Shown here: positions 1 through 64,000 of the stretch, one piece after another
Layout: each line of letters opens with the position of its first letter
How positions within the stretch are numbered: position 1 is the first letter of the stretch
DNA from: Candidatus Thalassarchaeum betae
Lineage (GTDB): Archaea; Thermoplasmatota; Poseidoniia; Poseidoniales; Thalassarchaeaceae
Assembly (NCBI GenBank): GCA_003193925.1
Contig: PSPG01000001.1
Coordinates: forward strand, 160,001 to 224,000
DNA length: 64,000 bases
Direction: 5' to 3'
Notes under the pieces: model-generated
Databases searched by the model: none
The model's input: only the letters and a program-made list of their open reading frames with translations
Told to the model about the DNA's origin: nothing
Translations under genes and position numbers: made by a program

Positions 1-73
1 AGAACGGATCAGACACCTGATTGACGAGGCACTGAAACCACAGTTAAAACCACCCGAGGCACAAGCCCTTCTC

Positions 74-397
74 ATGGAGGGACGCGAGTCGCTGACCGAC
101 CTCGAACGCGGCGATGAGGACTGCGTACTCCGATTCGCTGACGGCGCGGCCTTCACAGTCAGTTACCTTGCTATTCGATGTCGCTGCCAGTGCGCCAAGT
201 GCAAGCCCCGTCAGGAGAACGAGCAGAGGCTGCTCGAGTTCGAGGAGGAGGTCGCGAGGCTTCGGGTGGAGAAGCCCAAGGCCGAGCCGGTTGGTCACTA
301 TGGAATCATCTTCGATTGGCGGACTGGATGCTCCAGTGGAATACACTCCTTCAGCCATCTGAGAAGAGTTGCGGAAGAACTGGGTATCTCGCTCTGA
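74..397 (+). CDS. DUF971 / GBBH-like N-terminal domain protein (small metal-binding)
   Basis: LAIRCRCQCAKC and PVGHYGIIFDWRTGCSSGIHSFSHLR match the DUF971 pattern (LR..CPCA.C ... VG.YA....W.DGH..GIY....L). The frame is open back to the window start, so the start is uncertain. Confidence 0.7.
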   Translation: MEGRESLTDLERGDEDCVLRFADGAAFTVSYLAIRCRCQCAKCKPRQENEQRLLEFEEEVARLRVEKPKAEPVGHYGIIFDWRTGCSSGIHSFSHLRRVAEELGISL

Positions 398-492
398 ACC
401 ACATATTCCCAGCCCGAAGAGGTCAAAGGTGAGCCTTCGGTCGCGTATTCATCGAATACACGGGTTCCCCCCGTGGCTTCGGTGGTGATCCG

Positions 493-1920
493 ATGAATTG
501 GGATGGTCCTGATACAGGCGAGCCGAAGCTCGACGAGGAGGATGAGTGGCAACTCTACGCCAGCGCCGGGTACGCCTCTGCAGAAGTCGTCACCGAGACT
601 GAGGGGATCGAAGAGGAGGAGCATGAGGAGGTCTGGTTCGACGGCGACGACCTAGAGCTCACCGGCGCCCCGATAGACTGGGACGCACCTCCTTGCCCCG
701 CCCCGCTCGGGATTGCCCACATCATCAGGATAGGAGCATGCGACCACTGCCTGCACAGGTTGGCCGGCCGCAGGACCGAGCTCCCTGGAGCGCCGGGGGG
801 CGAGGAGATTCGCATTGAGGCTCTCGCCAGAGATGCAGAGCTGGCTAAGTTCGAGACCCCTGACCTGTGCCCCTTGTGCGAGGACCTGTTCGACGACGTC
901 GGCAACATCGTCAGCAGAGTCGTCGAGTCCACCGAGGGAATCGAGCATTCCACCATCCAGTTCGGGATCCACCTGCCCAAGGACCTGATACAGGAGGAGG
1001 ACCGCATCCGCAGCAGGCACGGAGCGCCGGCTTCGAGGCCTCTCAAGGCGGCCTTCGTCGACGCCATTCAGAACGAGTTATCCGGGCACATGCCCAATGT
1101 CAAGTTCATCAAGGAGAGGCCTGACCTTATGATACTGGTCGACGGCCTGACCTTGCGTATCGACGTCGATGTAAGACCGGTCTTTCTCTATAGCAGGTAC
1201 CGCAAGCTCAGTCGGGAGATTCCGCAGACCCGCTGGCCGTGCAGAGCATGCAGGGGCAGGGAAGACGGTTGCGAATCCTGCGAGGGGACTGGACTCCAGT
1301 ACCTCCACTCCGTGCAGGACCTCATCGGCGAGCCCCTTCGCATCGCTCTCAACGCCGAGGACACTTCCTTCCATGGCATGGGCAGGGAAGACATCGACGT
1401 CAGGTGCCTCGGCTCGGGCCGTCCCTTCGTCTTGGAGATCAAGAATCCGAAGATTCGCGAGACCGACTTAGACAAACTCGTCTCGACGGTCAATGAGAGC
1501 GCCGAGGGCAAGGTCGAGATCGACTCGCTGAGGTGGTCCAAGCGGGGTGAGGTGAGAAAGGTCAAGGAGACCCGCTCCGAGAAGACCTACACCATCCGAT
1601 TGAAGGTCGACGACATCCCCGATGAGAACACCGTCGTCAAGTCCATCTCGAGCCTCTCTGGGGTCGTGTTGGAGCAGGAGACCCCCAAGAGGGTCTCTCA
1701 CCGCAGGGCGGCAAAGACCCGCAAGAGGAAGATAGTCTCCATCAGCGATGTTTTCGTCGAGGGCGACGAGGTCCAGATGACGCTGCGCTGCGAGGCGGGG
1801 ACCTACATCAAGGAACTCGTACACTCGGACGAGGGCAGGACCGTCCCATCGGTGAGCGGCGCGCTTGAGAGGGAATGCGAGGTCCTGTGGCTCGATGTCG
1901 AGGAGATTCACGCTGACTGA
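493..1920 (+). CDS. pus10: tRNA pseudouridine(54/55) synthase Pus10
   Basis: CDHCLHR, CPLC, YRKLSREIPQTRW, FHGMGREDIDVRCLGSGRPFVLE, QETPKRVSHRR and GTYIKELVH motifs; acidic N-terminal extension; GGTGA SD upstream. Confidence 0.95.
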   Translation: MNWDGPDTGEPKLDEEDEWQLYASAGYASAEVVTETEGIEEEEHEEVWFDGDDLELTGAPIDWDAPPCPAPLGIAHIIRIGACDHCLHRLAGRRTELPGAPGGEEIRIEALARDAELAKFETPDLCPLCEDLFDDVGNIVSRVVESTEGIEHSTIQFGIHLPKDLIQEEDRIRSRHGAPASRPLKAAFVDAIQNELSGHMPNVKFIKERPDLMILVDGLTLRIDVDVRPVFLYSRYRKLSREIPQTRWPCRACRGREDGCESCEGTGLQYLHSVQDLIGEPLRIALNAEDTSFHGMGREDIDVRCLGSGRPFVLEIKNPKIRETDLDKLVSTVNESAEGKVEIDSLRWSKRGEVRKVKETRSEKTYTIRLKVDDIPDENTVVKSISSLSGVVLEQETPKRVSHRRAAKTRKRKIVSISDVFVEGDEVQMTLRCEAGTYIKELVHSDEGRTVPSVSGALERECEVLWLDVEEIHAD

Positions 1921-1998
1921 GCCCTGAACCTCATCCGAGCCCTTAAGAGGAATCGGCAGGTCGAACGCTTCCGCGACCTACGGTCGAAAGGTGATTTG

Positions 1999-2292
1999 TT
2001 GGCTAAGAGAGCACATGGCACACGCCAAGGCACTCGCAGCATTCTCAAGAAGAAGAAGGCCGAGCGCAGCCGCGTTTTCATCAACCGAGTGATGCACCCC
2101 TACGCCGATGGCGACAGCGTCGCGATCGTGCTTGATGGAGCCCAACAGAAGGGAATGCCCCACCGACGCTTCCAAGGCAAGACAGGAGTCATCTCCGGGA
2201 CCCAGGGACGAGCATACATCATCACCATCTCCGACGGAAACATGCAGAAGACGATAGTGGCCCGCCCCGAGCACCTCAGACCGATCGAGTGA
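1999..2292 (+). CDS. rpl21e: 50S ribosomal protein L21e
   Basis: KGMPHRRFQGKTG and RPEHLRP motifs. TTG start 4 nt after GGTGA (alternative TTG at 1996). Confidence 0.95.
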   Translation: MAKRAHGTRQGTRSILKKKKAERSRVFINRVMHPYADGDSVAIVLDGAQQKGMPHRRFQGKTGVISGTQGRAYIITISDGNMQKTIVARPEHLRPIE

Positions 2293-2301
2293 GTGATTCA
2301 G

Positions 2302-2655
2302 ATGGTAGAACGCGAGTACGTCGATTTCGCCACCGTCCGCGACTTGCTGCTGGACGCCAACGAGCGCCGAGGCGACCTGTCATACGAGCAGAAGATGGCC
2401 CTTGGTCACGCCGAGTGGGCAGCCAGTGAGAGCCGTGGGGGGATCAAGACCGATAAGGAGGTCTTCCGCGGGCTGCGCGACGCCCTCATGGAAAACGAAA
2501 AACTCTCCCCGCATCCCGAGATATGTGCCAAGTTGGCAGAACTCCACCCCATCGTCGTAGCGGATGTGAGAGTGGTCGTCGCAAGCAAGAGAATCGCGAT
2601 GGACACACCTGAAATCGAGGAGATCATCACTATCATCCGGCGGCACGTGCTCTGA
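2302..2655 (+). CDS. rpo4: DNA-directed RNA polymerase subunit F (Rpo4)
   Basis: LSYEQKMALGHA and AKLAELHP motifs; conserved archaeal order rpl21e-rpoF-DUF655-ksgA. Confidence 0.85.
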   Translation: MVEREYVDFATVRDLLLDANERRGDLSYEQKMALGHAEWAASESRGGIKTDKEVFRGLRDALMENEKLSPHPEICAKLAELHPIVVADVRVVVASKRIAMDTPEIEEIITIIRRHVL

Positions 2656-2725
2656 ACCGTCATTCTGACGTTTTTCCGCAACAATTCCATTCAAGGGGGG
2701 GGACCGCTCTGAATAAACGAGGGAT

Positions 2726-3298
2726 ATGCAACCTGGAGGCCAGAGCGAGCCAGACGAGGACGGCCCCGGGCTGTTCGACTCCGAGATTCACGTCAGGATC
2801 CTAGACCTGCAGGAGAGGCGGCCATTCGGACATGAGGTTCACGGTCTGAGCGAGCCCTCCTTGCATCTGGTTCGAGCGAGGGTCAACGACCTCGGGGGAC
2901 TTACGAGCGGCTCCAAAGTCAAAGTCGACTCTGACAGCCTCGGGCCGTTGTCTGAGATCAGGCATCGTGACCTCTCTGCGGCTGCCAACGGTGAGTTGAC
3001 CGAGGCAATCATGGATGTGATTTCGGAGGATTCCGAGAGGCATCTGGGCTTCTACAACCGCGCCAACAACCTCTCACTCAAGATGCACGCCTTCCAATTG
3101 CTGGCGGGCATCGGCAAGGCGAAGGCGCTGCAGATGGTCCAGCTTCGTGGAATGGTCGGTTGGAGCAACTTCGAGAAGGTCGACGAGGCTTGCGGCATCG
3201 ACTCAGCCAGACTGCTCGCAGAGCGTTATGTCAAGGAGATGGAAGACGCAGCCCAATCGCCCCGTCTGCTCGACCTGCTGGTTCGCTCCGAGATGTGA
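2726..3298 (+). CDS. DUF655 family putative RNA-binding protein
   Basis: FYNRANNLSLKMHAFQLLAGIGK (HhH) motif; syntenic position after rpo4. Confidence 0.85.
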   Translation: MQPGGQSEPDEDGPGLFDSEIHVRILDLQERRPFGHEVHGLSEPSLHLVRARVNDLGGLTSGSKVKVDSDSLGPLSEIRHRDLSAAANGELTEAIMDVISEDSERHLGFYNRANNLSLKMHAFQLLAGIGKAKALQMVQLRGMVGWSNFEKVDEACGIDSARLLAERYVKEMEDAAQSPRLLDLLVRSEM

Positions 3299-3312
3299 TT
3301 CGGGGTCGGGCC

Positions 3313-4203
3313 ATGGATGACTTGGACACGCGTCTCCTAGTCGACCTCCTGCGAGACAGGGTTCGCCCGAACAGGTCCCTCGGACAGCATTTCCTGGTCG
3401 ATGACGCAGTTATCTCCCGCTCGGTGGTCCTGGCTTCCTGCGCGAACCCCCTCGATTCGGACTCGCATGTGCTTGAGATAGGGCCGGGACCCGGCTCTCT
3501 CACACTGGCGCTTCTGAGGACCGGGGCTAGGGTGACCGCGTTCGAGGTGGACGGCGAGGCCGTCTCCCACTTGCAGCGCGTCTTCGGAGACGCTGACGGC
3601 CACCTCGACCTCCGTCAGGCCGACGCGTTGGAGGGCGACTGGCCTGCTGACGTAACTCACATGGTGGCCAATCTCCCCTATCAGATATCCAGCCCCGTCT
3701 TGGAGAGGATACAAAGGCATCACGCCGAGCATCCAATGGCGGCGGTCGTACTGCTCCTGCAGGCGGAGTTCGCAGAGCGGATGGCCATCAGCAGGAACCA
3801 GGCAGCTCTGAGTCCACTCGGCCTCTCTCTCTGGCTGGATTTCGACGTAGAGTTGGATGCCAAGGTGCCCCCGCACTCGTTCAGCCCCTCCCCCAGCGTG
3901 AGCTCCCGTCTGGCCTTGCTGCGCCCGGTGGACAGGGAGCCCGGGATCGACCGCAGGATGTTCAGGGCCATTACCCAGCACTGCTTCGCCAACAGGCGGC
4001 GGAAGTTGCGGACCCTGCTGTCCAAGCCGCCAAACCGCCTGAGCCGGATCAAGGGCTGGCACAGGCAGCGCTGGGCCGAAGCTGTCGACACTGTCATCCA
4101 GGCTGCTCCAGAGGGTCTCCCGGAAGGCTGGCTGGATCTGCGACCAGAGAATCTGGAGACATCCAACTGGGTCTCTCTCACGAACGCAATTTCGTTGAAT
4201 TGA
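3313..4203 (+). CDS. rsmA: 16S rRNA (adenine-N6,N6)-dimethyltransferase KsgA/RsmA
   Basis: SLGQHFLVD, VLEIGPGPGSLT, ANLPYQISSP, FSPSPSVSS and FANRRRKL motifs. Confidence 0.95.
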   Translation: MDDLDTRLLVDLLRDRVRPNRSLGQHFLVDDAVISRSVVLASCANPLDSDSHVLEIGPGPGSLTLALLRTGARVTAFEVDGEAVSHLQRVFGDADGHLDLRQADALEGDWPADVTHMVANLPYQISSPVLERIQRHHAEHPMAAVVLLLQAEFAERMAISRNQAALSPLGLSLWLDFDVELDAKVPPHSFSPSPSVSSRLALLRPVDREPGIDRRMFRAITQHCFANRRRKLRTLLSKPPNRLSRIKGWHRQRWAEAVDTVIQAAPEGLPEGWLDLRPENLETSNWVSLTNAISLN

Positions 4204-4303
4204 ACCGATTTGCTGGGGTTTTGACCACGCCTTGATAGAGCACCCTCGGCTCGGCGGGTCAGGGTGGCGAGCACGCGACGGGCCCGAGCTAGGATGAGTA
4301 CTC

Positions 4304-5395
4304 ATGGCGAAGAAGGACACCTATCTCGCGCTGCTTCGACGCGGCATCGACGAGAACACGGCTCACATCCTTTCCGACAGCGGCGTCAAGGTCGGCGATC
4401 TGAAGAAACTGGACCCCGAGACGCTCATCAACAACTACGGCCTGAAGAGGGGGATAGCGAAGTCTGTCTTGGACGCAGTACGCTCAGGCCCGCGTGACTC
4501 GAGCCAGCAGAGATTCCTCGCCGACGTCCTCTCCGGCCGCGGCAAGAAGAAGGTCGACAAGATCGAGGAGCAGCGCTTCAAGCGGGAGCAGAAGGACCTG
4601 CACGCCGAACTACTCGAGAAGAAGGAGCAACTCAGGATAGCCAGAGTCGAGTCATTCCGCAACAAGAAACTGGTCATGAACCGCCTAGGCAAGACCATCG
4701 AGCTCATCGTCAAGCTGGAGAACACCTTCGATGACGAATCCAAGGACGAACAGCGCTCCAAACTGCGAGACCAACTCGAGACCAGAGGGCTCGAGGCCGC
4801 CAGAGACCACGAGATGCTCGAACTGGTCGGGACACCGCAGGACATCGTCGACTTCCGTCGGAAGATAGCACCGACGCTCTGCCTCCATGCATGCCCCTCG
4901 TGCGGAGAGGAAATGGACCCACGGGGCGGCAATGTCGTGGAGGACATGAGCGATTTCATGCTGGTTTGCTGGGAGTGCGAGGAGGAATTCAGAGCGCCAA
5001 TGGCCCAAATCGTCGAAGATTGGTTGGAAAACGGCTCCAGAATCAAGATCGACCCGAAAAAGAAGCCCCGCCTGCCGGTCGCAAGGCTTCCGAAGAAAAA
5101 GGACACGCCTTCGGTGACCGACTTGATGATCCGCGACCTCGAGTCGACCGGAGCCACGGCAGAGGAGCTCGAGGCAGCCGTGCAGTCGAGCAAGCTCTCT
5201 GGCGTGCTGATGAGCATAGACGACTGGATCGACCAGACGATAGCCGCCAAGGGCTACATCCAGGCGCAGGAGCACCGCGAGGAGTTCATCATCGCCACAG
5301 GCGCGGGGGCTACGAAGTTCAACAAGTGGATGAAGAAGGCTGGACTGGTCTTCAACAAGCAGACTGGCAGATGGACACGTTGGGAAGACCGCTGA
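4304..5395 (+). CDS. Hypothetical protein: HhH-like N-terminus, coiled coil, CxxC...CxxC zinc ribbon, winged-helix-like C-terminus
   Basis: 363-aa ORF with strong GC3 codon bias; CPSC and CWEC pairs; K/E-rich helical middle. Confidence 0.8.
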   Translation: MAKKDTYLALLRRGIDENTAHILSDSGVKVGDLKKLDPETLINNYGLKRGIAKSVLDAVRSGPRDSSQQRFLADVLSGRGKKKVDKIEEQRFKREQKDLHAELLEKKEQLRIARVESFRNKKLVMNRLGKTIELIVKLENTFDDESKDEQRSKLRDQLETRGLEAARDHEMLELVGTPQDIVDFRRKIAPTLCLHACPSCGEEMDPRGGNVVEDMSDFMLVCWECEEEFRAPMAQIVEDWLENGSRIKIDPKKKPRLPVARLPKKKDTPSVTDLMIRDLESTGATAEELEAAVQSSKLSGVLMSIDDWIDQTIAAKGYIQAQEHREEFIIATGAGATKFNKWMKKAGLVFNKQTGRWTRWEDR

Positions 5396-5404
5396 GGCAG
5401 GTCC

Positions 5405-5704
5405 ATGGCGGACGAGACCCCCGTCATCCGGTTCTTCCGAGGCTCGAGGCCGCTGGGAACGGCCCGAATCGTGCCTGACACGCCGATTGTGGAGATAGCG
5501 GAACTCGCAGGCGTCGAGATTCCGACTAACTGCACCGCGGGGAACTGTGGGACCTGTCTCGTCAGGCTGGTTAGAGGCCGAGTCGACCTTCCCGAAGAGC
5601 TCCCGCCGGGACTGGACGATGATGTCGTGGCTGAAGGCGGCATCCTGACATGCTGCCTGTACCCTACAGGATCATGCGACATCGACGTGATTCCCCCGTT
5701 GTAG
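5405..5704 (+). CDS. Plant-type [2Fe-2S] ferredoxin
   Basis: CTAGNCGTC (C-x4-C-x2-C) plus a distal ILTCC. Confidence 0.9.
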   Translation: MADETPVIRFFRGSRPLGTARIVPDTPIVEIAELAGVEIPTNCTAGNCGTCLVRLVRGRVDLPEELPPGLDDDVVAEGGILTCCLYPTGSCDIDVIPPL

Positions 5705-5712
5705 GTGAGTGA

Positions 5713-5880
5713 ATGGTGGATTGGAGCGATCCCGAGTTTCAGAAGAGCCTGATTATCTCGATAATCGGCTTGAGCGCGGGCATCTGGTGGATATCTGGCA
5801 GGATTCGGGCCAAGTTGGCTGAAGTCGAGGAGAGAAGGGCTAGGAGATGGCATGAAACCGATGAAATCTCGGACGAATGA
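5713..5880 (+). CDS. Small single-pass membrane protein (55 aa), not in the ORF track
   Basis: GGTGA SD, then ATG at 5713: MVDWSDPEFQKSLIISIIGLSAGIWWISGRIRAKLAEVEERRARRWHETDEISDE*. It has one hydrophobic helix followed by a charged tail. Confidence 0.65.
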   Translation: MVDWSDPEFQKSLIISIIGLSAGIWWISGRIRAKLAEVEERRARRWHETDEISDE

Positions 5881-5882
5881 CG

Positions 5883-5910
5883 GGTTTTGTTAATAATTAT
5901 TAAATAATGC
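5883..5910. other. AT-rich 28-bp site with tyrosine-recombinase (dif-like) architecture, between convergent genes
   Basis: GGTTTTGTTAA-TAATTA-TTAAATAATGC: 11-bp arms (7/11 inverted identity) with a TAA-N6-TTA core. It contains the perfect 14-bp palindrome TTAATAATTATTAA (5890-5903). Confidence 0.4.
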
Positions 5911-5917
5911 CAGTCAA

Positions 5918-6235
5918 TCACTCGTTCACAGCCGCAGTCCATCGTTCTGCCTGTGGCACTCCAACCACCTCAATATGGCATCCCAGAATGCCTTTCTGCG
6001 AAGTCACCTCGTTTCTCAGTCTAATCAGGTCATCGAGGCAGCACGGGCAGTGGGGATGAGGTGGTTTGACCCACAATTCCACTATTCCGGCCTCGTCGAC
6101 CTCGACCCCCTTCAGAACCGACTCGTCGGTGATTGGCTTGCCGTGCGGCTCGTTGCGACCCCTCAGCACTCTCGCGAGCCTCATCTGAGCCGTTTGCTTC
6201 GCCTTGGTCACAGTCCCAGCACCTCCGAAAGCCAC
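5918..6235 (-). CDS. DUF59/MIP18-like Fe-S assembly domain protein
   Basis: NEPHGKPITDESVLKGVEVD...VELWVKPPHPHCPCC resembles DUF59 (DPE...I..LG.V..V...T.P.CP). Confidence 0.65.
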   Translation of the reverse strand: MAFGGAGTVTKAKQTAQMRLARVLRGRNEPHGKPITDESVLKGVEVDEAGIVELWVKPPHPHCPCCLDDLIRLRNEVTSQKGILGCHIEVVGVPQAERWTAAVNE

Positions 6236-6729
6236 GCCTTAGCGGCATCAACATCGGGCAAATCAGCGACCTCAGCACCCTCTCTGCGGTGATCCAGCCT
6301 CCTTCCAGCGAGCTCGGAGGCCCAGCCTCCGGTGCTCGACATCGTGGCTACCGGCTTTTCGATCTGCCACGCGAAGGCGATTTCAGAGAGTGTGCCAGAG
6401 CCCCCTCTGACCGCGATGCAGGCATCGCCTGCGCGAGCCACCAGCATGTTCCTGAACAGCCCGAGACCGGTAGGGATGACCACGTCGATGTGCGGATTGG
6501 CTGAATCAGGGTCCTCCATCGGCAGGATCCCGATGGTGTCTCCACTCTGGTATGACTGGCTGCTCTGTGCGCCCCTGCAGACCGCCGTCATCGAACCGCC
6601 GAGCCCTCCGCAGGCCACTCTGCAGCCCAAATCGACGATGGCTCTGCCCAGATCCTCGCACAGAGCCTCGACCTCGGGGACCTCGGAGAGGTCGTTCGAG
6701 CCGAATACGGAGACTATCGGCTTCCTCAT
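6208..6729 (-). CDS. LOG-family / TIGR00725 Rossmann-fold protein
   Basis: CGGLGGSM, TIGILP, TGLGLFRN and GGSGTLSEIAFA motifs. Confidence 0.9.
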   Translation of the reverse strand: MRKPIVSVFGSNDLSEVPEVEALCEDLGRAIVDLGCRVACGGLGGSMTAVCRGAQSSQSYQSGDTIGILPMEDPDSANPHIDVVIPTGLGLFRNMLVARAGDACIAVRGGSGTLSEIAFAWQIEKPVATMSSTGGWASELAGRRLDHRREGAEVADLPDVDAAKAWLSEVLGL

Positions 6730-6730
6730 G

Positions 6731-7984
6731 CTACCACTCCGTGAGTATCGGGAACGACTTCCCCATCGTCAGGCACTCCATGCCATCGCTCGTTCGAACC
6801 CAGCTGTCTTCTGTCCCGATGGCACCCTCAGGGTAAATCACCTTAGGCTCGATCGCCATTGTGCCGCCTACCTGCAGAGGCCGATCGAAACCTCGAGCCA
6901 CCACCGGGGTCTCGTCGAGCTCGAGCCCGATCGAGTGGCCTAGGAACTTGGCTTGGTCGGGTGGCATGCCCATCAGGTGCTCGCCGCGCCCCATCTCGGC
7001 AACCAGCGAACTGCCAGCATCCCAAACAGCCGAGCAATCATCGCCTTTTCCGAGGCTGTCGACGACTAGGTCGCGTACCTGCGCCATGTCATCGAGCCTT
7101 TGCGTCCACTCGTCAGACAGCCGCCCGGCGCTGAACATGCGTGTGCAGTCTGAGACGTATCCCCGGTGTAAGTGAACGATGTCGACCAGCACCGGCTCAC
7201 CCTCGGCAACCCTAGCGAAGCCCGCGCCGAGTGAGGAGATAGGACTCGCTCCCAGACCAGCCACTGCAGAGTCGAAGTACGAGGGCACAGCGCCCGAGCG
7301 ACCTGCGGCGATGACGACCCTGTCGCAATCCATCGGCCACGTGCGCATCCTGATGCGGCCGCCGAAGCCTGCCGCCCTGCTGACCTCATCGGCGGCGCCG
7401 GCCATCTCAATCTCAGTGAGTCCAAGCCCCCCTCGGTCGCGGATAGCCTCGAACATCATCCGGTTGATCTCACCACTCCCGCGGTGCATCTCGAGCTCCC
7501 AGGCTGACTTGGTCTCCCTGAGGGTGAACAGCAGTCCTGTACAATCGGAGCTCTGCCCTTCGAGCCCACTCATCTTGGATGTGAGGAAGGACCAACGCTT
7601 CTGTGGGACCTTGCCTGCGAGCAATCCGGGTGCTTGAGTGCAACCAGCAGCCCGCAACGAGTCCTCGAAGTCCCCCATACTCGGGTGTCCCTCGATGGCA
7701 TGGGGCGAATCTCCTCCCCCTGCCTCGAAGCGAGCCCGCTTCAATGAACGCCTCACCCATTGCGTACTCCCGATGCCAGAGTCATCTGCACCGACTAGGA
7801 ACAGAGAGTTCTGACGCCCGCCGGTGAGCCAGTAGAGCTCTACCGGATCATCGACTAGGACGGATTCGTGGCCGGCTTCGGCGAGTGCCGCAGACAGCCT
7901 GCCCTGCCTGTCCTCCAATTCCGAGACTGGCACCCGCCAGTCCTCTCCGTCGGGGCCAGTCAGGCGCTCGGCATCCCAACTCAT
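6731..7984 (-). CDS. Xaa-Pro aminopeptidase / prolidase (M24B)
   Basis: Creatinase-like N-domain (ELYWLTG); VDIV, GYVSDCTR, GHSIGLELDE, AIEPK and GTEDS metal ligands. Confidence 0.9.
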   Translation of the reverse strand: MSWDAERLTGPDGEDWRVPVSELEDRQGRLSAALAEAGHESVLVDDPVELYWLTGGRQNSLFLVGADDSGIGSTQWVRRSLKRARFEAGGGDSPHAIEGHPSMGDFEDSLRAAGCTQAPGLLAGKVPQKRWSFLTSKMSGLEGQSSDCTGLLFTLRETKSAWELEMHRGSGEINRMMFEAIRDRGGLGLTEIEMAGAADEVSRAAGFGGRIRMRTWPMDCDRVVIAAGRSGAVPSYFDSAVAGLGASPISSLGAGFARVAEGEPVLVDIVHLHRGYVSDCTRMFSAGRLSDEWTQRLDDMAQVRDLVVDSLGKGDDCSAVWDAGSSLVAEMGRGEHLMGMPPDQAKFLGHSIGLELDETPVVARGFDRPLQVGGTMAIEPKVIYPEGAIGTEDSWVRTSDGMECLTMGKSFPILTEW

Positions 7985-8084
7985 GCGGCTGCTTCGAGCG
8001 CCACCCGTGAAAGGCATTGTGGGGCCACGCGGAGCGTGTTCGCCACCCACAACGGCCATAGAGGGACCGCTAGTGCCGCCAATC

Positions 8085-9356
8085 GTGACAACCGTCCTGT
8101 CGCTGGACGACGTCCGCCTCGCGGGACGGACTGTGCTCTATCGAGTAGACGTAAATTCGCCCCTCGAACCGTCCACTGGGGCCTTCCTCGATGACAGCAG
8201 ACTGCGCTCTATCCTCGAGACTCTGAGGAGCCTCTCAGACGCCAAGGTAGTGATCATGGGGCACCAGTCGAGACCAGGCAAGGACGACTTTACTGGCATG
8301 GAGGGTCACTGCGACCGACTCTCGCGCCTCCTCGGGCAGCAGATACGCTTCGTTGCCGATGTCTGTGGCGACGATGCCATCGATGCCATCGAGGAGATGC
8401 AGTCCGGCGAGAAGATATTCCTCGACAATGTCCGCCTCCATTCCGAGGAGTACGGCCCAGAGAAGGTTAGCTTCGAGGCGGAACCATCCTCCGAGATTGT
8501 TACCCGCCTGTCAGCCGTCGCCGACGTGTACGTCTCTGACGCCTTCGGCGCAGCCCATCGAAACTCGCCTTCCCTCACCGGCTTCGCCGAGGAGATGCCC
8601 TGTATCGCAGGCCGCCTGATGAACAGGGAGATCAGGGCCCTTGGCTTGGCCGTGGACGACCCTCCTCGACCCTACGTGGCGATTCTGGGAGGGGCGAAGT
8701 GCGACGACTCGCTGAGGGTCGCACTCAACCTCATCGAGCGCGGCGTCGTAGACTGCATCCCGATGGTGGGAGTGGTCGGCAACCTGATGCTGTGGGCTAG
8801 CGGGCACGACATAGGCGAGAGGAACAAGGAGTTCATCAGAAGCACGATGGGCGAGGCCTTCGACGAGACTTGGCAGATGGCCCAGCGCCTAGCGAGCGAC
8901 CATTCCAAGATGCTCTTCCTCCCCAGTGACCTAGCGGTGGAAATCGATGGGAAGCGGCATCCCATAGGAGTCGACGAACTTCCCACTGAGCATTCGATAT
9001 ACGACATAGGCTTCCAGACCCTGATGGAACTACGACCACTGATGTTAGACGCCAAATGCATCCTGTGGAACGGGCCGGCCTCATTCTTCGAGTACCCTGA
9101 GTTCGCCATCGGAACCATCGAGATTCTCAACATGTGCGCCGAGGCCACCGGTGTGACCATCGTCGGAGGGGGCCACACCAGCGCTCTGGTCAACCAGCGT
9201 GGCCTGTCCGGGGAAATCAGCCACAACAGCACCGGGGGGGGTTCGGTGCTGGGCATGCTCTCGGGCGAGCCGATGCCGGTGATCGACGCGCTCGCGCGCT
9301 CGAACGACAAGTACAGGCCCCTTCTCGGTGCACTAGAGCTGGAACCGATTGATTGA
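8085..9356 (+). CDS. pgk: Phosphoglycerate kinase (archaeal type)
   Basis: RVDVNSP, GHQSRPG, DAFGAAHR, ILGGAK, WNGP, GGGHT and STGGG motifs. GTG start at 8085 or 8073. Confidence 0.95.
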   Translation: MTTVLSLDDVRLAGRTVLYRVDVNSPLEPSTGAFLDDSRLRSILETLRSLSDAKVVIMGHQSRPGKDDFTGMEGHCDRLSRLLGQQIRFVADVCGDDAIDAIEEMQSGEKIFLDNVRLHSEEYGPEKVSFEAEPSSEIVTRLSAVADVYVSDAFGAAHRNSPSLTGFAEEMPCIAGRLMNREIRALGLAVDDPPRPYVAILGGAKCDDSLRVALNLIERGVVDCIPMVGVVGNLMLWASGHDIGERNKEFIRSTMGEAFDETWQMAQRLASDHSKMLFLPSDLAVEIDGKRHPIGVDELPTEHSIYDIGFQTLMELRPLMLDAKCILWNGPASFFEYPEFAIGTIEILNMCAEATGVTIVGGGHTSALVNQRGLSGEISHNSTGGGSVLGMLSGEPMPVIDALARSNDKYRPLLGALELEPID

Positions 9357-9357
9357 G

Positions 9358-9430
9358 AGCCACTGGGGAGACTCGAACTCCCGACCTCTTGATTACGAAT
9401 CAAGTGCTCTACCAGCTAAGCTACAGTGGC
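9358..9430 (-). tRNA. tRNA-Thr(CGU)
   Basis: The reverse complement GCCACTG TA GCTT AGCTGGTA GAGC A CTTGA TTCGTAA TCAAG AGGTC GGGAG TTCGAGT CTCCC CAGTGGC T folds into a complete cloverleaf with anticodon CGT and U73; CCA is not encoded. Confidence 0.95.
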
Positions 9431-9512
9431 GTCAGCGCAACCAACTGAACCATTCGCATAAGAGAATCGGTGCGGCAGACAATGCTAAGTCAGCAAGCAT
9501 ACACCGGACTCT

Positions 9513-10043
9513 ATGGAGGAGACCGAGGGGGGTGCAGCCCCGGAAGAAACGACATTCTCGGGAACACCGAACGCAGAGCCAATGCAGACCCAGGAAGTCT
9601 TCGAAGAGCCCGAAGTGCAGTACGTCAAGAGGTCTGCTGTCCCCGTCGTCATCGGGGCCATCTACTCCCTCTTCCAGGTACTCGGAGTGCTGGTTTCTTT
9701 GGCCATACTCCTCGGAGGTGCTCTGCTTGCAGGATTTGCACCAGAAATCGGAGAGGGCGCAGCCGAGGCTAGCATCTTGGTAACCGTGCTCGGCGTCGTT
9801 ATGCTTGCATTATCCAGCCTGGGCGTCTATGCCGGCATACTCATGATCCGGTACCAGAAGAGGGGCATTCACATCGCATTGGGTCTGCTTGCTCTAGGCG
9901 TGGTCATGGGAGTAATCACGAACGTCGCCTTTGAGATGTCCGCCACCGATGGTTTGGTAGGCACAGTCGCTACCAACGGTATTTGCGCGGTGCTTGTCGC
10001 AATACCCTTGCTAGTATCTGGCATATCCGAACAGATGGAATAG
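9513..10043 (+). CDS. Hypothetical membrane protein (about 4 TM helices)
   Basis: Acidic N-terminal tail followed by four hydrophobic segments. Confidence 0.75.
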   Translation: MEETEGGAAPEETTFSGTPNAEPMQTQEVFEEPEVQYVKRSAVPVVIGAIYSLFQVLGVLVSLAILLGGALLAGFAPEIGEGAAEASILVTVLGVVMLALSSLGVYAGILMIRYQKRGIHIALGLLALGVVMGVITNVAFEMSATDGLVGTVATNGICAVLVAIPLLVSGISEQME

Positions 10044-11429
10044 TCAGCGCAGCGCGCTGAGATCCGCGATGTGCCCGATGCGGGCGTTCACATCCGCGAG
10101 GATTCCCTCCAGCGCAACCTCGCTCCGACCCTCTGCTCGCATCACCAAGATGTCCTCAGTGTTGCTGGCCCGACACAGGTACCAGCCGTCCTCATAGCTC
10201 ACCCTGATGCCATCCACCGTCGAGCACTCCATGTCCGCGAAGGCCGCCTCTACAGCCGCCATGACCTCCTCACGCTCTCCGGGCAGGGGGATCTTGGCCT
10301 CCCCTGTTGAGGGGTAGTCGGGCAGGAACGAGAAGCGCTCGGAGAAGGACGGCCCGCCGTCGGCCGGAGCGGGGTCGCGCCCAATGATCTCGAGCAGGCG
10401 GGCGCTGTTGTACAGCGAGTCGTCGAAACCGGGCCAGCGGTCGTGCAGGAAGAAGTGGCCCGACATCTCACCAGCCATCGGGGCCTGCGGATTGTCCCAC
10501 AGCTCGCGCTTCATGAACGAGTGACCGGTCCTCACCATCCTCGGCACCCCGCCGGCAGCTGCAATCGCTTCCTCGAGCGCCATGCTGCACTTGACGTCGA
10601 AGTAGACAGTCCGTTCGTCCTCCGACGCGTCACTATCGAGATTCGAGAGCACGTCCTTCGCGAAGATCGCCATCAAGCGGTCAGGGTGGATGAAGCGACC
10701 GGTCTCATCTACCACTCCCATTCGATCGCCGTCACCGTCCATCCCGATGCCGAACTCAGCGCCGCTCTCGACCACCGCTGCGGCGAGGTCGGTCATGTTC
10801 TCAGGGCGAGTTGGGTCAGGAGGGTGGTTGGGGAACGAGTTGTCCCAGTCGCAGTGCAGAGGCACGGCATCGACGCCCAGACCCTCCATCAACCGCATCG
10901 CGAGCGGGCCGGGCACGGCGTTGCCGCAGTCGAGCACGATGCGAATCGGCCTTGCTGGTTTTCCCGCATTCTCTACGACGATGTCGATGTACTGGTCCTC
11001 AAAGTTCTCCACCGTGAAGTGAGAGCCTGCACCCTCACGGAACTCGCCACTCTCGAAGGCCTCGCGCAGCATCTGCAGGTCGTCTCCGGCCACGGGCAGC
11101 TTCCCGTGGCAGATCTTGAAGCCGTTGTACTCTGGCGGGTTGTGGCTGGCTGTGATGGCAACCGCAGCCTGGACTGGCAGGTCGACGGTGGCGCGGTACA
11201 GCACTCCAGTGGTAGTCACGCCTAGGTCAAGGACGTCTGCGCCAGTGCTGACTATCCCTTCGACGAACGCCGCATGGAGCTCCGCCCCCGAATCCCTGAT
11301 GTCGCGTGCGACGGCGACGGCGCCAACGTCCAGATGGGTTGCTACCGCCTTGCCGAGCGTGTTCGCGAACTCAACCGTCAGCTCGCTTCCCGCGATGCCG
11401 CGGATGTCGTACGCCTTGAACACGCTCAC
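10044..11429 (-). CDS. Phosphomannomutase/phosphoglucomutase
   Basis: FKAYDIRG, TASHNPPEYNG, DGDGDR, GEMSGH and RASNTE motifs (AlgC-like). Confidence 0.95.
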   Translation of the reverse strand: MSVFKAYDIRGIAGSELTVEFANTLGKAVATHLDVGAVAVARDIRDSGAELHAAFVEGIVSTGADVLDLGVTTTGVLYRATVDLPVQAAVAITASHNPPEYNGFKICHGKLPVAGDDLQMLREAFESGEFREGAGSHFTVENFEDQYIDIVVENAGKPARPIRIVLDCGNAVPGPLAMRLMEGLGVDAVPLHCDWDNSFPNHPPDPTRPENMTDLAAAVVESGAEFGIGMDGDGDRMGVVDETGRFIHPDRLMAIFAKDVLSNLDSDASEDERTVYFDVKCSMALEEAIAAAGGVPRMVRTGHSFMKRELWDNPQAPMAGEMSGHFFLHDRWPGFDDSLYNSARLLEIIGRDPAPADGGPSFSERFSFLPDYPSTGEAKIPLPGEREEVMAAVEAAFADMECSTVDGIRVSYEDGWYLCRASNTEDILVMRAEGRSEVALEGILADVNARIGHIADLSALR

Positions 11430-11473
11430 GACCTTGCGAGCGATGCGGCATTCATCATCTCTGTGGGTCGATG

Positions 11474-11848
11474 TCAGGCGCCAGAGCCCCGAAACGCCTC
11501 GCACACTATCTCGACTAGAGCCCCAGCCGGAAGATTCGGCACCTCGTACGCAGCACGCGCGGGCGGGGTGGTGCCATCGAGCCATTCGGAGTAAATCTCG
11601 TTGATGGTGCCGTAGAAGCCGATATCGGTCATCAGCACTGTCACCTTGACTAGGTCGGCTTTCGAGCTGTTCGCTGTTTCCAGAAGCCCCTCGATCTTCG
11701 CTAGGGTGCCTCTAGTCTGCGACTCGATGTCATCCCCAGCGTCGGTGGCTATCTGTCCGGAAAGCCAGATATGGTCCCTCACGGTTATCCCCGGGCTGTA
11801 GGGCCCCAGAGTACCGCCTCCGGTGTCGATCCTCAGTTTGCGAGTCAT
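11474..11848 (-). CDS. RidA/YjgF/UK114 family enamine deaminase
   Basis: GPYSPG, LSGQI, NEIY, PPARA and LPAGALVEI motifs. Confidence 0.9.
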   Translation of the reverse strand: MTRKLRIDTGGGTLGPYSPGITVRDHIWLSGQIATDAGDDIESQTRGTLAKIEGLLETANSSKADLVKVTVLMTDIGFYGTINEIYSEWLDGTTPPARAAYEVPNLPAGALVEIVCEAFRGSGA

Positions 11849-11878
11849 GCACGTCGCAAAGGCCAGCGGGTGATAGGC

Positions 11879-12331
11879 TTACTCACGCAGTATATCGACG
11901 ATTCTGATGTGGTCTCCGGCCATCTGGTCGGCGGTCAGCCCGTCTATCGGCACCCAAGCGGCATCAACAGCGTCGTCTCCGCCCCTCGGCCCTGCTTCCG
12001 GGTCGACATCCACGAGGTAGAACAGCGCCACGATGTGCTTCCTGGGGTCCCTGTCGGGGTCACCGTGTATGGCGAGCGCGACCGGGTCGAAGCCATCGAC
12101 CCCAGTCTCCTCCCTGAGCTCGCGCAGCACAGCGTCCTCTGGATCCTCCCCGATGTCGACGAAGCCACCTGGGAAGGCCCAGCGGCCCTCCCATATCTCA
12201 GGCTCCCTGCCCCTCCTGATGAGCAGGACCTCGGTTCCCGACTCGCCTTCCCTAAGTGCGACGGCGTCGACGGCGACGGCGGGGTTGCGGTGGCCGTCGC
12301 GGCCGCACTCGTCGCAGACGTCATCCGCCAT
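11879..12331 (-). CDS. NUDIX hydrolase with N-terminal CxxC
   Basis: Nudix box GGFVDIGEDPEDAVLRELREETG; DPDRDPR; GDDA. Confidence 0.9.
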   Translation of the reverse strand: MADDVCDECGRDGHRNPAVAVDAVALREGESGTEVLLIRRGREPEIWEGRWAFPGGFVDIGEDPEDAVLRELREETGVDGFDPVALAIHGDPDRDPRKHIVALFYLVDVDPEAGPRGGDDAVDAAWVPIDGLTADQMAGDHIRIVDILRE

Positions 12332-13202
12332 AGCGCCGCCTCCTGCTCTGATACGACTCGATGGCCTCGTACAGGTCGACCTTCGAGAACGACGGCCAGA
12401 AGACGTCGGTGAAGTGCAGTTCGGAGTACGCTATCTGCCACAGCAGGAAGTTCGAGATTCGCTCCTCGCCGCTGGTGCGGATCACCAGATCCGGGTCGGG
12501 CAGGTCGGAGGTGTACATCCTGCTGGAGATTTGCATCGTGTCTATCGATTCTAGGGGCAAGTCACCCTTGGCGTGATCCGCCGCGACCTCGCGCACCGCG
12601 TCGACGATCTCCTCCCTGCCGCCATAAGCCAGGCACACGGTGAACAGGAAGTCGGTGTAAGACTCGGTTCGTGACTGGGCGTTGCTGATGGCCTCGCGCA
12701 CCCGCTCGGGCAGCATCTCCAGACGACCCATCGCCTGCACCCTGACGCCGCGCTCGTGTATTTGCGGGTCATCGGCGATCTCGTTTAGCCCAGCGACATA
12801 GAGGTCGTAGAGGGAATCGAGCTCGCCAGGGGAGCGCTCATTGATGTTCTCCGTCGAGAGGGCGTAGACGGTGAGATAGGGTATTTCGAGGTCGAGAATC
12901 CAGTCCATGACCTCCTTGAGTTTCTCCTTGCCTCGTCGGTGTCCGAGGTCACGTTCGATGTTACTGTTCCAAGCGAAGCGACGGTTGCCGTCCATGATAA
13001 TCGAGATGTGCTGAGGCAGCTCGCCTTCCTTGAGGCGGTCTCGTAGCCTGTTTGCGCGTATTCTGTCTGTGCGCGAGATGAAGCTCCATGCGTAGCTGGA
13101 GTTGGCGACAGCCCTCGCTGGTATCGAAACCAGTCTGAATCTCAGGAGCCACTTAGCGAGGTAGTCGATTCGACGCCCGAGCGACTTGCGTATGCGGCCC
13201 AT
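12321..13202 (-). CDS. uppS: cis-prenyltransferase (polyprenyl diphosphate synthase)
   Basis: HISIIMDGNRR, YALSTEN, YGGREEI, DLVIRTSGEERISNFLLWQ and the C-terminal RRYG. Confidence 0.95.
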   Translation of the reverse strand: MGRIRKSLGRRIDYLAKWLLRFRLVSIPARAVANSSYAWSFISRTDRIRANRLRDRLKEGELPQHISIIMDGNRRFAWNSNIERDLGHRRGKEKLKEVMDWILDLEIPYLTVYALSTENINERSPGELDSLYDLYVAGLNEIADDPQIHERGVRVQAMGRLEMLPERVREAISNAQSRTESYTDFLFTVCLAYGGREEIVDAVREVAADHAKGDLPLESIDTMQISSRMYTSDLPDPDLVIRTSGEERISNFLLWQIAYSELHFTDVFWPSFSKVDLYEAIESYQSRRRRYGG

Positions 13203-13251
13203 GCACTCACCAAATGCTGACTGCGCTAAAGGGCGTCGCCTCTCCTCGCAC

Positions 13252-13797
13252 CTATTCGAAGACGATGTCAGCCGACTCTCCTAGTTTGTCCAGAACTCCT
13301 TTACCGGGGTTCACGACCACTATCTGTCCGGCTCGCTCCCAAACAGCCAGGTCATGGCGGCTGTTGCCGGCGTAGCCGAACCCCTTCTCGCCGTAGCGTG
13401 CCACCAGCGCCTCGGCCTTGCGTCGGTCGCGCAGGTTGTAGTTCACGTCCGAGGCCATCACGTCTGAGAACAGGCCGACGTGCGCCGCGACTCTCTCGGC
13501 AACGATGCGGTCCGATGCGGTGGCCAGCACCAGCGTGCGACCCCTCGCATGCTCGCCGGTGATCCAGTCGAGAAAAGCCTCGTGGTAGACCAGTTCCGCT
13601 GGGTCGAAGACCAGCCTCTCGGCCAAGTCTCGCTTCCACTGCGCCCTCTTTCCTGCCAGTTCCTTCAGTAGCATGCCCGGAAGCACCCACGGGCGTCTCG
13701 CGATGACTCGCGAGAAGCTGATTCTGCTCATGTCTGAGAGAATCAGAGTGCCGTCCAGGTCGACAGCCAGAGGTATGTCAGACACAGTATCTCCCAC
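13252..13797 (-). CDS. Stand-alone HAD-family hydrolase (similar to the N-terminal domain of bacterial UbiA-HAD fusions)
   Basis: PLAVDLDGTL, LATAS, NL...K and YAGNSRHDLAVW motifs. Confidence 0.8.
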   Translation of the reverse strand: MGDTVSDIPLAVDLDGTLILSDMSRISFSRVIARRPWVLPGMLLKELAGKRAQWKRDLAERLVFDPAELVYHEAFLDWITGEHARGRTLVLATASDRIVAERVAAHVGLFSDVMASDVNYNLRDRRKAEALVARYGEKGFGYAGNSRHDLAVWERAGQIVVVNPGKGVLDKLGESADIVFE

Positions 13798-13920
13798 GCA
13801 CCTCGCTGAGGGGTGTGTGATTCAAGGCTTCGCAGACCGATTCAATGAAGCCGTCGACCACGTCGTGACCTCGGGGCAGCGACCGTGGCTGGGGGGGAGA
13901 GAGCTTGGAGACCGGCCGCT

Positions 13921-15132
13921 ATGGCCGAGATTGAGAGCGATTCCGAGGCTCCAGCCGGCTTCCGTGCAGTCAGGTTCGCAGGAATAGGGTTGGTGGCCAG
14001 CATGATAGAGCCGACTTCCGTCTCCAATTTGGATGACTGGAAAACGCTCGTTTCCGAGTTAGAGGCTTGGGGAGAGGTGCCGAATCCGGATTCCATCACT
14101 CGAATCTCCTCCGAATCTTCCGACCGTGGCATGATTGCCGCTCTGAGTGCTGGCAGCGCTTGGACCGCAGAGTTCCTCCCGTGGGGCTCGGACGGTCGCC
14201 TCAGGGCTAGAGCCAAAGCGGCACCTGACGGCTCACACGTCCCCTCAGGCGGGTATACTTGGGCGGATAGGGACATGATTCTGCTCAGGAGGACCTCGGA
14301 TGCGGGTTCTGATACAGCCTCGGAGTTGAAGGAGGCCCTGCGTGTGGATGACTTGTCCGATGCACAGGAGGCTCTCCGCATAGCCGGAGAGGTGCTGGGC
14401 CGGTACCACTCCGCGGTGGAGACAGTCAGAACGACTCCGCCCGATCCCTCTCGCTGGAACGCTAGGACGCAGTGGCTGGAGGAGAAGCTCCGGGCGACCC
14501 TCATCTGGCGCGCCAAGTACTCAAAGAACCAGCCCTGCACCCTCAGCCTGGGCGAAGTCAGGCTGTCGGACGTCTCCGGGGACTCGCTCAGGATAGGCAG
14601 GCCGAGGCTGGCAGACGGTCTTCGCGCCCACACCTGCGAGTTCCCAGCGATGCGCGACCTCGCATCGCTGGTCCACGATCTGTCCCGTATCCACCACTCC
14701 TCTTCCACCAGTCTGGAGCTGACTCCACTACGCTTGGCGCTGATCGAGGGATGGAAGTCAACAGCGCCGGCGGATTGGACCTCCGACGACGCCTTCTACT
14801 CACATCGGGGAGGCTTGGCGATATGGGAGTACGAGCAGTGCCTGCTCGACGTGCTCGAGGCCACCTCGCACCAATCAGGTCCGCCTGAGCCAGCAGTGAC
14901 GACGTTGGCCTACGTCAAGGCGTACCAGAAGCGAATGTTCAGCAACCGCACCTACGGAGCGCTTTCGATGATGGCCGCGTTCTTCGGGATCGCCTCCCTG
15001 GTCAACACCTTCCCCCCTGCCTTGGGGGAGATTCCGATCCCAATCGCCTGCCTCGTTGTGAGTTACTGGCTGTATGGGGTCTACAAGCGTTTGTCCCCGC
15101 CACCGGAGCGGCCTTTCACTCATCTCGGGTGA
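13921..15132 (+). CDS. Maltokinase/APH-like kinase-fold protein, probably degenerate, with two C-terminal TM helices
   Basis: GEVLGRYHSA and PAMRDLASLVHDL resemble maltokinase motifs; GEVRLSDV stands where HGDLHLGQV is expected. Confidence 0.55.
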   Translation: MAEIESDSEAPAGFRAVRFAGIGLVASMIEPTSVSNLDDWKTLVSELEAWGEVPNPDSITRISSESSDRGMIAALSAGSAWTAEFLPWGSDGRLRARAKAAPDGSHVPSGGYTWADRDMILLRRTSDAGSDTASELKEALRVDDLSDAQEALRIAGEVLGRYHSAVETVRTTPPDPSRWNARTQWLEEKLRATLIWRAKYSKNQPCTLSLGEVRLSDVSGDSLRIGRPRLADGLRAHTCEFPAMRDLASLVHDLSRIHHSSSTSLELTPLRLALIEGWKSTAPADWTSDDAFYSHRGGLAIWEYEQCLLDVLEATSHQSGPPEPAVTTLAYVKAYQKRMFSNRTYGALSMMAAFFGIASLVNTFPPALGEIPIPIACLVVSYWLYGVYKRLSPPPERPFTHLG

Positions 15133-15730
15133 TGACTCCCTTATCGTAGGTGTAGTGAATCGGCTCCCCGGTCGGTATCTCGAGGGACACGATGTCCTCG
15201 GACGATATGTCCTCGATGTGCATGACAATCGAGCGCAGCGAGTTGCCGTGGGCCGAGACCAGCACGTTGTGGCCCTGCTCGAGGTCGGGTACAATCTCGT
15301 CGACGAAGTACGGGATGGTGCGCTGGGCAGTCGTCTCGAGGCTCTCCCCCTCGGGAGGGGCCACATCGTAGGAGCGACGCCAGATGTGCACTTGCTCGGC
15401 GCCGTGCTTCTCTGCGGTCTCGGCCTTGTTCAGTCCCTGCAGGGCGCCGTAGTGACGCTCGTTCAGCCTCCAGTCGCATCTGGTCGGCACACTCTCTGAA
15501 GCCCGATTGTGCCGCATGATGATCTCAGCCGTCCTCTGGGCGCGAATCAGGTCGCTTGTGTGCACAACGTCAATTCTGACGTCAGCTAGTTGCCGACCGG
15601 CCCCGTCTGCCTCCGCGACCCCCTGGTCAGAGAGCTCGACGTCGGTCCAGCCGGTGAAGCGGTTGGCGGCGTTCCAGACCGATTGGCCGTGACGGACCAG
15701 AATCAGCCTGGTCATCGTTCCACCGTTCAC
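15116..15730 (-). CDS. gpmA: 2,3-bisphosphoglycerate-dependent phosphoglycerate mutase
   Basis: LVRHGQSVWN, FTGWTDV, LNERHYGALQGLNK, WRRSYD and AHGNSLR motifs. Confidence 0.95.
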   Translation of the reverse strand: MNGGTMTRLILVRHGQSVWNAANRFTGWTDVELSDQGVAEADGAGRQLADVRIDVVHTSDLIRAQRTAEIIMRHNRASESVPTRCDWRLNERHYGALQGLNKAETAEKHGAEQVHIWRRSYDVAPPEGESLETTAQRTIPYFVDEIVPDLEQGHNVLVSAHGNSLRSIVMHIEDISSEDIVSLEIPTGEPIHYTYDKGVITRDE

Positions 15731-16800
15731 ATCTGCGTTCTGCGCCGCGGCTCGTGGAACTTCAGACCGCTCTCGATGCCGCCAGCGCGGGCCATCAGCA
15801 GGATGTCCTCGGTGAACTCCCTCTGGGTCTTGGCCGAGGACAAGCAGTAGAAGTTGCTCGAGACCGTGATCTTAGACGGAAGACTCTCGGTGACTCGGAC
15901 CCACGAGTCATCGGACTTTGTGGCCCTCGGGTCTGCCAGCACCTGCTCGTACACCGACTCGCAGAACTCGCGCAAGGAACTCCCGTCGCTGTCCCCCTCG
16001 AACTCGAAGCTCGGGCGGATCCTGCGGAACCTCCGTTGGCTGAAGTTCTCGACCGGTGAGTTGGTGATGTTTGAGTTAGGAATGGTCACCATAGTGTCCG
16101 CCCCGGTCCTCAGCATGGTCGTGCGCAGGCCGATGGTGATGACCTCCCCCTCGACTCCGTCTACGATGATCCAGTCGCCGACGTGGAACGGCTGGTCCAC
16201 GATGATCGAGATGGCGCCGAAGACGTTGGCGACCGAGTCTCGGGCTGCCAGCGCGAGCGCCAGACCGGTGATACCGAGACCGGCGATGAGCCCGTTCAGG
16301 TTGACGCCGAAGAGTCCTGCGACGACGAAGAATCCGACTACTACCACGGCGAGCCTGCCAATCGACTCAGCAACGCTCGCGAGAGAGCGGCGAGCCGCCA
16401 TGTTGTCTCCCTCGACTACGATGAAGGCGTCGAGGTAGTCGACCAGCCTGTAGGCTGTCAGAAGCATGAGAATTACGAAGCCAGCCCAGGCAGCGGTCGC
16501 GACATCCTCCATCAGCGCGGCGTCCCATACAGGCTCGGTGTTGGTTGCGAGCCAGTCCAGAGAGTACCACATCATCAAGAAGACAACCATCCACCTGAGT
16601 GACTTGGGGGCGAACAGGTTCCCGGCATCTATCCTCTCAATCTTGGAGAAGATGTCCATCAGTCGGGGGAAGATCATCCTCCTGGACATGACTCCAGTTG
16701 CTACACTGAGCACCGCGCAGGCGATTACAACAATCAGAGTGCCGGTCGAGAACCCGCCAATCACGGCCTCGCCCTCCATGAATTCATCGAGCATTTCCAT
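15727..16800 (-). CDS. mscS: MscS-family small-conductance mechanosensitive channel
   Basis: AGLGITGLALALAARD, QPFHVGDWI, GEVITIGLRTT and IPNS motifs. Confidence 0.9.
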   Translation of the reverse strand: MEMLDEFMEGEAVIGGFSTGTLIVVIACAVLSVATGVMSRRMIFPRLMDIFSKIERIDAGNLFAPKSLRWMVVFLMMWYSLDWLATNTEPVWDAALMEDVATAAWAGFVILMLLTAYRLVDYLDAFIVVEGDNMAARRSLASVAESIGRLAVVVVGFFVVAGLFGVNLNGLIAGLGITGLALALAARDSVANVFGAISIIVDQPFHVGDWIIVDGVEGEVITIGLRTTMLRTGADTMVTIPNSNITNSPVENFSQRRFRRIRPSFEFEGDSDGSSLREFCESVYEQVLADPRATKSDDSWVRVTESLPSKITVSSNFYCLSSAKTQREFTEDILLMARAGGIESGLKFHEPRRRTQM

Positions 16801-16899
16801 GCTCCGGCCGAGGACCCCTCCCTCAAAAAGGCAACCCCGGTCCTGTGGACCGCTCTGCGAGGGATTGAATACCGTCCCTATGGTCGCAGAGACGTTCCC

Positions 16900-19080
16900 A
16901 TGTCGTCTAATGCGACCCCGCGAGCCGGGGATGATGAAGCACGACTCCGGCGAGTTCCGGTGACTGCGATGCTGCTTCCGTTGCTGCTTTCGGTTATCGC
17001 CCCGGCGTCCTTGCTGGCACCCGTCGGTGCTCAGGACGACCCCCCCGGCTACGCTCCGGAGGACATCTGGTCGGACGAGTACGTATCCCAGATATTCCCT
17101 TGGGGCAACCCCCAAGACGAGCGAGTCCAGTTCAGGATGTATCACGACTACTTCACGATGAAGGACAGGATGCAGTTCCTCGCCGATCGCAACCCCGACA
17201 TCATATCATTCCATGAAGGACTCATCGGCGGCATCAACTCCCGTGGCAACGAGATGGGCTCCGATGACTATGAGGGCTGGTACTACAACCACGCCAGTCC
17301 TTGGGTGAAGATCACAGCGGACGTAACCGGAGGAGATTGCAACGACTTCGTCGGAGACTGCGGCAACTACGCTGACCGTCCCGATGTCATGTTCGTAGGT
17401 AACCACCACGCAAGGGAGTGGATGTCCTACACCGTACCGATGTTGTTCATTGAGACCTTGGTGTACTACTACGGTCAGGCCGGGGTGGACAACGACGGCG
17501 ACGGCCTGATTGACGAGGATGGCTGGGACGGCATCGACAACGATGGGGATTGTTTGAGGCTCGATGCTAGCATTCAGGACTACAATGGCGACGGCGTTGC
17601 ATGCGGTCCCGGGGACTTGGGAGTGGACGAGGACTTCTCGGAGCAGTTCATCACCGACCTCGTCAATTCGAGGGAGATCTATGTGATTCCCATGCTCAAC
17701 GTCGACGGCAATCGCTACGATCGTGAGGAGTACTGCGGCGAGACCGCATGGGAGAACTGCAGGACCAGCGGTTGGAGGAAGAACCTGCGAGACAACACCG
17801 TGACAGGAGTGACACCTTTGCCGGACATCGATGAGGAGGTCGACGAGGGCTGCGACGGGGTCGACCTGAATCGCAACTACCAGTTCGAGTGGGGCGCGCC
17901 TCTCGGCGCGACCGGACCGCTCTTTCCGGGGATGTGCTACGCCGACGGGCCGAACAACGATGTCTACAACGGACCGGTCGACACCGTCGACAACGATGAG
18001 GACGGCAAACTCAACGAGGATCACGTCGACGGCAAGGACGACGACGCGGACGGTCTGGTAGACGAGGACTGGATGGGCGGGCACAGCGAGCCTGAGACCA
18101 AGTTCATCCAGGATTTGACCGAGATGAATGACGACGACGGCGACGGGTCTTCCGAATTCAAGACCACGATCACATGGCACTCGTACTCAGAGCTGGTCCT
18201 ATGGCCATGGGGGCACTGCACCGACTGCATCACCCCCGATGACGTGTATCTCATCTATCATGGGAACATCATGGCTCAGATGACAGATTACGCCCCGATG
18301 CAGTCATCAGACCTGTACCCGACCACCGGAGACTTCTGCGACTGGCATTACGGGGTCCACGATTCTTACTGCTATACCATAGAGATCGGCAACGCCTTCC
18401 ACGAGCTTCCCGAGGACATCGCCCATACCGCAGTTCGAAATCTGGGGATTTCATTCTACATGTCGGAGATTGCCGATGACCCCCGATACAGGGCGATCGT
18501 GGGGATCGAGAACACCACCACCCGTCAGTGGCTGGCAGACCCCGCCAATGTCACTGTCCCGGAGAACGGCGACATACCCATCGAGTTGTGCCTCGATGTC
18601 GCATTCCCCTACACCACTCAGATCGAGCGCACACATCTCATGTGGCGCTTCGTCGAGCCAACTAGGCAGCAGAACGACTTCGGCCCGACAGAATGGGTCG
18701 AAGTCCCATGGAAGATGTCCGCGTTCGCAGAGACTGAGGACCCCTGCGTGCTTCTAGACGGTGCCAACGGCACCCTACTCTCCGCGGACATCCCACTTCC
18801 AGATACCTCGGTCGGCAAGATCCAGTACAAGGCGATGCTAGGCACTACCAACGGGGCCTTCCCGTTCACCTACCCATCCGTGGAGGAGGGATGGAACTAC
18901 TACGAGTTGACGATTCCATACCGGGCCTCCTTCGGCTCTTCGATTCTGGCTGTCCTGATGTTCCTGGTGATAGCCAGCTTCGTCTGGGGCGGCCTCGGCT
19001 ACACCCTGCGGGCGATGTTCGACGATGAGCGTGGCGTGATCGGGCTGCCCGATGAAATTGGCTCGGGTGACGGAGGATGA
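16900..19080 (+). CDS. Secreted, C-terminally anchored M14 zinc carboxypeptidase with Asp-rich Ca-binding inserts
   Basis: Signal peptide (alternative start 16969); HHARE, PMLNVDG, WRKN, GVDLNRN, SEPET, TWHSYS and TIEIG motifs; C-terminal TM helix. Confidence 0.9.
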   Translation: MSSNATPRAGDDEARLRRVPVTAMLLPLLLSVIAPASLLAPVGAQDDPPGYAPEDIWSDEYVSQIFPWGNPQDERVQFRMYHDYFTMKDRMQFLADRNPDIISFHEGLIGGINSRGNEMGSDDYEGWYYNHASPWVKITADVTGGDCNDFVGDCGNYADRPDVMFVGNHHAREWMSYTVPMLFIETLVYYYGQAGVDNDGDGLIDEDGWDGIDNDGDCLRLDASIQDYNGDGVACGPGDLGVDEDFSEQFITDLVNSREIYVIPMLNVDGNRYDREEYCGETAWENCRTSGWRKNLRDNTVTGVTPLPDIDEEVDEGCDGVDLNRNYQFEWGAPLGATGPLFPGMCYADGPNNDVYNGPVDTVDNDEDGKLNEDHVDGKDDDADGLVDEDWMGGHSEPETKFIQDLTEMNDDDGDGSSEFKTTITWHSYSELVLWPWGHCTDCITPDDVYLIYHGNIMAQMTDYAPMQSSDLYPTTGDFCDWHYGVHDSYCYTIEIGNAFHELPEDIAHTAVRNLGISFYMSEIADDPRYRAIVGIENTTTRQWLADPANVTVPENGDIPIELCLDVAFPYTTQIERTHLMWRFVEPTRQQNDFGPTEWVEVPWKMSAFAETEDPCVLLDGANGTLLSADIPLPDTSVGKIQYKAMLGTTNGAFPFTYPSVEEGWNYYELTIPYRASFGSSILAVLMFLVIASFVWGGLGYTLRAMFDDERGVIGLPDEIGSGDGG

Positions 19081-20891
19081 ACCCGCAGTCCGAGCCCTCC
19101 TCGGACCAGTTCAGTGGCCGTCTCGGACTCATCTTCGCCACCATCGGTGCCGCCATCGGCACTGGCAACATCTGGCGCTTCCCGAGGATGGTAGGCGCCA
19201 ACGGCGGCGGCTCCTTCCTCGTGCCGTGGCTCCTCTTCCTATTCCTCTGGTCGATTCCGCTCATCATCGCCGAGTTCGCGCTGGGCAAGCGCAGCAGGAC
19301 CGGGACCGTCGGCACCTTCCGCATCTTCGCCGGCCGCAACTTCGCTTGGTTGGGGCTGTGGACGGCGTGGATTTCGACTGCAATCGGCTTCTACTACGCA
19401 GTAGTAACAGGATGGTGCCTCAACTACTTCCAAGCCGCCATGCGGGGCGGACTGGCCGAGGGTGTCGACACCATTGAGGTCTGGAACAACTTCCTCCAGG
19501 CACCCGGCCAGGTCATCATCTTCCAAGCGGTCGCGATACTGATCACGATGGCCGCCATCTGGCGCGGGGCGAGGGCCATCGAGAAGGCCAACGTCTGGCT
19601 GATGACATCCCTCTTCGTTCTCCTGTTCGTCGCCCTCTTCCTCGCTTTCGTGATGGACTTCGAGGACGGCACCCTCGACGGCTTCGTCTTCATGTTCACC
19701 ATCCAGCCCGAGTATCTGATGCAGCCTGAGACCTGGATCAACGGCCTCTCGCAGTCAGCATGGTCCTGCTCTGCCGGGATGGGCATGGCCATCACCTACT
19801 CGGTGTACATGCGCAAGGACGAGGACACCACCCTCAACGCCGCCACTATGTGCCTAGCCAACAACAGCGTCTCGATCATCGCAGGACTCACCGTGATGAT
19901 GGCTGTGTTCGCAGTGGTCGACGACCCGCTCAGCGCGGTCGGCGGCGGCAGTTCGGCAATCACCTTCCTCGTACTGCCGGAGGTCTTCGCGCAGGCCCCA
20001 GGCGGCCCCGCGACCCAGCTTCTGATGGTCGCAGTCTTCTTCCTCGCCCTCTCGTTCGCAGCGCTGACCTCGATGATCTCGACAGTCGAGCTGTGCGTGC
20101 GCAACTTCGTCGACCACGGCGTCGACCGCTCGCAGGCGGTCGGCTTCACCGGCGCGGCCATCTTCCTCTTCGGCCTGCCGAGCGCGGGTCTGTGGATCCT
20201 CGTGGACGACTCGACAGGCGTGGCCTTCCCGCAGTTCCTCGAGGTGCAGGACCACATCTGGGGCTACGGCCTGCTGTTCAGCGGGTTGTTCATCGCCTAC
20301 AGCATCTGGAAGTACGGCTGGAGCCGTTACAAGTCGTGGCAGGAGGAGAACGAGGTCGAGGACTTCGACATGGGAGACTACGTGGAGAACGGCGTCTCGG
20401 CGTTCCGCGACGACTTCATCAACACCGGCGACAACGACTGGTGGATCGGGCGCTGGTGGGACGTCATCATGTACATCGGGTTCCCGGCGATGTTCTCCAT
20501 CCTGATACTCTCCTACTTCGCCGACCTGCTGACCACCGTGCACGACCCGTGGAACCCCTCGAACCCGGACGGCATCTCAATCATCCTGCTGTTCTGGGGG
20601 GTCACGGCATCCATCTTCTTCTCGCTGAACAAGTATGTCCTCGTCAACCGGATGGTCCCGACGACCGACTCCCGGTGGCCTCTCTATATCTTCTCAAGAG
20701 ACTTCGAGCTTGAGCCGCGCCCGCTGTTCCGCAACGTCCCCGAGGGCGCGGACGCGTCGATTGACATGCTGCCGGGAGGCGACGACCCGTTCGTCGTACA
20801 GTCCGGGGCAGAATTACCGGATTCATTCGTCGACGAACACGGCGAGATCCGCAGCCACTCTATGGCAACAGTTGAAGCGGAATTCGCGTGA
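19077..20891 (+). CDS. Sodium-dependent amino-acid transporter, NSS/SNF (LeuT-like) family
   Basis: GAAIGTGNIWRFP, NGGGSFLVPW and FFLALSFAALTSMIS motifs; ATGA overlap with the M14 gene. Confidence 0.95.
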   Translation: MNPQSEPSSDQFSGRLGLIFATIGAAIGTGNIWRFPRMVGANGGGSFLVPWLLFLFLWSIPLIIAEFALGKRSRTGTVGTFRIFAGRNFAWLGLWTAWISTAIGFYYAVVTGWCLNYFQAAMRGGLAEGVDTIEVWNNFLQAPGQVIIFQAVAILITMAAIWRGARAIEKANVWLMTSLFVLLFVALFLAFVMDFEDGTLDGFVFMFTIQPEYLMQPETWINGLSQSAWSCSAGMGMAITYSVYMRKDEDTTLNAATMCLANNSVSIIAGLTVMMAVFAVVDDPLSAVGGGSSAITFLVLPEVFAQAPGGPATQLLMVAVFFLALSFAALTSMISTVELCVRNFVDHGVDRSQAVGFTGAAIFLFGLPSAGLWILVDDSTGVAFPQFLEVQDHIWGYGLLFSGLFIAYSIWKYGWSRYKSWQEENEVEDFDMGDYVENGVSAFRDDFINTGDNDWWIGRWWDVIMYIGFPAMFSILILSYFADLLTTVHDPWNPSNPDGISIILLFWGVTASIFFSLNKYVLVNRMVPTTDSRWPLYIFSRDFELEPRPLFRNVPEGADASIDMLPGGDDPFVVQSGAELPDSFVDEHGEIRSHSMATVEAEFA

Positions 20892-22339
20892 GTCCGACCA
20901 TGTCCGAGCCGGCACGCTGGGAGCTCCGCTGGTCCGAGGTCGCAGTTCTTGATGGCAACGCTGCGGCGTTGGGCATCGATGAATCCTCTCTGATGGATGC
21001 CGCCGGCATGGCGCTGGCCGAGGCGGCAGCAGAGATGGCCGACGGAGCGGTGCTGGTGCTGTGCGGGCCGGGCAACAACGGCGGCGATGGCTTCGTCGCC
21101 GCGCGTTACCTGCGTGAGTGGGGCACCGAGGTGTCCGTGTTGGCCAGTCATGCCATCTCGCGCGGCGAGACCGCGCGCGAGGCCCGGAGATCGACAGGAG
21201 CGGAGGTCCGCGTCTGGCCGGAGCAGCCGTCCGGGGAGAGGACCCTCGTGGTCGACTGCTTGCTCGGTGCTGGGGCTGCGGGCCCCGGGTACAGCCTCAG
21301 GGGACCAATCAAGGAGATTGCGGCGTGGGCTGGGGGGCTCGGACTACCGGTCCTGGCATGTGACATCCCAACAGGCTTGGGAGGGCCCGACGCTCTGCAA
21401 GCGGATGCCACAATTACATTCCATAGTATGAAGGAGGGATTGGCCTCAACCGGCTCGGGGGTTGTAACAGTGGCGCCGCTTCCCTGGCCGGCCGATGTGG
21501 AGAATTGCGGCTCTGGCGATGCGGCCCGCTATCCGCCACTGGATGCCTCGGCTCGCAAGGGCGACCGCGGCAGGTTGTGGGTCATCGGCGGCGGGCCGTA
21601 CCACGGCGCTCCCCTACTCGCAGGCATGGCCGCCGCTCGCAGCGGTTGCGACCTCGTCCACGTGGCGATGCCGAGCGCTGCCGCGGCAAGGGCCGAGTGG
21701 CCGCCGACTCTGATTCCCGAGGTCCTGCCTGACGAGGACAAGCTGACCGAGGCCTCACTCGCACACGTAGCCAGCGCGTTCGGAGCCCGTGGAGCACAGG
21801 CGTTGGTGATCGGGCCGGGACTGGGCAGGGACGAGGCCACCATGCACGCGGTAGGCGCACTCCTCAAGCAGGCTTCGCAGAAGGGCATCCCAGTGGTGGT
21901 CGACGCTGACGCAATCAACGCCCTACCCAAGGGGGCATGGCCAGTCGGCCTGCAAGGTGTTGCGACCCCCCACCCCAAGGAGGCCGAGCGCTGGCTCGAA
22001 GGAGCATCACCAGTGGAGGCCTTGGCCGACTGCTCGGGTGAGTCGGTGACCATCGTGGTCACCGGACCCGAGGACTCCCTCACCGGCCCGGAGGGCCGGG
22101 TCTGCCGCGCCACCGGCGGTCACTCTCGCATGGCTGTGGGCGGCACTGGCGACCTTCTTGCTGGGACGATAGGCGGGCTGCTTGCCCAAGGCATGGCAGC
22201 TTGGCCGGCAGCGAGACTCGGCTGCGCGCTGCTGCGCGAGGCCGGTGCGCGCGCAGCCCAGGGCACGGGCCCCGGGCTGCTCGCGGAGGACGTTCCCGTG
22301 GAGCTAGCCAGAGTCCTGTCGGAGTGGACCGAGGGCTAG
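20888..22339 (+). CDS. nnr: Bifunctional NAD(P)H-hydrate epimerase/dehydratase
   Basis: CGPGNNGGDG, DIPTG, GPGLG, VVDADA, TPHPKE and GGTGDLLAG motifs. Confidence 0.93.
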   Translation: MSPTMSEPARWELRWSEVAVLDGNAAALGIDESSLMDAAGMALAEAAAEMADGAVLVLCGPGNNGGDGFVAARYLREWGTEVSVLASHAISRGETAREARRSTGAEVRVWPEQPSGERTLVVDCLLGAGAAGPGYSLRGPIKEIAAWAGGLGLPVLACDIPTGLGGPDALQADATITFHSMKEGLASTGSGVVTVAPLPWPADVENCGSGDAARYPPLDASARKGDRGRLWVIGGGPYHGAPLLAGMAAARSGCDLVHVAMPSAAAARAEWPPTLIPEVLPDEDKLTEASLAHVASAFGARGAQALVIGPGLGRDEATMHAVGALLKQASQKGIPVVVDADAINALPKGAWPVGLQGVATPHPKEAERWLEGASPVEALADCSGESVTIVVTGPEDSLTGPEGRVCRATGGHSRMAVGGTGDLLAGTIGGLLAQGMAAWPAARLGCALLREAGARAAQGTGPGLLAEDVPVELARVLSEWTEG

Positions 22340-22340
22340 C

Positions 22341-22814
22341 ATGCTGGTGAGCGAGGAGTACCCGTGGCGCAAGCTGCTGCGCGAGTACGCGACCTACTGC
22401 GCTGTGGGCTGCATCAACGTCGTGGTCTTCTTCGTGCTCTACGATTGGCTGTACGGAATGGGTCTGTCCGAGCGGTTCCCGGCCGCCAGCGCATGGGCGA
22501 TCGCCTACTTCGTCAGTTCTTGGCAGGCGCACTTCCTGCACCGTTGGCTCACCTTCGAGTCACCGACCGGATACACCCGGAGCCTCACCGTGATGATGGT
22601 GATCTACACCATTCTGTGGGCTATCTCGACCGTCTCGATAGCCTACTTCAGCGACACCCTCGGATACAATCACCTCTATTCGTGGGCCGCCAACACAGCA
22701 GCCTTCGGGTTCCTCACCTTCCTCGCACTGCGAATCTTCGCGTTCCCGCTCTCGGACGGCCGCATCACGCGCAAAGAACGCCTCGAGCAGTACAAAGAGC
22801 GGCGTAGGGCTTGA
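22341..22814 (+). CDS. GtrA-family membrane protein
   Basis: YCAVGCIN...HRWLTF pattern and four TM helices. Confidence 0.8.
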   Translation: MLVSEEYPWRKLLREYATYCAVGCINVVVFFVLYDWLYGMGLSERFPAASAWAIAYFVSSWQAHFLHRWLTFESPTGYTRSLTVMMVIYTILWAISTVSIAYFSDTLGYNHLYSWAANTAAFGFLTFLALRIFAFPLSDGRITRKERLEQYKERRRA

Positions 22815-22838
22815 AGTGGGCTTGTTCGTGGCGCGGCC

Positions 22839-24095
22839 GTGACCCAGGGGGTACGAGGCACCCGGGACTTCTATCCCGGGGACATGCGGGTACGCAACTG
22901 GCTGTTCGACAACTTCCGCAGCGCTGCGCGCAGCCACGGCTTTGAGGAGTACGACTCCCCGGTGCTCGAGTACGAGGAGCTCTACACCCGCAAGCAGGGC
23001 GAGGAGATAACCCAGCAGTTGTACAACTTCGAGGACAAGGGCGAGCGCAGGGTCGCTCTGCGCCCTGAGATGACGCCGTCCCTCGCTCGCATGGTGATGG
23101 CCAGAGCCAGTGCTCTGCCCACGCCGATCAAGTGGTTCTCGATTCCGCAGTGCTGGCGCTACGAACGCACCCAACGCGGACGCGGGCGCGAACACTACCA
23201 GTGGAACGTAGACGTCTGGGGCACGGAGGCGCTGGAGGCTGACGTCGAACTGCTTTCGGTGCTCGTGACCTTCTTCGAGGGGGTCGGCCTGAGCGCCGAC
23301 GACCTCGTCATCAGTATCAGCAGCCGCAAGGTGCTCGAGGAGGTGCTCGGCTCGCTCGGGATCTCAGGGGATGCCTTCGCGGCGACCTGCATCGTCGTCG
23401 ACAAGATGGGCAAACTCCCGGACGATGTCGTCGCAGAGCAACTCGCAGAGCAGGGACTTGGCGCGGATGCGGTAGCCACCATCCAGTCGACTCTGGCACT
23501 CAGGGATCTGGATTCGCTCGCAGGAGCGCTGGGTGGGGGCAGCGCAGCCGTGGCAGAGCTGGTGGCATTGTTCGATTTGGTCGATGCCTATGGCATCGCA
23601 GACTGGGTCGCCTTCGACGCCTCGGTGGTACGGGGGCTGGCCTACTACACCGGACCCGTCTTCGAGGCGCACGACCGCGCCGGAAATCTTCGCGCCATCT
23701 GTGGCGGCGGGCGCTACGACAGGCTGCTGTCGAGCCTCGGCGGCAACGACATGCCGGCCACCGGCTTCGGCTTCGGTGACATGGTCATCATGGAGCTGCT
23801 GATGGAAGAGGGACTCGTGCCAGACTTGCCTTCGGGCAACGAGGACATCGTAATCGCCCTGAGCGAGGATCTCCGACCTGCCGCTATGTCGGTCGCCGCC
23901 AGGCTGAGGGCCAGCGGGCGCTCGGTCGACCTAGTGCTCGAGGACAAGCGCATGAAGTGGGCCTTCCGGCACGCCGAGCGCAGCGGCGCTCAGAGGCTGG
24001 TGATGGTCATGCCCGAGGAGTGGGCCGCCGGCAATGTCAGGATCAAGCAGCTCGAAAGCGGCGAGGAGTCAGACGTCGCCTTGGGCGATCTGTGA
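22839..24095 (+). CDS. hisS: Histidine--tRNA ligase
   Basis: RGTRDF, LRPEMT, RYERTQRGRGREHYQ, RGLAYYTG and GGGRYD motifs. Confidence 0.97.
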   Translation: MTQGVRGTRDFYPGDMRVRNWLFDNFRSAARSHGFEEYDSPVLEYEELYTRKQGEEITQQLYNFEDKGERRVALRPEMTPSLARMVMARASALPTPIKWFSIPQCWRYERTQRGRGREHYQWNVDVWGTEALEADVELLSVLVTFFEGVGLSADDLVISISSRKVLEEVLGSLGISGDAFAATCIVVDKMGKLPDDVVAEQLAEQGLGADAVATIQSTLALRDLDSLAGALGGGSAAVAELVALFDLVDAYGIADWVAFDASVVRGLAYYTGPVFEAHDRAGNLRAICGGGRYDRLLSSLGGNDMPATGFGFGDMVIMELLMEEGLVPDLPSGNEDIVIALSEDLRPAAMSVAARLRASGRSVDLVLEDKRMKWAFRHAERSGAQRLVMVMPEEWAAGNVRIKQLESGEESDVALGDL

Positions 24096-24914
24096 TCACT
24101 CTTCGCGAGAGAGTCTGCTAGCACCGACCGCGGCCAGTGCCAGAGCACCGATGCCGGCTACGAGTCCGAATCCCGGTAGAGCATCTGATACCGCGTCTCC
24201 GATTCCACCGTCACCACCGCCTTCTCCAGGGATGGTCTGGTTAACTACAGGGAACCCGACTTCAGCACTGTCATTGCCAGGTGTATGGTAATACATCCTA
24301 AATGAACCGCCACAATAGAAGAAGATACAAGTGAAGGGACTGTCATAACCAGGATACGAATACTCAACCCTAAGTTGAGGTTCCTGAGTGCGATTAAATC
24401 TGGTCATATTTTTATCAATGTTGATATCCCAAGTCACAGTGTCATCCTGACCGGATCTATCAACCGAAGGAAACTCCTGCCTCGCTATTTGAAAAGTCCC
24501 TTTGTACAATGTTAGATTCAGATTCTCGCACTTCCGATCACCTGTACACTCACCGTCAGCATCAATATTGAAATTCAGTAAAATCTGAATAGTTCCATTC
24601 GGGTTAAGATACATGTCTTGCTTGAATGACTCCTCCATCTTGCAGGTGTAGTCCATCTCAATTTGCTGTCCATTCTGATTTGGCCACACTTCTTCCCCGT
24701 ATCCTTGTTCGGCTGAACCAGTAGTATCGTTTCCATCAAAATGAGCAAAACAATTGCTTAGGTCATCATTTCCATAGATGTGCATGTGGGGATTGTCGAC
24801 AGAGGGCTGCTTGGGGTCCTGAACCACATCCTGCGCGCTCGCGGGCGCGGCCACGGCCGACAGGGCTAGCAGCAGGGCCAGTCCCAAGGCGTGTGCAGCA
24901 TGGTGCGTCTGCAT
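24096..24914 (-). CDS. Secreted surface protein with PGF-CTERM archaeosortase-type sorting signal
   Basis: N-terminal signal peptide (…APASA); C-terminus is a G-rich linker, LPGF, a TM helix and RLSREE. Confidence 0.8.
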   Translation of the reverse strand: MQTHHAAHALGLALLLALSAVAAPASAQDVVQDPKQPSVDNPHMHIYGNDDLSNCFAHFDGNDTTGSAEQGYGEEVWPNQNGQQIEMDYTCKMEESFKQDMYLNPNGTIQILLNFNIDADGECTGDRKCENLNLTLYKGTFQIARQEFPSVDRSGQDDTVTWDINIDKNMTRFNRTQEPQLRVEYSYPGYDSPFTCIFFYCGGSFRMYYHTPGNDSAEVGFPVVNQTIPGEGGGDGGIGDAVSDALPGFGLVAGIGALALAAVGASRLSREE

Positions 24915-24967
24915 GTTTCCGACTCCAAATGCTCCCTGTTTGAGACTTACCCCGTTCTGGGCCCCCT

Positions 24968-26083
24968 TCAATCGAACCTGTGGAATCCGCCTTCCGCGGT
25001 ACTGCGCCCCTTCCGGGCGATGTTCAGGGCCTCTCCGAGCATATCTGCGCTCATCATCTCCTGGTCGATGCGCGAGTTGGCCACTCCGGTGATGATCGAC
25101 ATGACCTTGATGGTGTCTCCGAAGGCGGGGTCCTGGCGGGCCCCGAAGATGACGTTGGCCTCCGAGGACAGCCTCGACGTCATCAGGTCACAGACCTGGT
25201 TGGCCTGCTCGAGGGTCATGTACGGGCCTCCTGTGACGTGGATGAGCGCACCCGTGGCACCGTCGATGTCGATGTCGAGCAGCGGGTGGTTGAGTGATTC
25301 GTGCACCACCTCCTCCGGCCCCTGGTCGCTCTCGCCGTAGAGCATCATCGTCACGCCACCCCCCTTCATGATGCTCCGGACGTCGGCGAAGTCGAGGTTG
25401 ATCAGGCTCGGCAGGGTGATGGTCTCGACCACTCCCTTGACTATCTCGGCGATGAGCTGGTCCATGATGCTGAAGGCCTCGTCAAGAGGCAGGTTAGGCA
25501 CGAAGTGCAGGAGCCTGTTGTTGTCGAGGACGAGCACCGCGTCGGCCGCCTTCCGGAGCAACTCCAACCCCTCGAGCGCCCGCTGCATTCTCTGCCTGCG
25601 CTCGACGGAGAAAGGAGTCGTGACGATGGCGACGACGAGGGCACCGGAGCGCTTGGCCTCCTCTGAGACAATCGGCGCGATGCCGGTGCCAGTGCCACCG
25701 CCTAGGCCTGCGGTGACGAAGACGAGGTCAGCCCCACTGACTATCTTGGCGATGACCTCTCGCCCAGCCTCGGCGCAGCGTCTTCCGGTGACGGGGTCAC
25801 CGCCGGCTCCAAGACCCCTCGTGATGTGCCTACCGATCAGCAGTTTCTGCATCGCCCTGGTGTGGTCGAGATGCTGCTTGTCGGTGTTGATCGCTACAGT
25901 GACAGCGCCTTCGACGCCGATGTGGGTGATTCGATTCATCGTGTTGTTGCCAGAGCCGCCGCAACCGCAGACCAGGATGCGCGGGTCGGGAGGTCCGAAA
26001 GACTCGAGTTCACGGTCAGTAAGAGCGGTCGGGATCCTACCATCTGGAATCTGGTCAATCGCTGACGCCGGCGCCTCCGTCAT
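24968..26083 (-). CDS. ftsZ: Cell division protein FtsZ
   Basis: GCGGSGNN, NTD, GLGAGG, GLGGGTGTG and NLDFADV motifs. Confidence 0.96.
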   Translation of the reverse strand: MTEAPASAIDQIPDGRIPTALTDRELESFGPPDPRILVCGCGGSGNNTMNRITHIGVEGAVTVAINTDKQHLDHTRAMQKLLIGRHITRGLGAGGDPVTGRRCAEAGREVIAKIVSGADLVFVTAGLGGGTGTGIAPIVSEEAKRSGALVVAIVTTPFSVERRQRMQRALEGLELLRKAADAVLVLDNNRLLHFVPNLPLDEAFSIMDQLIAEIVKGVVETITLPSLINLDFADVRSIMKGGGVTMMLYGESDQGPEEVVHESLNHPLLDIDIDGATGALIHVTGGPYMTLEQANQVCDLMTSRLSSEANVIFGARQDPAFGDTIKVMSIITGVANSRIDQEMMSADMLGEALNIARKGRSTAEGGFHRFD

Positions 26084-26239
26084 TCGTCTTACCCCAGTGC
26101 ATCCCCGGCATCGCTGCCTACGGTCGCGAAGTGCCTTTCTTGGCCTTCTTAACTTTGAGGGAAGTGAGGGAGTCATCGAGGCGATTATTCAGGGGTCTCC
26201 GGAAAGCGAGATAAGGAGGGGGTCGCTCCATTGGCATGG

Positions 26240-26329
26240 CCGCGCTTAGCTCAGTTGGCTAGAGCACCTGACTGTAGACTGGAAACACTTGGTTGTAGGC
26301 AGCCATCAGGGGGTCCCCGGTTCAAGTCC
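26240..26329 (+). tRNA. tRNA-Tyr(GUA) with 27-nt BHB intron (26278-26304), 3'-truncated as assembled
   Basis: C1 acceptor strand CCGCGCT, D-arm GCTC/GAGC and anticodon stem CCTGA/TCAGG with GTA. The intron is at 37/38 with a bulge-helix-bulge (CUGU:GCAG). The T-arm reads CCCGG-TTCAAGT-CC, and the expected GGG AGCGCGG A is absent. Confidence 0.75.
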
Positions 26330-26409
26330 TCTCTCGACAGGCCCACTCGGACAATGTGGGCAGACTGATAAAGGGGGGTTTGGTCGGCAGGCCGCTACGA
26401 GGTCTGACT

Positions 26410-26997
26410 ATGGGTGTCCAGCAGTATGTCCGCTCACTCTGGAAGACTCCGAAGGCGTCGCTGCCGCCGAGGTACCGACGCGAGCGCATGGTGGGCTGGA
26501 GGCGAGAGCCGGTGTTCCAGCGAATCGAGCGACCGACCCGCATCGACGCGGCCCGCAGAGTCGGCTACAAGGCCAAGCAGGGCGTCGTCGTAGTGAGGAC
26601 TCGCGTACGTCGAGGAGGACTGCGCAAGGGCAAGATCCACATGAAGCGCAAGCCGTCCAAGTCCGGCATCAAGAAGATCACCATGGCTAAGTCAATCCAG
26701 CGTATGGCCGAGGAGCGGGTCAACAGGCGCTACCCGAACCTCGAAGTCCTCAACTCGTACTGGGTCGGAGAGGACGGCAAGAACAAGTTCTACGAGGTCA
26801 TTCTGCTCGACCCCGCACACCCCGCCATCAAGTCCGACAAGCAGCTTGGCTGGGTGTCGAGCGGCAACAGCCACAGGGGTCGCGCGTTCCGCGGCAAGAC
26901 CAGTGCAGGCAAGCGCGGGCGTGGGCTGTACAACAAGGGCAAGGGCGCTGAGAAGCTCCGCCCCAGCCTAAAGGCCAACAAAAACCGCGGCAAGTGA
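26410..26997 (+). CDS. rpl15e: 50S ribosomal protein L15e
   Basis: [27 protein letters not shown] and RGKTSAG motifs. Confidence 0.97.
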
Positions 26998-27046
26998 GTT
27001 CTCACTCGCCGTCATATTGATGCCTGTCCCGTCTTGGCCAGTGCCG

Positions 27047-27301
27047 ATGGCCGACCTTCAAGTGTCCGAGATTCGCGGGCTCCCGGTGATTATGCCGAGC
27101 GGCAGATTGCTCGGCACCGTCCACGATACAGTCATCGACACCGACGGATGGACCTGCACCCACATCTTCGTCGCCGACCCTCCTGCGGACCTCGTCGAGG
27201 GACGGATCCACGTCGCCATACCGTGGAACTGGGTCCGCTCTATCGGGGACGTCGTCATGCTGCGCTGGTTCCCTCCGACCCCGATTCCCCGCAAGTTGTG
27301 A
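27047..27301 (+). CDS. PRC-barrel domain protein
   Basis: SEIRGLPV...GRLLGTVHD.VID...IPWNWVRSIGDVVML fits the PRC-barrel pattern; start uncertain (27017-27047). Confidence 0.8.
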   Translation: MADLQVSEIRGLPVIMPSGRLLGTVHDTVIDTDGWTCTHIFVADPPADLVEGRIHVAIPWNWVRSIGDVVMLRWFPPTPIPRKL

Positions 27302-27341
27302 GAGTTCAATACGGGTCGGCTCCCGCATCGGCCTGAGAGAG

Positions 27342-28409
27342 ATGCTCGTACTGCATGTCCTAGGCACATCAGGCTCGCGCCCGACTCGCGGGCGCTCGGT
27401 CCCCGGTAACTATCTCTCGACGCCCTCCGGAGGTATCGTCATCGATTGCGGCGAGGGCTTCCAAGAGAGGCTGCTGAAGCACGATCTCGCTCTGAAGGCG
27501 ACCGGCACCAACAAGCGCGCTCGCGCCTCGAAAATCAGAGTGATTCTGCTCACCCACAGCCATCTCGACCACTGCTGGGGTCTCCTGCCGTTCCTCTACA
27601 CGATGGATCTCGACGGGCGCACCGCCCCACTCACCATCATCGCCCCTACCGCCTCCGAGAGAGCCCCGGCCCGCTCTGACTTCGCCGGCCTCTTCGAATC
27701 CTGGCGGGACCTGCTCGCCGGCGAGCTCTCTAGGGGAGGCCTCGGGTTCCCTGTCGAGTGGGTGCTGATTCCCGTCGACGGCGAAGAGCCGATCGAACCA
27801 CCGGTGCAGCCGCTAGAGGGCGTGCACCTGACAGCCGTGCCCACTAGGCACGGTGTCGTCTCGGTCGCTTGGATGGTCTCCACCCCCCAGCGCTCGGGAC
27901 GCTTCGACCGGGATCGGGCAGCCTCGCTGGGACTTGCCGACCATCAGGTTTCGCTGCTTGCTGCAGGAGAGAGCATCATCCATGACGGCGCGGAGTTGGA
28001 CCCGGCTGACTTCCGCGCCGAGAGGCGACCTCCCTGTCGGCTCCTCGTCAGCGGCGACACCACTCGTGGCGTTGCCTCGTTCAACCAGGAGAGCTTAGGC
28101 GGTCCGGTGGACCTGCTGATCCACGAGGCCACCTACACCAACGAATACCACGACAAGTCCGAGGCATATGGGCACTCGACCGCTGTCGACGCCGCAGCCG
28201 CTGCATCGGTGATGGGCGCCAAGGTTCTGGGAATGGTGCATCTGAGCACGAGAATCAGTGATTGCGCAATACTCGAATCAGAGGCTAGGGAAATCCATCC
28301 GAGCAGCTTCGTCTGCGAGGATGGGGACATAATCGAAATCTCTCTGGATGGGGCCATCGACGTCTCCAGACGCCGTGAAAACGTCTGGATGCCTCTGAGC
28401 ATAGAGTGA
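27342..28409 (+). CDS. rnz: Ribonuclease Z
   Basis: LGTSG..PT, DCGEG, THSHLDH, SGDT, HEAT, HST and VHLS motifs, plus the exosite arm. Confidence 0.92.
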   Translation: MLVLHVLGTSGSRPTRGRSVPGNYLSTPSGGIVIDCGEGFQERLLKHDLALKATGTNKRARASKIRVILLTHSHLDHCWGLLPFLYTMDLDGRTAPLTIIAPTASERAPARSDFAGLFESWRDLLAGELSRGGLGFPVEWVLIPVDGEEPIEPPVQPLEGVHLTAVPTRHGVVSVAWMVSTPQRSGRFDRDRAASLGLADHQVSLLAAGESIIHDGAELDPADFRAERRPPCRLLVSGDTTRGVASFNQESLGGPVDLLIHEATYTNEYHDKSEAYGHSTAVDAAAAASVMGAKVLGMVHLSTRISDCAILESEAREIHPSSFVCEDGDIIEISLDGAIDVSRRRENVWMPLSIE

Positions 28410-28454
28410 ACGCGACTGCGATACGATTCAAAAGCAGGGAGCAAACCGTTCTGC

Positions 28455-30851
28455 GTGCGCCGAGCGTCAGCCAGTCTGCTAATCGCCTTGCTGCTGGTCA
28501 GCGCGGCCCCATTGGCCCAGGCTGACTCCAAGGGAGTCATCTCCTGCGTCAACGCAGACCTCACGATGATGCCTGCCAGTTGGGATGTCGAGGACCAATC
28601 CTGCGTTCGCCTGGACCTCGGAGAGCTGGAGCCCGGCGAGACCCTGTCCTTCGACATCACCTCCGACGGGCTCATCGACATCCTGCTCTTCTCGGTCAAT
28701 TCCATCTCCGTCTACCAGAACGAGCAGGCTTACCGGAGCGATTCCATTTGGGAGAGCGACTCGGTCTTCGAGAACTTCAACGGCACAGGCGCATGGCACT
28801 GGACCGTACCCGACGACCGCGAGATGACCCGCTGGTACCTCGTCTTGGACAATCTCGCGCATCCGCAGGACGGAGGCGGAGGGGCTCAGGGCATAGCGAG
28901 CGCCTCAGTCAGTCTGGACTCAGGACCAGTCCTCGCTGCGCCATTCACCCTCGCCGACACCATCGTGCGACTCGATGTCGGCGAGCACTCGATTCTCCAC
29001 GGGCCGTTCGTTGTCGACGCCGGCACTCAGGCCAGAATCGACGCGACGACGATGGAGGGGGCTCCCGATGTCTTCCTGATGACAGAGTCCCAGGTGACCC
29101 TGTACGAGGCAGGTGGCACCGCGGCCTCCCGCGTCGAGGGCACCGACATGCTGCTCATCACCACCGAGCGCCACATGGTCTGGCTCGTGCCCGAGACGTA
29201 CGAGGGCATTGACCTCTATCTGGTGGTCGACAACAGGCCGGGCCCCTCCGGAGGTGGCGCCGGGACTCAGAAGATTGCCACCACAGTTACCCTCTCGCTC
29301 ACCCCCGTGCTGGATCCGACCATCAGCAGCGAGGTCTCTCTGGACACCATCGACGTGGGGACCATCGTCATGCTGGACGCCTCCGAGACCCCGAACCGCT
29401 CCAATCAGATTCCCCCCTCCGGCTTCAGGTGGGACACTAACTCTGACGGCGTCGACGACACCGTCGGCTCAAACGTCAACATCAGCTGGTCCGACCCGAC
29501 GAACATCACCATCAGGCTCACCGTCGTATCCATCGACGGTCGCAGCGCCAGCGTGTACCAGGATATCGAGGTCGCCGACATCTCAGACCCAGAAGTCAGC
29601 ATCGGGGTCACAGCCATCCTCGAGCGTACCTACGGTGACAGCGTGATCCTGAGCGGACAGGTTTCAGACAACTGGGGAATCCAGACTATCGAGTGGTTCG
29701 TCGACGACGAGCTCGCCCGCAGCAACGCCGGAGACGACGAGGGAGCGACCGTGTTCAGCCACACGTTCAACTCCAGTTACTCGGCCGGGACGCACACCGT
29801 CACCCTCCGCGCCACCGACAGGTCCGACAGGGTGGCCGAGGACACAGCAACCATCAGCCTCTACGATTCGACCCCGCCAGTAATCGGGATTTTCCAGAGC
29901 GAGGTATCCCTGCAGATTGGGCAGACCTTCCGCTTTGAGGCCAATGTCACTGATGCCGAGTCGAGCAACCTGCTCTTCACTTGGGACTTCGACGACTCGG
30001 TCGACTTGGACTCTGACGGCGACGCTAGGAACGACGCTGACGCCCACGGCGACTCGGTATTGTGGAGCTACGACCAATCAGGTGCCCAGTGGGTGGTCTG
30101 TCACGTCGAGAACGATGCCGGACTGGTCAGCGAGTTCGAGATTCTCGTCAATGTACTGAGCGGATCCGAGGGCGGCGGCGCCTTCGACCTGATGACCCTG
30201 GGTATGATTGGCCTAGCAGCCGTCGTCGCATTGGCTGTCGTGATGATCTCGTGGAGAGTCGTCTCCAACCGCAGACTGGCCGCTCTCATCGCAGAGCAGG
30301 AGGAACCCGAAGAAGCCCGGGCAGCCGCTCCGTCGGCCGACGAGCAGAAGGCGATGTGGGGCGGAGGCGACATGGCTGCCGCAACTCCTCAGCACTCTCC
30401 TCAGATGTTCAGTGACTTCTCTAGTGGGATGTCAGGGGCCACCGCTGACGTTTCAACCGCGATGGGCGAGCCCGAGGGCGGCGACATAGACCCCGACATC
30501 GCGGCACTGCTGGAGTCGGCCAAGCAGTCACAGTCGACGCCCGCGTCCAGTGTCGCCAGCGACTTGCTGTCCGCCTTCGAGAGCGATGACACTGTCAAGA
30601 GGGAGGATGTCGAGTTCTCGCATGAGGGACGGACCGAGGAAGAGCCCTCGAAATGGGCCCCGGGAGAAACTGGGACCGGGGTCTTCCAGCCAGTGCAGGA
30701 CCCCGAGCCAGAGCCCGAGCGGAACCGGACCGTGCGCCAGAACTGCTCGTCTTGCGAGAAGCTGTTCGAAGTCGACTTGCCCGAGGGCGTCGACGCAGCT
30801 AGGACCGCTTGCCCTCACTGTGGTTCGATAGAATCAATCAGTTTGGGCTGA
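28455..30851 (+). CDS. Membrane-anchored surface protein: two GOLD-like beta domains, PKD/Ig domains, TM, acidic linker, cytoplasmic zinc ribbon
   Basis: Signal peptide; duplicated DI/VLL...YLV.DN domains; FRWDTNSDG and FTWDFDD PKD motifs; TM helix; terminal CSSC...CPHC. Confidence 0.8.
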   Translation: MRRASASLLIALLLVSAAPLAQADSKGVISCVNADLTMMPASWDVEDQSCVRLDLGELEPGETLSFDITSDGLIDILLFSVNSISVYQNEQAYRSDSIWESDSVFENFNGTGAWHWTVPDDREMTRWYLVLDNLAHPQDGGGGAQGIASASVSLDSGPVLAAPFTLADTIVRLDVGEHSILHGPFVVDAGTQARIDATTMEGAPDVFLMTESQVTLYEAGGTAASRVEGTDMLLITTERHMVWLVPETYEGIDLYLVVDNRPGPSGGGAGTQKIATTVTLSLTPVLDPTISSEVSLDTIDVGTIVMLDASETPNRSNQIPPSGFRWDTNSDGVDDTVGSNVNISWSDPTNITIRLTVVSIDGRSASVYQDIEVADISDPEVSIGVTAILERTYGDSVILSGQVSDNWGIQTIEWFVDDELARSNAGDDEGATVFSHTFNSSYSAGTHTVTLRATDRSDRVAEDTATISLYDSTPPVIGIFQSEVSLQIGQTFRFEANVTDAESSNLLFTWDFDDSVDLDSDGDARNDADAHGDSVLWSYDQSGAQWVVCHVENDAGLVSEFEILVNVLSGSEGGGAFDLMTLGMIGLAAVVALAVVMISWRVVSNRRLAALIAEQEEPEEARAAAPSADEQKAMWGGGDMAAATPQHSPQMFSDFSSGMSGATADVSTAMGEPEGGDIDPDIAALLESAKQSQSTPASSVASDLLSAFESDDTVKREDVEFSHEGRTEEEPSKWAPGETGTGVFQPVQDPEPEPERNRTVRQNCSSCEKLFEVDLPEGVDAARTACPHCGSIESISLG

Positions 30852-30933
30852 CCGCCATGCCGGTCTGGGTTTTTGATGCAGGGGCCGTTCCTGTAGGGCA
30901 ATACCCTATAGCGCACCTCTGAGAGGTGCGAGC

Positions 30934-33900
30934 ATGGACAACACCGGTGTCCGGCTCGTGTATCGGGCCCCTGCGGTGTCACATTCGCACACCCTGCTGA
31001 TGATGCTGCTGTTCCTCCTGCCCGTTCTCTCTCCGATTGCCAGCGTCAGCGGCGAGGCTAGGATAGAATCGCAGGACTTCGAGATTCTCAATCAACTCTC
31101 GGACTTATTGGAGGAGCGACAGGAGGTACTGGAAAGCAACTCCGTCGGACAGATGGCCGGCCCGACAATCGAGGGTGTCAGCAACGCAGTCACACCCACA
31201 GGCTCGTCCGATCCCCTCTCGGACGTCGATGGCGCTATCGAAGGGGCGACAATGGCCGTCACGACTCCCCCGGAGCCCACTCATCCCGGCCCCTACCAGC
31301 TTCTGGTCGATTCCGACAGCAGGCCTCCCGGACAAGTGGACAACGTCTGGCAGACTCTGGTGAACCTCACTGACTACGTCATCTGGACCCAGTACACCGA
31401 CCTCGATGGCAACGTCATCGAGAACTTCGAGGTCGTCACATTCACCGCCAACCTACTATCGCTCTTGGATATCAACTCGGACCCGCTTCTGCACGAGGTC
31501 GATATCGACAACGACGGGGACGATGACATCGAGGTCGGACTCAAGATCGCTTGGGAGTTCTCAGGCGGCTGGGGGGTCGATCTCGATAGCGGAATACTGT
31601 GGATCGAGCCAGGGATCTCCTATTCGGTCAAGGTCCTGGCTTCGAGCCAGAACGACCCCGACTGGGACGACTTGGACAAGCTCCAAGTCTCCCTGATCAA
31701 GGCCTTCGCCTATTCTGGACCGGGCTCCATCCTCGCACTGGGGGAGGGCGAGTCCTACATCTGGGTCGTCGACTCCAGATTCACGACCCAGCCGAACGAC
31801 TTCTCACTGAGAGTCGGGATAGAGAGGTTCTACTTCGACATCGCAGGCGCTGGGTCGGACCTCTTCGTCACGTTGATCCAAGCCCTGACGCTCGGCATCA
31901 TCAACTCGGGCGTGGATGAATCAGGGATCACCTTCGCATCGATGTCCGCTCCCTATGCCATAGAGATCAGCAATGACGGGCAGTCGACCTGCCCGGACAG
32001 ATACTCCCCCGACGAGCTGCTGTTCGCCTCCTATTTGGAGTTGAACTGCGGCGTGACCGCAGGCTTCGGGTACCTGCATTTCTCACCCCCCGACGACAGT
32101 GGTGACAGAGACTTGTGGGAACTCGCTTACATCGAGCTCTCGCTGCACCCCAACAAGGACGCGGTAATACTCCCCAACCAGGTCGATATCGTCATCAGGA
32201 CCGACAGCGTGCTGCCGGCGAACGGGCTGGTCGACGGGGAGGACGGCCTGACCACCATCGAGTACTGGGCTGACGAGAGGACTGACCTCCATATCCACTT
32301 CCACGAGAACCGCTCGGAGTTGCCCGCGGAGGAGTCGGACGACGGGGGCCAGGGCAACGTCACCGACTCCGTTGGCTGGCTGCGTGGGATGCCCGCAGGA
32401 TCACTGTCGGAGGGCGAGATCAGGAGGGTCTTCAGGATGCTGGGTTCGGATGGCTCGCAATCGAAGTTGCCGGGTGAGCTTCCCGAGCGGTTGGGCATGA
32501 TTCTCGGGATCAAGAACTTCTCGCGTGACGACAGCGAGAACGTCAACGACCCGACCCTGCCGGTCAATCCGGCAAATCCGCCAAATACGCTGATTCTGCT
32601 GCGTTCCGTCCAGTCCATCGAGGAGATCGATTACGACTCGTGGTTCCTCCGCGGAGGGGCTGTCGACGACCATAGGAAGATGCACATCTCGGCTAGGGAC
32701 GTGCCTACCGCTGCAGTCCTCTACGGCTCCTTCGAGTTGGCAGGCAGGGACGAGGTAGATACCAGCTTCGATTCGGAGGACAGCCTCGACTTCATCTCCA
32801 AGATCATGGACAACGTCCTGATCAACATAGTCGATCTGTTCCTCGACATCGGCAATGTGCTCAATGACATCCCATCGGCCGTGGTCGACATCATCAGCGG
32901 GGGGGTCGATGGAACCAGCGGGCTGGAGGGGCGCTCGTTCCACCTTCTGCTCACCGACAACTGGCTGGTCACCCGTTCCGACATGCCGATTGAACACATC
33001 TCGATCCAGATAGGCTCCAGCGCCCATCCGATCCTGCCCGGTGACCATCTACTGCTGGCTCAGGACAGAGATCTCGACATGGTGAACGGCCGCAACGGGC
33101 CTGTAGATCCGCTGGTCCCGGTAGCGGCGAGCATCAGTTTCAGCGGGCTGATCGCGTTCTCATTAGTCGATGACAACGACCTCGACGAGCAGACCATGGC
33201 TCTTAGAACGGCCTCGGACGAGCCGTTCCGTTTCACTTACATCGAGCATCCTTCTGGCCTGCTTGAAGGAGCCTCCTACCAGTCGCTGACCTTGAGTGAC
33301 ATACCTGACAACCTCTCAACGTACATCACCCCTGAGGGGATGGAGTACACGGCTTCGACGAGCATCGATTCCATCGTCTACGCCGGCTTGGACGGAACCC
33401 AGCGCCAAGCAGCTCACATCTTCGGGGTCCCAGACAGTTTCACGACGACCTTCGGGACACACACCAGCTGGTCCTCGTCCACCCCGATCTCCACCATCGA
33501 GGCCCAGATCAGCAACGCATCAGAACCCGTGACCATGACCGGCGACCACTTCCTGTTCCACCACGACCCGGTCTCAGAGACCTCGACCATCTCGGTGAGG
33601 CTGACAGGTCTGAGCGAGGTCGGTTGGATAGAACCCGCCGAGGAGGGCGCGTCCGGGCCTGCGGGCCGGGGTACCGCCTACATGTCAGTGTCCGGTGACA
33701 GGCAGTTGAGCATCAATGTCGATCAGGCGCCCACACAGGACAGTGATCCGCTTTCGGTACTTGCCTCCATCGACCCACTGCCCTCCTCGGTGTCGGTCGG
33801 GATACCTACAGGGGCAGAGGCGGGATCGACGCTCGCAGTCCCCGAGTTCAACATCTCCAACGGTGTGTCAGGAATCGCTTTCTTCATCAGCGGGTTCGCC

Positions 33901-35328
33901 GACCTCGGTCGCTCAGTCAACAGCGTCCTCTCGGGAGTCACCTCGGACATCTCCACAGGTGCCGAGTCGGAGGATGACGGCTTCTCCTTCGGCATCCAGT
34001 TGGACGCTGACGCGTCCTTCGACCTCACGGTCGAGGCCATCCACGGTGATGGGTCGGTGGAGGCGCCCCCGTGGGTTCACGGCATCGCGTTCCAATCATC
34101 ACCCAGTGGTATTGCAGACGGCTTCCACCTCAGGACCTGGCTGCCCAACCTGCCTCCGATGATCGACCTCTCAATCAGTAGGACCCCGACGCTCAACGGC
34201 CAGGATTGGGTGATCAGCATGGGTCTCGAGGGCTGGGTGCCAGCACGCGGCGAGTTGATGTTGCACGCCTATGGAATCAACGGACAGGACCTGCTGCTCA
34301 CCCTGCAGGGGCTGACCATCGGGGAGCCGACCTCGCTCGTCGTGGACTCGCTCTTCGAGATAAGCACGATCGGCGGGATCACCGAGGTGGCGACCACGAC
34401 TCACTACGAGATGTCCGAGCGACTCGATTGGGTCCACATCCTGCTAATCAACAGGGCAGCCGGCAGCAGGACTGAGGTGATGATACATGACATCCCAGAG
34501 TCGATTGACCTACATGCCAGCATCGGCACCGCGATTTCACTTGATATGACGGTGCCCGAGGCGTATCGTCGCGACGGCACCGCGGTCGGTGCCATCATGC
34601 TGCAGCAGATGCAGTGGATGGAGTCTGCGTGGTGGCCTGCGACCGTATTCCTGACCGATGTGCCGGGATGGGTCAATCTGACGACGGAGCCATCGCTGAA
34701 TTTCGACATCACTCAGAACATAGCCTTCCAAGGCTCGGCGACCCTCGAGTTCAAGGCTTCTGACGAGGGCATGTCACTCTACATCGAGGCCTTCGGAAGG
34801 GCGATCAACAAGAGAGGCGACACCATCCTCCTAGCTCAGGGAATGTCCGACCGGATGTCGATCAAGCCCACCAGCTCCTTTGGCCTCGCCATCAGGTCAG
34901 GAGGTGAGGGAGTAGAACGACTCTACATCCGAATGAGCAACGTCCCGGCGACCCCACCCATCGTCCTCGAAGAGATGGAGGCTCTGGGGGAGAACCTGCA
35001 GAGGGCCACCATCCACATCAGGGAGATCGTGGGGCCATACAGCGTCATAGAGATCGATGATGTGCGAGGCGGCAGGATAATCGCCTCGGCTCGGGCATCT
35101 GCGCAAGTAGAGGGTACCGACTTTGACCTCCGAGGCGTTCTGCTGGACGCTCAGATAACCGGAGGCGTGCCGATGGGCACCACTCTTGGAGTGAACGGCC
35201 TAGCCTCCGATTTGTCTCTGCTGAACATGGTGCCGGGGCTCGATGGCTCGACCAAGCACGTGATGGTGATCGAGCCGTTCTCCTCAGCGATCCTGACTCT
35301 GCTGGCGACTGCTCTGGGAGGTGACTAA
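30934..35328 (+). CDS. Very large (about 1460 aa) secreted or anchored hypothetical beta-rich protein
   Basis: Long ORF with host-like codon bias, an N-terminal hydrophobic signal or anchor, acidic composition and a recurring phi-x-D/N-phi-P-x-x-phi-x-phi motif. Confidence 0.85.
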   Translation: MDNTGVRLVYRAPAVSHSHTLLMMLLFLLPVLSPIASVSGEARIESQDFEILNQLSDLLEERQEVLESNSVGQMAGPTIEGVSNAVTPTGSSDPLSDVDGAIEGATMAVTTPPEPTHPGPYQLLVDSDSRPPGQVDNVWQTLVNLTDYVIWTQYTDLDGNVIENFEVVTFTANLLSLLDINSDPLLHEVDIDNDGDDDIEVGLKIAWEFSGGWGVDLDSGILWIEPGISYSVKVLASSQNDPDWDDLDKLQVSLIKAFAYSGPGSILALGEGESYIWVVDSRFTTQPNDFSLRVGIERFYFDIAGAGSDLFVTLIQALTLGIINSGVDESGITFASMSAPYAIEISNDGQSTCPDRYSPDELLFASYLELNCGVTAGFGYLHFSPPDDSGDRDLWELAYIELSLHPNKDAVILPNQVDIVIRTDSVLPANGLVDGEDGLTTIEYWADERTDLHIHFHENRSELPAEESDDGGQGNVTDSVGWLRGMPAGSLSEGEIRRVFRMLGSDGSQSKLPGELPERLGMILGIKNFSRDDSENVNDPTLPVNPANPPNTLILLRSVQSIEEIDYDSWFLRGGAVDDHRKMHISARDVPTAAVLYGSFELAGRDEVDTSFDSEDSLDFISKIMDNVLINIVDLFLDIGNVLNDIPSAVVDIISGGVDGTSGLEGRSFHLLLTDNWLVTRSDMPIEHISIQIGSSAHPILPGDHLLLAQDRDLDMVNGRNGPVDPLVPVAASISFSGLIAFSLVDDNDLDEQTMALRTASDEPFRFTYIEHPSGLLEGASYQSLTLSDIPDNLSTYITPEGMEYTASTSIDSIVYAGLDGTQRQAAHIFGVPDSFTTTFGTHTSWSSSTPISTIEAQISNASEPVTMTGDHFLFHHDPVSETSTISVRLTGLSEVGWIEPAEEGASGPAGRGTAYMSVSGDRQLSINVDQAPTQDSDPLSVLASIDPLPSSVSVGIPTGAEAGSTLAVPEFNISNGVSGIAFFISGFADLGRSVNSVLSGVTSDISTGAESEDDGFSFGIQLDADASFDLTVEAIHGDGSVEAPPWVHGIAFQSSPSGIADGFHLRTWLPNLPPMIDLSISRTPTLNGQDWVISMGLEGWVPARGELMLHAYGINGQDLLLTLQGLTIGEPTSLVVDSLFEISTIGGITEVATTTHYEMSERLDWVHILLINRAAGSRTEVMIHDIPESIDLHASIGTAISLDMTVPEAYRRDGTAVGAIMLQQMQWMESAWWPATVFLTDVPGWVNLTTEPSLNFDITQNIAFQGSATLEFKASDEGMSLYIEAFGRAINKRGDTILLAQGMSDRMSIKPTSSFGLAIRSGGEGVERLYIRMSNVPATPPIVLEEMEALGENLQRATIHIREIVGPYSVIEIDDVRGGRIIASARASAQVEGTDFDLRGVLLDAQITGGVPMGTTLGVNGLASDLSLLNMVPGLDGSTKHVMVIEPFSSAILTLLATALGGD

Positions 35329-35329
35329 C

Positions 35330-35896
35330 ATGGGTCTGCTGGAGAAGCTGAAGGGGGAGGAGAGCATCGAGGAAAGGGACATTGACTCGCAGGTCGCCCA
35401 CGAGGTGCTGGAGAAGATAGAGGAGGGTGCAAGGAGGCACATTTCGCCGACCAGGGTAATCTTCGCCTCAATCGCGGTCATGCTCCTACTCGCTACGAGC
35501 GCGTTCGTCTTGACATGGATAGTCCCGTACGACAGGGTCAGCGTCGATGTGGTGTACCGTCAAGGCGGTCCCGGGCACGTCGTACTGGTGGAGTTGGACA
35601 ACAAGGGCAGCAGGACGATCGAAGACATCGACCTGCACATTAGGTTCATCGATTCGAACGGCATCGAGGTCGCTCGCTCGATATTCAATAGGGATTCCCT
35701 CCCGGCCCATACCTCAATCGCTGGGGACGACCTCGAGCTGCTCGTCGAAGGGGCCTCGGTCTGGGAGGACTACACAATCGAAATACTGCTGAACTACGAG
35801 TACTACGGCGGCGATCGCAGCGAACGCTGGACCCACGACGTTGGAGGATGGACGATGGAGATGTTCGTGGACAAGTCGCCATATCGCTTTCTCTGA
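35330..35896 (+). CDS. Single-pass membrane protein with extracellular Ig-like domain
   Basis: GGAGGTGA SD; ATG lies 1 nt after the upstream stop; TM helix followed by VELDNKGSRTIEDI (Ig/CARDB-like). Confidence 0.8.
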   Translation: MGLLEKLKGEESIEERDIDSQVAHEVLEKIEEGARRHISPTRVIFASIAVMLLLATSAFVLTWIVPYDRVSVDVVYRQGGPGHVVLVELDNKGSRTIEDIDLHIRFIDSNGIEVARSIFNRDSLPAHTSIAGDDLELLVEGASVWEDYTIEILLNYEYYGGDRSERWTHDVGGWTMEMFVDKSPYRFL

Positions 35897-35970
35897 GCAG
35901 TCGCAAGCATGACTATTGATGGGTTCAAAGAACCCATACGCTCAAATTGGTTCCGAGAAGGCGAGGGTCG

Positions 35971-38900
35971 ATGACAAAGCGCTCAGTCTCCCTCGTGATG
36001 GCAGTTCTGCTACTGTCATACGTCCCAATTCTCGAGCATTCATCGAACCACGACGAGACTTCCCGGGGAGTATGGGTTTTGGATTCGGATGTGGAGAGGA
36101 TCGAGATCTCCCCCGACCCCAACAGCATCCAGGACCTCGGCGCTCCTACCATCTACAACGGCTACGAGGACATCCGCTCTGTTCGCGCCGACTCCGCCAT
36201 CGGGGTCTACACCGAGACAGGGCTCCTCCCAGGGGTCGCGATGACCCTTGAACTGGCCCAGACCCGCTCTGACCTGGCTGTCGTACTCGTCGACGGAAAG
36301 AGCGGCCTCTGGGATGCCAGACAGGAGATTCTCGATGCAGCGGACATCGAGATCAGATCCACCATTCCGCCGTCAGGGTTCCTCGTTCAAGCCGCACCAG
36401 ACGAACTCTCCAAACTGACCCACGTCTCAGTGGTCAAGGCCGTTCACGACGTTCCAGCCGGACTGCTGGTCCACCCGGTGTTCTGGGAGGCTCATGGAGA
36501 CGAGACCATCCTCGTCGAGGTGCTCGGCTGGAAGGACTCCGAACTCATCCGCCACAGCGAGCCCGGTCTCGGTCTAGACGACTCACTGAGCATCGCGGCC
36601 TCGTTGTGGCTGGAAGAGGCATGGTCGCCCGAGCGAGGGAGGATGTGGGGCGAGATCAGCCTCGAAGACGTCTCGCAGATCGTCAGGCACCCATCGGTGG
36701 CTTACGTGGCCCCTCTGCCAGTACTGGCTTTCCACAACAACGAGGCTCGCAACCACATGGGGATCAACACCGTGGAGAACACCTTCATCACTGGGCTGAA
36801 CGGCAGCGGACAGAAGATCGCCGTTGGCGATTCCGGGCTCGACAACGACCACGGTGACTTCACCGGCAGGATTGCAGGGCTGACCTCCGTCACTCCTGGC
36901 GATTCATCCACCGCCGACACTCACGACGGGCACGGCACCCACGTGGCCTGCACTGTCCTCGGAGACGGCTATCGCAGCAGCGGGACCTACCAAGGAATCG
37001 CCCCTGAGGCCCAGCTCTACTTCCAGGCGATGGAGGACGACGACACAGGCGTGCTCTACAGTTACGGCATCAACAGCATGCTGAACTCCGCCTACAACAA
37101 CGGCGCGCGTCTGCACACCGACAGCTGGGGTGCGGGCAGCGGGGCAGGCAGTTACTCGACGCAGTCAGAGGATGCCGACGACCGCATCTCCACTTGGGAC
37201 CAGTACTGGTCGTATCAGGGAATGACGGTGCTCTTTGCCGCAGGCAACGAACGGAACGAAGGCGTCTCGCCGCCGGGCACCGCGAAGAACGTCATCACCA
37301 TCGGCGCCCACGTGAATCGATACAACGGTGCCCCCGAAGAGATGTACTACTGGAGCAGCCGCGGACCGACCGACGATGGCAGGATTAAGCCGGACTTGGT
37401 CGCCCCGGGTGACTACGTCCGCTCTTGCAAGTCCCAAGAGGCCGAGGACGCACAGGGCTCTTGGAGCAACAACTGGTACCTAGAGTACAGCGGGACTTCC
37501 ATGTCCACTCCGGCAGCGGCTGGCACCGCTGTCCTCGTCAGGGAGTACCTGATGGAGGTCGCAGGCAGGCAGGCTCCACAGAGCGCCCTCATCAAGGGGC
37601 TGCTCATCCTCGGCGCCAAGGACATGGGCTCCCGTGACATCCCCAACAATGACGAGGGCTGGGGAAGGGTCAATCTGGTCGACTCGCTGATTCCAGACGG
37701 CGACGTGGGCATCTTCGTGGACGACCGCTCACGCCTCTCCAGTGGGCAGGTGAGCGATTACACGTTCGACATCACGCGCTCGGGTGAGCCGCTGAAGGTC
37801 GTACTGACTTGGTCCGACTACCCCGGCTCGTCATCCTCATCCAGCCAACTCAGGAACGATCTCGACCTCGAGGTAATCTCACCGAATGGGCAAATCACGT
37901 ACAAGGGTAACGCCTTCATCAACGGCCGCTCGGTCACGGGAGGGACCAAGGACTCGACCAACAACGTCGAGGTCGTCCTGATAGACAACGCCGCGACTGG
38001 CACATGGACGGTCCGTGTGCGCGATGCGCAGCATGGTGGCGGGCGAACTTGGCAGCCCTATGCGCTCGCGGTCCGCGGCGTGAACGTGAACGACCTGAGC
38101 CCTGACCCAGCATTCGTACAAAACTCGTTCGAGATTTCCTCCATGATTCCCCAAGTCGGCGAGGAGGTCGACATCTCTGTGCTGATACAGAATCAGGGCG
38201 CCGGCTCCGTAGCTGAACTCGCAGTGATCGCGAGGGCCGACAACGACCTGCTCGGAACTCGGACCCTGAGCATGTCGCCCGGTGAGTCCGCCGAGCTGAC
38301 TTGGAACTGGACACCCGTCCAAGAGGGAATGATCGAATTCACCTTCCACATCGACCCGAGCGATGCGGTGGAGGAGGCCTCGGAGTCGAACAACTACATG
38401 TCTCAGACCGTGGTGGTCAGCGCACCGGGGGTTCGGGTGACCACCGAGCAGGACACCATGACTCTGGCAGATGCGACCGACAGCTCGACGGCTTGGCAAT
38501 TGTCCCTCATGAACACCGCATTGTTCGAGACCAACGCCTCAATCGACGTCACCGACCCCGTGCGAGTGCAGGACGGCGTCGAGTTCGACTGGTTCACGTC
38601 ATTCACTTCGAACACGTTCAACCTCGACGCCGCCGAGACGATCACCGTCGGTCTGACGATGGTCCATCCGGCTCCGCCGCCGCCCGGCCTCTATAGGATG
38701 GTAGTGACCGGGACCGATATGGAGAACGACATCGATTCGGAGCTGATGCTCTACTTCGAGGTCCCGATACTGGCCGAGGCCGACATAGTCCTCCCCGGAG
38801 AGCAGTTCCTAGTCAGCCCGCTCGAGCCGACAGATCTCCAGATTCTGGTCTTCAACGAGGGCAACGGCGCTCAGACCTACGATGTCGAACTCGTCTCCCC

Positions 38901-40473
38901 TGCCGGCTGGCACCTCGGTCTGGACACCCTCGGAGCCTTCGCAGGCTCCTCGCATGGCTCAACCGGCACGCTCGCTAAGGACGCCGGCCGGGCTATCGAC
39001 ATCACGATCAACCCGCCCGGAGCGATGATTCCAGCCGGCTCGCTCTTCAACGCGGCCGTCATAGTTCACTCACGTGTCAGCTCTGACTCCTGGAGCGCCG
39101 ATATCCCCCTGATCGTCAAGGCGATCGACCAAGTCAGCGTGACCCCGTCATCGGACGGCATCGAGCACGAGATCGCCCCGGACGCTCTGCTGGAGATTGA
39201 ACTGGAGTTCAACAACCAAGGCAACCGGCTGATTGACTTCCAGCCTTACGTGAGGAGCATCCCCGGAGGCTGGACCGTCACAGGCGGTCTGAACATGGTC
39301 AGCATCCCCGCAGGTGAAACGGCCGATTGGTCGGTCTCCCTGCAGGGCAACGGCGTGGCCGTCAGCGGCGACCTCGAGTTGAGGTTCGCGACCGAGGACG
39401 GCTACTACGTGGATTGGAACAGGACCCTGGATGTCCTATCTGGTGCGATGCCGACCTTGGTGTTCCACCTAGTCGCCCTCCCGGACGGAACCACTGCCGA
39501 CTACCCGCTCGGAGTATCCGCTCACCCAGTCGGGGCCCCTGGGTTCGACCTCGGTTGGACAGTTACCAACGAAGGCTCCACCACGTGGCGCCCTACGACT
39601 TACATGGAAGTTCCGAATGACGATTGGTCATCGACCTGCGCCGGCCCGTCGACTCTCTCCGCAGGAGCCACTTCGACGGTCTGGTGCACCGTCGTCATCC
39701 CATTGTCCGCCGAGGCCGCTTCCGAGCCGATCGTGACTTTGGTCATGGAGGGCGAGGGAGTTGAGGTGAGAGACTCGATCTCACTGTTGGTCGAGTCCGT
39801 GGCCAGAGTGAGTTGGATCGTCACCAACCAGCAGGTCGCACATGAGGGCTACGAGACCGTGCTCTCCCTCGACCTCCAGAACGTCGGTAACTCGGACATC
39901 TCCCACGTTCTGCAAGCCTCGGGCCCAGATGGGTGGAACCCCCTGATTCTCGATGGCGTGGTAGTCAGCCTGCGCCCGGGCGAGACGCGCAATTTCAAAC
40001 TCGGATTCACACCCAACACCGGAGAGGATGGCACTCTAGTAGTCGAACTTGGGGATTCCGACAACGTCGAGGACTCCACTTTCGTAATCGAAATCGACGT
40101 ACTGCCAGCGAGGACAGAGGAGAGCATGTCCACTATCAAGATGGTGCTGTTCGCAATCCTCATCCTCGCCTTAGCCGGAGGCGTTGGCTTCTTGGTCTAC
40201 TCTAGGACAGTTGGCAATTCGGCGAGCCTGATTAAGACCGAGGCACTCAGCAAGATCGCGGACAGCCTCGGGCTGGGCGAGAAGGAGGTAGAGGACGGCA
40301 GCGGAATCCCGTGTTGGATATGCAGTCAGGACATCGTCCTCGGCGAGGCACTGGCGTGCTCCGAGTGCGGCGCGAGATACCACAAGGCCGGACAGGTCGA
40401 GGGCTGTGATATCGTGTCGATGGGTCATTGTCTGCACTGCGACGCCGAATCAGAGGGGCTTCTAGAAGCGTGA
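35971..40473 (+). CDS. S8 subtilisin-like serine protease with P-like/CARDB/Ig domains, TM anchor and C-terminal C4HC3 zinc finger
   Basis: Catalytic triad in VGDSG, HGTHVA and GTSMS; FAAGN oxyanion motif; KPDLVAPG; CARDB; TM; CWIC...CSEC..H..C..CLHC. Confidence 0.93.
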   Translation: MTKRSVSLVMAVLLLSYVPILEHSSNHDETSRGVWVLDSDVERIEISPDPNSIQDLGAPTIYNGYEDIRSVRADSAIGVYTETGLLPGVAMTLELAQTRSDLAVVLVDGKSGLWDARQEILDAADIEIRSTIPPSGFLVQAAPDELSKLTHVSVVKAVHDVPAGLLVHPVFWEAHGDETILVEVLGWKDSELIRHSEPGLGLDDSLSIAASLWLEEAWSPERGRMWGEISLEDVSQIVRHPSVAYVAPLPVLAFHNNEARNHMGINTVENTFITGLNGSGQKIAVGDSGLDNDHGDFTGRIAGLTSVTPGDSSTADTHDGHGTHVACTVLGDGYRSSGTYQGIAPEAQLYFQAMEDDDTGVLYSYGINSMLNSAYNNGARLHTDSWGAGSGAGSYSTQSEDADDRISTWDQYWSYQGMTVLFAAGNERNEGVSPPGTAKNVITIGAHVNRYNGAPEEMYYWSSRGPTDDGRIKPDLVAPGDYVRSCKSQEAEDAQGSWSNNWYLEYSGTSMSTPAAAGTAVLVREYLMEVAGRQAPQSALIKGLLILGAKDMGSRDIPNNDEGWGRVNLVDSLIPDGDVGIFVDDRSRLSSGQVSDYTFDITRSGEPLKVVLTWSDYPGSSSSSSQLRNDLDLEVISPNGQITYKGNAFINGRSVTGGTKDSTNNVEVVLIDNAATGTWTVRVRDAQHGGGRTWQPYALAVRGVNVNDLSPDPAFVQNSFEISSMIPQVGEEVDISVLIQNQGAGSVAELAVIARADNDLLGTRTLSMSPGESAELTWNWTPVQEGMIEFTFHIDPSDAVEEASESNNYMSQTVVVSAPGVRVTTEQDTMTLADATDSSTAWQLSLMNTALFETNASIDVTDPVRVQDGVEFDWFTSFTSNTFNLDAAETITVGLTMVHPAPPPPGLYRMVVTGTDMENDIDSELMLYFEVPILAEADIVLPGEQFLVSPLEPTDLQILVFNEGNGAQTYDVELVSPAGWHLGLDTLGAFAGSSHGSTGTLAKDAGRAIDITINPPGAMIPAGSLFNAAVIVHSRVSSDSWSADIPLIVKAIDQVSVTPSSDGIEHEIAPDALLEIELEFNNQGNRLIDFQPYVRSIPGGWTVTGGLNMVSIPAGETADWSVSLQGNGVAVSGDLELRFATEDGYYVDWNRTLDVLSGAMPTLVFHLVALPDGTTADYPLGVSAHPVGAPGFDLGWTVTNEGSTTWRPTTYMEVPNDDWSSTCAGPSTLSAGATSTVWCTVVIPLSAEAASEPIVTLVMEGEGVEVRDSISLLVESVARVSWIVTNQQVAHEGYETVLSLDLQNVGNSDISHVLQASGPDGWNPLILDGVVVSLRPGETRNFKLGFTPNTGEDGTLVVELGDSDNVEDSTFVIEIDVLPARTEESMSTIKMVLFAILILALAGGVGFLVYSRTVGNSASLIKTEALSKIADSLGLGEKEVEDGSGIPCWICSQDIVLGEALACSECGARYHKAGQVEGCDIVSMGHCLHCDAESEGLLEA

Positions 40474-40479
40474 TTGAAC

Positions 40480-40498
40480 CGCGACCCCTAGGGTCGCG
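40480..40498. terminator. Intergenic hairpin CGCGACCC-CTA-GGGTCGCG
   Basis: Perfect 8-bp inverted repeat 7 nt after the protease stop codon; function not shown. Confidence 0.4.
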
Positions 40499-40536
40499 AT
40501 GCCCGAAGTCCTTAGAGGGATGGTGGATTCGGAGTC

Positions 40537-43239
40537 ATGATGAAGCGTAGTCCTTCGACCGCTCTGCTGGCGGCTCTGCTGCTACTCACTGTGGCCTCAC
40601 CACTGGCTTCCGCCGAGGTCTCAGTAGCCCTTTCAGCAAGCCCGATGGCGCAGGAGGCCACCACTGATGACGATGCGGAGTACGACATCACCGTGACCAA
40701 CGACGGCGATGAGGACATCACGGTCACTCTGAGCACCCAGCAAGGCAGCGACTGCAGTGGGTTCTCGTCCTCCTTGGATTCCTACCAGGTCTCAGTCGAC
40801 CAAGGGGACTCTGAGACCGTCAAGCTGACCGTCACTGTGAACGACCAGGCCGATGGGGAGTGCGAGACGACCGTGGACGCCCAGGCTCAGGGAGAGGGAC
40901 TCCCGGGATCACCGGCCACCGATGACGTGACCGTGACCACCACCTCCGGCGATGGAGGCGGCCTGTACTCGGTAAAACTCTCGACCGATGAGTTGACCAA
41001 GACCTACGAGGGAGATGACAACGAGGGTGACAGCGTTGTCTGGGACGTCGAGGTCGAGAACAATGGCGAGCAGCAGGCCAACATCCAACTCGAGATGACC
41101 TCGGACAGCGACTGCGAGTCTGACACCTTGGACGCAACCGTCGACCCACAGGTCCTGCAACTGGAGCCCGAGGAGAATGAACAGGTCGAGGTGACCGTTG
41201 AGGTCCCCGATGGACGCTCCACCGAGGCCGGCAACCACTGCTTCATCCTCAAGGCGACTGTTACGAACGACCCTAACGCCGCCGATCAGGCCGAGGACAA
41301 CCTGACGCTGACCCTCATAATACCGGAGCTGAAGGAATGCGACCCCACCCTGCAGTACACCTCGCACAGCCTCGACCCCGACGAGTCTGCCAGCAACTCA
41401 TTCGAGGTCGAGAACGTCGGCAACACCGAGTGGACCGTCACCGCAAACGCTCAGGCTCAGGATTCGAGCCACGACATCACTGACTGGGTCGACTTCGACA
41501 GCCCGCTCAGTAAACTGCTCTCCGAGGCTGGGGGCTCTCAGGACAGCCATATCTTCACTTTCTCGGTCACCCCAGACGACTCTATCGAGTCGGGCACCCA
41601 GGTGGGCATCAAGATACAGGGACGTGCCGGTACCGCTGTGGGCTGCGAGCGAGTGCTCACGGTCACAGTCGGCCAGAGCCACGCCGCTACAATGACTCTG
41701 AGCAAGAACAAGCTCTCCAACGTCGAGCCCGGAACCTCAGACACAGTCTCAATACAGATAACAAATCTGGGCAACGGGATGGAGACGCTCTCCATAGGTG
41801 CCTCGGGGCTGCCTCCGGGCTGGCAGATATCCTTCTCCCAGAATTCAGTCACAGTTGGCAGCGTGCACTCTGGCAACAACAAGCAGACCATCAGCGCCGA
41901 GGTCTTCGTGCCCGAGGGCGCTAGCGCCGAGGAAGAGACTGTGATCACCTTCTCGGTCGGGCGTGGCGGTGGCAGCACGCCTTACGACACCAAGGACCTG
42001 ACAGTGTCTGTCGACGCACATCACGGCCTGACCACCTCGATTCTGTCCACCCAGCAGACGGGCAGGTCCAACCAGACCGTCCAGTTCCCGATAGATGTCA
42101 CCAACACGGGCAACATCCGCGACACCATCAAGCTCCTGACCTGCGACCCGAGCGACCAGACCGGATGCAACTCCCCCATGTGGGCCTCCTCGTACTCCGA
42201 CTCTCAGGGAAACACGATTACTCAGATCATCCTCGACCCGAGTGAGACCCAGAGGATATACCTGGACATCCTCGTTGAGGGCGAGGAGGATGCCGACTCA
42301 GCGAGCGTGCTCGCCCGCATCGCGATCTATGGCACGACGGTAATCGAAGACCACACTGTGAGCGTAATCGTCTCTAACTACAACTACGGTATGGCGATCA
42401 CACCGCAGAACCCTGGCGACATCCCGGACCAGATCGATGCGACTCTCCCACCGGGAGGCTCGCTTACCACTGCATTCTGGGTCGAGAACATCGGCGACTA
42501 CCCCGGTGGCGACGCCGTGGTGATATCGGTGACCGGGATGGAGTCGTCCGTACTGAGGACAATCACCGTCGAGGGAGTCGAGATCGAGGGAACAGTCTCA
42601 CTGGGACTGGGTGAGAGAGTGCTCATAGAAATCGAGATAGAGGTTCTCGAGGGCGTGGCGGACGGCGTCTCTGGAGTAGTGAAGGTCAGCGCCTACTCGG
42701 AGAAGAACACGGCACAGAGCACCTCGGTTGACATGATCGTCGAGGTCAGGACCATCCATGACCTCAGATTCACCCTCGAGGGGGAGGACGAGCAGACTGT
42801 CGAGTATCCCGACAAGGCCTACTTCTCCCTGTATGTCACCAATCACGGAAACACACTCGAGACGGTCGAAGTCCTGTCCAGCGAGTCGCTCAGGGGTTGG
42901 TCCGTCGATGTGGTCGATGAGGAGTTCGAACTCGAACCCGGAGTCACCCGGGAAATCGAGGTAAGGGTGACCCCACCGAGCGACTTGCTCGATGATGACA
43001 CCTATCTGTTCACTCTGACCGTGCAGCCCGAGGGTCTCACTGTGGCAGGTCAGCCCATTGATCTGACAGTGACATCGGAGATGCCCGCATCGTTCATCGG
43101 CCTGTCCGAGGAGGCAGCTCAGACACTGGTCTACGGCTCCATCATACTAGGATCGATTCTGGTCGTCGTTCTGTTCTTCCGCTCTCGCGCTGAAAACCGC
43201 AGGATAGTGGAAGCACTTGAAAATGAGTTAGAGGACTAG
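40537..43239 (+). CDS. Membrane-anchored multi-Ig surface protein (COG1470/NEW3-like repeats)
   Basis: Signal peptide, about 7 repeats of V.N.G(N)..D/E beta-sandwich units with Cys pairs, and a C-terminal TM helix. Confidence 0.8.
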   Translation: MMKRSPSTALLAALLLLTVASPLASAEVSVALSASPMAQEATTDDDAEYDITVTNDGDEDITVTLSTQQGSDCSGFSSSLDSYQVSVDQGDSETVKLTVTVNDQADGECETTVDAQAQGEGLPGSPATDDVTVTTTSGDGGGLYSVKLSTDELTKTYEGDDNEGDSVVWDVEVENNGEQQANIQLEMTSDSDCESDTLDATVDPQVLQLEPEENEQVEVTVEVPDGRSTEAGNHCFILKATVTNDPNAADQAEDNLTLTLIIPELKECDPTLQYTSHSLDPDESASNSFEVENVGNTEWTVTANAQAQDSSHDITDWVDFDSPLSKLLSEAGGSQDSHIFTFSVTPDDSIESGTQVGIKIQGRAGTAVGCERVLTVTVGQSHAATMTLSKNKLSNVEPGTSDTVSIQITNLGNGMETLSIGASGLPPGWQISFSQNSVTVGSVHSGNNKQTISAEVFVPEGASAEEETVITFSVGRGGGSTPYDTKDLTVSVDAHHGLTTSILSTQQTGRSNQTVQFPIDVTNTGNIRDTIKLLTCDPSDQTGCNSPMWASSYSDSQGNTITQIILDPSETQRIYLDILVEGEEDADSASVLARIAIYGTTVIEDHTVSVIVSNYNYGMAITPQNPGDIPDQIDATLPPGGSLTTAFWVENIGDYPGGDAVVISVTGMESSVLRTITVEGVEIEGTVSLGLGERVLIEIEIEVLEGVADGVSGVVKVSAYSEKNTAQSTSVDMIVEVRTIHDLRFTLEGEDEQTVEYPDKAYFSLYVTNHGNTLETVEVLSSESLRGWSVDVVDEEFELEPGVTREIEVRVTPPSDLLDDDTYLFTLTVQPEGLTVAGQPIDLTVTSEMPASFIGLSEEAAQTLVYGSIILGSILVVVLFFRSRAENRRIVEALENELED

Positions 43240-43294
43240 TCACGGCACCAAAGTCGAGTCCGGATAGGCTTATTTCCGGGTCTTAGGTGGATTG

Positions 43295-43324
43295 ACCCGT
43301 CGGTCCCTTGAGGGACCGCCGGGT
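43295..43324 (+). promoter_or_regulatory. 14-bp hairpin (one mismatch) overlapping the nuoA Shine-Dalgarno
   Basis: ACCCGTCGGTCCCT-TG-AGGGACCGCCGGGT; the 3' arm overlaps GGTGA (43322-43326), which precedes the ATG at 43332. Confidence 0.45.
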
Positions 43325-43331
43325 GATACCG

Positions 43332-43781
43332 ATGACCACAGTTCCCGAGGCCTACATCGCAGTCGCTGTGATGGCTCTCGTCGGCATCGGCTTCCCGGTG
43401 GTCACTTACATCGCTACGGCCTTCCTGAGGCCGAGGAAGGACCCCAACGATCCAAACATGATGCGATCCTGGCTGCTGCCAGGGTACGAGACCGACCAGA
43501 GCCTGTACATCCGCAGGGATAGCACCTACGAGTGCGGCGCCGAGCCGGTCGGGGACGCTCACATAAACTTCCACTTCCAGTATTACTGGTACGCCATCAT
43601 CTTCCTCGTCTTCGACATAGCGTTCATGTTCCTCGCCTTTGGCGGGGTCATCGCAATGCAGGACGGCATCCTAGAACGGCCGGAGGTCTACGGAGCTCTC
43701 GCCACCCTGACCGCGTTCATCGTGCTCATGGGCCTCGGCGTCTGGCACGTCTTCCGCAGGCGAGGCAGAATCTACATCTGA
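43332..43781 (+). CDS. nuoA: Complex I-like subunit A
   Basis: TYECGAEP and YYWYAIIFLVFD motifs; 3 TM helices. Confidence 0.92.
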   Translation: MTTVPEAYIAVAVMALVGIGFPVVTYIATAFLRPRKDPNDPNMMRSWLLPGYETDQSLYIRRDSTYECGAEPVGDAHINFHFQYYWYAIIFLVFDIAFMFLAFGGVIAMQDGILERPEVYGALATLTAFIVLMGLGVWHVFRRRGRIYI

Positions 43782-43790
43782 GGTGAGCGA

Positions 43791-44387
43791 ATGGCGGAGG
43801 ACGGGCAGAACTACTCGATGTTCAGCAGCAGGATGCTCGTCGATGTAGTCGGCGACGTCACCGACGAGGCACTCAAAGCCAGCCGCATCAAGGACATCCT
43901 CGGGGTCCTCGCTGGAAGAATCTTCAACTGGAGCCAGCGCAAGTCCCTGTTCCCGCTCCACCTCGGCATCAAGTGCTGCGCCCTCGAGATGGCCGCGGCA
44001 GGCGCAAGTCGCTTCGATGCCGAGCGCTTCGGAGTGTTCTTCCGCTCCAGCCCGAGGCAGTGCGACGTCCTGCTAGTCAACGGCCCGATCAGCAAGAAGT
44101 TCGCCGACCCCATCATTCGGCTCTGGGAGCAGATGCCCGAGCCCAAGTGGTGCATCGCCATGGGCGAGTGCTCGATCTCCGGCGGACCCTACTTCCAATC
44201 CTACAACATCCTCGAGGGCGTCGACACGATAATCCCCGTCGATGTCTACATCCCGGGATGCCCGCCTCGACCAGAGGCTCTGATTGACGGCTTCGACAAG
44301 CTGCGACAGAAAATCATCCGCATCGGTGCCATCCCGAGCGACGTCAGGCCGGAAACAGAGGCACCTCTCATCATCGGGGATGAGTAA
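43791..44387 (+). CDS. nuoB: Complex I-like subunit B (N2 cluster)
   Basis: CCALEM, SPRQCD, QMPEPKW, MGEC and VDVYIPGCPPRPE motifs. Confidence 0.96.
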   Translation: MAEDGQNYSMFSSRMLVDVVGDVTDEALKASRIKDILGVLAGRIFNWSQRKSLFPLHLGIKCCALEMAAAGASRFDAERFGVFFRSSPRQCDVLLVNGPISKKFADPIIRLWEQMPEPKWCIAMGECSISGGPYFQSYNILEGVDTIIPVDVYIPGCPPRPEALIDGFDKLRQKIIRIGAIPSDVRPETEAPLIIGDE

Positions 44388-44399
44388 GGGGGGGTTTCT

Positions 44400-45059
44400 G
44401 TGTCTAAGATCGTTCCAATCAAGGTGCAGAAGGCCGAGGCCGAGAAACTGGCCGCTGCCGTCTCGCAGATGGCCGGCGTCGAGGCCGAGGTGGTCGAGCG
44501 GGTCAATGGGACGCATCCTCGCCCCGTCGTGGTCGGGAACAGCTCCCCTGAGAGTTGGAGGGCACTCGCTGAGATGCTCCACTCAGAGCACGGCGTCGAC
44601 CACTGCTCGATGGTCACCGGCATCCACTGGCCAGAGGGAGACGCGGACAAGAAGTGGGAGGTCATCTACCACCTGATGAGAATCGCGGTCAGAGACCCAC
44701 CAATCGAGGATGGCTTAGTCCGGCCAATCATCGTCGACCCCTCGAAGGTGAAGGGGGCGAGCACGCCTCTGGAGCTGGAGTTCCACGTTCACCTGCCTGA
44801 CACGAGGACTCCTTCGGTCGACTCGGTACAGGACATCTGGGTCGGAGCAGACTGGAACGAGAAGGAGACCTGGGACCTCGTCGGGATAGACTTCGACGGA
44901 CATCAGGGCATGAGACGAGTCCTGCTGCCGCATGAGACCCCGAAGGGCTACCATCCGCTACAGAAGCAGCATCACCTGCGTTACCACGGCTTCGAGGAGA
45001 TGTACGACGATTCCCAAGGATTCATGCGCAAGCCCGCTGATGCTGGCAGGATCAAGTGA
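44400..45059 (+). CDS. nuoC: Complex I-like subunit C
   Basis: ADWNEKETWDLVGIDFDGH...HPLQK motif. Confidence 0.92.
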   Translation: MSKIVPIKVQKAEAEKLAAAVSQMAGVEAEVVERVNGTHPRPVVVGNSSPESWRALAEMLHSEHGVDHCSMVTGIHWPEGDADKKWEVIYHLMRIAVRDPPIEDGLVRPIIVDPSKVKGASTPLELEFHVHLPDTRTPSVDSVQDIWVGADWNEKETWDLVGIDFDGHQGMRRVLLPHETPKGYHPLQKQHHLRYHGFEEMYDDSQGFMRKPADAGRIK

Positions 45060-45068
45060 GGTGACAGA

Positions 45069-46205
45069 ATGGCAGAGATGTGGATATCGATGGGTCCCCA
45101 GCACCCGATGACCCACGGTCTTTGGACGCTCAAAGTCAAGGTCGACGGCGAGACCGTCGTCGACACCGAGCCCGACTTGGGATTCATCCACCGAGGCGTC
45201 GAGAAAATCTGCGAGGCTCGCGATTTCACCCAGATCACGACCTACTGCGACCGGCTCTGCTACGCCAGCGCCAACACCTGGTCCCATTCCTACATCTACG
45301 CGACCGAGGACCTGCTCGAAGTAGAGGTACCAGAGCGAGCAGAGTACATCCGACTGGTCGCCATCGAACTGCAGCGTATCGCGAGCCACCTGATGTGGCT
45401 CGGAGCCTACGGACCCGACACCGGCAACCTGAGCATCATGGTGTGGTGCCTGCGAGAGCGCGAGATGATGATGGATCTGCTGCAGGAGCTCGGCGGCTCG
45501 AGGCTGCACTACAACTTTCCACGTGTCGGCGGGGTGAAGCGCGACCTACCGCACGGCTTCGCCCAGCGAGCCCGCGCCAAGGTCAACCTGTTCCTCAATC
45601 GCATCCAGGAGTACGAAGCGCTGTTCGACGAGAGCACCGTCTTCCTCGTTCGCACTCAGGGCGTTGGCTACGCCAAGCCCGAGGAGATGGTGAACCACGG
45701 CGTCACCGGCCCCAACCTGCGAGCCGGTGGCGTGAACTACGACGTGCGCTGGGCCCATCCCTACGGTGTCTACAGCGAACTCGACTGGGAGCCACCGGTC
45801 GAGCGCTCGTCGATCAAGGGCGCCGACTGCTACGACCGCTACAGGGTCAGGGTGGAGGAGATGCGGCAGAGCGCGAACATGGTCTTGCAGGCTTTGGACA
45901 AGATGCCGGGAGGCGCGGACACATACCACGAGCCCGGCGACCCCATGATTCTCGCCAAGGCCCCCAGCCGCGCCCCGGAGGGGACCAGCGGAGCACACCA
46001 CTTCGAGGACAGCCGAGGTGAGTCGATGTTCTATATCGTCGGAGGAGGAGAGAACAGGGGAAAGCATCCCTACAGAGTCTCCATCCGCTCTCCGATGTTC
46101 ATCACGATTCCATACGCAGCGAAGTGCATGATTGGCTACAAGGTGGCCGACATCCCGGCCATCATGGGGTCCTTCGACCCGTGCATCGGGGAGACAGACA
46201 GGTGA
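45069..46205 (+). CDS. nuoD: Complex I-like subunit D (FpoD-like)
   Basis: GPQHPMTHG, GFIHRGVEK, DRLCY, ELQRIASH and DPCIGETDR motifs. Confidence 0.96.
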   Translation: MAEMWISMGPQHPMTHGLWTLKVKVDGETVVDTEPDLGFIHRGVEKICEARDFTQITTYCDRLCYASANTWSHSYIYATEDLLEVEVPERAEYIRLVAIELQRIASHLMWLGAYGPDTGNLSIMVWCLREREMMMDLLQELGGSRLHYNFPRVGGVKRDLPHGFAQRARAKVNLFLNRIQEYEALFDESTVFLVRTQGVGYAKPEEMVNHGVTGPNLRAGGVNYDVRWAHPYGVYSELDWEPPVERSSIKGADCYDRYRVRVEEMRQSANMVLQALDKMPGGADTYHEPGDPMILAKAPSRAPEGTSGAHHFEDSRGESMFYIVGGGENRGKHPYRVSIRSPMFITIPYAAKCMIGYKVADIPAIMGSFDPCIGETDR

Positions 46206-46214
46206 GGTGATAGC

Positions 46215-47792
46215 GTGGCGAGCAGCGATTGGTTGGATGTGAACGGCTGGTCAGAGTCGTTCTCGAGCTGGTCGATGGACAGCGTCCACGACGCCCTCCC
46301 ATCCGACGATATCGACTTGCAGATGACCATCCCGAGCACTTGGGCTTGGCCAGAGCCCATCACCATCGGCCCGATCTTCAACATGCAGGAAGACTTCGCG
46401 AGCATGCAGCCCGGCTTGGAGGCTTTCATGCATGCCACCATCATGTGCACAGTCGTCTTCACCGTCCTGATGCTGACGATGCTGGCGATCCCCTACATCG
46501 AGAGGAAGTTCATCGGTCGGCTGATGGACAGGCTCGGCGCCACGACCACCCTGAGAAGCCTCTGGGTCGGCGAGAGCGGAGTGACAGCAGGTGAGTGGTG
46601 GAAGCAGCTGCCGTTCGGCATGGGGACCCCCATTGGATGGACCGTCAACCTGCTGAATTCGATTTGGGGCAACAGCCACGAGTTGGAGACGGTCTCTCGG
46701 GTCAACAACCGCAGTTACCACGGTTACTGGTTCCTACTGCCAGGATTCTTCCAGGCGTTCGCCGACTTCCTGAAATTCGCGTCCAAGGAGCACATCGTTC
46801 CAAAGAACGCCGACAAGGTCGTCTTCGAGGTAGCTCCGGTCATCATCATCTCGACCACCATCCTGGTGTTCGCCTTCATCCCGTTCGGACCGCACATCTA
46901 TGCGGCCAACTCCGAACTCTCCCTCATCTTCATGATGGCTATCTTCGGAGTCGCTCCGCTGGGGGTCTTCTTCGCTGGGTGGGCATCCAACAACAAGTAC
47001 GCCCTGATTGGCGGAATGCGCTCCGCTGCCCAACTCACCGCCTACGAGATACCACTGCTCATCACAGTCCTCGGGGTCGCGGTGCTCAGCGGCTCGTTCA
47101 ACATTATCGAGATCGTCGACTTCCAGATGGGCCAGGATGAAGGCAACGTCTGGAACATCTTCCTGTTGCCTCTGGGTGCGGCCCTCTTCCTCATCACCAT
47201 GATCGCCGAGGTCGAGCGCATCCCGTTCGACATGCCCGAGGCCGAGGCCGAGCTCGTCGAGGGCTGGTGGACCGAGTACGGCGGCATCCGCTGGGGTCTG
47301 ATGTTCGCCGCCGAGTACATGCGCTCGTACGCCGCGTGCATCCTCTTCGCGCTCTTCTTCCTCGGTGGCTGGGAGGCACCGTTCCAGCACACGCTCTCCG
47401 GCCTGCCCACAGTGGGTGGCACCTTCGAGGCCGTGTTCGCTGCCACCCCAGGCCTCGTCTGGCTCCTGATCAAGGCTTGGCTGATGTTCGCCGTGTTCGT
47501 CTGGATCCGCGCCTCTCTACACAGGGTGCGCACGGACCAGATACTGGAGTTCGGATGGCGCTGGCTCCTGCCGCTCTCTTTGGTCAACCTCGTAGTAGCA
47601 ATCATACTGCGTCTTGAGTTCTGGACCGGGCAGCCTTGGGAGCTATGGGTCCCGGCCGCGCTCTCGCTGGCCGCGCTCGCACTGTTCGTGATACTCGCGA
47701 TTGACGAGGACGAGGACGCGCTGCAGGCCCAGCGCAGACCGTACAGCACGCAGGCTGTGGTCAAGGCATCGCCAGGGAGCCACAGGGACTAG
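46215..47792 (+). CDS. nuoH: Complex I-like subunit H, with N-terminal extension and loop insertion
   Basis: ERKFIGRLMDRLG, QAFADFLKFASKE, GWASNNKYALIGGMR, RIPFDMPEAEAELVEG and RVRTDQ motifs. Confidence 0.95.
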   Translation: MASSDWLDVNGWSESFSSWSMDSVHDALPSDDIDLQMTIPSTWAWPEPITIGPIFNMQEDFASMQPGLEAFMHATIMCTVVFTVLMLTMLAIPYIERKFIGRLMDRLGATTTLRSLWVGESGVTAGEWWKQLPFGMGTPIGWTVNLLNSIWGNSHELETVSRVNNRSYHGYWFLLPGFFQAFADFLKFASKEHIVPKNADKVVFEVAPVIIISTTILVFAFIPFGPHIYAANSELSLIFMMAIFGVAPLGVFFAGWASNNKYALIGGMRSAAQLTAYEIPLLITVLGVAVLSGSFNIIEIVDFQMGQDEGNVWNIFLLPLGAALFLITMIAEVERIPFDMPEAEAELVEGWWTEYGGIRWGLMFAAEYMRSYAACILFALFFLGGWEAPFQHTLSGLPTVGGTFEAVFAATPGLVWLLIKAWLMFAVFVWIRASLHRVRTDQILEFGWRWLLPLSLVNLVVAIILRLEFWTGQPWELWVPAALSLAALALFVILAIDEDEDALQAQRRPYSTQAVVKASPGSHRD

Positions 47793-47803
47793 GAGGTGGG
47801 AAG

Positions 47804-48772
47804 ATGAGTTACAAGGCTAACACAGGACACCCGCACGCGACCCCGAACTTCCGCAATCTCCTCATCCGCCCGATGTGGATGACGCTGAAGACCGCGCTCA
47901 GGACAGTCCCCTTCGTCGGCAAGGCGAGATTCCTGAAGAACGACTACCACGGCCAACCCACGGTCATGGTCGACCAGACCACGATGGAAAGGGTCGGACC
48001 GGAGCATCCGAGCGCCGGCCAGAAGTTCGCTCCTGACCGGGAGACCAGCCAGGTCATGCCGTTCATCGAGCGTCCGGTCACGGTGATGTACCCGTACGAG
48101 CGTCTCGAGGACCTCGAGCCATGGCTCTTCGTCCCCGGAAATTACTTCGGTCGAATCGGAATAGTCTGGGAGACGTGCACATCGTGCAAGTTGTGTATCC
48201 GTGCCTGTCCAAACGACTGCCTCCACATGACCACTGAATTGCGCGTCGATGTTCTGGATCTCCCCGATGAGGACGATGAGTGGCACGGCTACGGAAGCGA
48301 ACTCGAGGAAGGCGGCTACGCAGCCAGGGAGAAGGAGGAATACGACGAGATCGCCGTCGGCTTCGACTTGATCAACGCCCACGCCGACGCGCCTCAGCAG
48401 TACGACTTCGCCGAGGTCATCGAGATCTCTGGCGACAAGGCGACTGTGCGGTGGTCCGACGGCTCGGGAATCGAGACCGTTGACTCATCCTCGCTGAAGC
48501 GAGCCGAGCAGGACATAGTCTCTGGGCAGATCGACCTAGGGCGATGCATGTTCTGCGGACTGTGCGCCGAGGCGTGCCCGTTCGAGTCCTTCTTCATGAC
48601 GAACGAGTATGACGGAATGTCGGGGTTCTCTCGCGAGGAGCTCTGGATGGACGCCAGTAGGACCCGCTTGCTCCCCGCGGTGCATCAGGAAAGAGTCGAC
48701 ATGGAACTCGCTAAGCGCGCTGAGAGGGAGGAGAAGAAGCGCTCTAGGAAGGCCGCTAGGGCGGAGGCCTGA
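47804..48772 (+). CDS. nuoI: Complex I-like subunit I (2x[4Fe-4S]) with a large insertion
   Basis: VTVMYPYE, CTSCKLCIRACP and IDLGRCMFCGLCAEACP motifs. Confidence 0.92.
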   Translation: MSYKANTGHPHATPNFRNLLIRPMWMTLKTALRTVPFVGKARFLKNDYHGQPTVMVDQTTMERVGPEHPSAGQKFAPDRETSQVMPFIERPVTVMYPYERLEDLEPWLFVPGNYFGRIGIVWETCTSCKLCIRACPNDCLHMTTELRVDVLDLPDEDDEWHGYGSELEEGGYAAREKEEYDEIAVGFDLINAHADAPQQYDFAEVIEISGDKATVRWSDGSGIETVDSSSLKRAEQDIVSGQIDLGRCMFCGLCAEACPFESFFMTNEYDGMSGFSREELWMDASRTRLLPAVHQERVDMELAKRAEREEKKRSRKAARAEA

Positions 48773-48777
48773 GGCGA

Positions 48778-49047
48778 ATGCAGATCGACTTCGAGGCGCT
48801 GGTGTTCGTCATTCTCGCAGCGACCGCCATAGGCGGCGCGCTGGGATGCGTCTACGCCCGCCGTGTCGCGCGCTCCCTGCTCTGTCTCATGATGACCTTC
48901 TTCGCGGTCGCGGGCGTCTTCGTGATGGCCAGCGCAGAGATGCTAGCCGCGGTCCAGATTCTCGTGTACCTCGGCTCGGTTATGCTCGTCGTCCAGTTCG
49001 GAGTCATGCTCACCCGCAGGCAGATACAGGAGGGTGACATCGAATGA
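48778..49047 (+). CDS. nuoJ: Complex I-like subunit J, N-terminal half
   Basis: AEMLAAVQILVYLGSVMLVVQFGVML motif. Confidence 0.9.
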   Translation: MQIDFEALVFVILAATAIGGALGCVYARRVARSLLCLMMTFFAVAGVFVMASAEMLAAVQILVYLGSVMLVVQFGVMLTRRQIQEGDIE

Positions 49048-49310
49048 GGGCACTATCGGCACTGGCCCGATTTGGAGTATTCGCATTCATCCTCATCCTG
49101 CTCTCCGAGGTCATGTCACACCCGATGTGGGGCTCGAGTGAGACACCCCCATCCACACTCGACTTCGCTGTCGCTCTGTTCAATGAGTGGTCGATGGCGA
49201 TCGTGGTGCTGGGCGTGCTGCTGGCGATGGCCATGATCGGTGCTTCTTACCTCGTGCGCGACGAGCGTTTGGCCAACCTGATTTGGGACTTGGAAGGTGA
49301 TGACCAGTGA
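49044..49310 (+). CDS. nuoJ: Complex I-like subunit J, C-terminal half
   Basis: LFNEW...VLGVLLAMAMIGA; ATGA overlap; split J is also seen in archaeal Fpo-like operons. Confidence 0.8.
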   Translation: MRALSALARFGVFAFILILLSEVMSHPMWGSSETPPSTLDFAVALFNEWSMAIVVLGVLLAMAMIGASYLVRDERLANLIWDLEGDDQ

Positions 49311-49609
49311 TCGAGGCCAGCTGGATAGCCGGCCTCGGCGTCATACTGTTCGGGGTGGGTCTGCTAGGCGCGTTCACTCGCAAGAACGCTATTGTGGTAC
49401 TGATGTGCATCGAGGTGATGCTGAACGCGGCCAACCTCAACTTCGTCGCCGGTGCTGCGCACTACGGCGACGTCAACGGCTGGGTGTTCACGGCTATCGC
49501 AATCGCAATCGCAGCCGCTGAGGTCGCAATCGGGCTCGCCATCCTGTTGTCTCTGTACAGCACGCAGGAGACGATCTCTCTCGACGAGGCGAATATTCTG
49601 AGGAACTAG
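49307..49609 (+). CDS. nuoK: Complex I-like subunit K
   Basis: LMCIEVMLNAANLN and AAAEVAIGLAI motifs. Confidence 0.95.
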   Translation: MIEASWIAGLGVILFGVGLLGAFTRKNAIVVLMCIEVMLNAANLNFVAGAAHYGDVNGWVFTAIAIAIAAAEVAIGLAILLSLYSTQETISLDEANILRN

Positions 49610-49617
49610 GTGGGAGC

Positions 49618-51945
49618 ATGAGCGAATCGAAGAACGAGTGGCACCTTCTACTGCCTATCCTGCCGTTCCTAGCTGTCGCACCTTACCTCCGTTCGATCGG
49701 TTGGGAGTCCGTCGATGCCGCCTACCTGATCGTCGTGATCCCGCTGCTGATCTTCCCCCTGATTCTGATTCTGGGACAGATGTTCAACGGCAACGTGACA
49801 TGGAAGCACCGTTACAAGGAGGGAGGTATCTTCGCCCTCGGCGCCCTTGCTCTGTCTCTCAGCATAGCCGTCTGGATACTCTATGACTACCTGGTCGGCT
49901 CAGCTCACTTCGAGTCCGCCTCCGTGGTCGACCCCTTCTCGTGGCTGACCTTCGACGTTCTCGAGCAGAACGGCTCGCAGTGGGAGCTCAGCACCGGCTT
50001 CGCCGACATTGGCGTGGGCGTCTGGATAGACTCAATCAGCTTGATGCTGCTGTTCGTCGCGACCTTCCTGTGCTTCCTGATCTGCTGGTTCAGCCTCGGC
50101 TACATGAACATGGACTCGATCAACGAGGACCGCAACCACCGCTTCTACGGGGAGTTCGTGCTCTTCGGCATCGGCATGTTCGGCATGGTCCTCGCTGACA
50201 ATTTCCTGTGGCTGTTCATCTTCTGGGAGATAATGGGGCTCTGCTCGTATCTCCTCATTGGCTTCTACTTCTGGAAGGAGAGTGCAGCCTACGCCGCCAA
50301 GAAGGCCTTCCTGACTACCCGGGTGGGCGATGTGTTCCTAGTGGTCGGCCTGGTGATTCTCTACGACATCTACGGCTCACTGGAGTTCGCCGTGATCTTC
50401 GACGACCCGTCGACTGGCGTCGGCGGATCGCTCGTCGACTCCGGGGAGCTGTTCTGGGCGCTGATGATGCTCTTCATCGGAGCCGTCGGCAAATCCGCCC
50501 AGTTCCCGCTCCATGTCTGGCTGCCCGACGCGATGGAGGGCCCGACGCCCGTCTCTGCGCTCATACACGCGGCGACGATGGTGAACGCGGGACTCTACCT
50601 CGTCGCTAGGATGGTGCCGTTCGTCGACATCGGCCACGGTGGTGTCGCAGGACTCGAGGACCTCGGCCTGATCATAGCCTGGATAGGCGGTATCACGGCG
50701 TTCATGGCCGCCGCCATCGCCTTCGTCCAGAACGACATCAAGAAAGTCCTTGCCTACTCGACGATGAGCCAACTCGCCTACATCTTCACAGGCTTGGGCG
50801 CAGCACTCTTCCTCCTCAACATCGGCGAGCAGAGCGCCGGCTACTTCGTGCTGGGCGCCTCGATGTTCCATCTGTTCAACCACGCTATGGCCAAGGGGAT
50901 GCTGTTCATGGCGAGCGGCTCGGTAGTCCACGAGCTCCACCACGCCCACGACCACGTCCGCAAGCTCAGCCTCAAGTACAGCGCTCACGAGGGCGAGGAC
51001 CCCTTTGCCTTCGATCCGCTGGACATGCGCAACATGGGCGGCCTGGCCGCAAGGATGCCGGTCACTGCAACAGCGATGATGTTCGGCTCGATGTCGATTA
51101 TCGGCATCCCACTCATCGGCGGCTTCTGGTCCAAGGAAGGAATCATCGCCGAGACTTGGGCCGCCTGCCTGAAAGAAGAGCCGATGATGTTCGTACCCGC
51201 CCTGCTCATCCTCGCGACTGCTGGCATGACGGGTTTCTACATGACGCGGATGTGGCTGATGACCTTCGCCGGCTCGCCCAAGAGCGAGGTGGTCGGGCAC
51301 GTCCACGAAGCGACGCCCTGGATCAAGGAACCGCTGATCATCCTAACTCTCTTCGCTGCCATCGGCGGATTCGCCCTTGCCGTGCTGGGAGCCGTCAACT
51401 TCCTCGGTAGCGAGCATGACCACCTCGGCTTGGCGCACGGCAGCGCTTTGGACGAGGTGATCTACCAGCTCGAGCACGCTTTCCTACCTGAGGACACCAA
51501 CATGCGACTGATCGGCTGGACCACGATACTACTGGCTCTGGTCATCGGACCCGTGATGGCTTCTCGCATCCACGGAGGGAGACTCATCGAGGGAGTCGAA
51601 GCCACGCCCCTGGTAGCCTGGCTGGTGAACCTGTCAAGCCGCCTCGGCTCGCAGGACGTCGACGAACTCGCCAACTCGCAACTCGCCGAAGCCCTGCAGA
51701 GGAGGCTGTACTTCGACGACCTATACGAGATGGTGTTGGCGAAGACCGTGGTTCCGTTCGCTGCATTTGCCGCCTGGTTCGACCAGAACGTCATCGACGG
51801 CGTCATCAAGCAGGTCGAGTCCAATTCGGTCTTCGGCTCGGTCCAGATTCGCAGATTGACCACGGGCAGCGCCCGCGACTACATCCTGATGGCAGCGGTC
51901 GGGATGCTCTCCGTCTTCGCACTGGTATGGGGGGTGAGCGCCTGA
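49618..51945 (+). CDS. nuoL: Complex I-like antiporter subunit L
   Basis: WEIMGLCSYLLIGF, GKSAQFPLHVWLPDAMEGPTPVSALIHAATMV and KKVLAYSTMSQL motifs. Confidence 0.96.
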   Translation: MSESKNEWHLLLPILPFLAVAPYLRSIGWESVDAAYLIVVIPLLIFPLILILGQMFNGNVTWKHRYKEGGIFALGALALSLSIAVWILYDYLVGSAHFESASVVDPFSWLTFDVLEQNGSQWELSTGFADIGVGVWIDSISLMLLFVATFLCFLICWFSLGYMNMDSINEDRNHRFYGEFVLFGIGMFGMVLADNFLWLFIFWEIMGLCSYLLIGFYFWKESAAYAAKKAFLTTRVGDVFLVVGLVILYDIYGSLEFAVIFDDPSTGVGGSLVDSGELFWALMMLFIGAVGKSAQFPLHVWLPDAMEGPTPVSALIHAATMVNAGLYLVARMVPFVDIGHGGVAGLEDLGLIIAWIGGITAFMAAAIAFVQNDIKKVLAYSTMSQLAYIFTGLGAALFLLNIGEQSAGYFVLGASMFHLFNHAMAKGMLFMASGSVVHELHHAHDHVRKLSLKYSAHEGEDPFAFDPLDMRNMGGLAARMPVTATAMMFGSMSIIGIPLIGGFWSKEGIIAETWAACLKEEPMMFVPALLILATAGMTGFYMTRMWLMTFAGSPKSEVVGHVHEATPWIKEPLIILTLFAAIGGFALAVLGAVNFLGSEHDHLGLAHGSALDEVIYQLEHAFLPEDTNMRLIGWTTILLALVIGPVMASRIHGGRLIEGVEATPLVAWLVNLSSRLGSQDVDELANSQLAEALQRRLYFDDLYEMVLAKTVVPFAAFAAWFDQNVIDGVIKQVESNSVFGSVQIRRLTTGSARDYILMAAVGMLSVFALVWGVSA

Positions 51946-53543
51946 TCGACGACCCCCTGTCTGTACTCACCCTCCTACCTCTGGCCGCTGGTCTGATCTT
52001 GCTGGTCCTGCCTCAGATCCTGCCCAGCCGATCTGCAGGCGGCCTCATGCGCGTTTCCCGCAACATCAGCATGGGCGTGGCGCTTGCCATCGCCGTGCTC
52101 ACCACCATGCTGTTCGTCGGCGAGATCGGCAATATAGACTGGACCAACATCACCCAAGGAGGCTACGTCCTCGAGAACGAGCCCGTGTCCCTCATCCCCT
52201 CGATCGGGGTGACTTGGAAGGTAGGCGCAGACGCACTGTCTTTCCCGATGATCTGGCTCACAGCGGTCCTCATCCCTGTCTCGATGCTGGTCGAGTGGGA
52301 CGCCAAGAGGGGCCACCTCTTCCACCCACTGCTCCTGCTGATGGAAAGCGCGCTCATAGGAGTCTTCGTCGCCCTCGACCTGTTCGTCTTCTTCGTCTTC
52401 TGGGAGCTGACCCTGATTCCGATGTTCCTGCTCATCCTCGTATGGGGTGGGGAGGACCGGCGCTATGCGGCGATGAAGTTCTTCATCTACACATTCACGG
52501 CGAGCGTCTTCATGCTGGTCGGCATCCTCGTCATGTACTTCCACACCGATTCAATCTCCGGCCTCGGCAGCCTGTCAGGGCACCACTTCGACTTGGTTGC
52601 AATGACCGCTCAGGACAATCTGATTCCGAGTGAGGGCCTCAGGCATTTCGTCTGGCTTCTCCTGCTCATCGGCTTCGCCACCAAGATGCCCAGCGTCCCG
52701 TTTCACACTTGGCTGCCTGACGCCCACGTCGAAGCTCCCACAGCAGGCTCTATGCTGCTGGCTGGAGTGATGCTGAAGATGGGCGCCTACGGTTTCCTGC
52801 GAATCGCGGTCACTGTCTTCCCCGAGTCCACGGTGGTGTTCATCCCGCTGCTGATAGTGCTGGGGATGGTGAGTCTGGTCTACGGCGCATGGGTCTGCAT
52901 GGGCCAGACCAACCTCAAGCGCATGGTCGCCTACTCCTCGGTGTCTCACATGGGGCTGATCTTCCTCGGCATCGCCACGATGCAGCCGTTGGGCGTCGCC
53001 GGCGCGCTGTTCATGATGTTCGCTCACGGCATCATCAGCCCGCTTCTGTTCGCGGTGGCTGGCGCCTTCAAGCACCACTACCACACGCTAGAGATCGGCG
53101 CGATGAGGGGCATGGCGCACCACAGTCCGTGGCTTGCGGGACACATGATGTTCGGCTGGATGGCGAGCCTCGGTCTGCCGCTGCTCGCCGGCTTCGTCGC
53201 CGAGGTCACCATCATGATCGCATTCTGGATGTCCTTCGGCTGGCTGGTCCTGCTGCCGGCACTCACTCTCATCGTCACAGCCGCGTACTTCGTGACCTCG
53301 ATGCAGCGTACCATCTTCGAGTCGAACGACCCGCATCAGGGGGTCCTGCCTGACACCCTGCACGGCGAGAATCCCAGTGACATAACCTGGCATGAGAACA
53401 TCGGGATGTTCGTACTCGTCGGCATGATCGCGCTGTTTGGCATCATGCCGTTCATCTTCTGGGACATGATGTCCGACTGGAGTTCCGGCTTCGTGCTCGA
53501 TACGCTGGTGGAAGCGATGCAGTCGCAGGGGTGGAAGCCATGA
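51942..53543 (+). CDS. nuoM: Complex I-like antiporter subunit M
   Basis: FFVFWE, KFFIYT, PFHTWLPDAHVEAPT and AYSSVSHMG motifs. The start is either CTG 51942 (SD-spaced) or ATG 51927. Confidence 0.95.
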   Translation: MIDDPLSVLTLLPLAAGLILLVLPQILPSRSAGGLMRVSRNISMGVALAIAVLTTMLFVGEIGNIDWTNITQGGYVLENEPVSLIPSIGVTWKVGADALSFPMIWLTAVLIPVSMLVEWDAKRGHLFHPLLLLMESALIGVFVALDLFVFFVFWELTLIPMFLLILVWGGEDRRYAAMKFFIYTFTASVFMLVGILVMYFHTDSISGLGSLSGHHFDLVAMTAQDNLIPSEGLRHFVWLLLLIGFATKMPSVPFHTWLPDAHVEAPTAGSMLLAGVMLKMGAYGFLRIAVTVFPESTVVFIPLLIVLGMVSLVYGAWVCMGQTNLKRMVAYSSVSHMGLIFLGIATMQPLGVAGALFMMFAHGIISPLLFAVAGAFKHHYHTLEIGAMRGMAHHSPWLAGHMMFGWMASLGLPLLAGFVAEVTIMIAFWMSFGWLVLLPALTLIVTAAYFVTSMQRTIFESNDPHQGVLPDTLHGENPSDITWHENIGMFVLVGMIALFGIMPFIFWDMMSDWSSGFVLDTLVEAMQSQGWKP

Positions 53544-55237
53544 GTTCGATTTTCACTGTAATAGACGCCGAGACGGCGGTACTCATCCTGCCCGAACTCA
53601 TCATGCTGGCGGGTGTGCTCACGATGATCCTCATTCCCAATCTCGGAGACGCCACGATGCGAATCCCACTCACCACCACGCGCGTCCCCATCCTGTTCGG
53701 AGGCACGAGGTTCGCAACCACAAGCAACCCGAAGATGCCCAATCAGATTGCTCTGGCGACCTTCGGACTAGCACTGGCCTCAGCCTTCCTGTTCCTAGGC
53801 GACGAGGGAGATGTCGGGAACACCCTGCATGTCGATGCGTTCAGCAGGATATTCACGATGATATTCACAGCAGCTCTGCTGCTGGCCTCGGTCGCTACGA
53901 CACACCGACTACCAGCGCGGCCCAAGGTGACCGCACCGATCGAGTCGGACTCGTCGGCAAGGGCCGACATGAAGGTCAACGCGCTGATAGACAACCGCCG
54001 GCAGGTCGACTTCCACATCCTACTAGTCACGACCGGCCTCGGAATGAGCCTGATGGCGATGGCCACCAACCTGTTCATGCTGTTCGTCTGCCTCGAGCTC
54101 GCCTCGCTCTCCTCGTACATCCTAGTGGCCTTCCACAAAGAGCTGGATGTCGGCGGCGAAGCCGGGACGAAGTACTTCATCGTCGGCTCGGTGCTATCCG
54201 CGGTCGGAATCTACGGGATGTCACTGCTGTATCTGTGGAACGGCAACTTGGACATGGCCGACTTGGCGGCCTCGTGGGACGCCATGGAGACGATGGACCC
54301 GTTCGCTGCAATCGGCGTCGGCCTGATGCTGGTCGCGTTCGGCTTCAAGGTCGGCGCAGCGCCCTTCCACCTCGCCGTGCCCGACGCCTACGCAGGTGCA
54401 TCCTCCCCTGTAGCAGGGGTTCTGGCCACGGCCTCGAAGGCGATGGGGTTCGTCGCCCTCATGCGACTCCTGCTAATCGTCACTATGCCAGTCGAAGGGG
54501 GCGCGTTCTGGCTCATCGTCCTCTCCATAATCGCAGTAGTGACGATGACGTGGGGGAATCTGGCAGCGCTCACCAGCGACAACCCGAAGCGCATGCTCGC
54601 GTACTCGAGCGTGGCCCACGCTGGCTACATGCTCGCTGCGCTCGCAGCCATCGGCAGTGGGCTGGCCGACTCCGATGGCACAGCCCTGCTAATAACCGCG
54701 GTGGTGTTCCACCTCGTCGTCCTCGTGCTGTTCAAACTCGGCCCATTCCTGGTCCTCTCGATGCTCGAGACCGAAGGGCGCAGCCACCAGTTGGAGTGCC
54801 TCCACGGTCTAGCTCGAAGGGACCCGGCAGTCGCCGCCTCGATGTTCGTCTTCATGCTCTCCCTCGCGGGAGTACCGCCGTTCTCCGGGTTCCTGTCCAA
54901 ACTCTTGATGATCAACGGTATCGTCAACGTCTCAGCCGGCACTGGGTCACTGTCTTCGACATCGGTCATGTCCTGGACCCAAGGCGTCGACCCGATCTTC
55001 TGGCTGGCCGTTGCCATAGTCCTCAACAGCGCCCTTTCACTGTTCTACTACCTGAGAATCGGAGTCGTGATGTTCTCCGAAGCTCCTGAGAGCGAGAGGA
55101 AGCTCAGGCGCACTGGCTCCCTCAGGCTGGCCATAGTGGGATGCGCGCTACTCACTCTGCTCTTCGGAATCGGCCCGATGAGCGAGTCACTCCTAGACAT
55201 AGTCAGCGCCGCAGTCGACTCCTTCATGGGCAACTGA
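53540..55237 (+). CDS. nuoN: Complex I-like antiporter subunit N
   Basis: EAGTKYF, FKVGAAPFH..PDAY.G, KRMLAYSSVAHAGY and SLAGVPP motifs; ATGA overlap. Confidence 0.95.
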   Translation: MSSIFTVIDAETAVLILPELIMLAGVLTMILIPNLGDATMRIPLTTTRVPILFGGTRFATTSNPKMPNQIALATFGLALASAFLFLGDEGDVGNTLHVDAFSRIFTMIFTAALLLASVATTHRLPARPKVTAPIESDSSARADMKVNALIDNRRQVDFHILLVTTGLGMSLMAMATNLFMLFVCLELASLSSYILVAFHKELDVGGEAGTKYFIVGSVLSAVGIYGMSLLYLWNGNLDMADLAASWDAMETMDPFAAIGVGLMLVAFGFKVGAAPFHLAVPDAYAGASSPVAGVLATASKAMGFVALMRLLLIVTMPVEGGAFWLIVLSIIAVVTMTWGNLAALTSDNPKRMLAYSSVAHAGYMLAALAAIGSGLADSDGTALLITAVVFHLVVLVLFKLGPFLVLSMLETEGRSHQLECLHGLARRDPAVAASMFVFMLSLAGVPPFSGFLSKLLMINGIVNVSAGTGSLSSTSVMSWTQGVDPIFWLAVAIVLNSALSLFYYLRIGVVMFSEAPESERKLRRTGSLRLAIVGCALLTLLFGIGPMSESLLDIVSAAVDSFMGN

Positions 55238-55281
55238 TCCTATATGCTCAACTTCACATAGGGGACGCTCGACGGAGCCCC

Positions 55282-55761
55282 ATGGCCCGTAGGGAAGAGA
55301 AGGTGGACGCAGAGCTTCTGGCTCAGCTGGAAGCCGGCGGCGACCGCATCCGCGTCCCCCTTCCTAACCGGAAGGTGAACGAGATGTTCGCAATCGCCGA
55401 TCAGATTCTCGGCGGACGCAGGGTGCACGCTGTCTGCGAGGACGGCGAGAGCCGTCTTGCGCGCATCCCGGGCAAGATGCGACGCCGACAGTGGGTGCGC
55501 GAGGGCGATCTGATGGTCATCCAGCCCTGGGACTTCCAGGACGAGAAGGCCAATGTCTGCATGCGCTACACCAAGACCCAGTCACTCTACCTCTCGAGGA
55601 AGGGCGTACTGCCAGAGATAGTTGACCTGTTCGGCATGACCGATTTCGAGGCGGGGCCCAAAGTTGAGGATACGGTTCCGAAAGCCGACTCCGGGGGGCC
55701 CGAGCCCGAGTCTGCAGCAGCTCAGGACCCTGAGGACGACATAGACTCATTCTTCGGGTGA
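55282..55761 (+). CDS. eif1a: Translation initiation factor aIF-1A
   Basis: LGGRRV..VCEDGESRLARIPGKMRRRQWVREGD.VIQPWDFQDEKA motif; acidic C-terminal tail. Confidence 0.95.
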   Translation: MARREEKVDAELLAQLEAGGDRIRVPLPNRKVNEMFAIADQILGGRRVHAVCEDGESRLARIPGKMRRRQWVREGDLMVIQPWDFQDEKANVCMRYTKTQSLYLSRKGVLPEIVDLFGMTDFEAGPKVEDTVPKADSGGPEPESAAAQDPEDDIDSFFG

Positions 55762-55765
55762 GGGA

Positions 55766-56647
55766 ATGTCGGACGAGCCTGATGAGCAACCCGACATCGA
55801 CGCTCTGATGAAGGGCGAGAAGAAGTATGAGTGGTTGTCCGATCCGCGCTTCAAGCGGCTGTTCACCGATATCGAGGACGGACTGCAAGGGGTCCTCGGC
55901 AGGGGCAAGTTCGAATGGGTAGACAGGCGAGTCTTCGACCAGGTCTTCGACAGCTCGACCCTGCTGGCCGTTCACAAGCTCATGCAGAAAGGCGGGATCG
56001 ACACCATCGACTATCCCATAGCCCGAGGCAAGGAGGCGCATGTGTTCCACGCCTCGACCAACCACGGGCCAGTCGCAGTCAAGATATTCCACACCTCCAA
56101 CGCCGTGTTCAAGGGGCTGGCGAAGTACATCGACGGAGACCCCAGATTCAGCGGCCTCTCCCGACGCCACCGCGAGCTGGTCAACATCTGGGTTCGCAAG
56201 GAGTTCCGGAACCTCAAGCGGATGCGCAAACACGGGCTCAGGGTGCCCGAGCCCCTTGATAGCCTGAAAAACGTCCTCGTCATGAGCTATCTGGGAGATG
56301 ACAAGGGCGCAAGCCCACGTCTCAAGGACATCACCATCGACGAGCCGTACGAGGTGTTTGAGGAACTGCTCGACTTCGTCGCCGTCAACTGGCAGTCCTG
56401 TGGTCTCGTCCACGCTGACTTCAGCGAGTACAACGTCCTCTGGTACGATGGCGAGCCGTGGGTCATCGACGTCGGCCAAGCAGTGACCCATCAGCACCCC
56501 AACGCCGAGGAGTTCCTGGTCAGGGACGTCACTCGACTGGTCGAGTGGATAAACCGCCAAGGGTACGGCGCCGAATTGGCCGAGAGCCTAGCGAGAGTGC
56601 TGGATGACCCGGTTCCGACCCTGCCTCCGCTCTCGGGCGGAGATTAA
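55766..56647 (+). CDS. rio1: RIO1 serine/threonine kinase
   Basis: GKEAHVF, YIDGDPRF, KEFRNL, LVHADFSEYN and IDVGQAV motifs. Confidence 0.95.
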   Translation: MSDEPDEQPDIDALMKGEKKYEWLSDPRFKRLFTDIEDGLQGVLGRGKFEWVDRRVFDQVFDSSTLLAVHKLMQKGGIDTIDYPIARGKEAHVFHASTNHGPVAVKIFHTSNAVFKGLAKYIDGDPRFSGLSRRHRELVNIWVRKEFRNLKRMRKHGLRVPEPLDSLKNVLVMSYLGDDKGASPRLKDITIDEPYEVFEELLDFVAVNWQSCGLVHADFSEYNVLWYDGEPWVIDVGQAVTHQHPNAEEFLVRDVTRLVEWINRQGYGAELAESLARVLDDPVPTLPPLSGGD

Positions 56648-56673
56648 AGCAGGGTGGCGGGTCGGCCGCATTC

Positions 56674-57405
56674 GTGGAGCACCTAGCACGCATCCCGCAG
56701 GACCGCATAGCCGTGCTGATAGGCAAGGGCGGCGAGACCCGGAGGATGATTGAGGAGGCCTGTGGGGCCAAACTCGAGATCGACTCGAAGTCCGGCGACG
56801 TGATGGCAGACTGGGGTGAGGGCGAGGTCGATCCGGTCATCCGCATGAAGATGCCTGATGTCATCGTGGCAATAGGCCGTGGACTAGCTCCCAAGAGAGC
56901 GGTCCAACTGGTCGAAGACGAGGTCTCCCTCAGGATGTACGACATCCGCGAGTGGGTCGGCCGCCAGCCGAACCAGACCCGCAGGATGAGGAGCAGGCTG
57001 ATTGGCAGGAACGGGCGCATACGCAGCCTCATTGAGGAGATCTCCCAATGCGAGATGGCGATCTACGGCTCGAGCGTGCTCGTCATCGGCGACGAAGAAG
57101 GCCTCGCGCTGGCTACGCCTGCGATCGAAGGCATCCTGCGCGGCTCGGAGCACAGCACCGTGCTTCACGGGCTGGAGCAAGACCGCAAGCGGCAGAGGCT
57201 ACGCTCGCGCAGGCTGGAGGCTTTTGAGGAGCGCAGTCCGGACGAGCCATCGACCTTTGAGACGCTCGTACCGGGTTTGGCTCAGGCTCGCCGCCGCCGA
57301 GAGCGACGCTACAGGGACTCCCAAGTGGACCCTGATGACGAGGCCGAGGTCGCACGCACCCTCGAACTCGCAGAGGACGAGGAAATCATCTACCAAGAAG
57401 AGTGA
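56674..57405 (+). CDS. KH-domain ribosome biogenesis protein Dim2/Pno1
   Basis: RIAVLIGKGG, AIGRG and RLIGRNG motifs; conserved aIF1A-RIO1-Dim2 order. Confidence 0.9.
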   Translation: MEHLARIPQDRIAVLIGKGGETRRMIEEACGAKLEIDSKSGDVMADWGEGEVDPVIRMKMPDVIVAIGRGLAPKRAVQLVEDEVSLRMYDIREWVGRQPNQTRRMRSRLIGRNGRIRSLIEEISQCEMAIYGSSVLVIGDEEGLALATPAIEGILRGSEHSTVLHGLEQDRKRQRLRSRRLEAFEERSPDEPSTFETLVPGLAQARRRRERRYRDSQVDPDDEAEVARTLELAEDEEIIYQEE

Positions 57406-57424
57406 TGAGAGCCGCCACGCCTAA

Positions 57425-58729
<1,305 letters not shown>

Positions 58730-58731
58730 AA

Positions 58732-58765
58732 TCGACATCTTTGATGTCGAGCCCATTCAATTGAA
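58732..58765. promoter_or_regulatory. Two palindromes between DUF63 and the MCC operon
   Basis: TCGACATC-TTT-GATGTCGA (58732-58750) and TTCAATTGAA (58756-58765). Confidence 0.4.
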
Positions 58766-58797
58766 GGCTCGCGTACTGTCTGAGGGGTCCGAGAGAC

Positions 58798-60357
58798 GTG
58801 GACAGGCTACCCACTCGTATCGACCGTGGAAGCGACGACTTCCAGTCCCGGCGAGAGAAGAACGTAGCTCTGGCAGAGCAGCTCAGGGACAGGCTGGACT
58901 CTGTTAAGGAGGGGGGCGGGGGCAAATACGTCGAGCGCCATCGAGAGCGCGGCAAGAGCCTGCCGAGGGAGAGGATCTCCGAGATCTGCGATGCTGGGAC
59001 CCCGTTCCTCGAGCTCTCGACCCTAGCAGCAAACGGTCTGTACGACGGCAGGGCCCACTCGGCGGGCATCGTCACCGGGATCGGGGTGGTACACGGCAAG
59101 GAGTGCATGTTCGTGGCCAACGACGCGACGGTCAAGGCAGGCTCATACTATCCGATGACGGTCAAGAAGCACATCAGGGCGCAGGAGATCGCCGAGGAGA
59201 ACAACCTGCCCTGCATCTATCTGGTCGACTCGGGAGGCGCCTTCCTGCCGATGCAGGACGAGGTCTTCCCCGACAAGCTGCACTTCGGCCGCATCTTCCG
59301 CAATCAGGCCATCCTCTCCAGCAAGGGGATCCCACAAGTCGCCGCCGTACTCGGCTCGTGCACTGCCGGCGGCGCCTACATCCCGGCTATGTCCGACGAG
59401 TCGATCATCGTCAAGGGGAACGGCACCATCTTCCTCGCCGGCCCGCCGCTGGTCAAGTCGGCCACCGGCGAGGAGGTCTCTGCAGAGGAGCTCGGCGGAG
59501 CCGACCTGCACACTAGGGAATCGGGGGTCGCCGACCACTTCGCCAACGACGAGCCCGAGGCACTGCGCATGGTGCGCAGCGTGGTTGAGAACCTGAATGT
59601 TAGCCCCAAGCACAGGCTCGACTCCTCGCAGCCGGAGGAGCCCGCCCACGACCCGCAGGACCTGATGGGCATCATCCCCGGCGACAACCGCACGGCGTAC
59701 GACGTCAGGGAGGTGATTGCCAGGATTGTAGACGGCTCGCGCTTCCACGAGTTCAAGCAACGCTACGGCAACACACTCGTCTGCGGCTTCGCGAGGATTC
59801 ACGGCTATCCCGTCGGCATCATCGCTAACAACGGGATACTGTTCTCCGAGTCCTCACTCAAGGCAGCACACTTCGTGGAGCTCTGTGGCCAGCGCGGCAT
59901 ACCGCTCGTGTTCCTGCAGAACATCAGCGGATTCATGGTCGGCCGCGAGGCCGAGGCCGGAGGCATCGCCAAGGACGGCGCCAAACTCGTCACGGCAGTA
60001 TCCTGCGTCCCGGTGCCGAAGTTCACAGTTATCATCGGCGGCTCGCACGGTGCCGGAAACTACGGCATGTGCGGCCGGGCCTACGACCCGCGTTTTCTGT
60101 TCATGTGGCCGAACGCCCGAATCTCGGTGATGGGAGGCGAGCAGGCTGCCAGCGTGCTCTCATCAGTAGGAAATGCCGATCCTGACGAGATTCGCGAGAC
60201 CTACGAGAGCGAGAGCAACCCGTACTACTCCACCGCTCGGCTCTGGGACGACGGCGTGATCGACCCCCGCGACACCCGCGACGTGCTCGGGCTGTGCATA
60301 TCGGCCAGCCTCAACGCGCCGATGCCGGAGCAGGACTACGGCGTTTTCAGGATGTGA
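58798..60357 (+). CDS. liuB: 3-methylcrotonyl-CoA carboxylase, carboxyltransferase (beta) subunit
   Basis: [39 protein letters not shown] and STARLWDDG motifs; C-terminal GVFRM. Confidence 0.9.
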
Positions 60358-60358
60358 T

Positions 60359-61231
60359 ATGGTGAGGATGAGCGACGTCAGGCCAGCAGCGGAACTCTGC
60401 TCCCTTAGCATCGACGATTCGGTCGCCACGCTCACCCTCGAGCGGAGCGATGTCTACAACGCACTCAACGTGCAACTGATCAGCGAACTCATCGACAAAC
60501 TCGACTGGACCGCGCAGCGCTCTGTCGGCACAACTGGCTCGCTGCGCGACCAGGACGGCTCCGAGTACCTGCGGGTGCTGGTGCTTCGCGGCGCGGGGCG
60601 CCACTTCTGCGCCGGCGCGGACATCAACATGATGCGCGATGCGGGGGTCAAGAGCCCGGAGGAGAACCGTGCCGACTCCGAGCGCCTCGACCGCTTATTC
60701 AACAGCCTGTGGTCACATCCTTGTTTCACCATCACCACCGTTCAGGGGGTGGCACTGGGTGGCGGTGCCGGCCTCATCGCCTGCTCTGACCACGTAATCG
60801 CTCTCGACAGTGCGAGAATCGCCCTATCCGAGGCCAAGTTGGGAATCCTGCCCGCGGTAATCGGGCCATACGTCTACCGTCGTGTGGGCAGTGCTCAGTT
60901 CCGCCGGCTCGCTATGCTCGCAGGTCGCTTCGATGGGCACGAGGCGTTGAATATCGGAATGATTGATCAAGTCTCCACCTCATTGGAGGAGACTGCTGAG
61001 ATGGTCGACGCCGCGATTGCGACGGTGATGAGTACCGGTCCCGTGGCAGTCACCGAGGCCAAGAGGCTCGCGCAGACCCTCGACCGCTGGCAGGGCAGCG
61101 ATGAGGGGCTGCGTCAGTGGACGCTGGACAAGACCAGCGAGATGAGGGGCTCACCCGAGGGTCAAGAGGGACTGTCATCGTTCCTCGATCGTCGACCGCC
61201 GGCCTGGTCACCGGAGGATCAGGACGTTTGA
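60359..61231 (+). CDS. liuC: Enoyl-CoA hydratase, probably methylglutaconyl-CoA hydratase
   Basis: FCAGAD, ALGGGAGL, SEAKLGILPAVIGPYV and EGQEGLSSFL motifs; located within the MCC cluster. Confidence 0.8.
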   Translation: MVRMSDVRPAAELCSLSIDDSVATLTLERSDVYNALNVQLISELIDKLDWTAQRSVGTTGSLRDQDGSEYLRVLVLRGAGRHFCAGADINMMRDAGVKSPEENRADSERLDRLFNSLWSHPCFTITTVQGVALGGGAGLIACSDHVIALDSARIALSEAKLGILPAVIGPYVYRRVGSAQFRRLAMLAGRFDGHEALNIGMIDQVSTSLEETAEMVDAAIATVMSTGPVAVTEAKRLAQTLDRWQGSDEGLRQWTLDKTSEMRGSPEGQEGLSSFLDRRPPAWSPEDQDV

Positions 61232-61233
61232 AC

Positions 61234-62787
61234 ATGACAGCAGAATCCTTCGGCAGCGCTCCTCGGCCGTTCGGCACAGTGCTGGTCGCGAATCGCGGCG
61301 AGATTGCCGTGCGGGTGCTGCAAGCCGCTCGAGAGGCTGGACTCCGCGGCATAGCGGTCTACTCGAACCCGGATGCAGGCTCCCTCCACGTCGAGGTGGC
61401 CGACAATGCAGTCCATCTACCCGGGGACACACTCGCTGAGACCTACCTGAACGCCGGAGCGATAATCTCCGCTGCCAAGAGCAGTGGGGCCGAGGCGATA
61501 CACCCCGGGTACGGATTCCTCTCCGAGCGAGCCGACTTCGCCAGGGCCGTCGAGGACGCCGGACTGGTCTGGATTGGCCCACCGGCCGAAGCGATCTCGA
61601 CGATGGGAGACAAGATCTCAGCGCGCATCCGGATGGTCGAGTCGGGAGTGCCGGTCATCCCCGGCGAGGAACTCTCGGTGCCCGACGGAGCCAAACACCT
61701 AGGAGTTCTGGCCGTGTGCGCGGCTAGGGTCGGATATCCGCTGCTGCTCAAGGCGAGCGCAGGTGGCGGCGGCAAGGGTATGCGCGCCGTCCACGAGCCC
61801 AAGATGCTCAGAACCGAGTACGAGGCGGCATCCCGCGAGGCTTCCGCCGCCTTTGGAGACGGCACGATCTATGTCGAGCGGCTGCTTATCGGCGTACGGC
61901 ACGTAGAGGTACAGATCCTCGCTGATTCTCATGGCAATTGCATCCACCTCAATGAGAGGGATTGCTCCTTGCAACGACGCCACCAGAAGGTGCTCGAGGA
62001 GGCCCCTTCCCCGGCGGTGACCCCTGACCTCCGAGAAGCCATGGGAGATGCAGCGGTGACGGCAGCCAAGGCAGTGAATTACGTCGGCGCCGGAACGGTC
62101 GAGTTTCTGCTCTCACCACGAGGCAAGTTCTATTTTCTCGAGATGAACACCCGACTGCAGGTCGAGCACCCCGTAACCGAGATGACCACTGGAATAGATC
62201 TCGTCCAGAAGCAGTTCGAGGTAGCCGCGGGGCTCCATCTGGGATTGGTGCAGAACGATGTTAGACTGAGCGGCCACGCCATCGAGGCCCGCATCTATGC
62301 CGAGGACGCATCGAAGGGGTTCCTGCCTGCGGTCGGCAGGCTATCCTTCTGGAAGTCGCCGCAGGGCCCGGGAATCAGAGTCGACTCTGGAGTCAGGCAG
62401 GGTGACGTCGTAATCACCGACTTCGACCCTATGCTCGCCAAACTCGTCGTTCACGCTCCCACGCGCCAAGCCGCCCTGCGTCGACTCGACACAGCCCTCG
62501 CTGACTTCGTAGCGCTCGGGGTCACCACTAACATCGGATTCCTGCGCAACGTAGCCGCACACCACGCGTTCGCGAGCGGTAACGTGACCACCGAGTTCCT
62601 AGACTCCACTTCCAGTTCAGAATTCGCAGAGCCGGGGGCGGATCCAGCCGTTCTGGTTGCCATCGCATCGGCTGCCCAGCGATTGGGGATGGACCGAGCT
62701 CCCTCGGCCGATGCGTCGGATTCGGTAGACGAGCACACCGGGCACTCTGGTGACCCGTTCAGGACCCTGTCGAGGTCCTTCCCCTGA
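61234..62787 (+). CDS. Biotin carboxylase subunit of MCC
   Basis: ANRGEIA, HPGYGFLSE, GGGGKGM, ERDCSLQRRHQK and EMNTRLQVEHPVTE motifs; no biotinyl domain. Confidence 0.93.
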   Translation: MTAESFGSAPRPFGTVLVANRGEIAVRVLQAAREAGLRGIAVYSNPDAGSLHVEVADNAVHLPGDTLAETYLNAGAIISAAKSSGAEAIHPGYGFLSERADFARAVEDAGLVWIGPPAEAISTMGDKISARIRMVESGVPVIPGEELSVPDGAKHLGVLAVCAARVGYPLLLKASAGGGGKGMRAVHEPKMLRTEYEAASREASAAFGDGTIYVERLLIGVRHVEVQILADSHGNCIHLNERDCSLQRRHQKVLEEAPSPAVTPDLREAMGDAAVTAAKAVNYVGAGTVEFLLSPRGKFYFLEMNTRLQVEHPVTEMTTGIDLVQKQFEVAAGLHLGLVQNDVRLSGHAIEARIYAEDASKGFLPAVGRLSFWKSPQGPGIRVDSGVRQGDVVITDFDPMLAKLVVHAPTRQAALRRLDTALADFVALGVTTNIGFLRNVAAHHAFASGNVTTEFLDSTSSSEFAEPGADPAVLVAIASAAQRLGMDRAPSADASDSVDEHTGHSGDPFRTLSRSFP

Positions 62788-62796
62788 GGTGAGAAG

Positions 62797-63297
62797 ATGG
62801 AGTGGAGCGTGGGAGACGACAGCAGGCGGTACACCGCTGCCCTCGTGGATTCGGATGGTGCCCTGAGCCTCTCGTCGCTCCAACTCGATGGAATGGAACT
62901 CGACTCCCCTGATGTCTCGATCACCCGGGACGACCTTCACGGGCGCCTCCGGGTGGAAATCGCCGGTACGCCCAGACTCGTCCACGTGGCCAAGGTCGGG
63001 GATGTTTGGTGGATACACCTCGACGGCCGCATACACGTCGTACGCGCGCACGAGCCCGGCAGCGCTGGGGCTGAGCCGGCAGAGGGAAGCCTCTCAGCAC
63101 CGATGCCCGGGACAGTCCTCGAAGTCCACGTCAAGGAGGGACAGAGAGTGCGCGAGGGTCAGACTCTCGTCGTGATGGAGGCGATGAAGATGGAGCACCG
63201 CGTTCAAGCACCCAGGGCAGGCGTGGTCACCAAGTTGCACTACTCCGAGGGCGACAGAGTCGATGTGGGAGCGATTTTGGTCGAAATCGGCGATTGA
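62797..63297 (+). CDS. Biotin carboxyl carrier protein with N-terminal BT-like domain
   Basis: APMPG...EAMKME biotinylation motif; has its own GAGGTGA SD. Confidence 0.92.
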   Translation: MEWSVGDDSRRYTAALVDSDGALSLSSLQLDGMELDSPDVSITRDDLHGRLRVEIAGTPRLVHVAKVGDVWWIHLDGRIHVVRAHEPGSAGAEPAEGSLSAPMPGTVLEVHVKEGQRVREGQTLVVMEAMKMEHRVQAPRAGVVTKLHYSEGDRVDVGAILVEIGD

Positions 63298-63333
63298 TGC
63301 CGGGTTTGGGTTAATATCACGCCCCGCAGTCGG

Positions 63334-63927
63334 ATGGCCATGGAAGAGGTGACCATCGTCATGGCCACTCTGATGGGCATCAGCCTAGCCGCAGCCTCCG
63401 GGTTCCGGGTCTTCCTACCTCCGTTCCTGCTGTCGCTGGCCGCTCGCTTTGATGTAATTTGGTTCCTCGACATTGATCTCGTAGGAACCCAGTTCGAGTT
63501 CTTCACGTCCACTCTGGCGATAGTGGTCTTGGGAATAGCTACGATAGCGGAGTTCGTAGGGTTCTACGCTCCTTGGGTCGACAACGCGCTCGACAGCATC
63601 GCGACGCCGGCCGCAATCGTCGCAGGCGTCTCGATGACAGCCATCGTGCTCGAGGGCTCCGATCCGGTTGTCCAATGGGCGGTGGCCATCATCGCCGGTG
63701 GCGGTGTGGCAGCCACCATTCAGACCGCCACCGTGACGACTCGAAGCCTCAGCTCGACATTCACCCTCGGACTGGGGAACTCGACTGTCGCCACAGGTGA
63801 GAATGTCGCGAGCATAGCGCTCACTCTGATTGCCATTCTGATTCCATTCATCTCCGCCTTCGTTGTCATCCTAGTCGTGGCTCTGCTGCTCCGAGTGAAG
63901 CGAAGGCGGAACGCACAGCCTCAGTGA
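63334..63927 (+). CDS. DUF4126 family membrane protein
   Basis: GISLAAASGFRVFLP, PWVDNALD and GLGN..VATGEN motifs. Confidence 0.85.
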   Translation: MAMEEVTIVMATLMGISLAAASGFRVFLPPFLLSLAARFDVIWFLDIDLVGTQFEFFTSTLAIVVLGIATIAEFVGFYAPWVDNALDSIATPAAIVAGVSMTAIVLEGSDPVVQWAVAIIAGGGVAATIQTATVTTRSLSSTFTLGLGNSTVATGENVASIALTLIAILIPFISAFVVILVVALLLRVKRRRNAQPQ

Positions 63928-64000
63928 AGAGGCTCGAGGGCCTTTTGCCCGCCCATGTAGGGCCTGAGCACCTCGGGGATGCTGACGCGACCGTCCTCCA
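63921..64000 (-). CDS. serS: Serine--tRNA ligase, C-terminal end (partial; runs off the window)
   Basis: The minus strand reads EDGRVSIPEVLRPYMGGQKALEPLH*, the typical SerRS C-terminal motif DG.V.IPEVLRPYMGG. Confidence 0.85.
   Translation of the reverse strand, partial: EDGRVSIPEVLRPYMGGQKALEPLH

Follow-up and report, generated by a model that had tools for sequence, protein, structure and literature searches.

The source of the electrons that enter the 11-subunit complex I of archaea is a question of long standing, and one that has been passed over for Marine Group II. It is raised by the window, a stretch of 64,000 nucleotides from Candidatus Thalassarchaeum betae (order Poseidoniales), in which an initial annotation saw an operon running nuoA-B-C-D-H-I-J1-J2-K-L-M-N with neither nuoEFG nor fpoF. 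Open reading frames and Pfam matches confirmed every gene of the operon (Table 1). The missing genes also failed to appear elsewhere: the 91.84%-complete genome gave no match to PF01257 (NuoE), PF01512 (NuoF), PF10588 (NuoG), PF04432 (FrhB/FpoF) or PF11623 (NdhS), with control genomes positive. With NuoE, NuoF, NuoG and FpoF unmatched, this is a headless 11-subunit complex I of the NDH-1/Fpo-like type. Two 2-oxoacid:ferredoxin oxidoreductase loci and ferredoxin genes are present in the genome, and a ferredoxin may be the donor of complex I here. Tully 2019 (PMC6336850) calls the Marine Group II complex canonical and proposes RnfB as a link to ferredoxin; RnfB was rejected for this role, the RnfB-type FeS domain PF04060 being unmatched in this genome.

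The subunit that draws attention is NuoI. Its two CxxCxxCxxxCP motifs, which in NuoI/NdhI hold clusters N6a and N6b, its homology and its locus between nuoH and nuoJ identify it as NuoI/NdhI (TYKY). The spacer from P136 to C248 is 111 residues long (112 between the flanking cysteines), as first reported, compared with ∼28 residues in spinach NdhI, close to the 30 or so given as usual, and with a spacer of 41 in sister family f4. Fer4 matches (Pfam) are found only at residues ∼120–147 and 237–261. HMMER aligns NuoI with solved chains in two collinear blocks (9grx_I, E = 5.5e-13; 6hum_I, E = 1.9e-11); residues 90–150 pair with 33–86 of spinach NdhI (9grx_I) and residues 238–283 with 91–135, which leaves ∼4 NdhI residues where NuoI has 87. 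The highly acidic stretch described in the insert, and the segment said to follow it, YDFAEVIEISGDKATVRWSDGSGIETVDSSSLKR (NuoI residues 200–233, positions 48401–48502), are both as annotated: residues 145–240 have a net charge of −20 and a pI of 4.05, the segment 150–199 carrying −14 and the barrel part −5.

Table 1. Complex I operon, parts of NuoI and the candidate donor; positions are those of the window.
Feature	Position	Strand	Description	Evidence
[2Fe–2S] ferredoxin	5405–5704	+	plant-type, 99 aa, candidate donor	Fer2 PF00111, E = 7.6e-15
nuoA	43308–43781	+		Pfam Oxidored_q4
nuoB	43791–44387	+		Pfam Oxidored_q6
nuoC	44400–45059	+		Pfam Complex1_30kDa
nuoD	45069–46205	+		Pfam Complex1_49kDa
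nuoH	46215–47792	+		Pfam NADHdh, match from residue 177
nuoI	47804–48772	+	322 aa, 2×[4Fe–4S] subunit carrying the insert	ORF list and Pfam
NuoI N-terminal region, residues 1–87	47804–48064	+	amphipathic helix, net charge +5	alignment, charge count
First cluster motif, C125–P136	48176–48211	+	CTSCKLCIRACP	ORF translation, Pfam, spacing in relatives
Outgoing strand of extended β-hairpin, residues 140–148	48221–48247	+	predicted strand	E140–148 in model 1, E55–63 in model 2
Acidic linker, residues 150–170	48251–48313	+	conserved G-x-G, VLDLPDEDDEWHGYGSELEEG	alignments
SH3/Tudor-like barrel (predicted), residues ∼172–237	48317–48514	+		predicted model, fold matches, dN/dS
Return strand of hairpin, residues 232–244	48497–48535	+	predicted strand	E232–243 in model 1
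Second cluster motif, C248–P259	48545–48580	+	CMFCGLCAEACP	ORF translation, Pfam, spacing in relatives
C-terminal Lys/Arg-rich helix, residues 291–322	48674–48769	+	net charge +3, kept in the order	
nuoJ1	48778–49047	+		ORF and Pfam
nuoJ2	49044–49310	+		ORF and Pfam
nuoK	49307–49609	+		ORF and Pfam
nuoL	49618–51945	+		ORF and Pfam
nuoM	51927–53543	+		ORF and Pfam
nuoN	53531–55237	+		ORF and Pfam

Two AlphaFold2 models were analysed, the first of the whole of NuoI with 19 close sequences (mean pLDDT 46.3) and the second with 38 alignment rows (mean pLDDT 60.9). In both, residues 170–237 reach a pLDDT of 79–95, indicating that the insert is folded and not disordered. The predicted barrel runs through a strand (172–176), a helix (180–186), three further strands (200–209, 212–217 and 223–227) and the start of the return strand. 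The acidic linker before it has a pLDDT of 35–58 in both models and is partly common to the sister family; E145, V148, V150 and L151 are invariant in the NuoI alignment. Model 1 also places helices at residues 17–31, with low confidence, and 292–321 (pLDDT 58–74). The Fe–S core is poorly predicted in both models (pLDDT 26–60), so that the models inform on the fold of the barrel and not on how it faces N6a.

Fold searches matched model residues 79–151, corresponding to NuoI 164–236. The best small-domain hits from Foldseek (ranks 1, 3, 16 and 35) were a designed SH3 barrel and the Tudor domains of PHF19 and PHF20, with TM scores by target of 0.68–0.74 and r.m.s.d. values of 2.1–2.7 Å; several high-ranking hits were Pif1 helicases of low probability. 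Among its best 50 matches, VIA-align found Tudor, KOW, PWWP and myosin-SH3 domains over 50–55 residues with Z scores of 6.9–5.3, all below 8, a level that according to the tool may reflect only a common arrangement. Against SH3/Tudor barrels the predicted model superposed with Z = 6.9–6.0 and an r.m.s.d. of 2.0–3.2 Å over 51–55 residues of targets 52–58 residues long. Pfam added weak hints, the SH3-like Myosin_N in 5/21 inserts (best E = 0.016) and Agenet in 1/21. As the best structural matches are all of SH3, Tudor or KOW type, the SH3/Tudor pattern originally read from the sequence is upheld on the predicted model, and the predicted fold of the insert is an SH3-like barrel. The closest resemblance is to the small barrels of Tudor/KOW/chromo type (Z = 6.2–6.9, r.m.s.d. 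2.0–2.5 Å, covering entire domains of 52–58 residues), but these belong to an unrelated biological context and have no significant sequence relation to the insert, which shows no sign of a methyl-lysine cage or of nucleic-acid binding.

The insert is a near-constant feature of the order. Full-length NuoI with the insert was detected in 198/201 genomes and 24/24 genera, which answers the question of conservation across Poseidoniales; the insert alone as a query found it in 34/36 genomes of family f1 and 58/58 of family f3. The same query gave 0/10 in the sister family f4 and, in the rest of a 401-genome sample of the phylum, only two marginal matches, both with in-frame stops. The spacer is 110–113 residues long in all 15 relatives fetched in full. 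From 15 pairs drawn from six genes, with dS near saturation, dN/dS was ∼0.06 (0.055–0.057) in the insert, against 0.037 in the core. Conservation within the insert falls chiefly on glycines and core aromatics (G162, G164, G170, F202 and W217), and the conserved positions form no charged patch. The insert thus exists, is conserved and is under purifying selection. A search of the main texts of the open literature found no published description of it.

Remote searches returned few candidates. Against 1.84 billion representative sequences, 18 proteins matched the insert at E ≤ 0.001, of which 11 were NuoI or its fragments and seven were giant repeat proteins, PKD_4, Big_2 or Big_3 repeats being identified in the four that were scanned in Pfam. 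The latter matches rest on a short T-V-x-W-x-D-G-S pattern summed over 4–10 repeats, and were dismissed as chance, a barrel of 38 residues being incompatible with an Ig domain. The best hits for a single insert among PDB sequences (E = 0.08–0.55), an RNA-free RNase P and an uncharacterised protein, were also rejected, and the ESM Atlas gave no usable match, as judged by features, for residues 166–242.

The position of the barrel bears on its possible role. According to PMC7021789 and PMC6992706 the NdhI hairpin touches ferredoxin in solved NDH-1 structures; PMC7021789 names Lys86, Lys89 and Lys91 of NdhI as contacts and describes the ferredoxin pocket as highly positive. HMMER pairs residues 87–141 of T. 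elongatus NdhI (6hum_I) with NuoI 230–287, in range coordinates only, and the return strand at 232–244 lies about where these lysines align. Judged from such alignments, the insert falls within the hairpin by which NdhI touches ferredoxin, and the barrel would lie at the donor site within the assembled complex. In cyanobacteria and plastids a proposed O-site consists of NdhO and the extended NdhI β-hairpin, NdhO being a probable negative regulator (PMC13249358).

The best explanation, to which we give even credence, is that the insert is an order-specific SH3-type barrel at the tip of the NuoI hairpin, a built-in accessory module of the NdhO or NdhS kind, with a supporting or gating role at the donor site. 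The folded barrel would be carried by the extended β-hairpin that joins the two [4Fe–4S] motifs and would be the built-in equivalent of the small accessory subunits around the NDH-1 site, closest to NdhO; its most likely task would be to buttress the hairpin and to shape, shield or gate the donor pocket. Its hyper-acidity makes it an unlikely primary surface for ferredoxin binding; the basic N-terminal region of NuoI and its Lys/Arg-rich C-terminal helix would be better candidates for attracting an acidic ferredoxin. A built-in barrel of this kind suggests that accessory functions of separate cyanobacterial subunits (NdhO, NdhS and NdhV) can reside within a core subunit.

Among the accessory subunits of NDH-1, the best profile similarity of the insert is to NdhO. 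Run against 177,635 PDB sequences, a profile built from 21 inserts gave two matches, of which NdhO (6hum_O) was the second, with E = 1.3; the first, the PPR protein 5iww_D (E = 0.049, three repeats of ∼4 bits each), was rejected as repeat inflation. With hhalign, 25 cyanobacterial NdhO sequences aligned with a probability of 56.5% (P = 1.1e-4), rising to 65.4% (P = 5.9e-5) with 48 inserts, and the score was reached by 0/200 and 0/100 column shuffles. A relaxed alignment is collinear over the full length of NdhO (1–71 against insert 21–91), with only 16–17 confident columns. PMC7021789 has Lys4 and Lys5 of T. elongatus NdhO facing ferredoxin; in the low-confidence part of the alignment this Lys-Lys is not matched in the insert, the Lys-Lys-Gly of NdhO pairing with Glu-x-Gly (E168-x-G170). 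Pfam NdhO (PF11910) found no match on the insert at E ≤ 10, nor on the 21 inserts at E ≤ 1. An HMM built from the 25 NdhO sequences ranked the NuoI frame fifth of 20,937 six-frame ORFs (E = 18), and the frames above it have only a GEVxDxxGD motif in common. Foldseek placed NdhO (6nbq_O) at rank 21 (probability 0.99, TM score by target 0.56, r.m.s.d. 9.1 Å, 70 columns); NdhO is not among the best 50 VIA-align matches, where absence does not exclude a match according to the tool, whereas NdhS is. The NdhO signal is therefore weak and rests on a short motif.

The O-site of NDH-1 nevertheless offers the closest parallel. Both complexes are headless (NdhH–K/NuoBCDI without NuoEFG), and the small barrel that NDH-1 has beside its NdhI hairpin, at the apex close to N6a, would have a counterpart here; the strand–helix–three-strand layout of the modelled insert is also that of NdhO as read from the alignment, not from coordinates. 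In NDH-1, however, NdhO is a separate subunit of 70 residues, whereas here the barrel is fused into the NuoI hairpin; NdhO and the NdhI hairpin bear ferredoxin-facing lysines, whereas the insert is acidic; and the host is a non-photosynthetic archaeon. With a stretch of 16–17 residues aligned confidently, homology is not established, although the barrel may be related to NdhO. A bolder proposal, which we regard as unlikely, holds that the barrel is a true NdhO homologue, fused in one of the most abundant archaeal orders of the ocean into the NuoI hairpin that contacts ferredoxin, and that it arose on the branch on which a dedicated [2Fe–2S] ferredoxin also appeared. The Poseidoniales complex I would then be a ferredoxin:quinone oxidoreductase, with access of ferredoxin gated by a built-in O-site of inverted charge. 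NdhO is regarded as specific to oxygenic photosynthesis. If the link held, this specificity would be put in question, and true homology would mean that the NdhO module predates, or moved between, cyanobacteria and archaea.

The initial annotation had looked instead to NdhS, as a ferredoxin binder. The likeness in fold survives, in that NdhS chains are found among the VIA-align matches (3c4s_A, Z = 6.1; 6hum_S, Z = 5.7; 6a7k_B, Z = 5.6; 2jz2, Z = 5.3), three of them superposing with an r.m.s.d. of 2.6–3.1 Å over 52–55 residues and 2jz2 with 5.9 Å over 62. Its specificity does not, since Z scores of 5.3–6.1 tie with those of dozens of unrelated barrels, no further from the insert than NdhS, and hhalign gave a probability of 0.2–0.7%, with 15 of 100 column shuffles scoring equally. 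PF11623 was unmatched on the insert (E ≤ 10) and on the 21 inserts (E ≤ 1), as in the genome, and NuoI is not among the 12 best frames of an NdhS HMM. NdhS (CRR31, Ssl0352) shares the SH3-like fold and occupies a groove of NdhI, but lacks, as read from sequences, the helix that the insert has between its first two strands. It also bears a Lys-rich C-terminal tail (from sequences; PMC13249358), whereas the insert is acidic, and no NdhS-type basic residues or tail were found in it. The role of NdhS is itself contested: PMC7021789 puts it ∼25 Å from ferredoxin in the complex, as a foothold for NdhV.

Photosystem I provides a further comparison, in that PsaC, a 2×[4Fe–4S] protein, is joined there by small accessory proteins, PsaE and PsaD, that shape the ferredoxin pocket. 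PsaE is an SH3-like barrel. It is, however, a separate protein and not an insertion. The insert shows no detectable relation in sequence to any subunit of photosystem I, and PsaE chains are missing from the Foldseek hits listed and from the best 50 VIA-align matches, where according to the tool absence does not exclude a match. Ferredoxin binds NdhI in the manner of PsaC, according to PMC7021789.

The plant-type [2Fe–2S] ferredoxin noted at 5405–5704 was verified by its Fer2 match. It is encoded 42 kb from nuoI, has a net charge of −8 and carries cysteines (C43-x4-C48-x2-C51-x31-C83) that are invariant across 22 orthologues. An orthologue is present in 88/101 genomes of the order. In a separate count by family it was found in 16/21 genomes of f1, 40/42 of f3 and 0/8 of f4, and a further count of f4 gave 0/5. 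Its distribution is thus limited to the order, like that of the insert, and this coincidence reflects one branch of the tree and not repeated events.

A reading in which this ferredoxin docks on the barrel itself, in effect a fused NdhS, seems to us distinctly unlikely. The two surfaces would meet with like charges, −20 over the 96 residues of the insert and −8 over the 99 of the ferredoxin, whereas the NDH-1 ferredoxin pocket is positive. The five small Fe–S ORFs (≤177 aa) of the genome are all acidic too (net charge −2 to −18), and a basic ferredoxin as partner was sought without result, all ten frames with a CxxCxxCxxxC motif being acidic. With a median pI of 5.06 among 859 crude ORFs the proteome is acidic, and any solvent-exposed domain in it would show an acidic surface. 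Acidic partners in an acidic proteome may bind through bridging cations, as known from halophile biochemistry, which favours such a dock, as do the SH3-like fold with NdhS among its matches, the place of the insert in the hairpin through which NDH-1 touches ferredoxin, the identical order limit of ferredoxin and insert, and the presence of ferredoxin-reducing 2-oxoacid oxidoreductases where NuoEFG is unmatched. Against it stand also the shuffle-level NdhS profile score, the distance of NdhS from ferredoxin cited above and the conservation of glycines and core aromatics in place of a charged patch. A complex prediction for NuoI 86–300 with the ferredoxin, two 4Fe–4S clusters and one 2Fe–2S cluster, run without controls, gave no answer (scores 0.00 and 0.00; mark 0.32) and counts neither way on binding.

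The insert could also be a decoration that serves structure or solubility and takes no part in handling the donor. It would then belong with several other elaborations specific to the lineage, and would stabilise the headless peripheral arm or cover the surface where NuoG would sit; we hold this to be decidedly improbable, although it overlaps with the buttressing part of the best explanation. Relative to the sister family, NuoI has gained ∼50 N-terminal residues (absent from that family in the alignment), a seven-residue loop and the C-terminal helix, and NuoH, with an N-terminal extension of ∼170 residues, has 525 residues against 390 there; the conserved positions of the insert are structural, and its acidity is in line with that of the proteome. 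However, the insert and the Fe–S core are under equally strong purifying selection (0.057 versus 0.037), the insert is kept throughout the order, and it sits exactly in the donor-contacting hairpin, which together suggest more than neutral decoration.

Least probable, and in our view very doubtful, is that the barrel docks some other, basic partner, whether a regulatory protein or an unrecognised dehydrogenase or electron-input module replacing NuoEFG. A basic ligand would be a fitting partner for a solvent-exposed domain that is conserved, strongly acidic and sited at the input apex; nor is the donor of 11-subunit complexes in archaea settled, Tully 2019 simply describing the complex as canonical; and NuoF-family ORFs (PF01512) of ∼630 aa occur in 10/101 genomes of the order. 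But no such ORF was found in this genome or in five others of its genus (0/5), where the insert is present, the ORF list shows no extra gene in the operon or its flanks, and the genome yielded neither a basic small Fe–S protein nor a match to the RnfB-type FeS domain.

A built-in accessory barrel thus remains the preferred reading, and together with the [2Fe–2S] ferredoxin it offers an order-specific handle on the donor question, both being expressible and testable although the organisms are uncultured. The sister family f4, of the same class and presumably Marine Group III on the basis of GTDB taxonomy, provides a counterpart. Its NuoI orthologue, encoded between nuoH and nuoJ1, begins its spacer in the same way, with an acidic stretch followed by W-x-G-S, and its electron-input subunit is likewise modified, but the 41-residue spacer is basic and contains no barrel. 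Instead, this NuoI has a second, C-terminal 2×[4Fe–4S] domain, an additional di-cluster unit with which the sister lineage has met the same problem in its own way.

The nuoI gene of the complete nuo operon (see the table) encodes a protein in which 111 residues separate the proline of the first CxxCxxCxxxCP cluster motif from the first cysteine of the second, so the long spacer noted in the initial annotation is borne out by the ORF and motif positions. The insert peptide quoted there (48401-48502) is present, as is the plant-type ferredoxin, a Fer2 protein. Pfam gave ferredoxin-type matches at the two NuoI motifs only, with none between them. By sequence, the closest solved relatives of NuoI are NdhI/NuoI chains (spinach 9grx_I, E 5.5e-13; T. 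elongatus 6hum_I, E 1.9e-11), which align in two collinear blocks: residues 33-86 and 91-135 of spinach NdhI pair with NuoI 90-150 and 238-283, respectively, leaving about four NdhI residues opposite 87 in NuoI.

Features of the nuo operon, NuoI and the ferredoxin (f4, sister family in the same class; L016, L017 and L020, nuoI loci of relatives)
Feature	Position	Strand	Length (aa)	Net charge	pI	Basis
Operon nuoA-B-C-D-H-I-J1-J2-K-L-M-N, complete	43308-55237	+				ORFs, Pfam
nuoI	47804-48772	+	322			ORF
NuoI cluster motifs C125-P136, C248-P259	48176-48580					
NuoI N-terminal region	residues 1-87		87	+5	10.11	
Insert	residues 145-240		96	-20	4.05	
Long hairpin of insert	strands 140-148, 232-244					predicted models
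Hairpin-tip elements	strand 172-176, helix 180-186, strands 200-209, 212-217, 223-227					predicted models
NuoI C-terminal helix	residues 291-322 (48674-48769)		32	+3	9.99	
[2Fe-2S] ferredoxin	5405-5704		99	-8	4.20	
f4 NuoI	L016:1414-2181; L017:1414-2187; L020:1405-2199					

Elsewhere in the operon, nuoJ (48778-49310) consists of two ORFs of 89 and 88 aa with a 4-base overlap, matching Pfam Oxidored_q3 positions 1-65 and 79-146; nuoJ1 is likewise short (87 aa) in f4. NuoH (46215-47792; 525 aa) has an N-terminal extension of ∼170 residues, its Pfam NADHdh match starting only at residue 177, and is 390 aa long in f4. Directly upstream of the operon, a very acidic 900-aa ORF (40537-43239) that begins with a signal-like segment and has a hydrophobic anchor at its C-terminus looks, from its sequence, like a surface protein.

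The insert is a constrained feature found across the order Poseidoniales. In whole-genome searches, 198 of 201 genomes examined in the order, from all 24 genera, yielded full-length NuoI, and a protein search with NuoI gave 380 relatives at E ≤ 0.001. The 120 relatives listed share 66-99% identity, and most are 295-334 aa long, with a few fragments of 229-259 aa; some have the source names marine group II/III euryarchaeote, Thalassarchaeaceae or Thermoplasmatota, on which the designation of the order as Poseidoniales rests. The spacer measures 110-113 residues in all 15 relatives whose complete NuoI was compared. When residues 145-240 alone served as query against 401 genomes sampled from the phylum, matches were obtained in families f1 (34 of 36 genomes) and f3 (58 of 58) and in none of the ten f4 genomes; the rest of the sample gave only two marginal matches (E 9.8e-4 and 0.0065), both with an in-frame TGA. 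Across six genes of the genus (15 pairs), the insert has a dN/dS of 0.057, compared with 0.037 in the Fe-S core and 0.083 in the N-terminal region; these ratios are rough because dS is close to saturation. At nine nuoI loci from f3 and f2 (L001-L009), CG, CN or CD replaces the canonical CP at the end of the second cluster motif.

Structure prediction places an SH3/Tudor-like barrel at the tip of the long hairpin. A model of whole NuoI (19 sequences, mean pLDDT 46.3) is confident over residues 170-237, and a second model, of residues 86-300 (38 rows, mean pLDDT 60.9), reaches pLDDT 79-95 across the same range. Prediction is poor for the acidic linker (150-170) and the Fe-S core, and the models therefore give no dependable orientation of the barrel relative to the clusters. 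Foldseek with the second model found nothing in the PDB at E ≤ 0.001; among small domains, it placed highest a designed SH3 barrel and the Tudor domains of PHF19 and PHF20 (ranks 1, 3, 16 and 35; TM by target 0.68-0.74, r.m.s.d. 2.1-2.7 Å), and the SH3 domains of Hck and the myosin N-terminus are listed too. Pif1 helicases of low probability occupy several high rows, and T. elongatus NdhO (6nbq_O) ranks 21st (probability 0.99, TM by target 0.56, r.m.s.d. 9.1 Å). VIA-align, run with this model against 48,161 representatives and against the top 996 Foldseek chains, gave Tudor, KOW, PWWP, chromo and myosin-SH3 domains with Z scores of 6.9 to 5.3 over 50-55 residues, all below 8 and tied to within about one unit; NdhS chains are among them (3c4s_A, 6.1; 6hum_S, 5.7; 6a7k_B, 5.6; 2jz2, 5.3). 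The SH3/Tudor assignment of the initial annotation thus holds for the predicted model at the level of fold class, whereas NdhS, the relative it singled out, is one match among many.

In the sister family f4, the nuoI orthologue lies between nuoH and nuoJ1 (five genomes) and its product has a basic 41-residue spacer without the barrel, having in common with the window's NuoI only a W-x-G-S motif and the acidic beginning. The f4 protein also carries a second 2x[4Fe-4S] domain at its C-terminus, bringing the total to four CxxCxxCxxxCP motifs, which looks like another kind of built-in extension to the electron-input wire. The two lineages have thus altered the same electron-input subunit differently. 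Relative to f4, the window's NuoI also has ∼50 extra N-terminal residues (47804-48064; conserved Y48, H49, D57, R63 and D78-R79-E80), a seven-residue loop (LEDLEPW) and, at the C-terminus, a conserved helix rich in Lys and Arg; this basic tail recalls the Lys-rich tail of NdhS.

Sequence comparisons hint at a different NDH-1 subunit, NdhO. Sub-threshold Pfam matches of the inserts are to the Myosin_N SH3-like domain (E 0.007-0.03, five of 21 inserts), Tudor_3 (E 0.09) and Agenet (one of 21). A search of 1.84 billion representatives with the insert returned only NuoI pieces and repeat proteins; the latter, giant PKD, Big_2 or Big_3 proteins (P0130, P0132-P0136, P0138), score on the barrel through a recurrent T-V-x-W/Y-x-D-G-S hairpin pattern and were judged convergent or chance matches. 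A profile of the 21 inserts matched two PDB sequences, a PPR repeat protein whose score is inflated by repeats and T. elongatus NdhO (E 1.3), which was pursued because NdhO neighbours NdhI in the solved complex. Compared by hhalign with 25 NdhO genes from cyanobacterial genomes, the insert (20 rows) gave a probability of 56.5% (P 1.1e-4, score 27.4), a score reached by none of 200 column shuffles (10.8 ± 2.4, maximum 18.9); with 48 rows the values were 65.4%, 5.9e-5 and 28.6 (none of 100 shuffles). Against 21 cyanobacterial NdhS genes, the corresponding values were 0.2%, 0.26 and 10.5 (20 rows) and 0.7%, 0.084 and 13.1 (48 rows; 15 of 100 shuffles as high), and NdhO against NdhS gave 1.9%, 0.026 and 14.8. 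The confident alignment with NdhO spans only 16-17 columns, pairing EVIEISGDKATVRW with the corresponding NdhO hairpin; a relaxed alignment is collinear across all 71 NdhO residues and brings the conserved Pro, Tyr and Phe before EVIEISGDKATVRW into register too. In the reverse search, an NdhO HMM ranked the NuoI frame fifth of the 20,937 six-frame ORFs of the genome (E 18), behind frames that share only a GEVxDxxGD pattern. Given the short confident alignment and the weak reverse rank, a relationship between insert and NdhO is no more than possible.

In HMMER, T. elongatus NdhI 87-141 pairs with NuoI 230-287 (range coordinates). Work on NDH-1 describes a highly positive ferredoxin pocket built by NdhI, NdhH, NdhV and NdhO, with contacts from Lys86, Lys89 and Lys91 of NdhI, and places the SH3-like NdhS ∼25 Å from ferredoxin, where it more likely holds NdhV (PMC7021789). 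NdhI extends a long hairpin loop above the arm, flanked by ferredoxin on one side and NdhV on the other, and the 2Fe-2S cluster lies 9.6 Å from the [4Fe-4S] cluster N6a (PMC6992706); NdhO and the extended NdhI β-hairpin form an 'O-site', NdhO is a probable negative regulator and the Lys-rich NdhS tail may act by 'fly-casting' (PMC13249358). Together with the alignment range, these descriptions indicate that the barrel is inserted in the very hairpin on which ferredoxin binding centres in the nearest solved relatives.

We propose, at about an even chance, that the insert is an accessory module built into NuoI and sited at the donor apex of an 11-subunit complex I that probably depends on ferredoxin. 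The barrel, analogous and possibly homologous to NdhO, would support or gate the hairpin and pocket rather than supply the binding surface itself. The insert carries about -0.21 charges per residue, well beyond the fifth percentile (-0.12) of 859 crude ORFs of the genome, and all ten frames with a cluster motif in the genome are acidic, including five of ≤177 aa; acidic insert and acidic ferredoxin candidates present electrostatics opposite to those of every described NDH-1 ferredoxin site. That the barrel is itself the ferredoxin dock, as first proposed, is unlikely. Conserved insert positions (G162, G164, G170, the core aromatics F202 and W217, H193 and P197) form no charged patch. Structural decoration unrelated to the donor is an improbable reading of this constrained, hairpin-borne segment. 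Docking of some basic partner by the strongly acidic insert we regard as less probable still.

The accessory-module proposal concerns a headless complex. The window's genome (23 contigs, 91.84% complete, 0.81% contamination) has no match to PF01512 (NuoF), PF01257 (NuoE), PF10588 (NuoG), PF04432 (FrhB/FpoF) or PF11623 (NdhS), for each of which control genomes were positive, nor to the RnfB-type FeS domain (PF04060). NuoF-family (PF01512) ORFs of 443-694 aa, mostly ∼630 aa, occur in ten of 101 genomes of the order (for example G079:C15:49026-49514 and G010:C7:2767-3249, genome and contig coordinates, plus eight others); they are sporadic, turned up in no genome of the window's genus and do not track the insert. 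In two cases such a frame shares a contig with nuoI, 22-38 kb apart. In the literature searched, no description of the NuoI insert was found; Tully (2019; PMC6336850) calls the MGII complex I canonical, and a 2024 preprint (10.1101/2024.07.04.601786) puts forward NuoI as the place where ferredoxin docks in headless Asgard complexes, so that the general idea is already current.

The genome encodes one stand-alone plant-type ferredoxin, that of the window, and two 2-oxoacid:ferredoxin oxidoreductase loci. Of 101 genomes examined in the order, 88 have an orthologue of the ferredoxin; when 301 phylum genomes were searched with a profile, it was found in 16 of 21 f1, 40 of 42 f3 and none of eight f4 genomes, with only weak generic Fer2 matches elsewhere (ten genomes, E 8e-9 to 3e-6). 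Ferredoxin and insert therefore have one branch of origin in common, a co-distribution that is suggestive and amounts to a single event. At one oxidoreductase α-type locus (G000:C4:72844-73396, in the window's own genome), two adjacent POR_N matches lie in different frames, the second with an in-frame TGA, which may reflect a frameshift, two genes or an assembly error.
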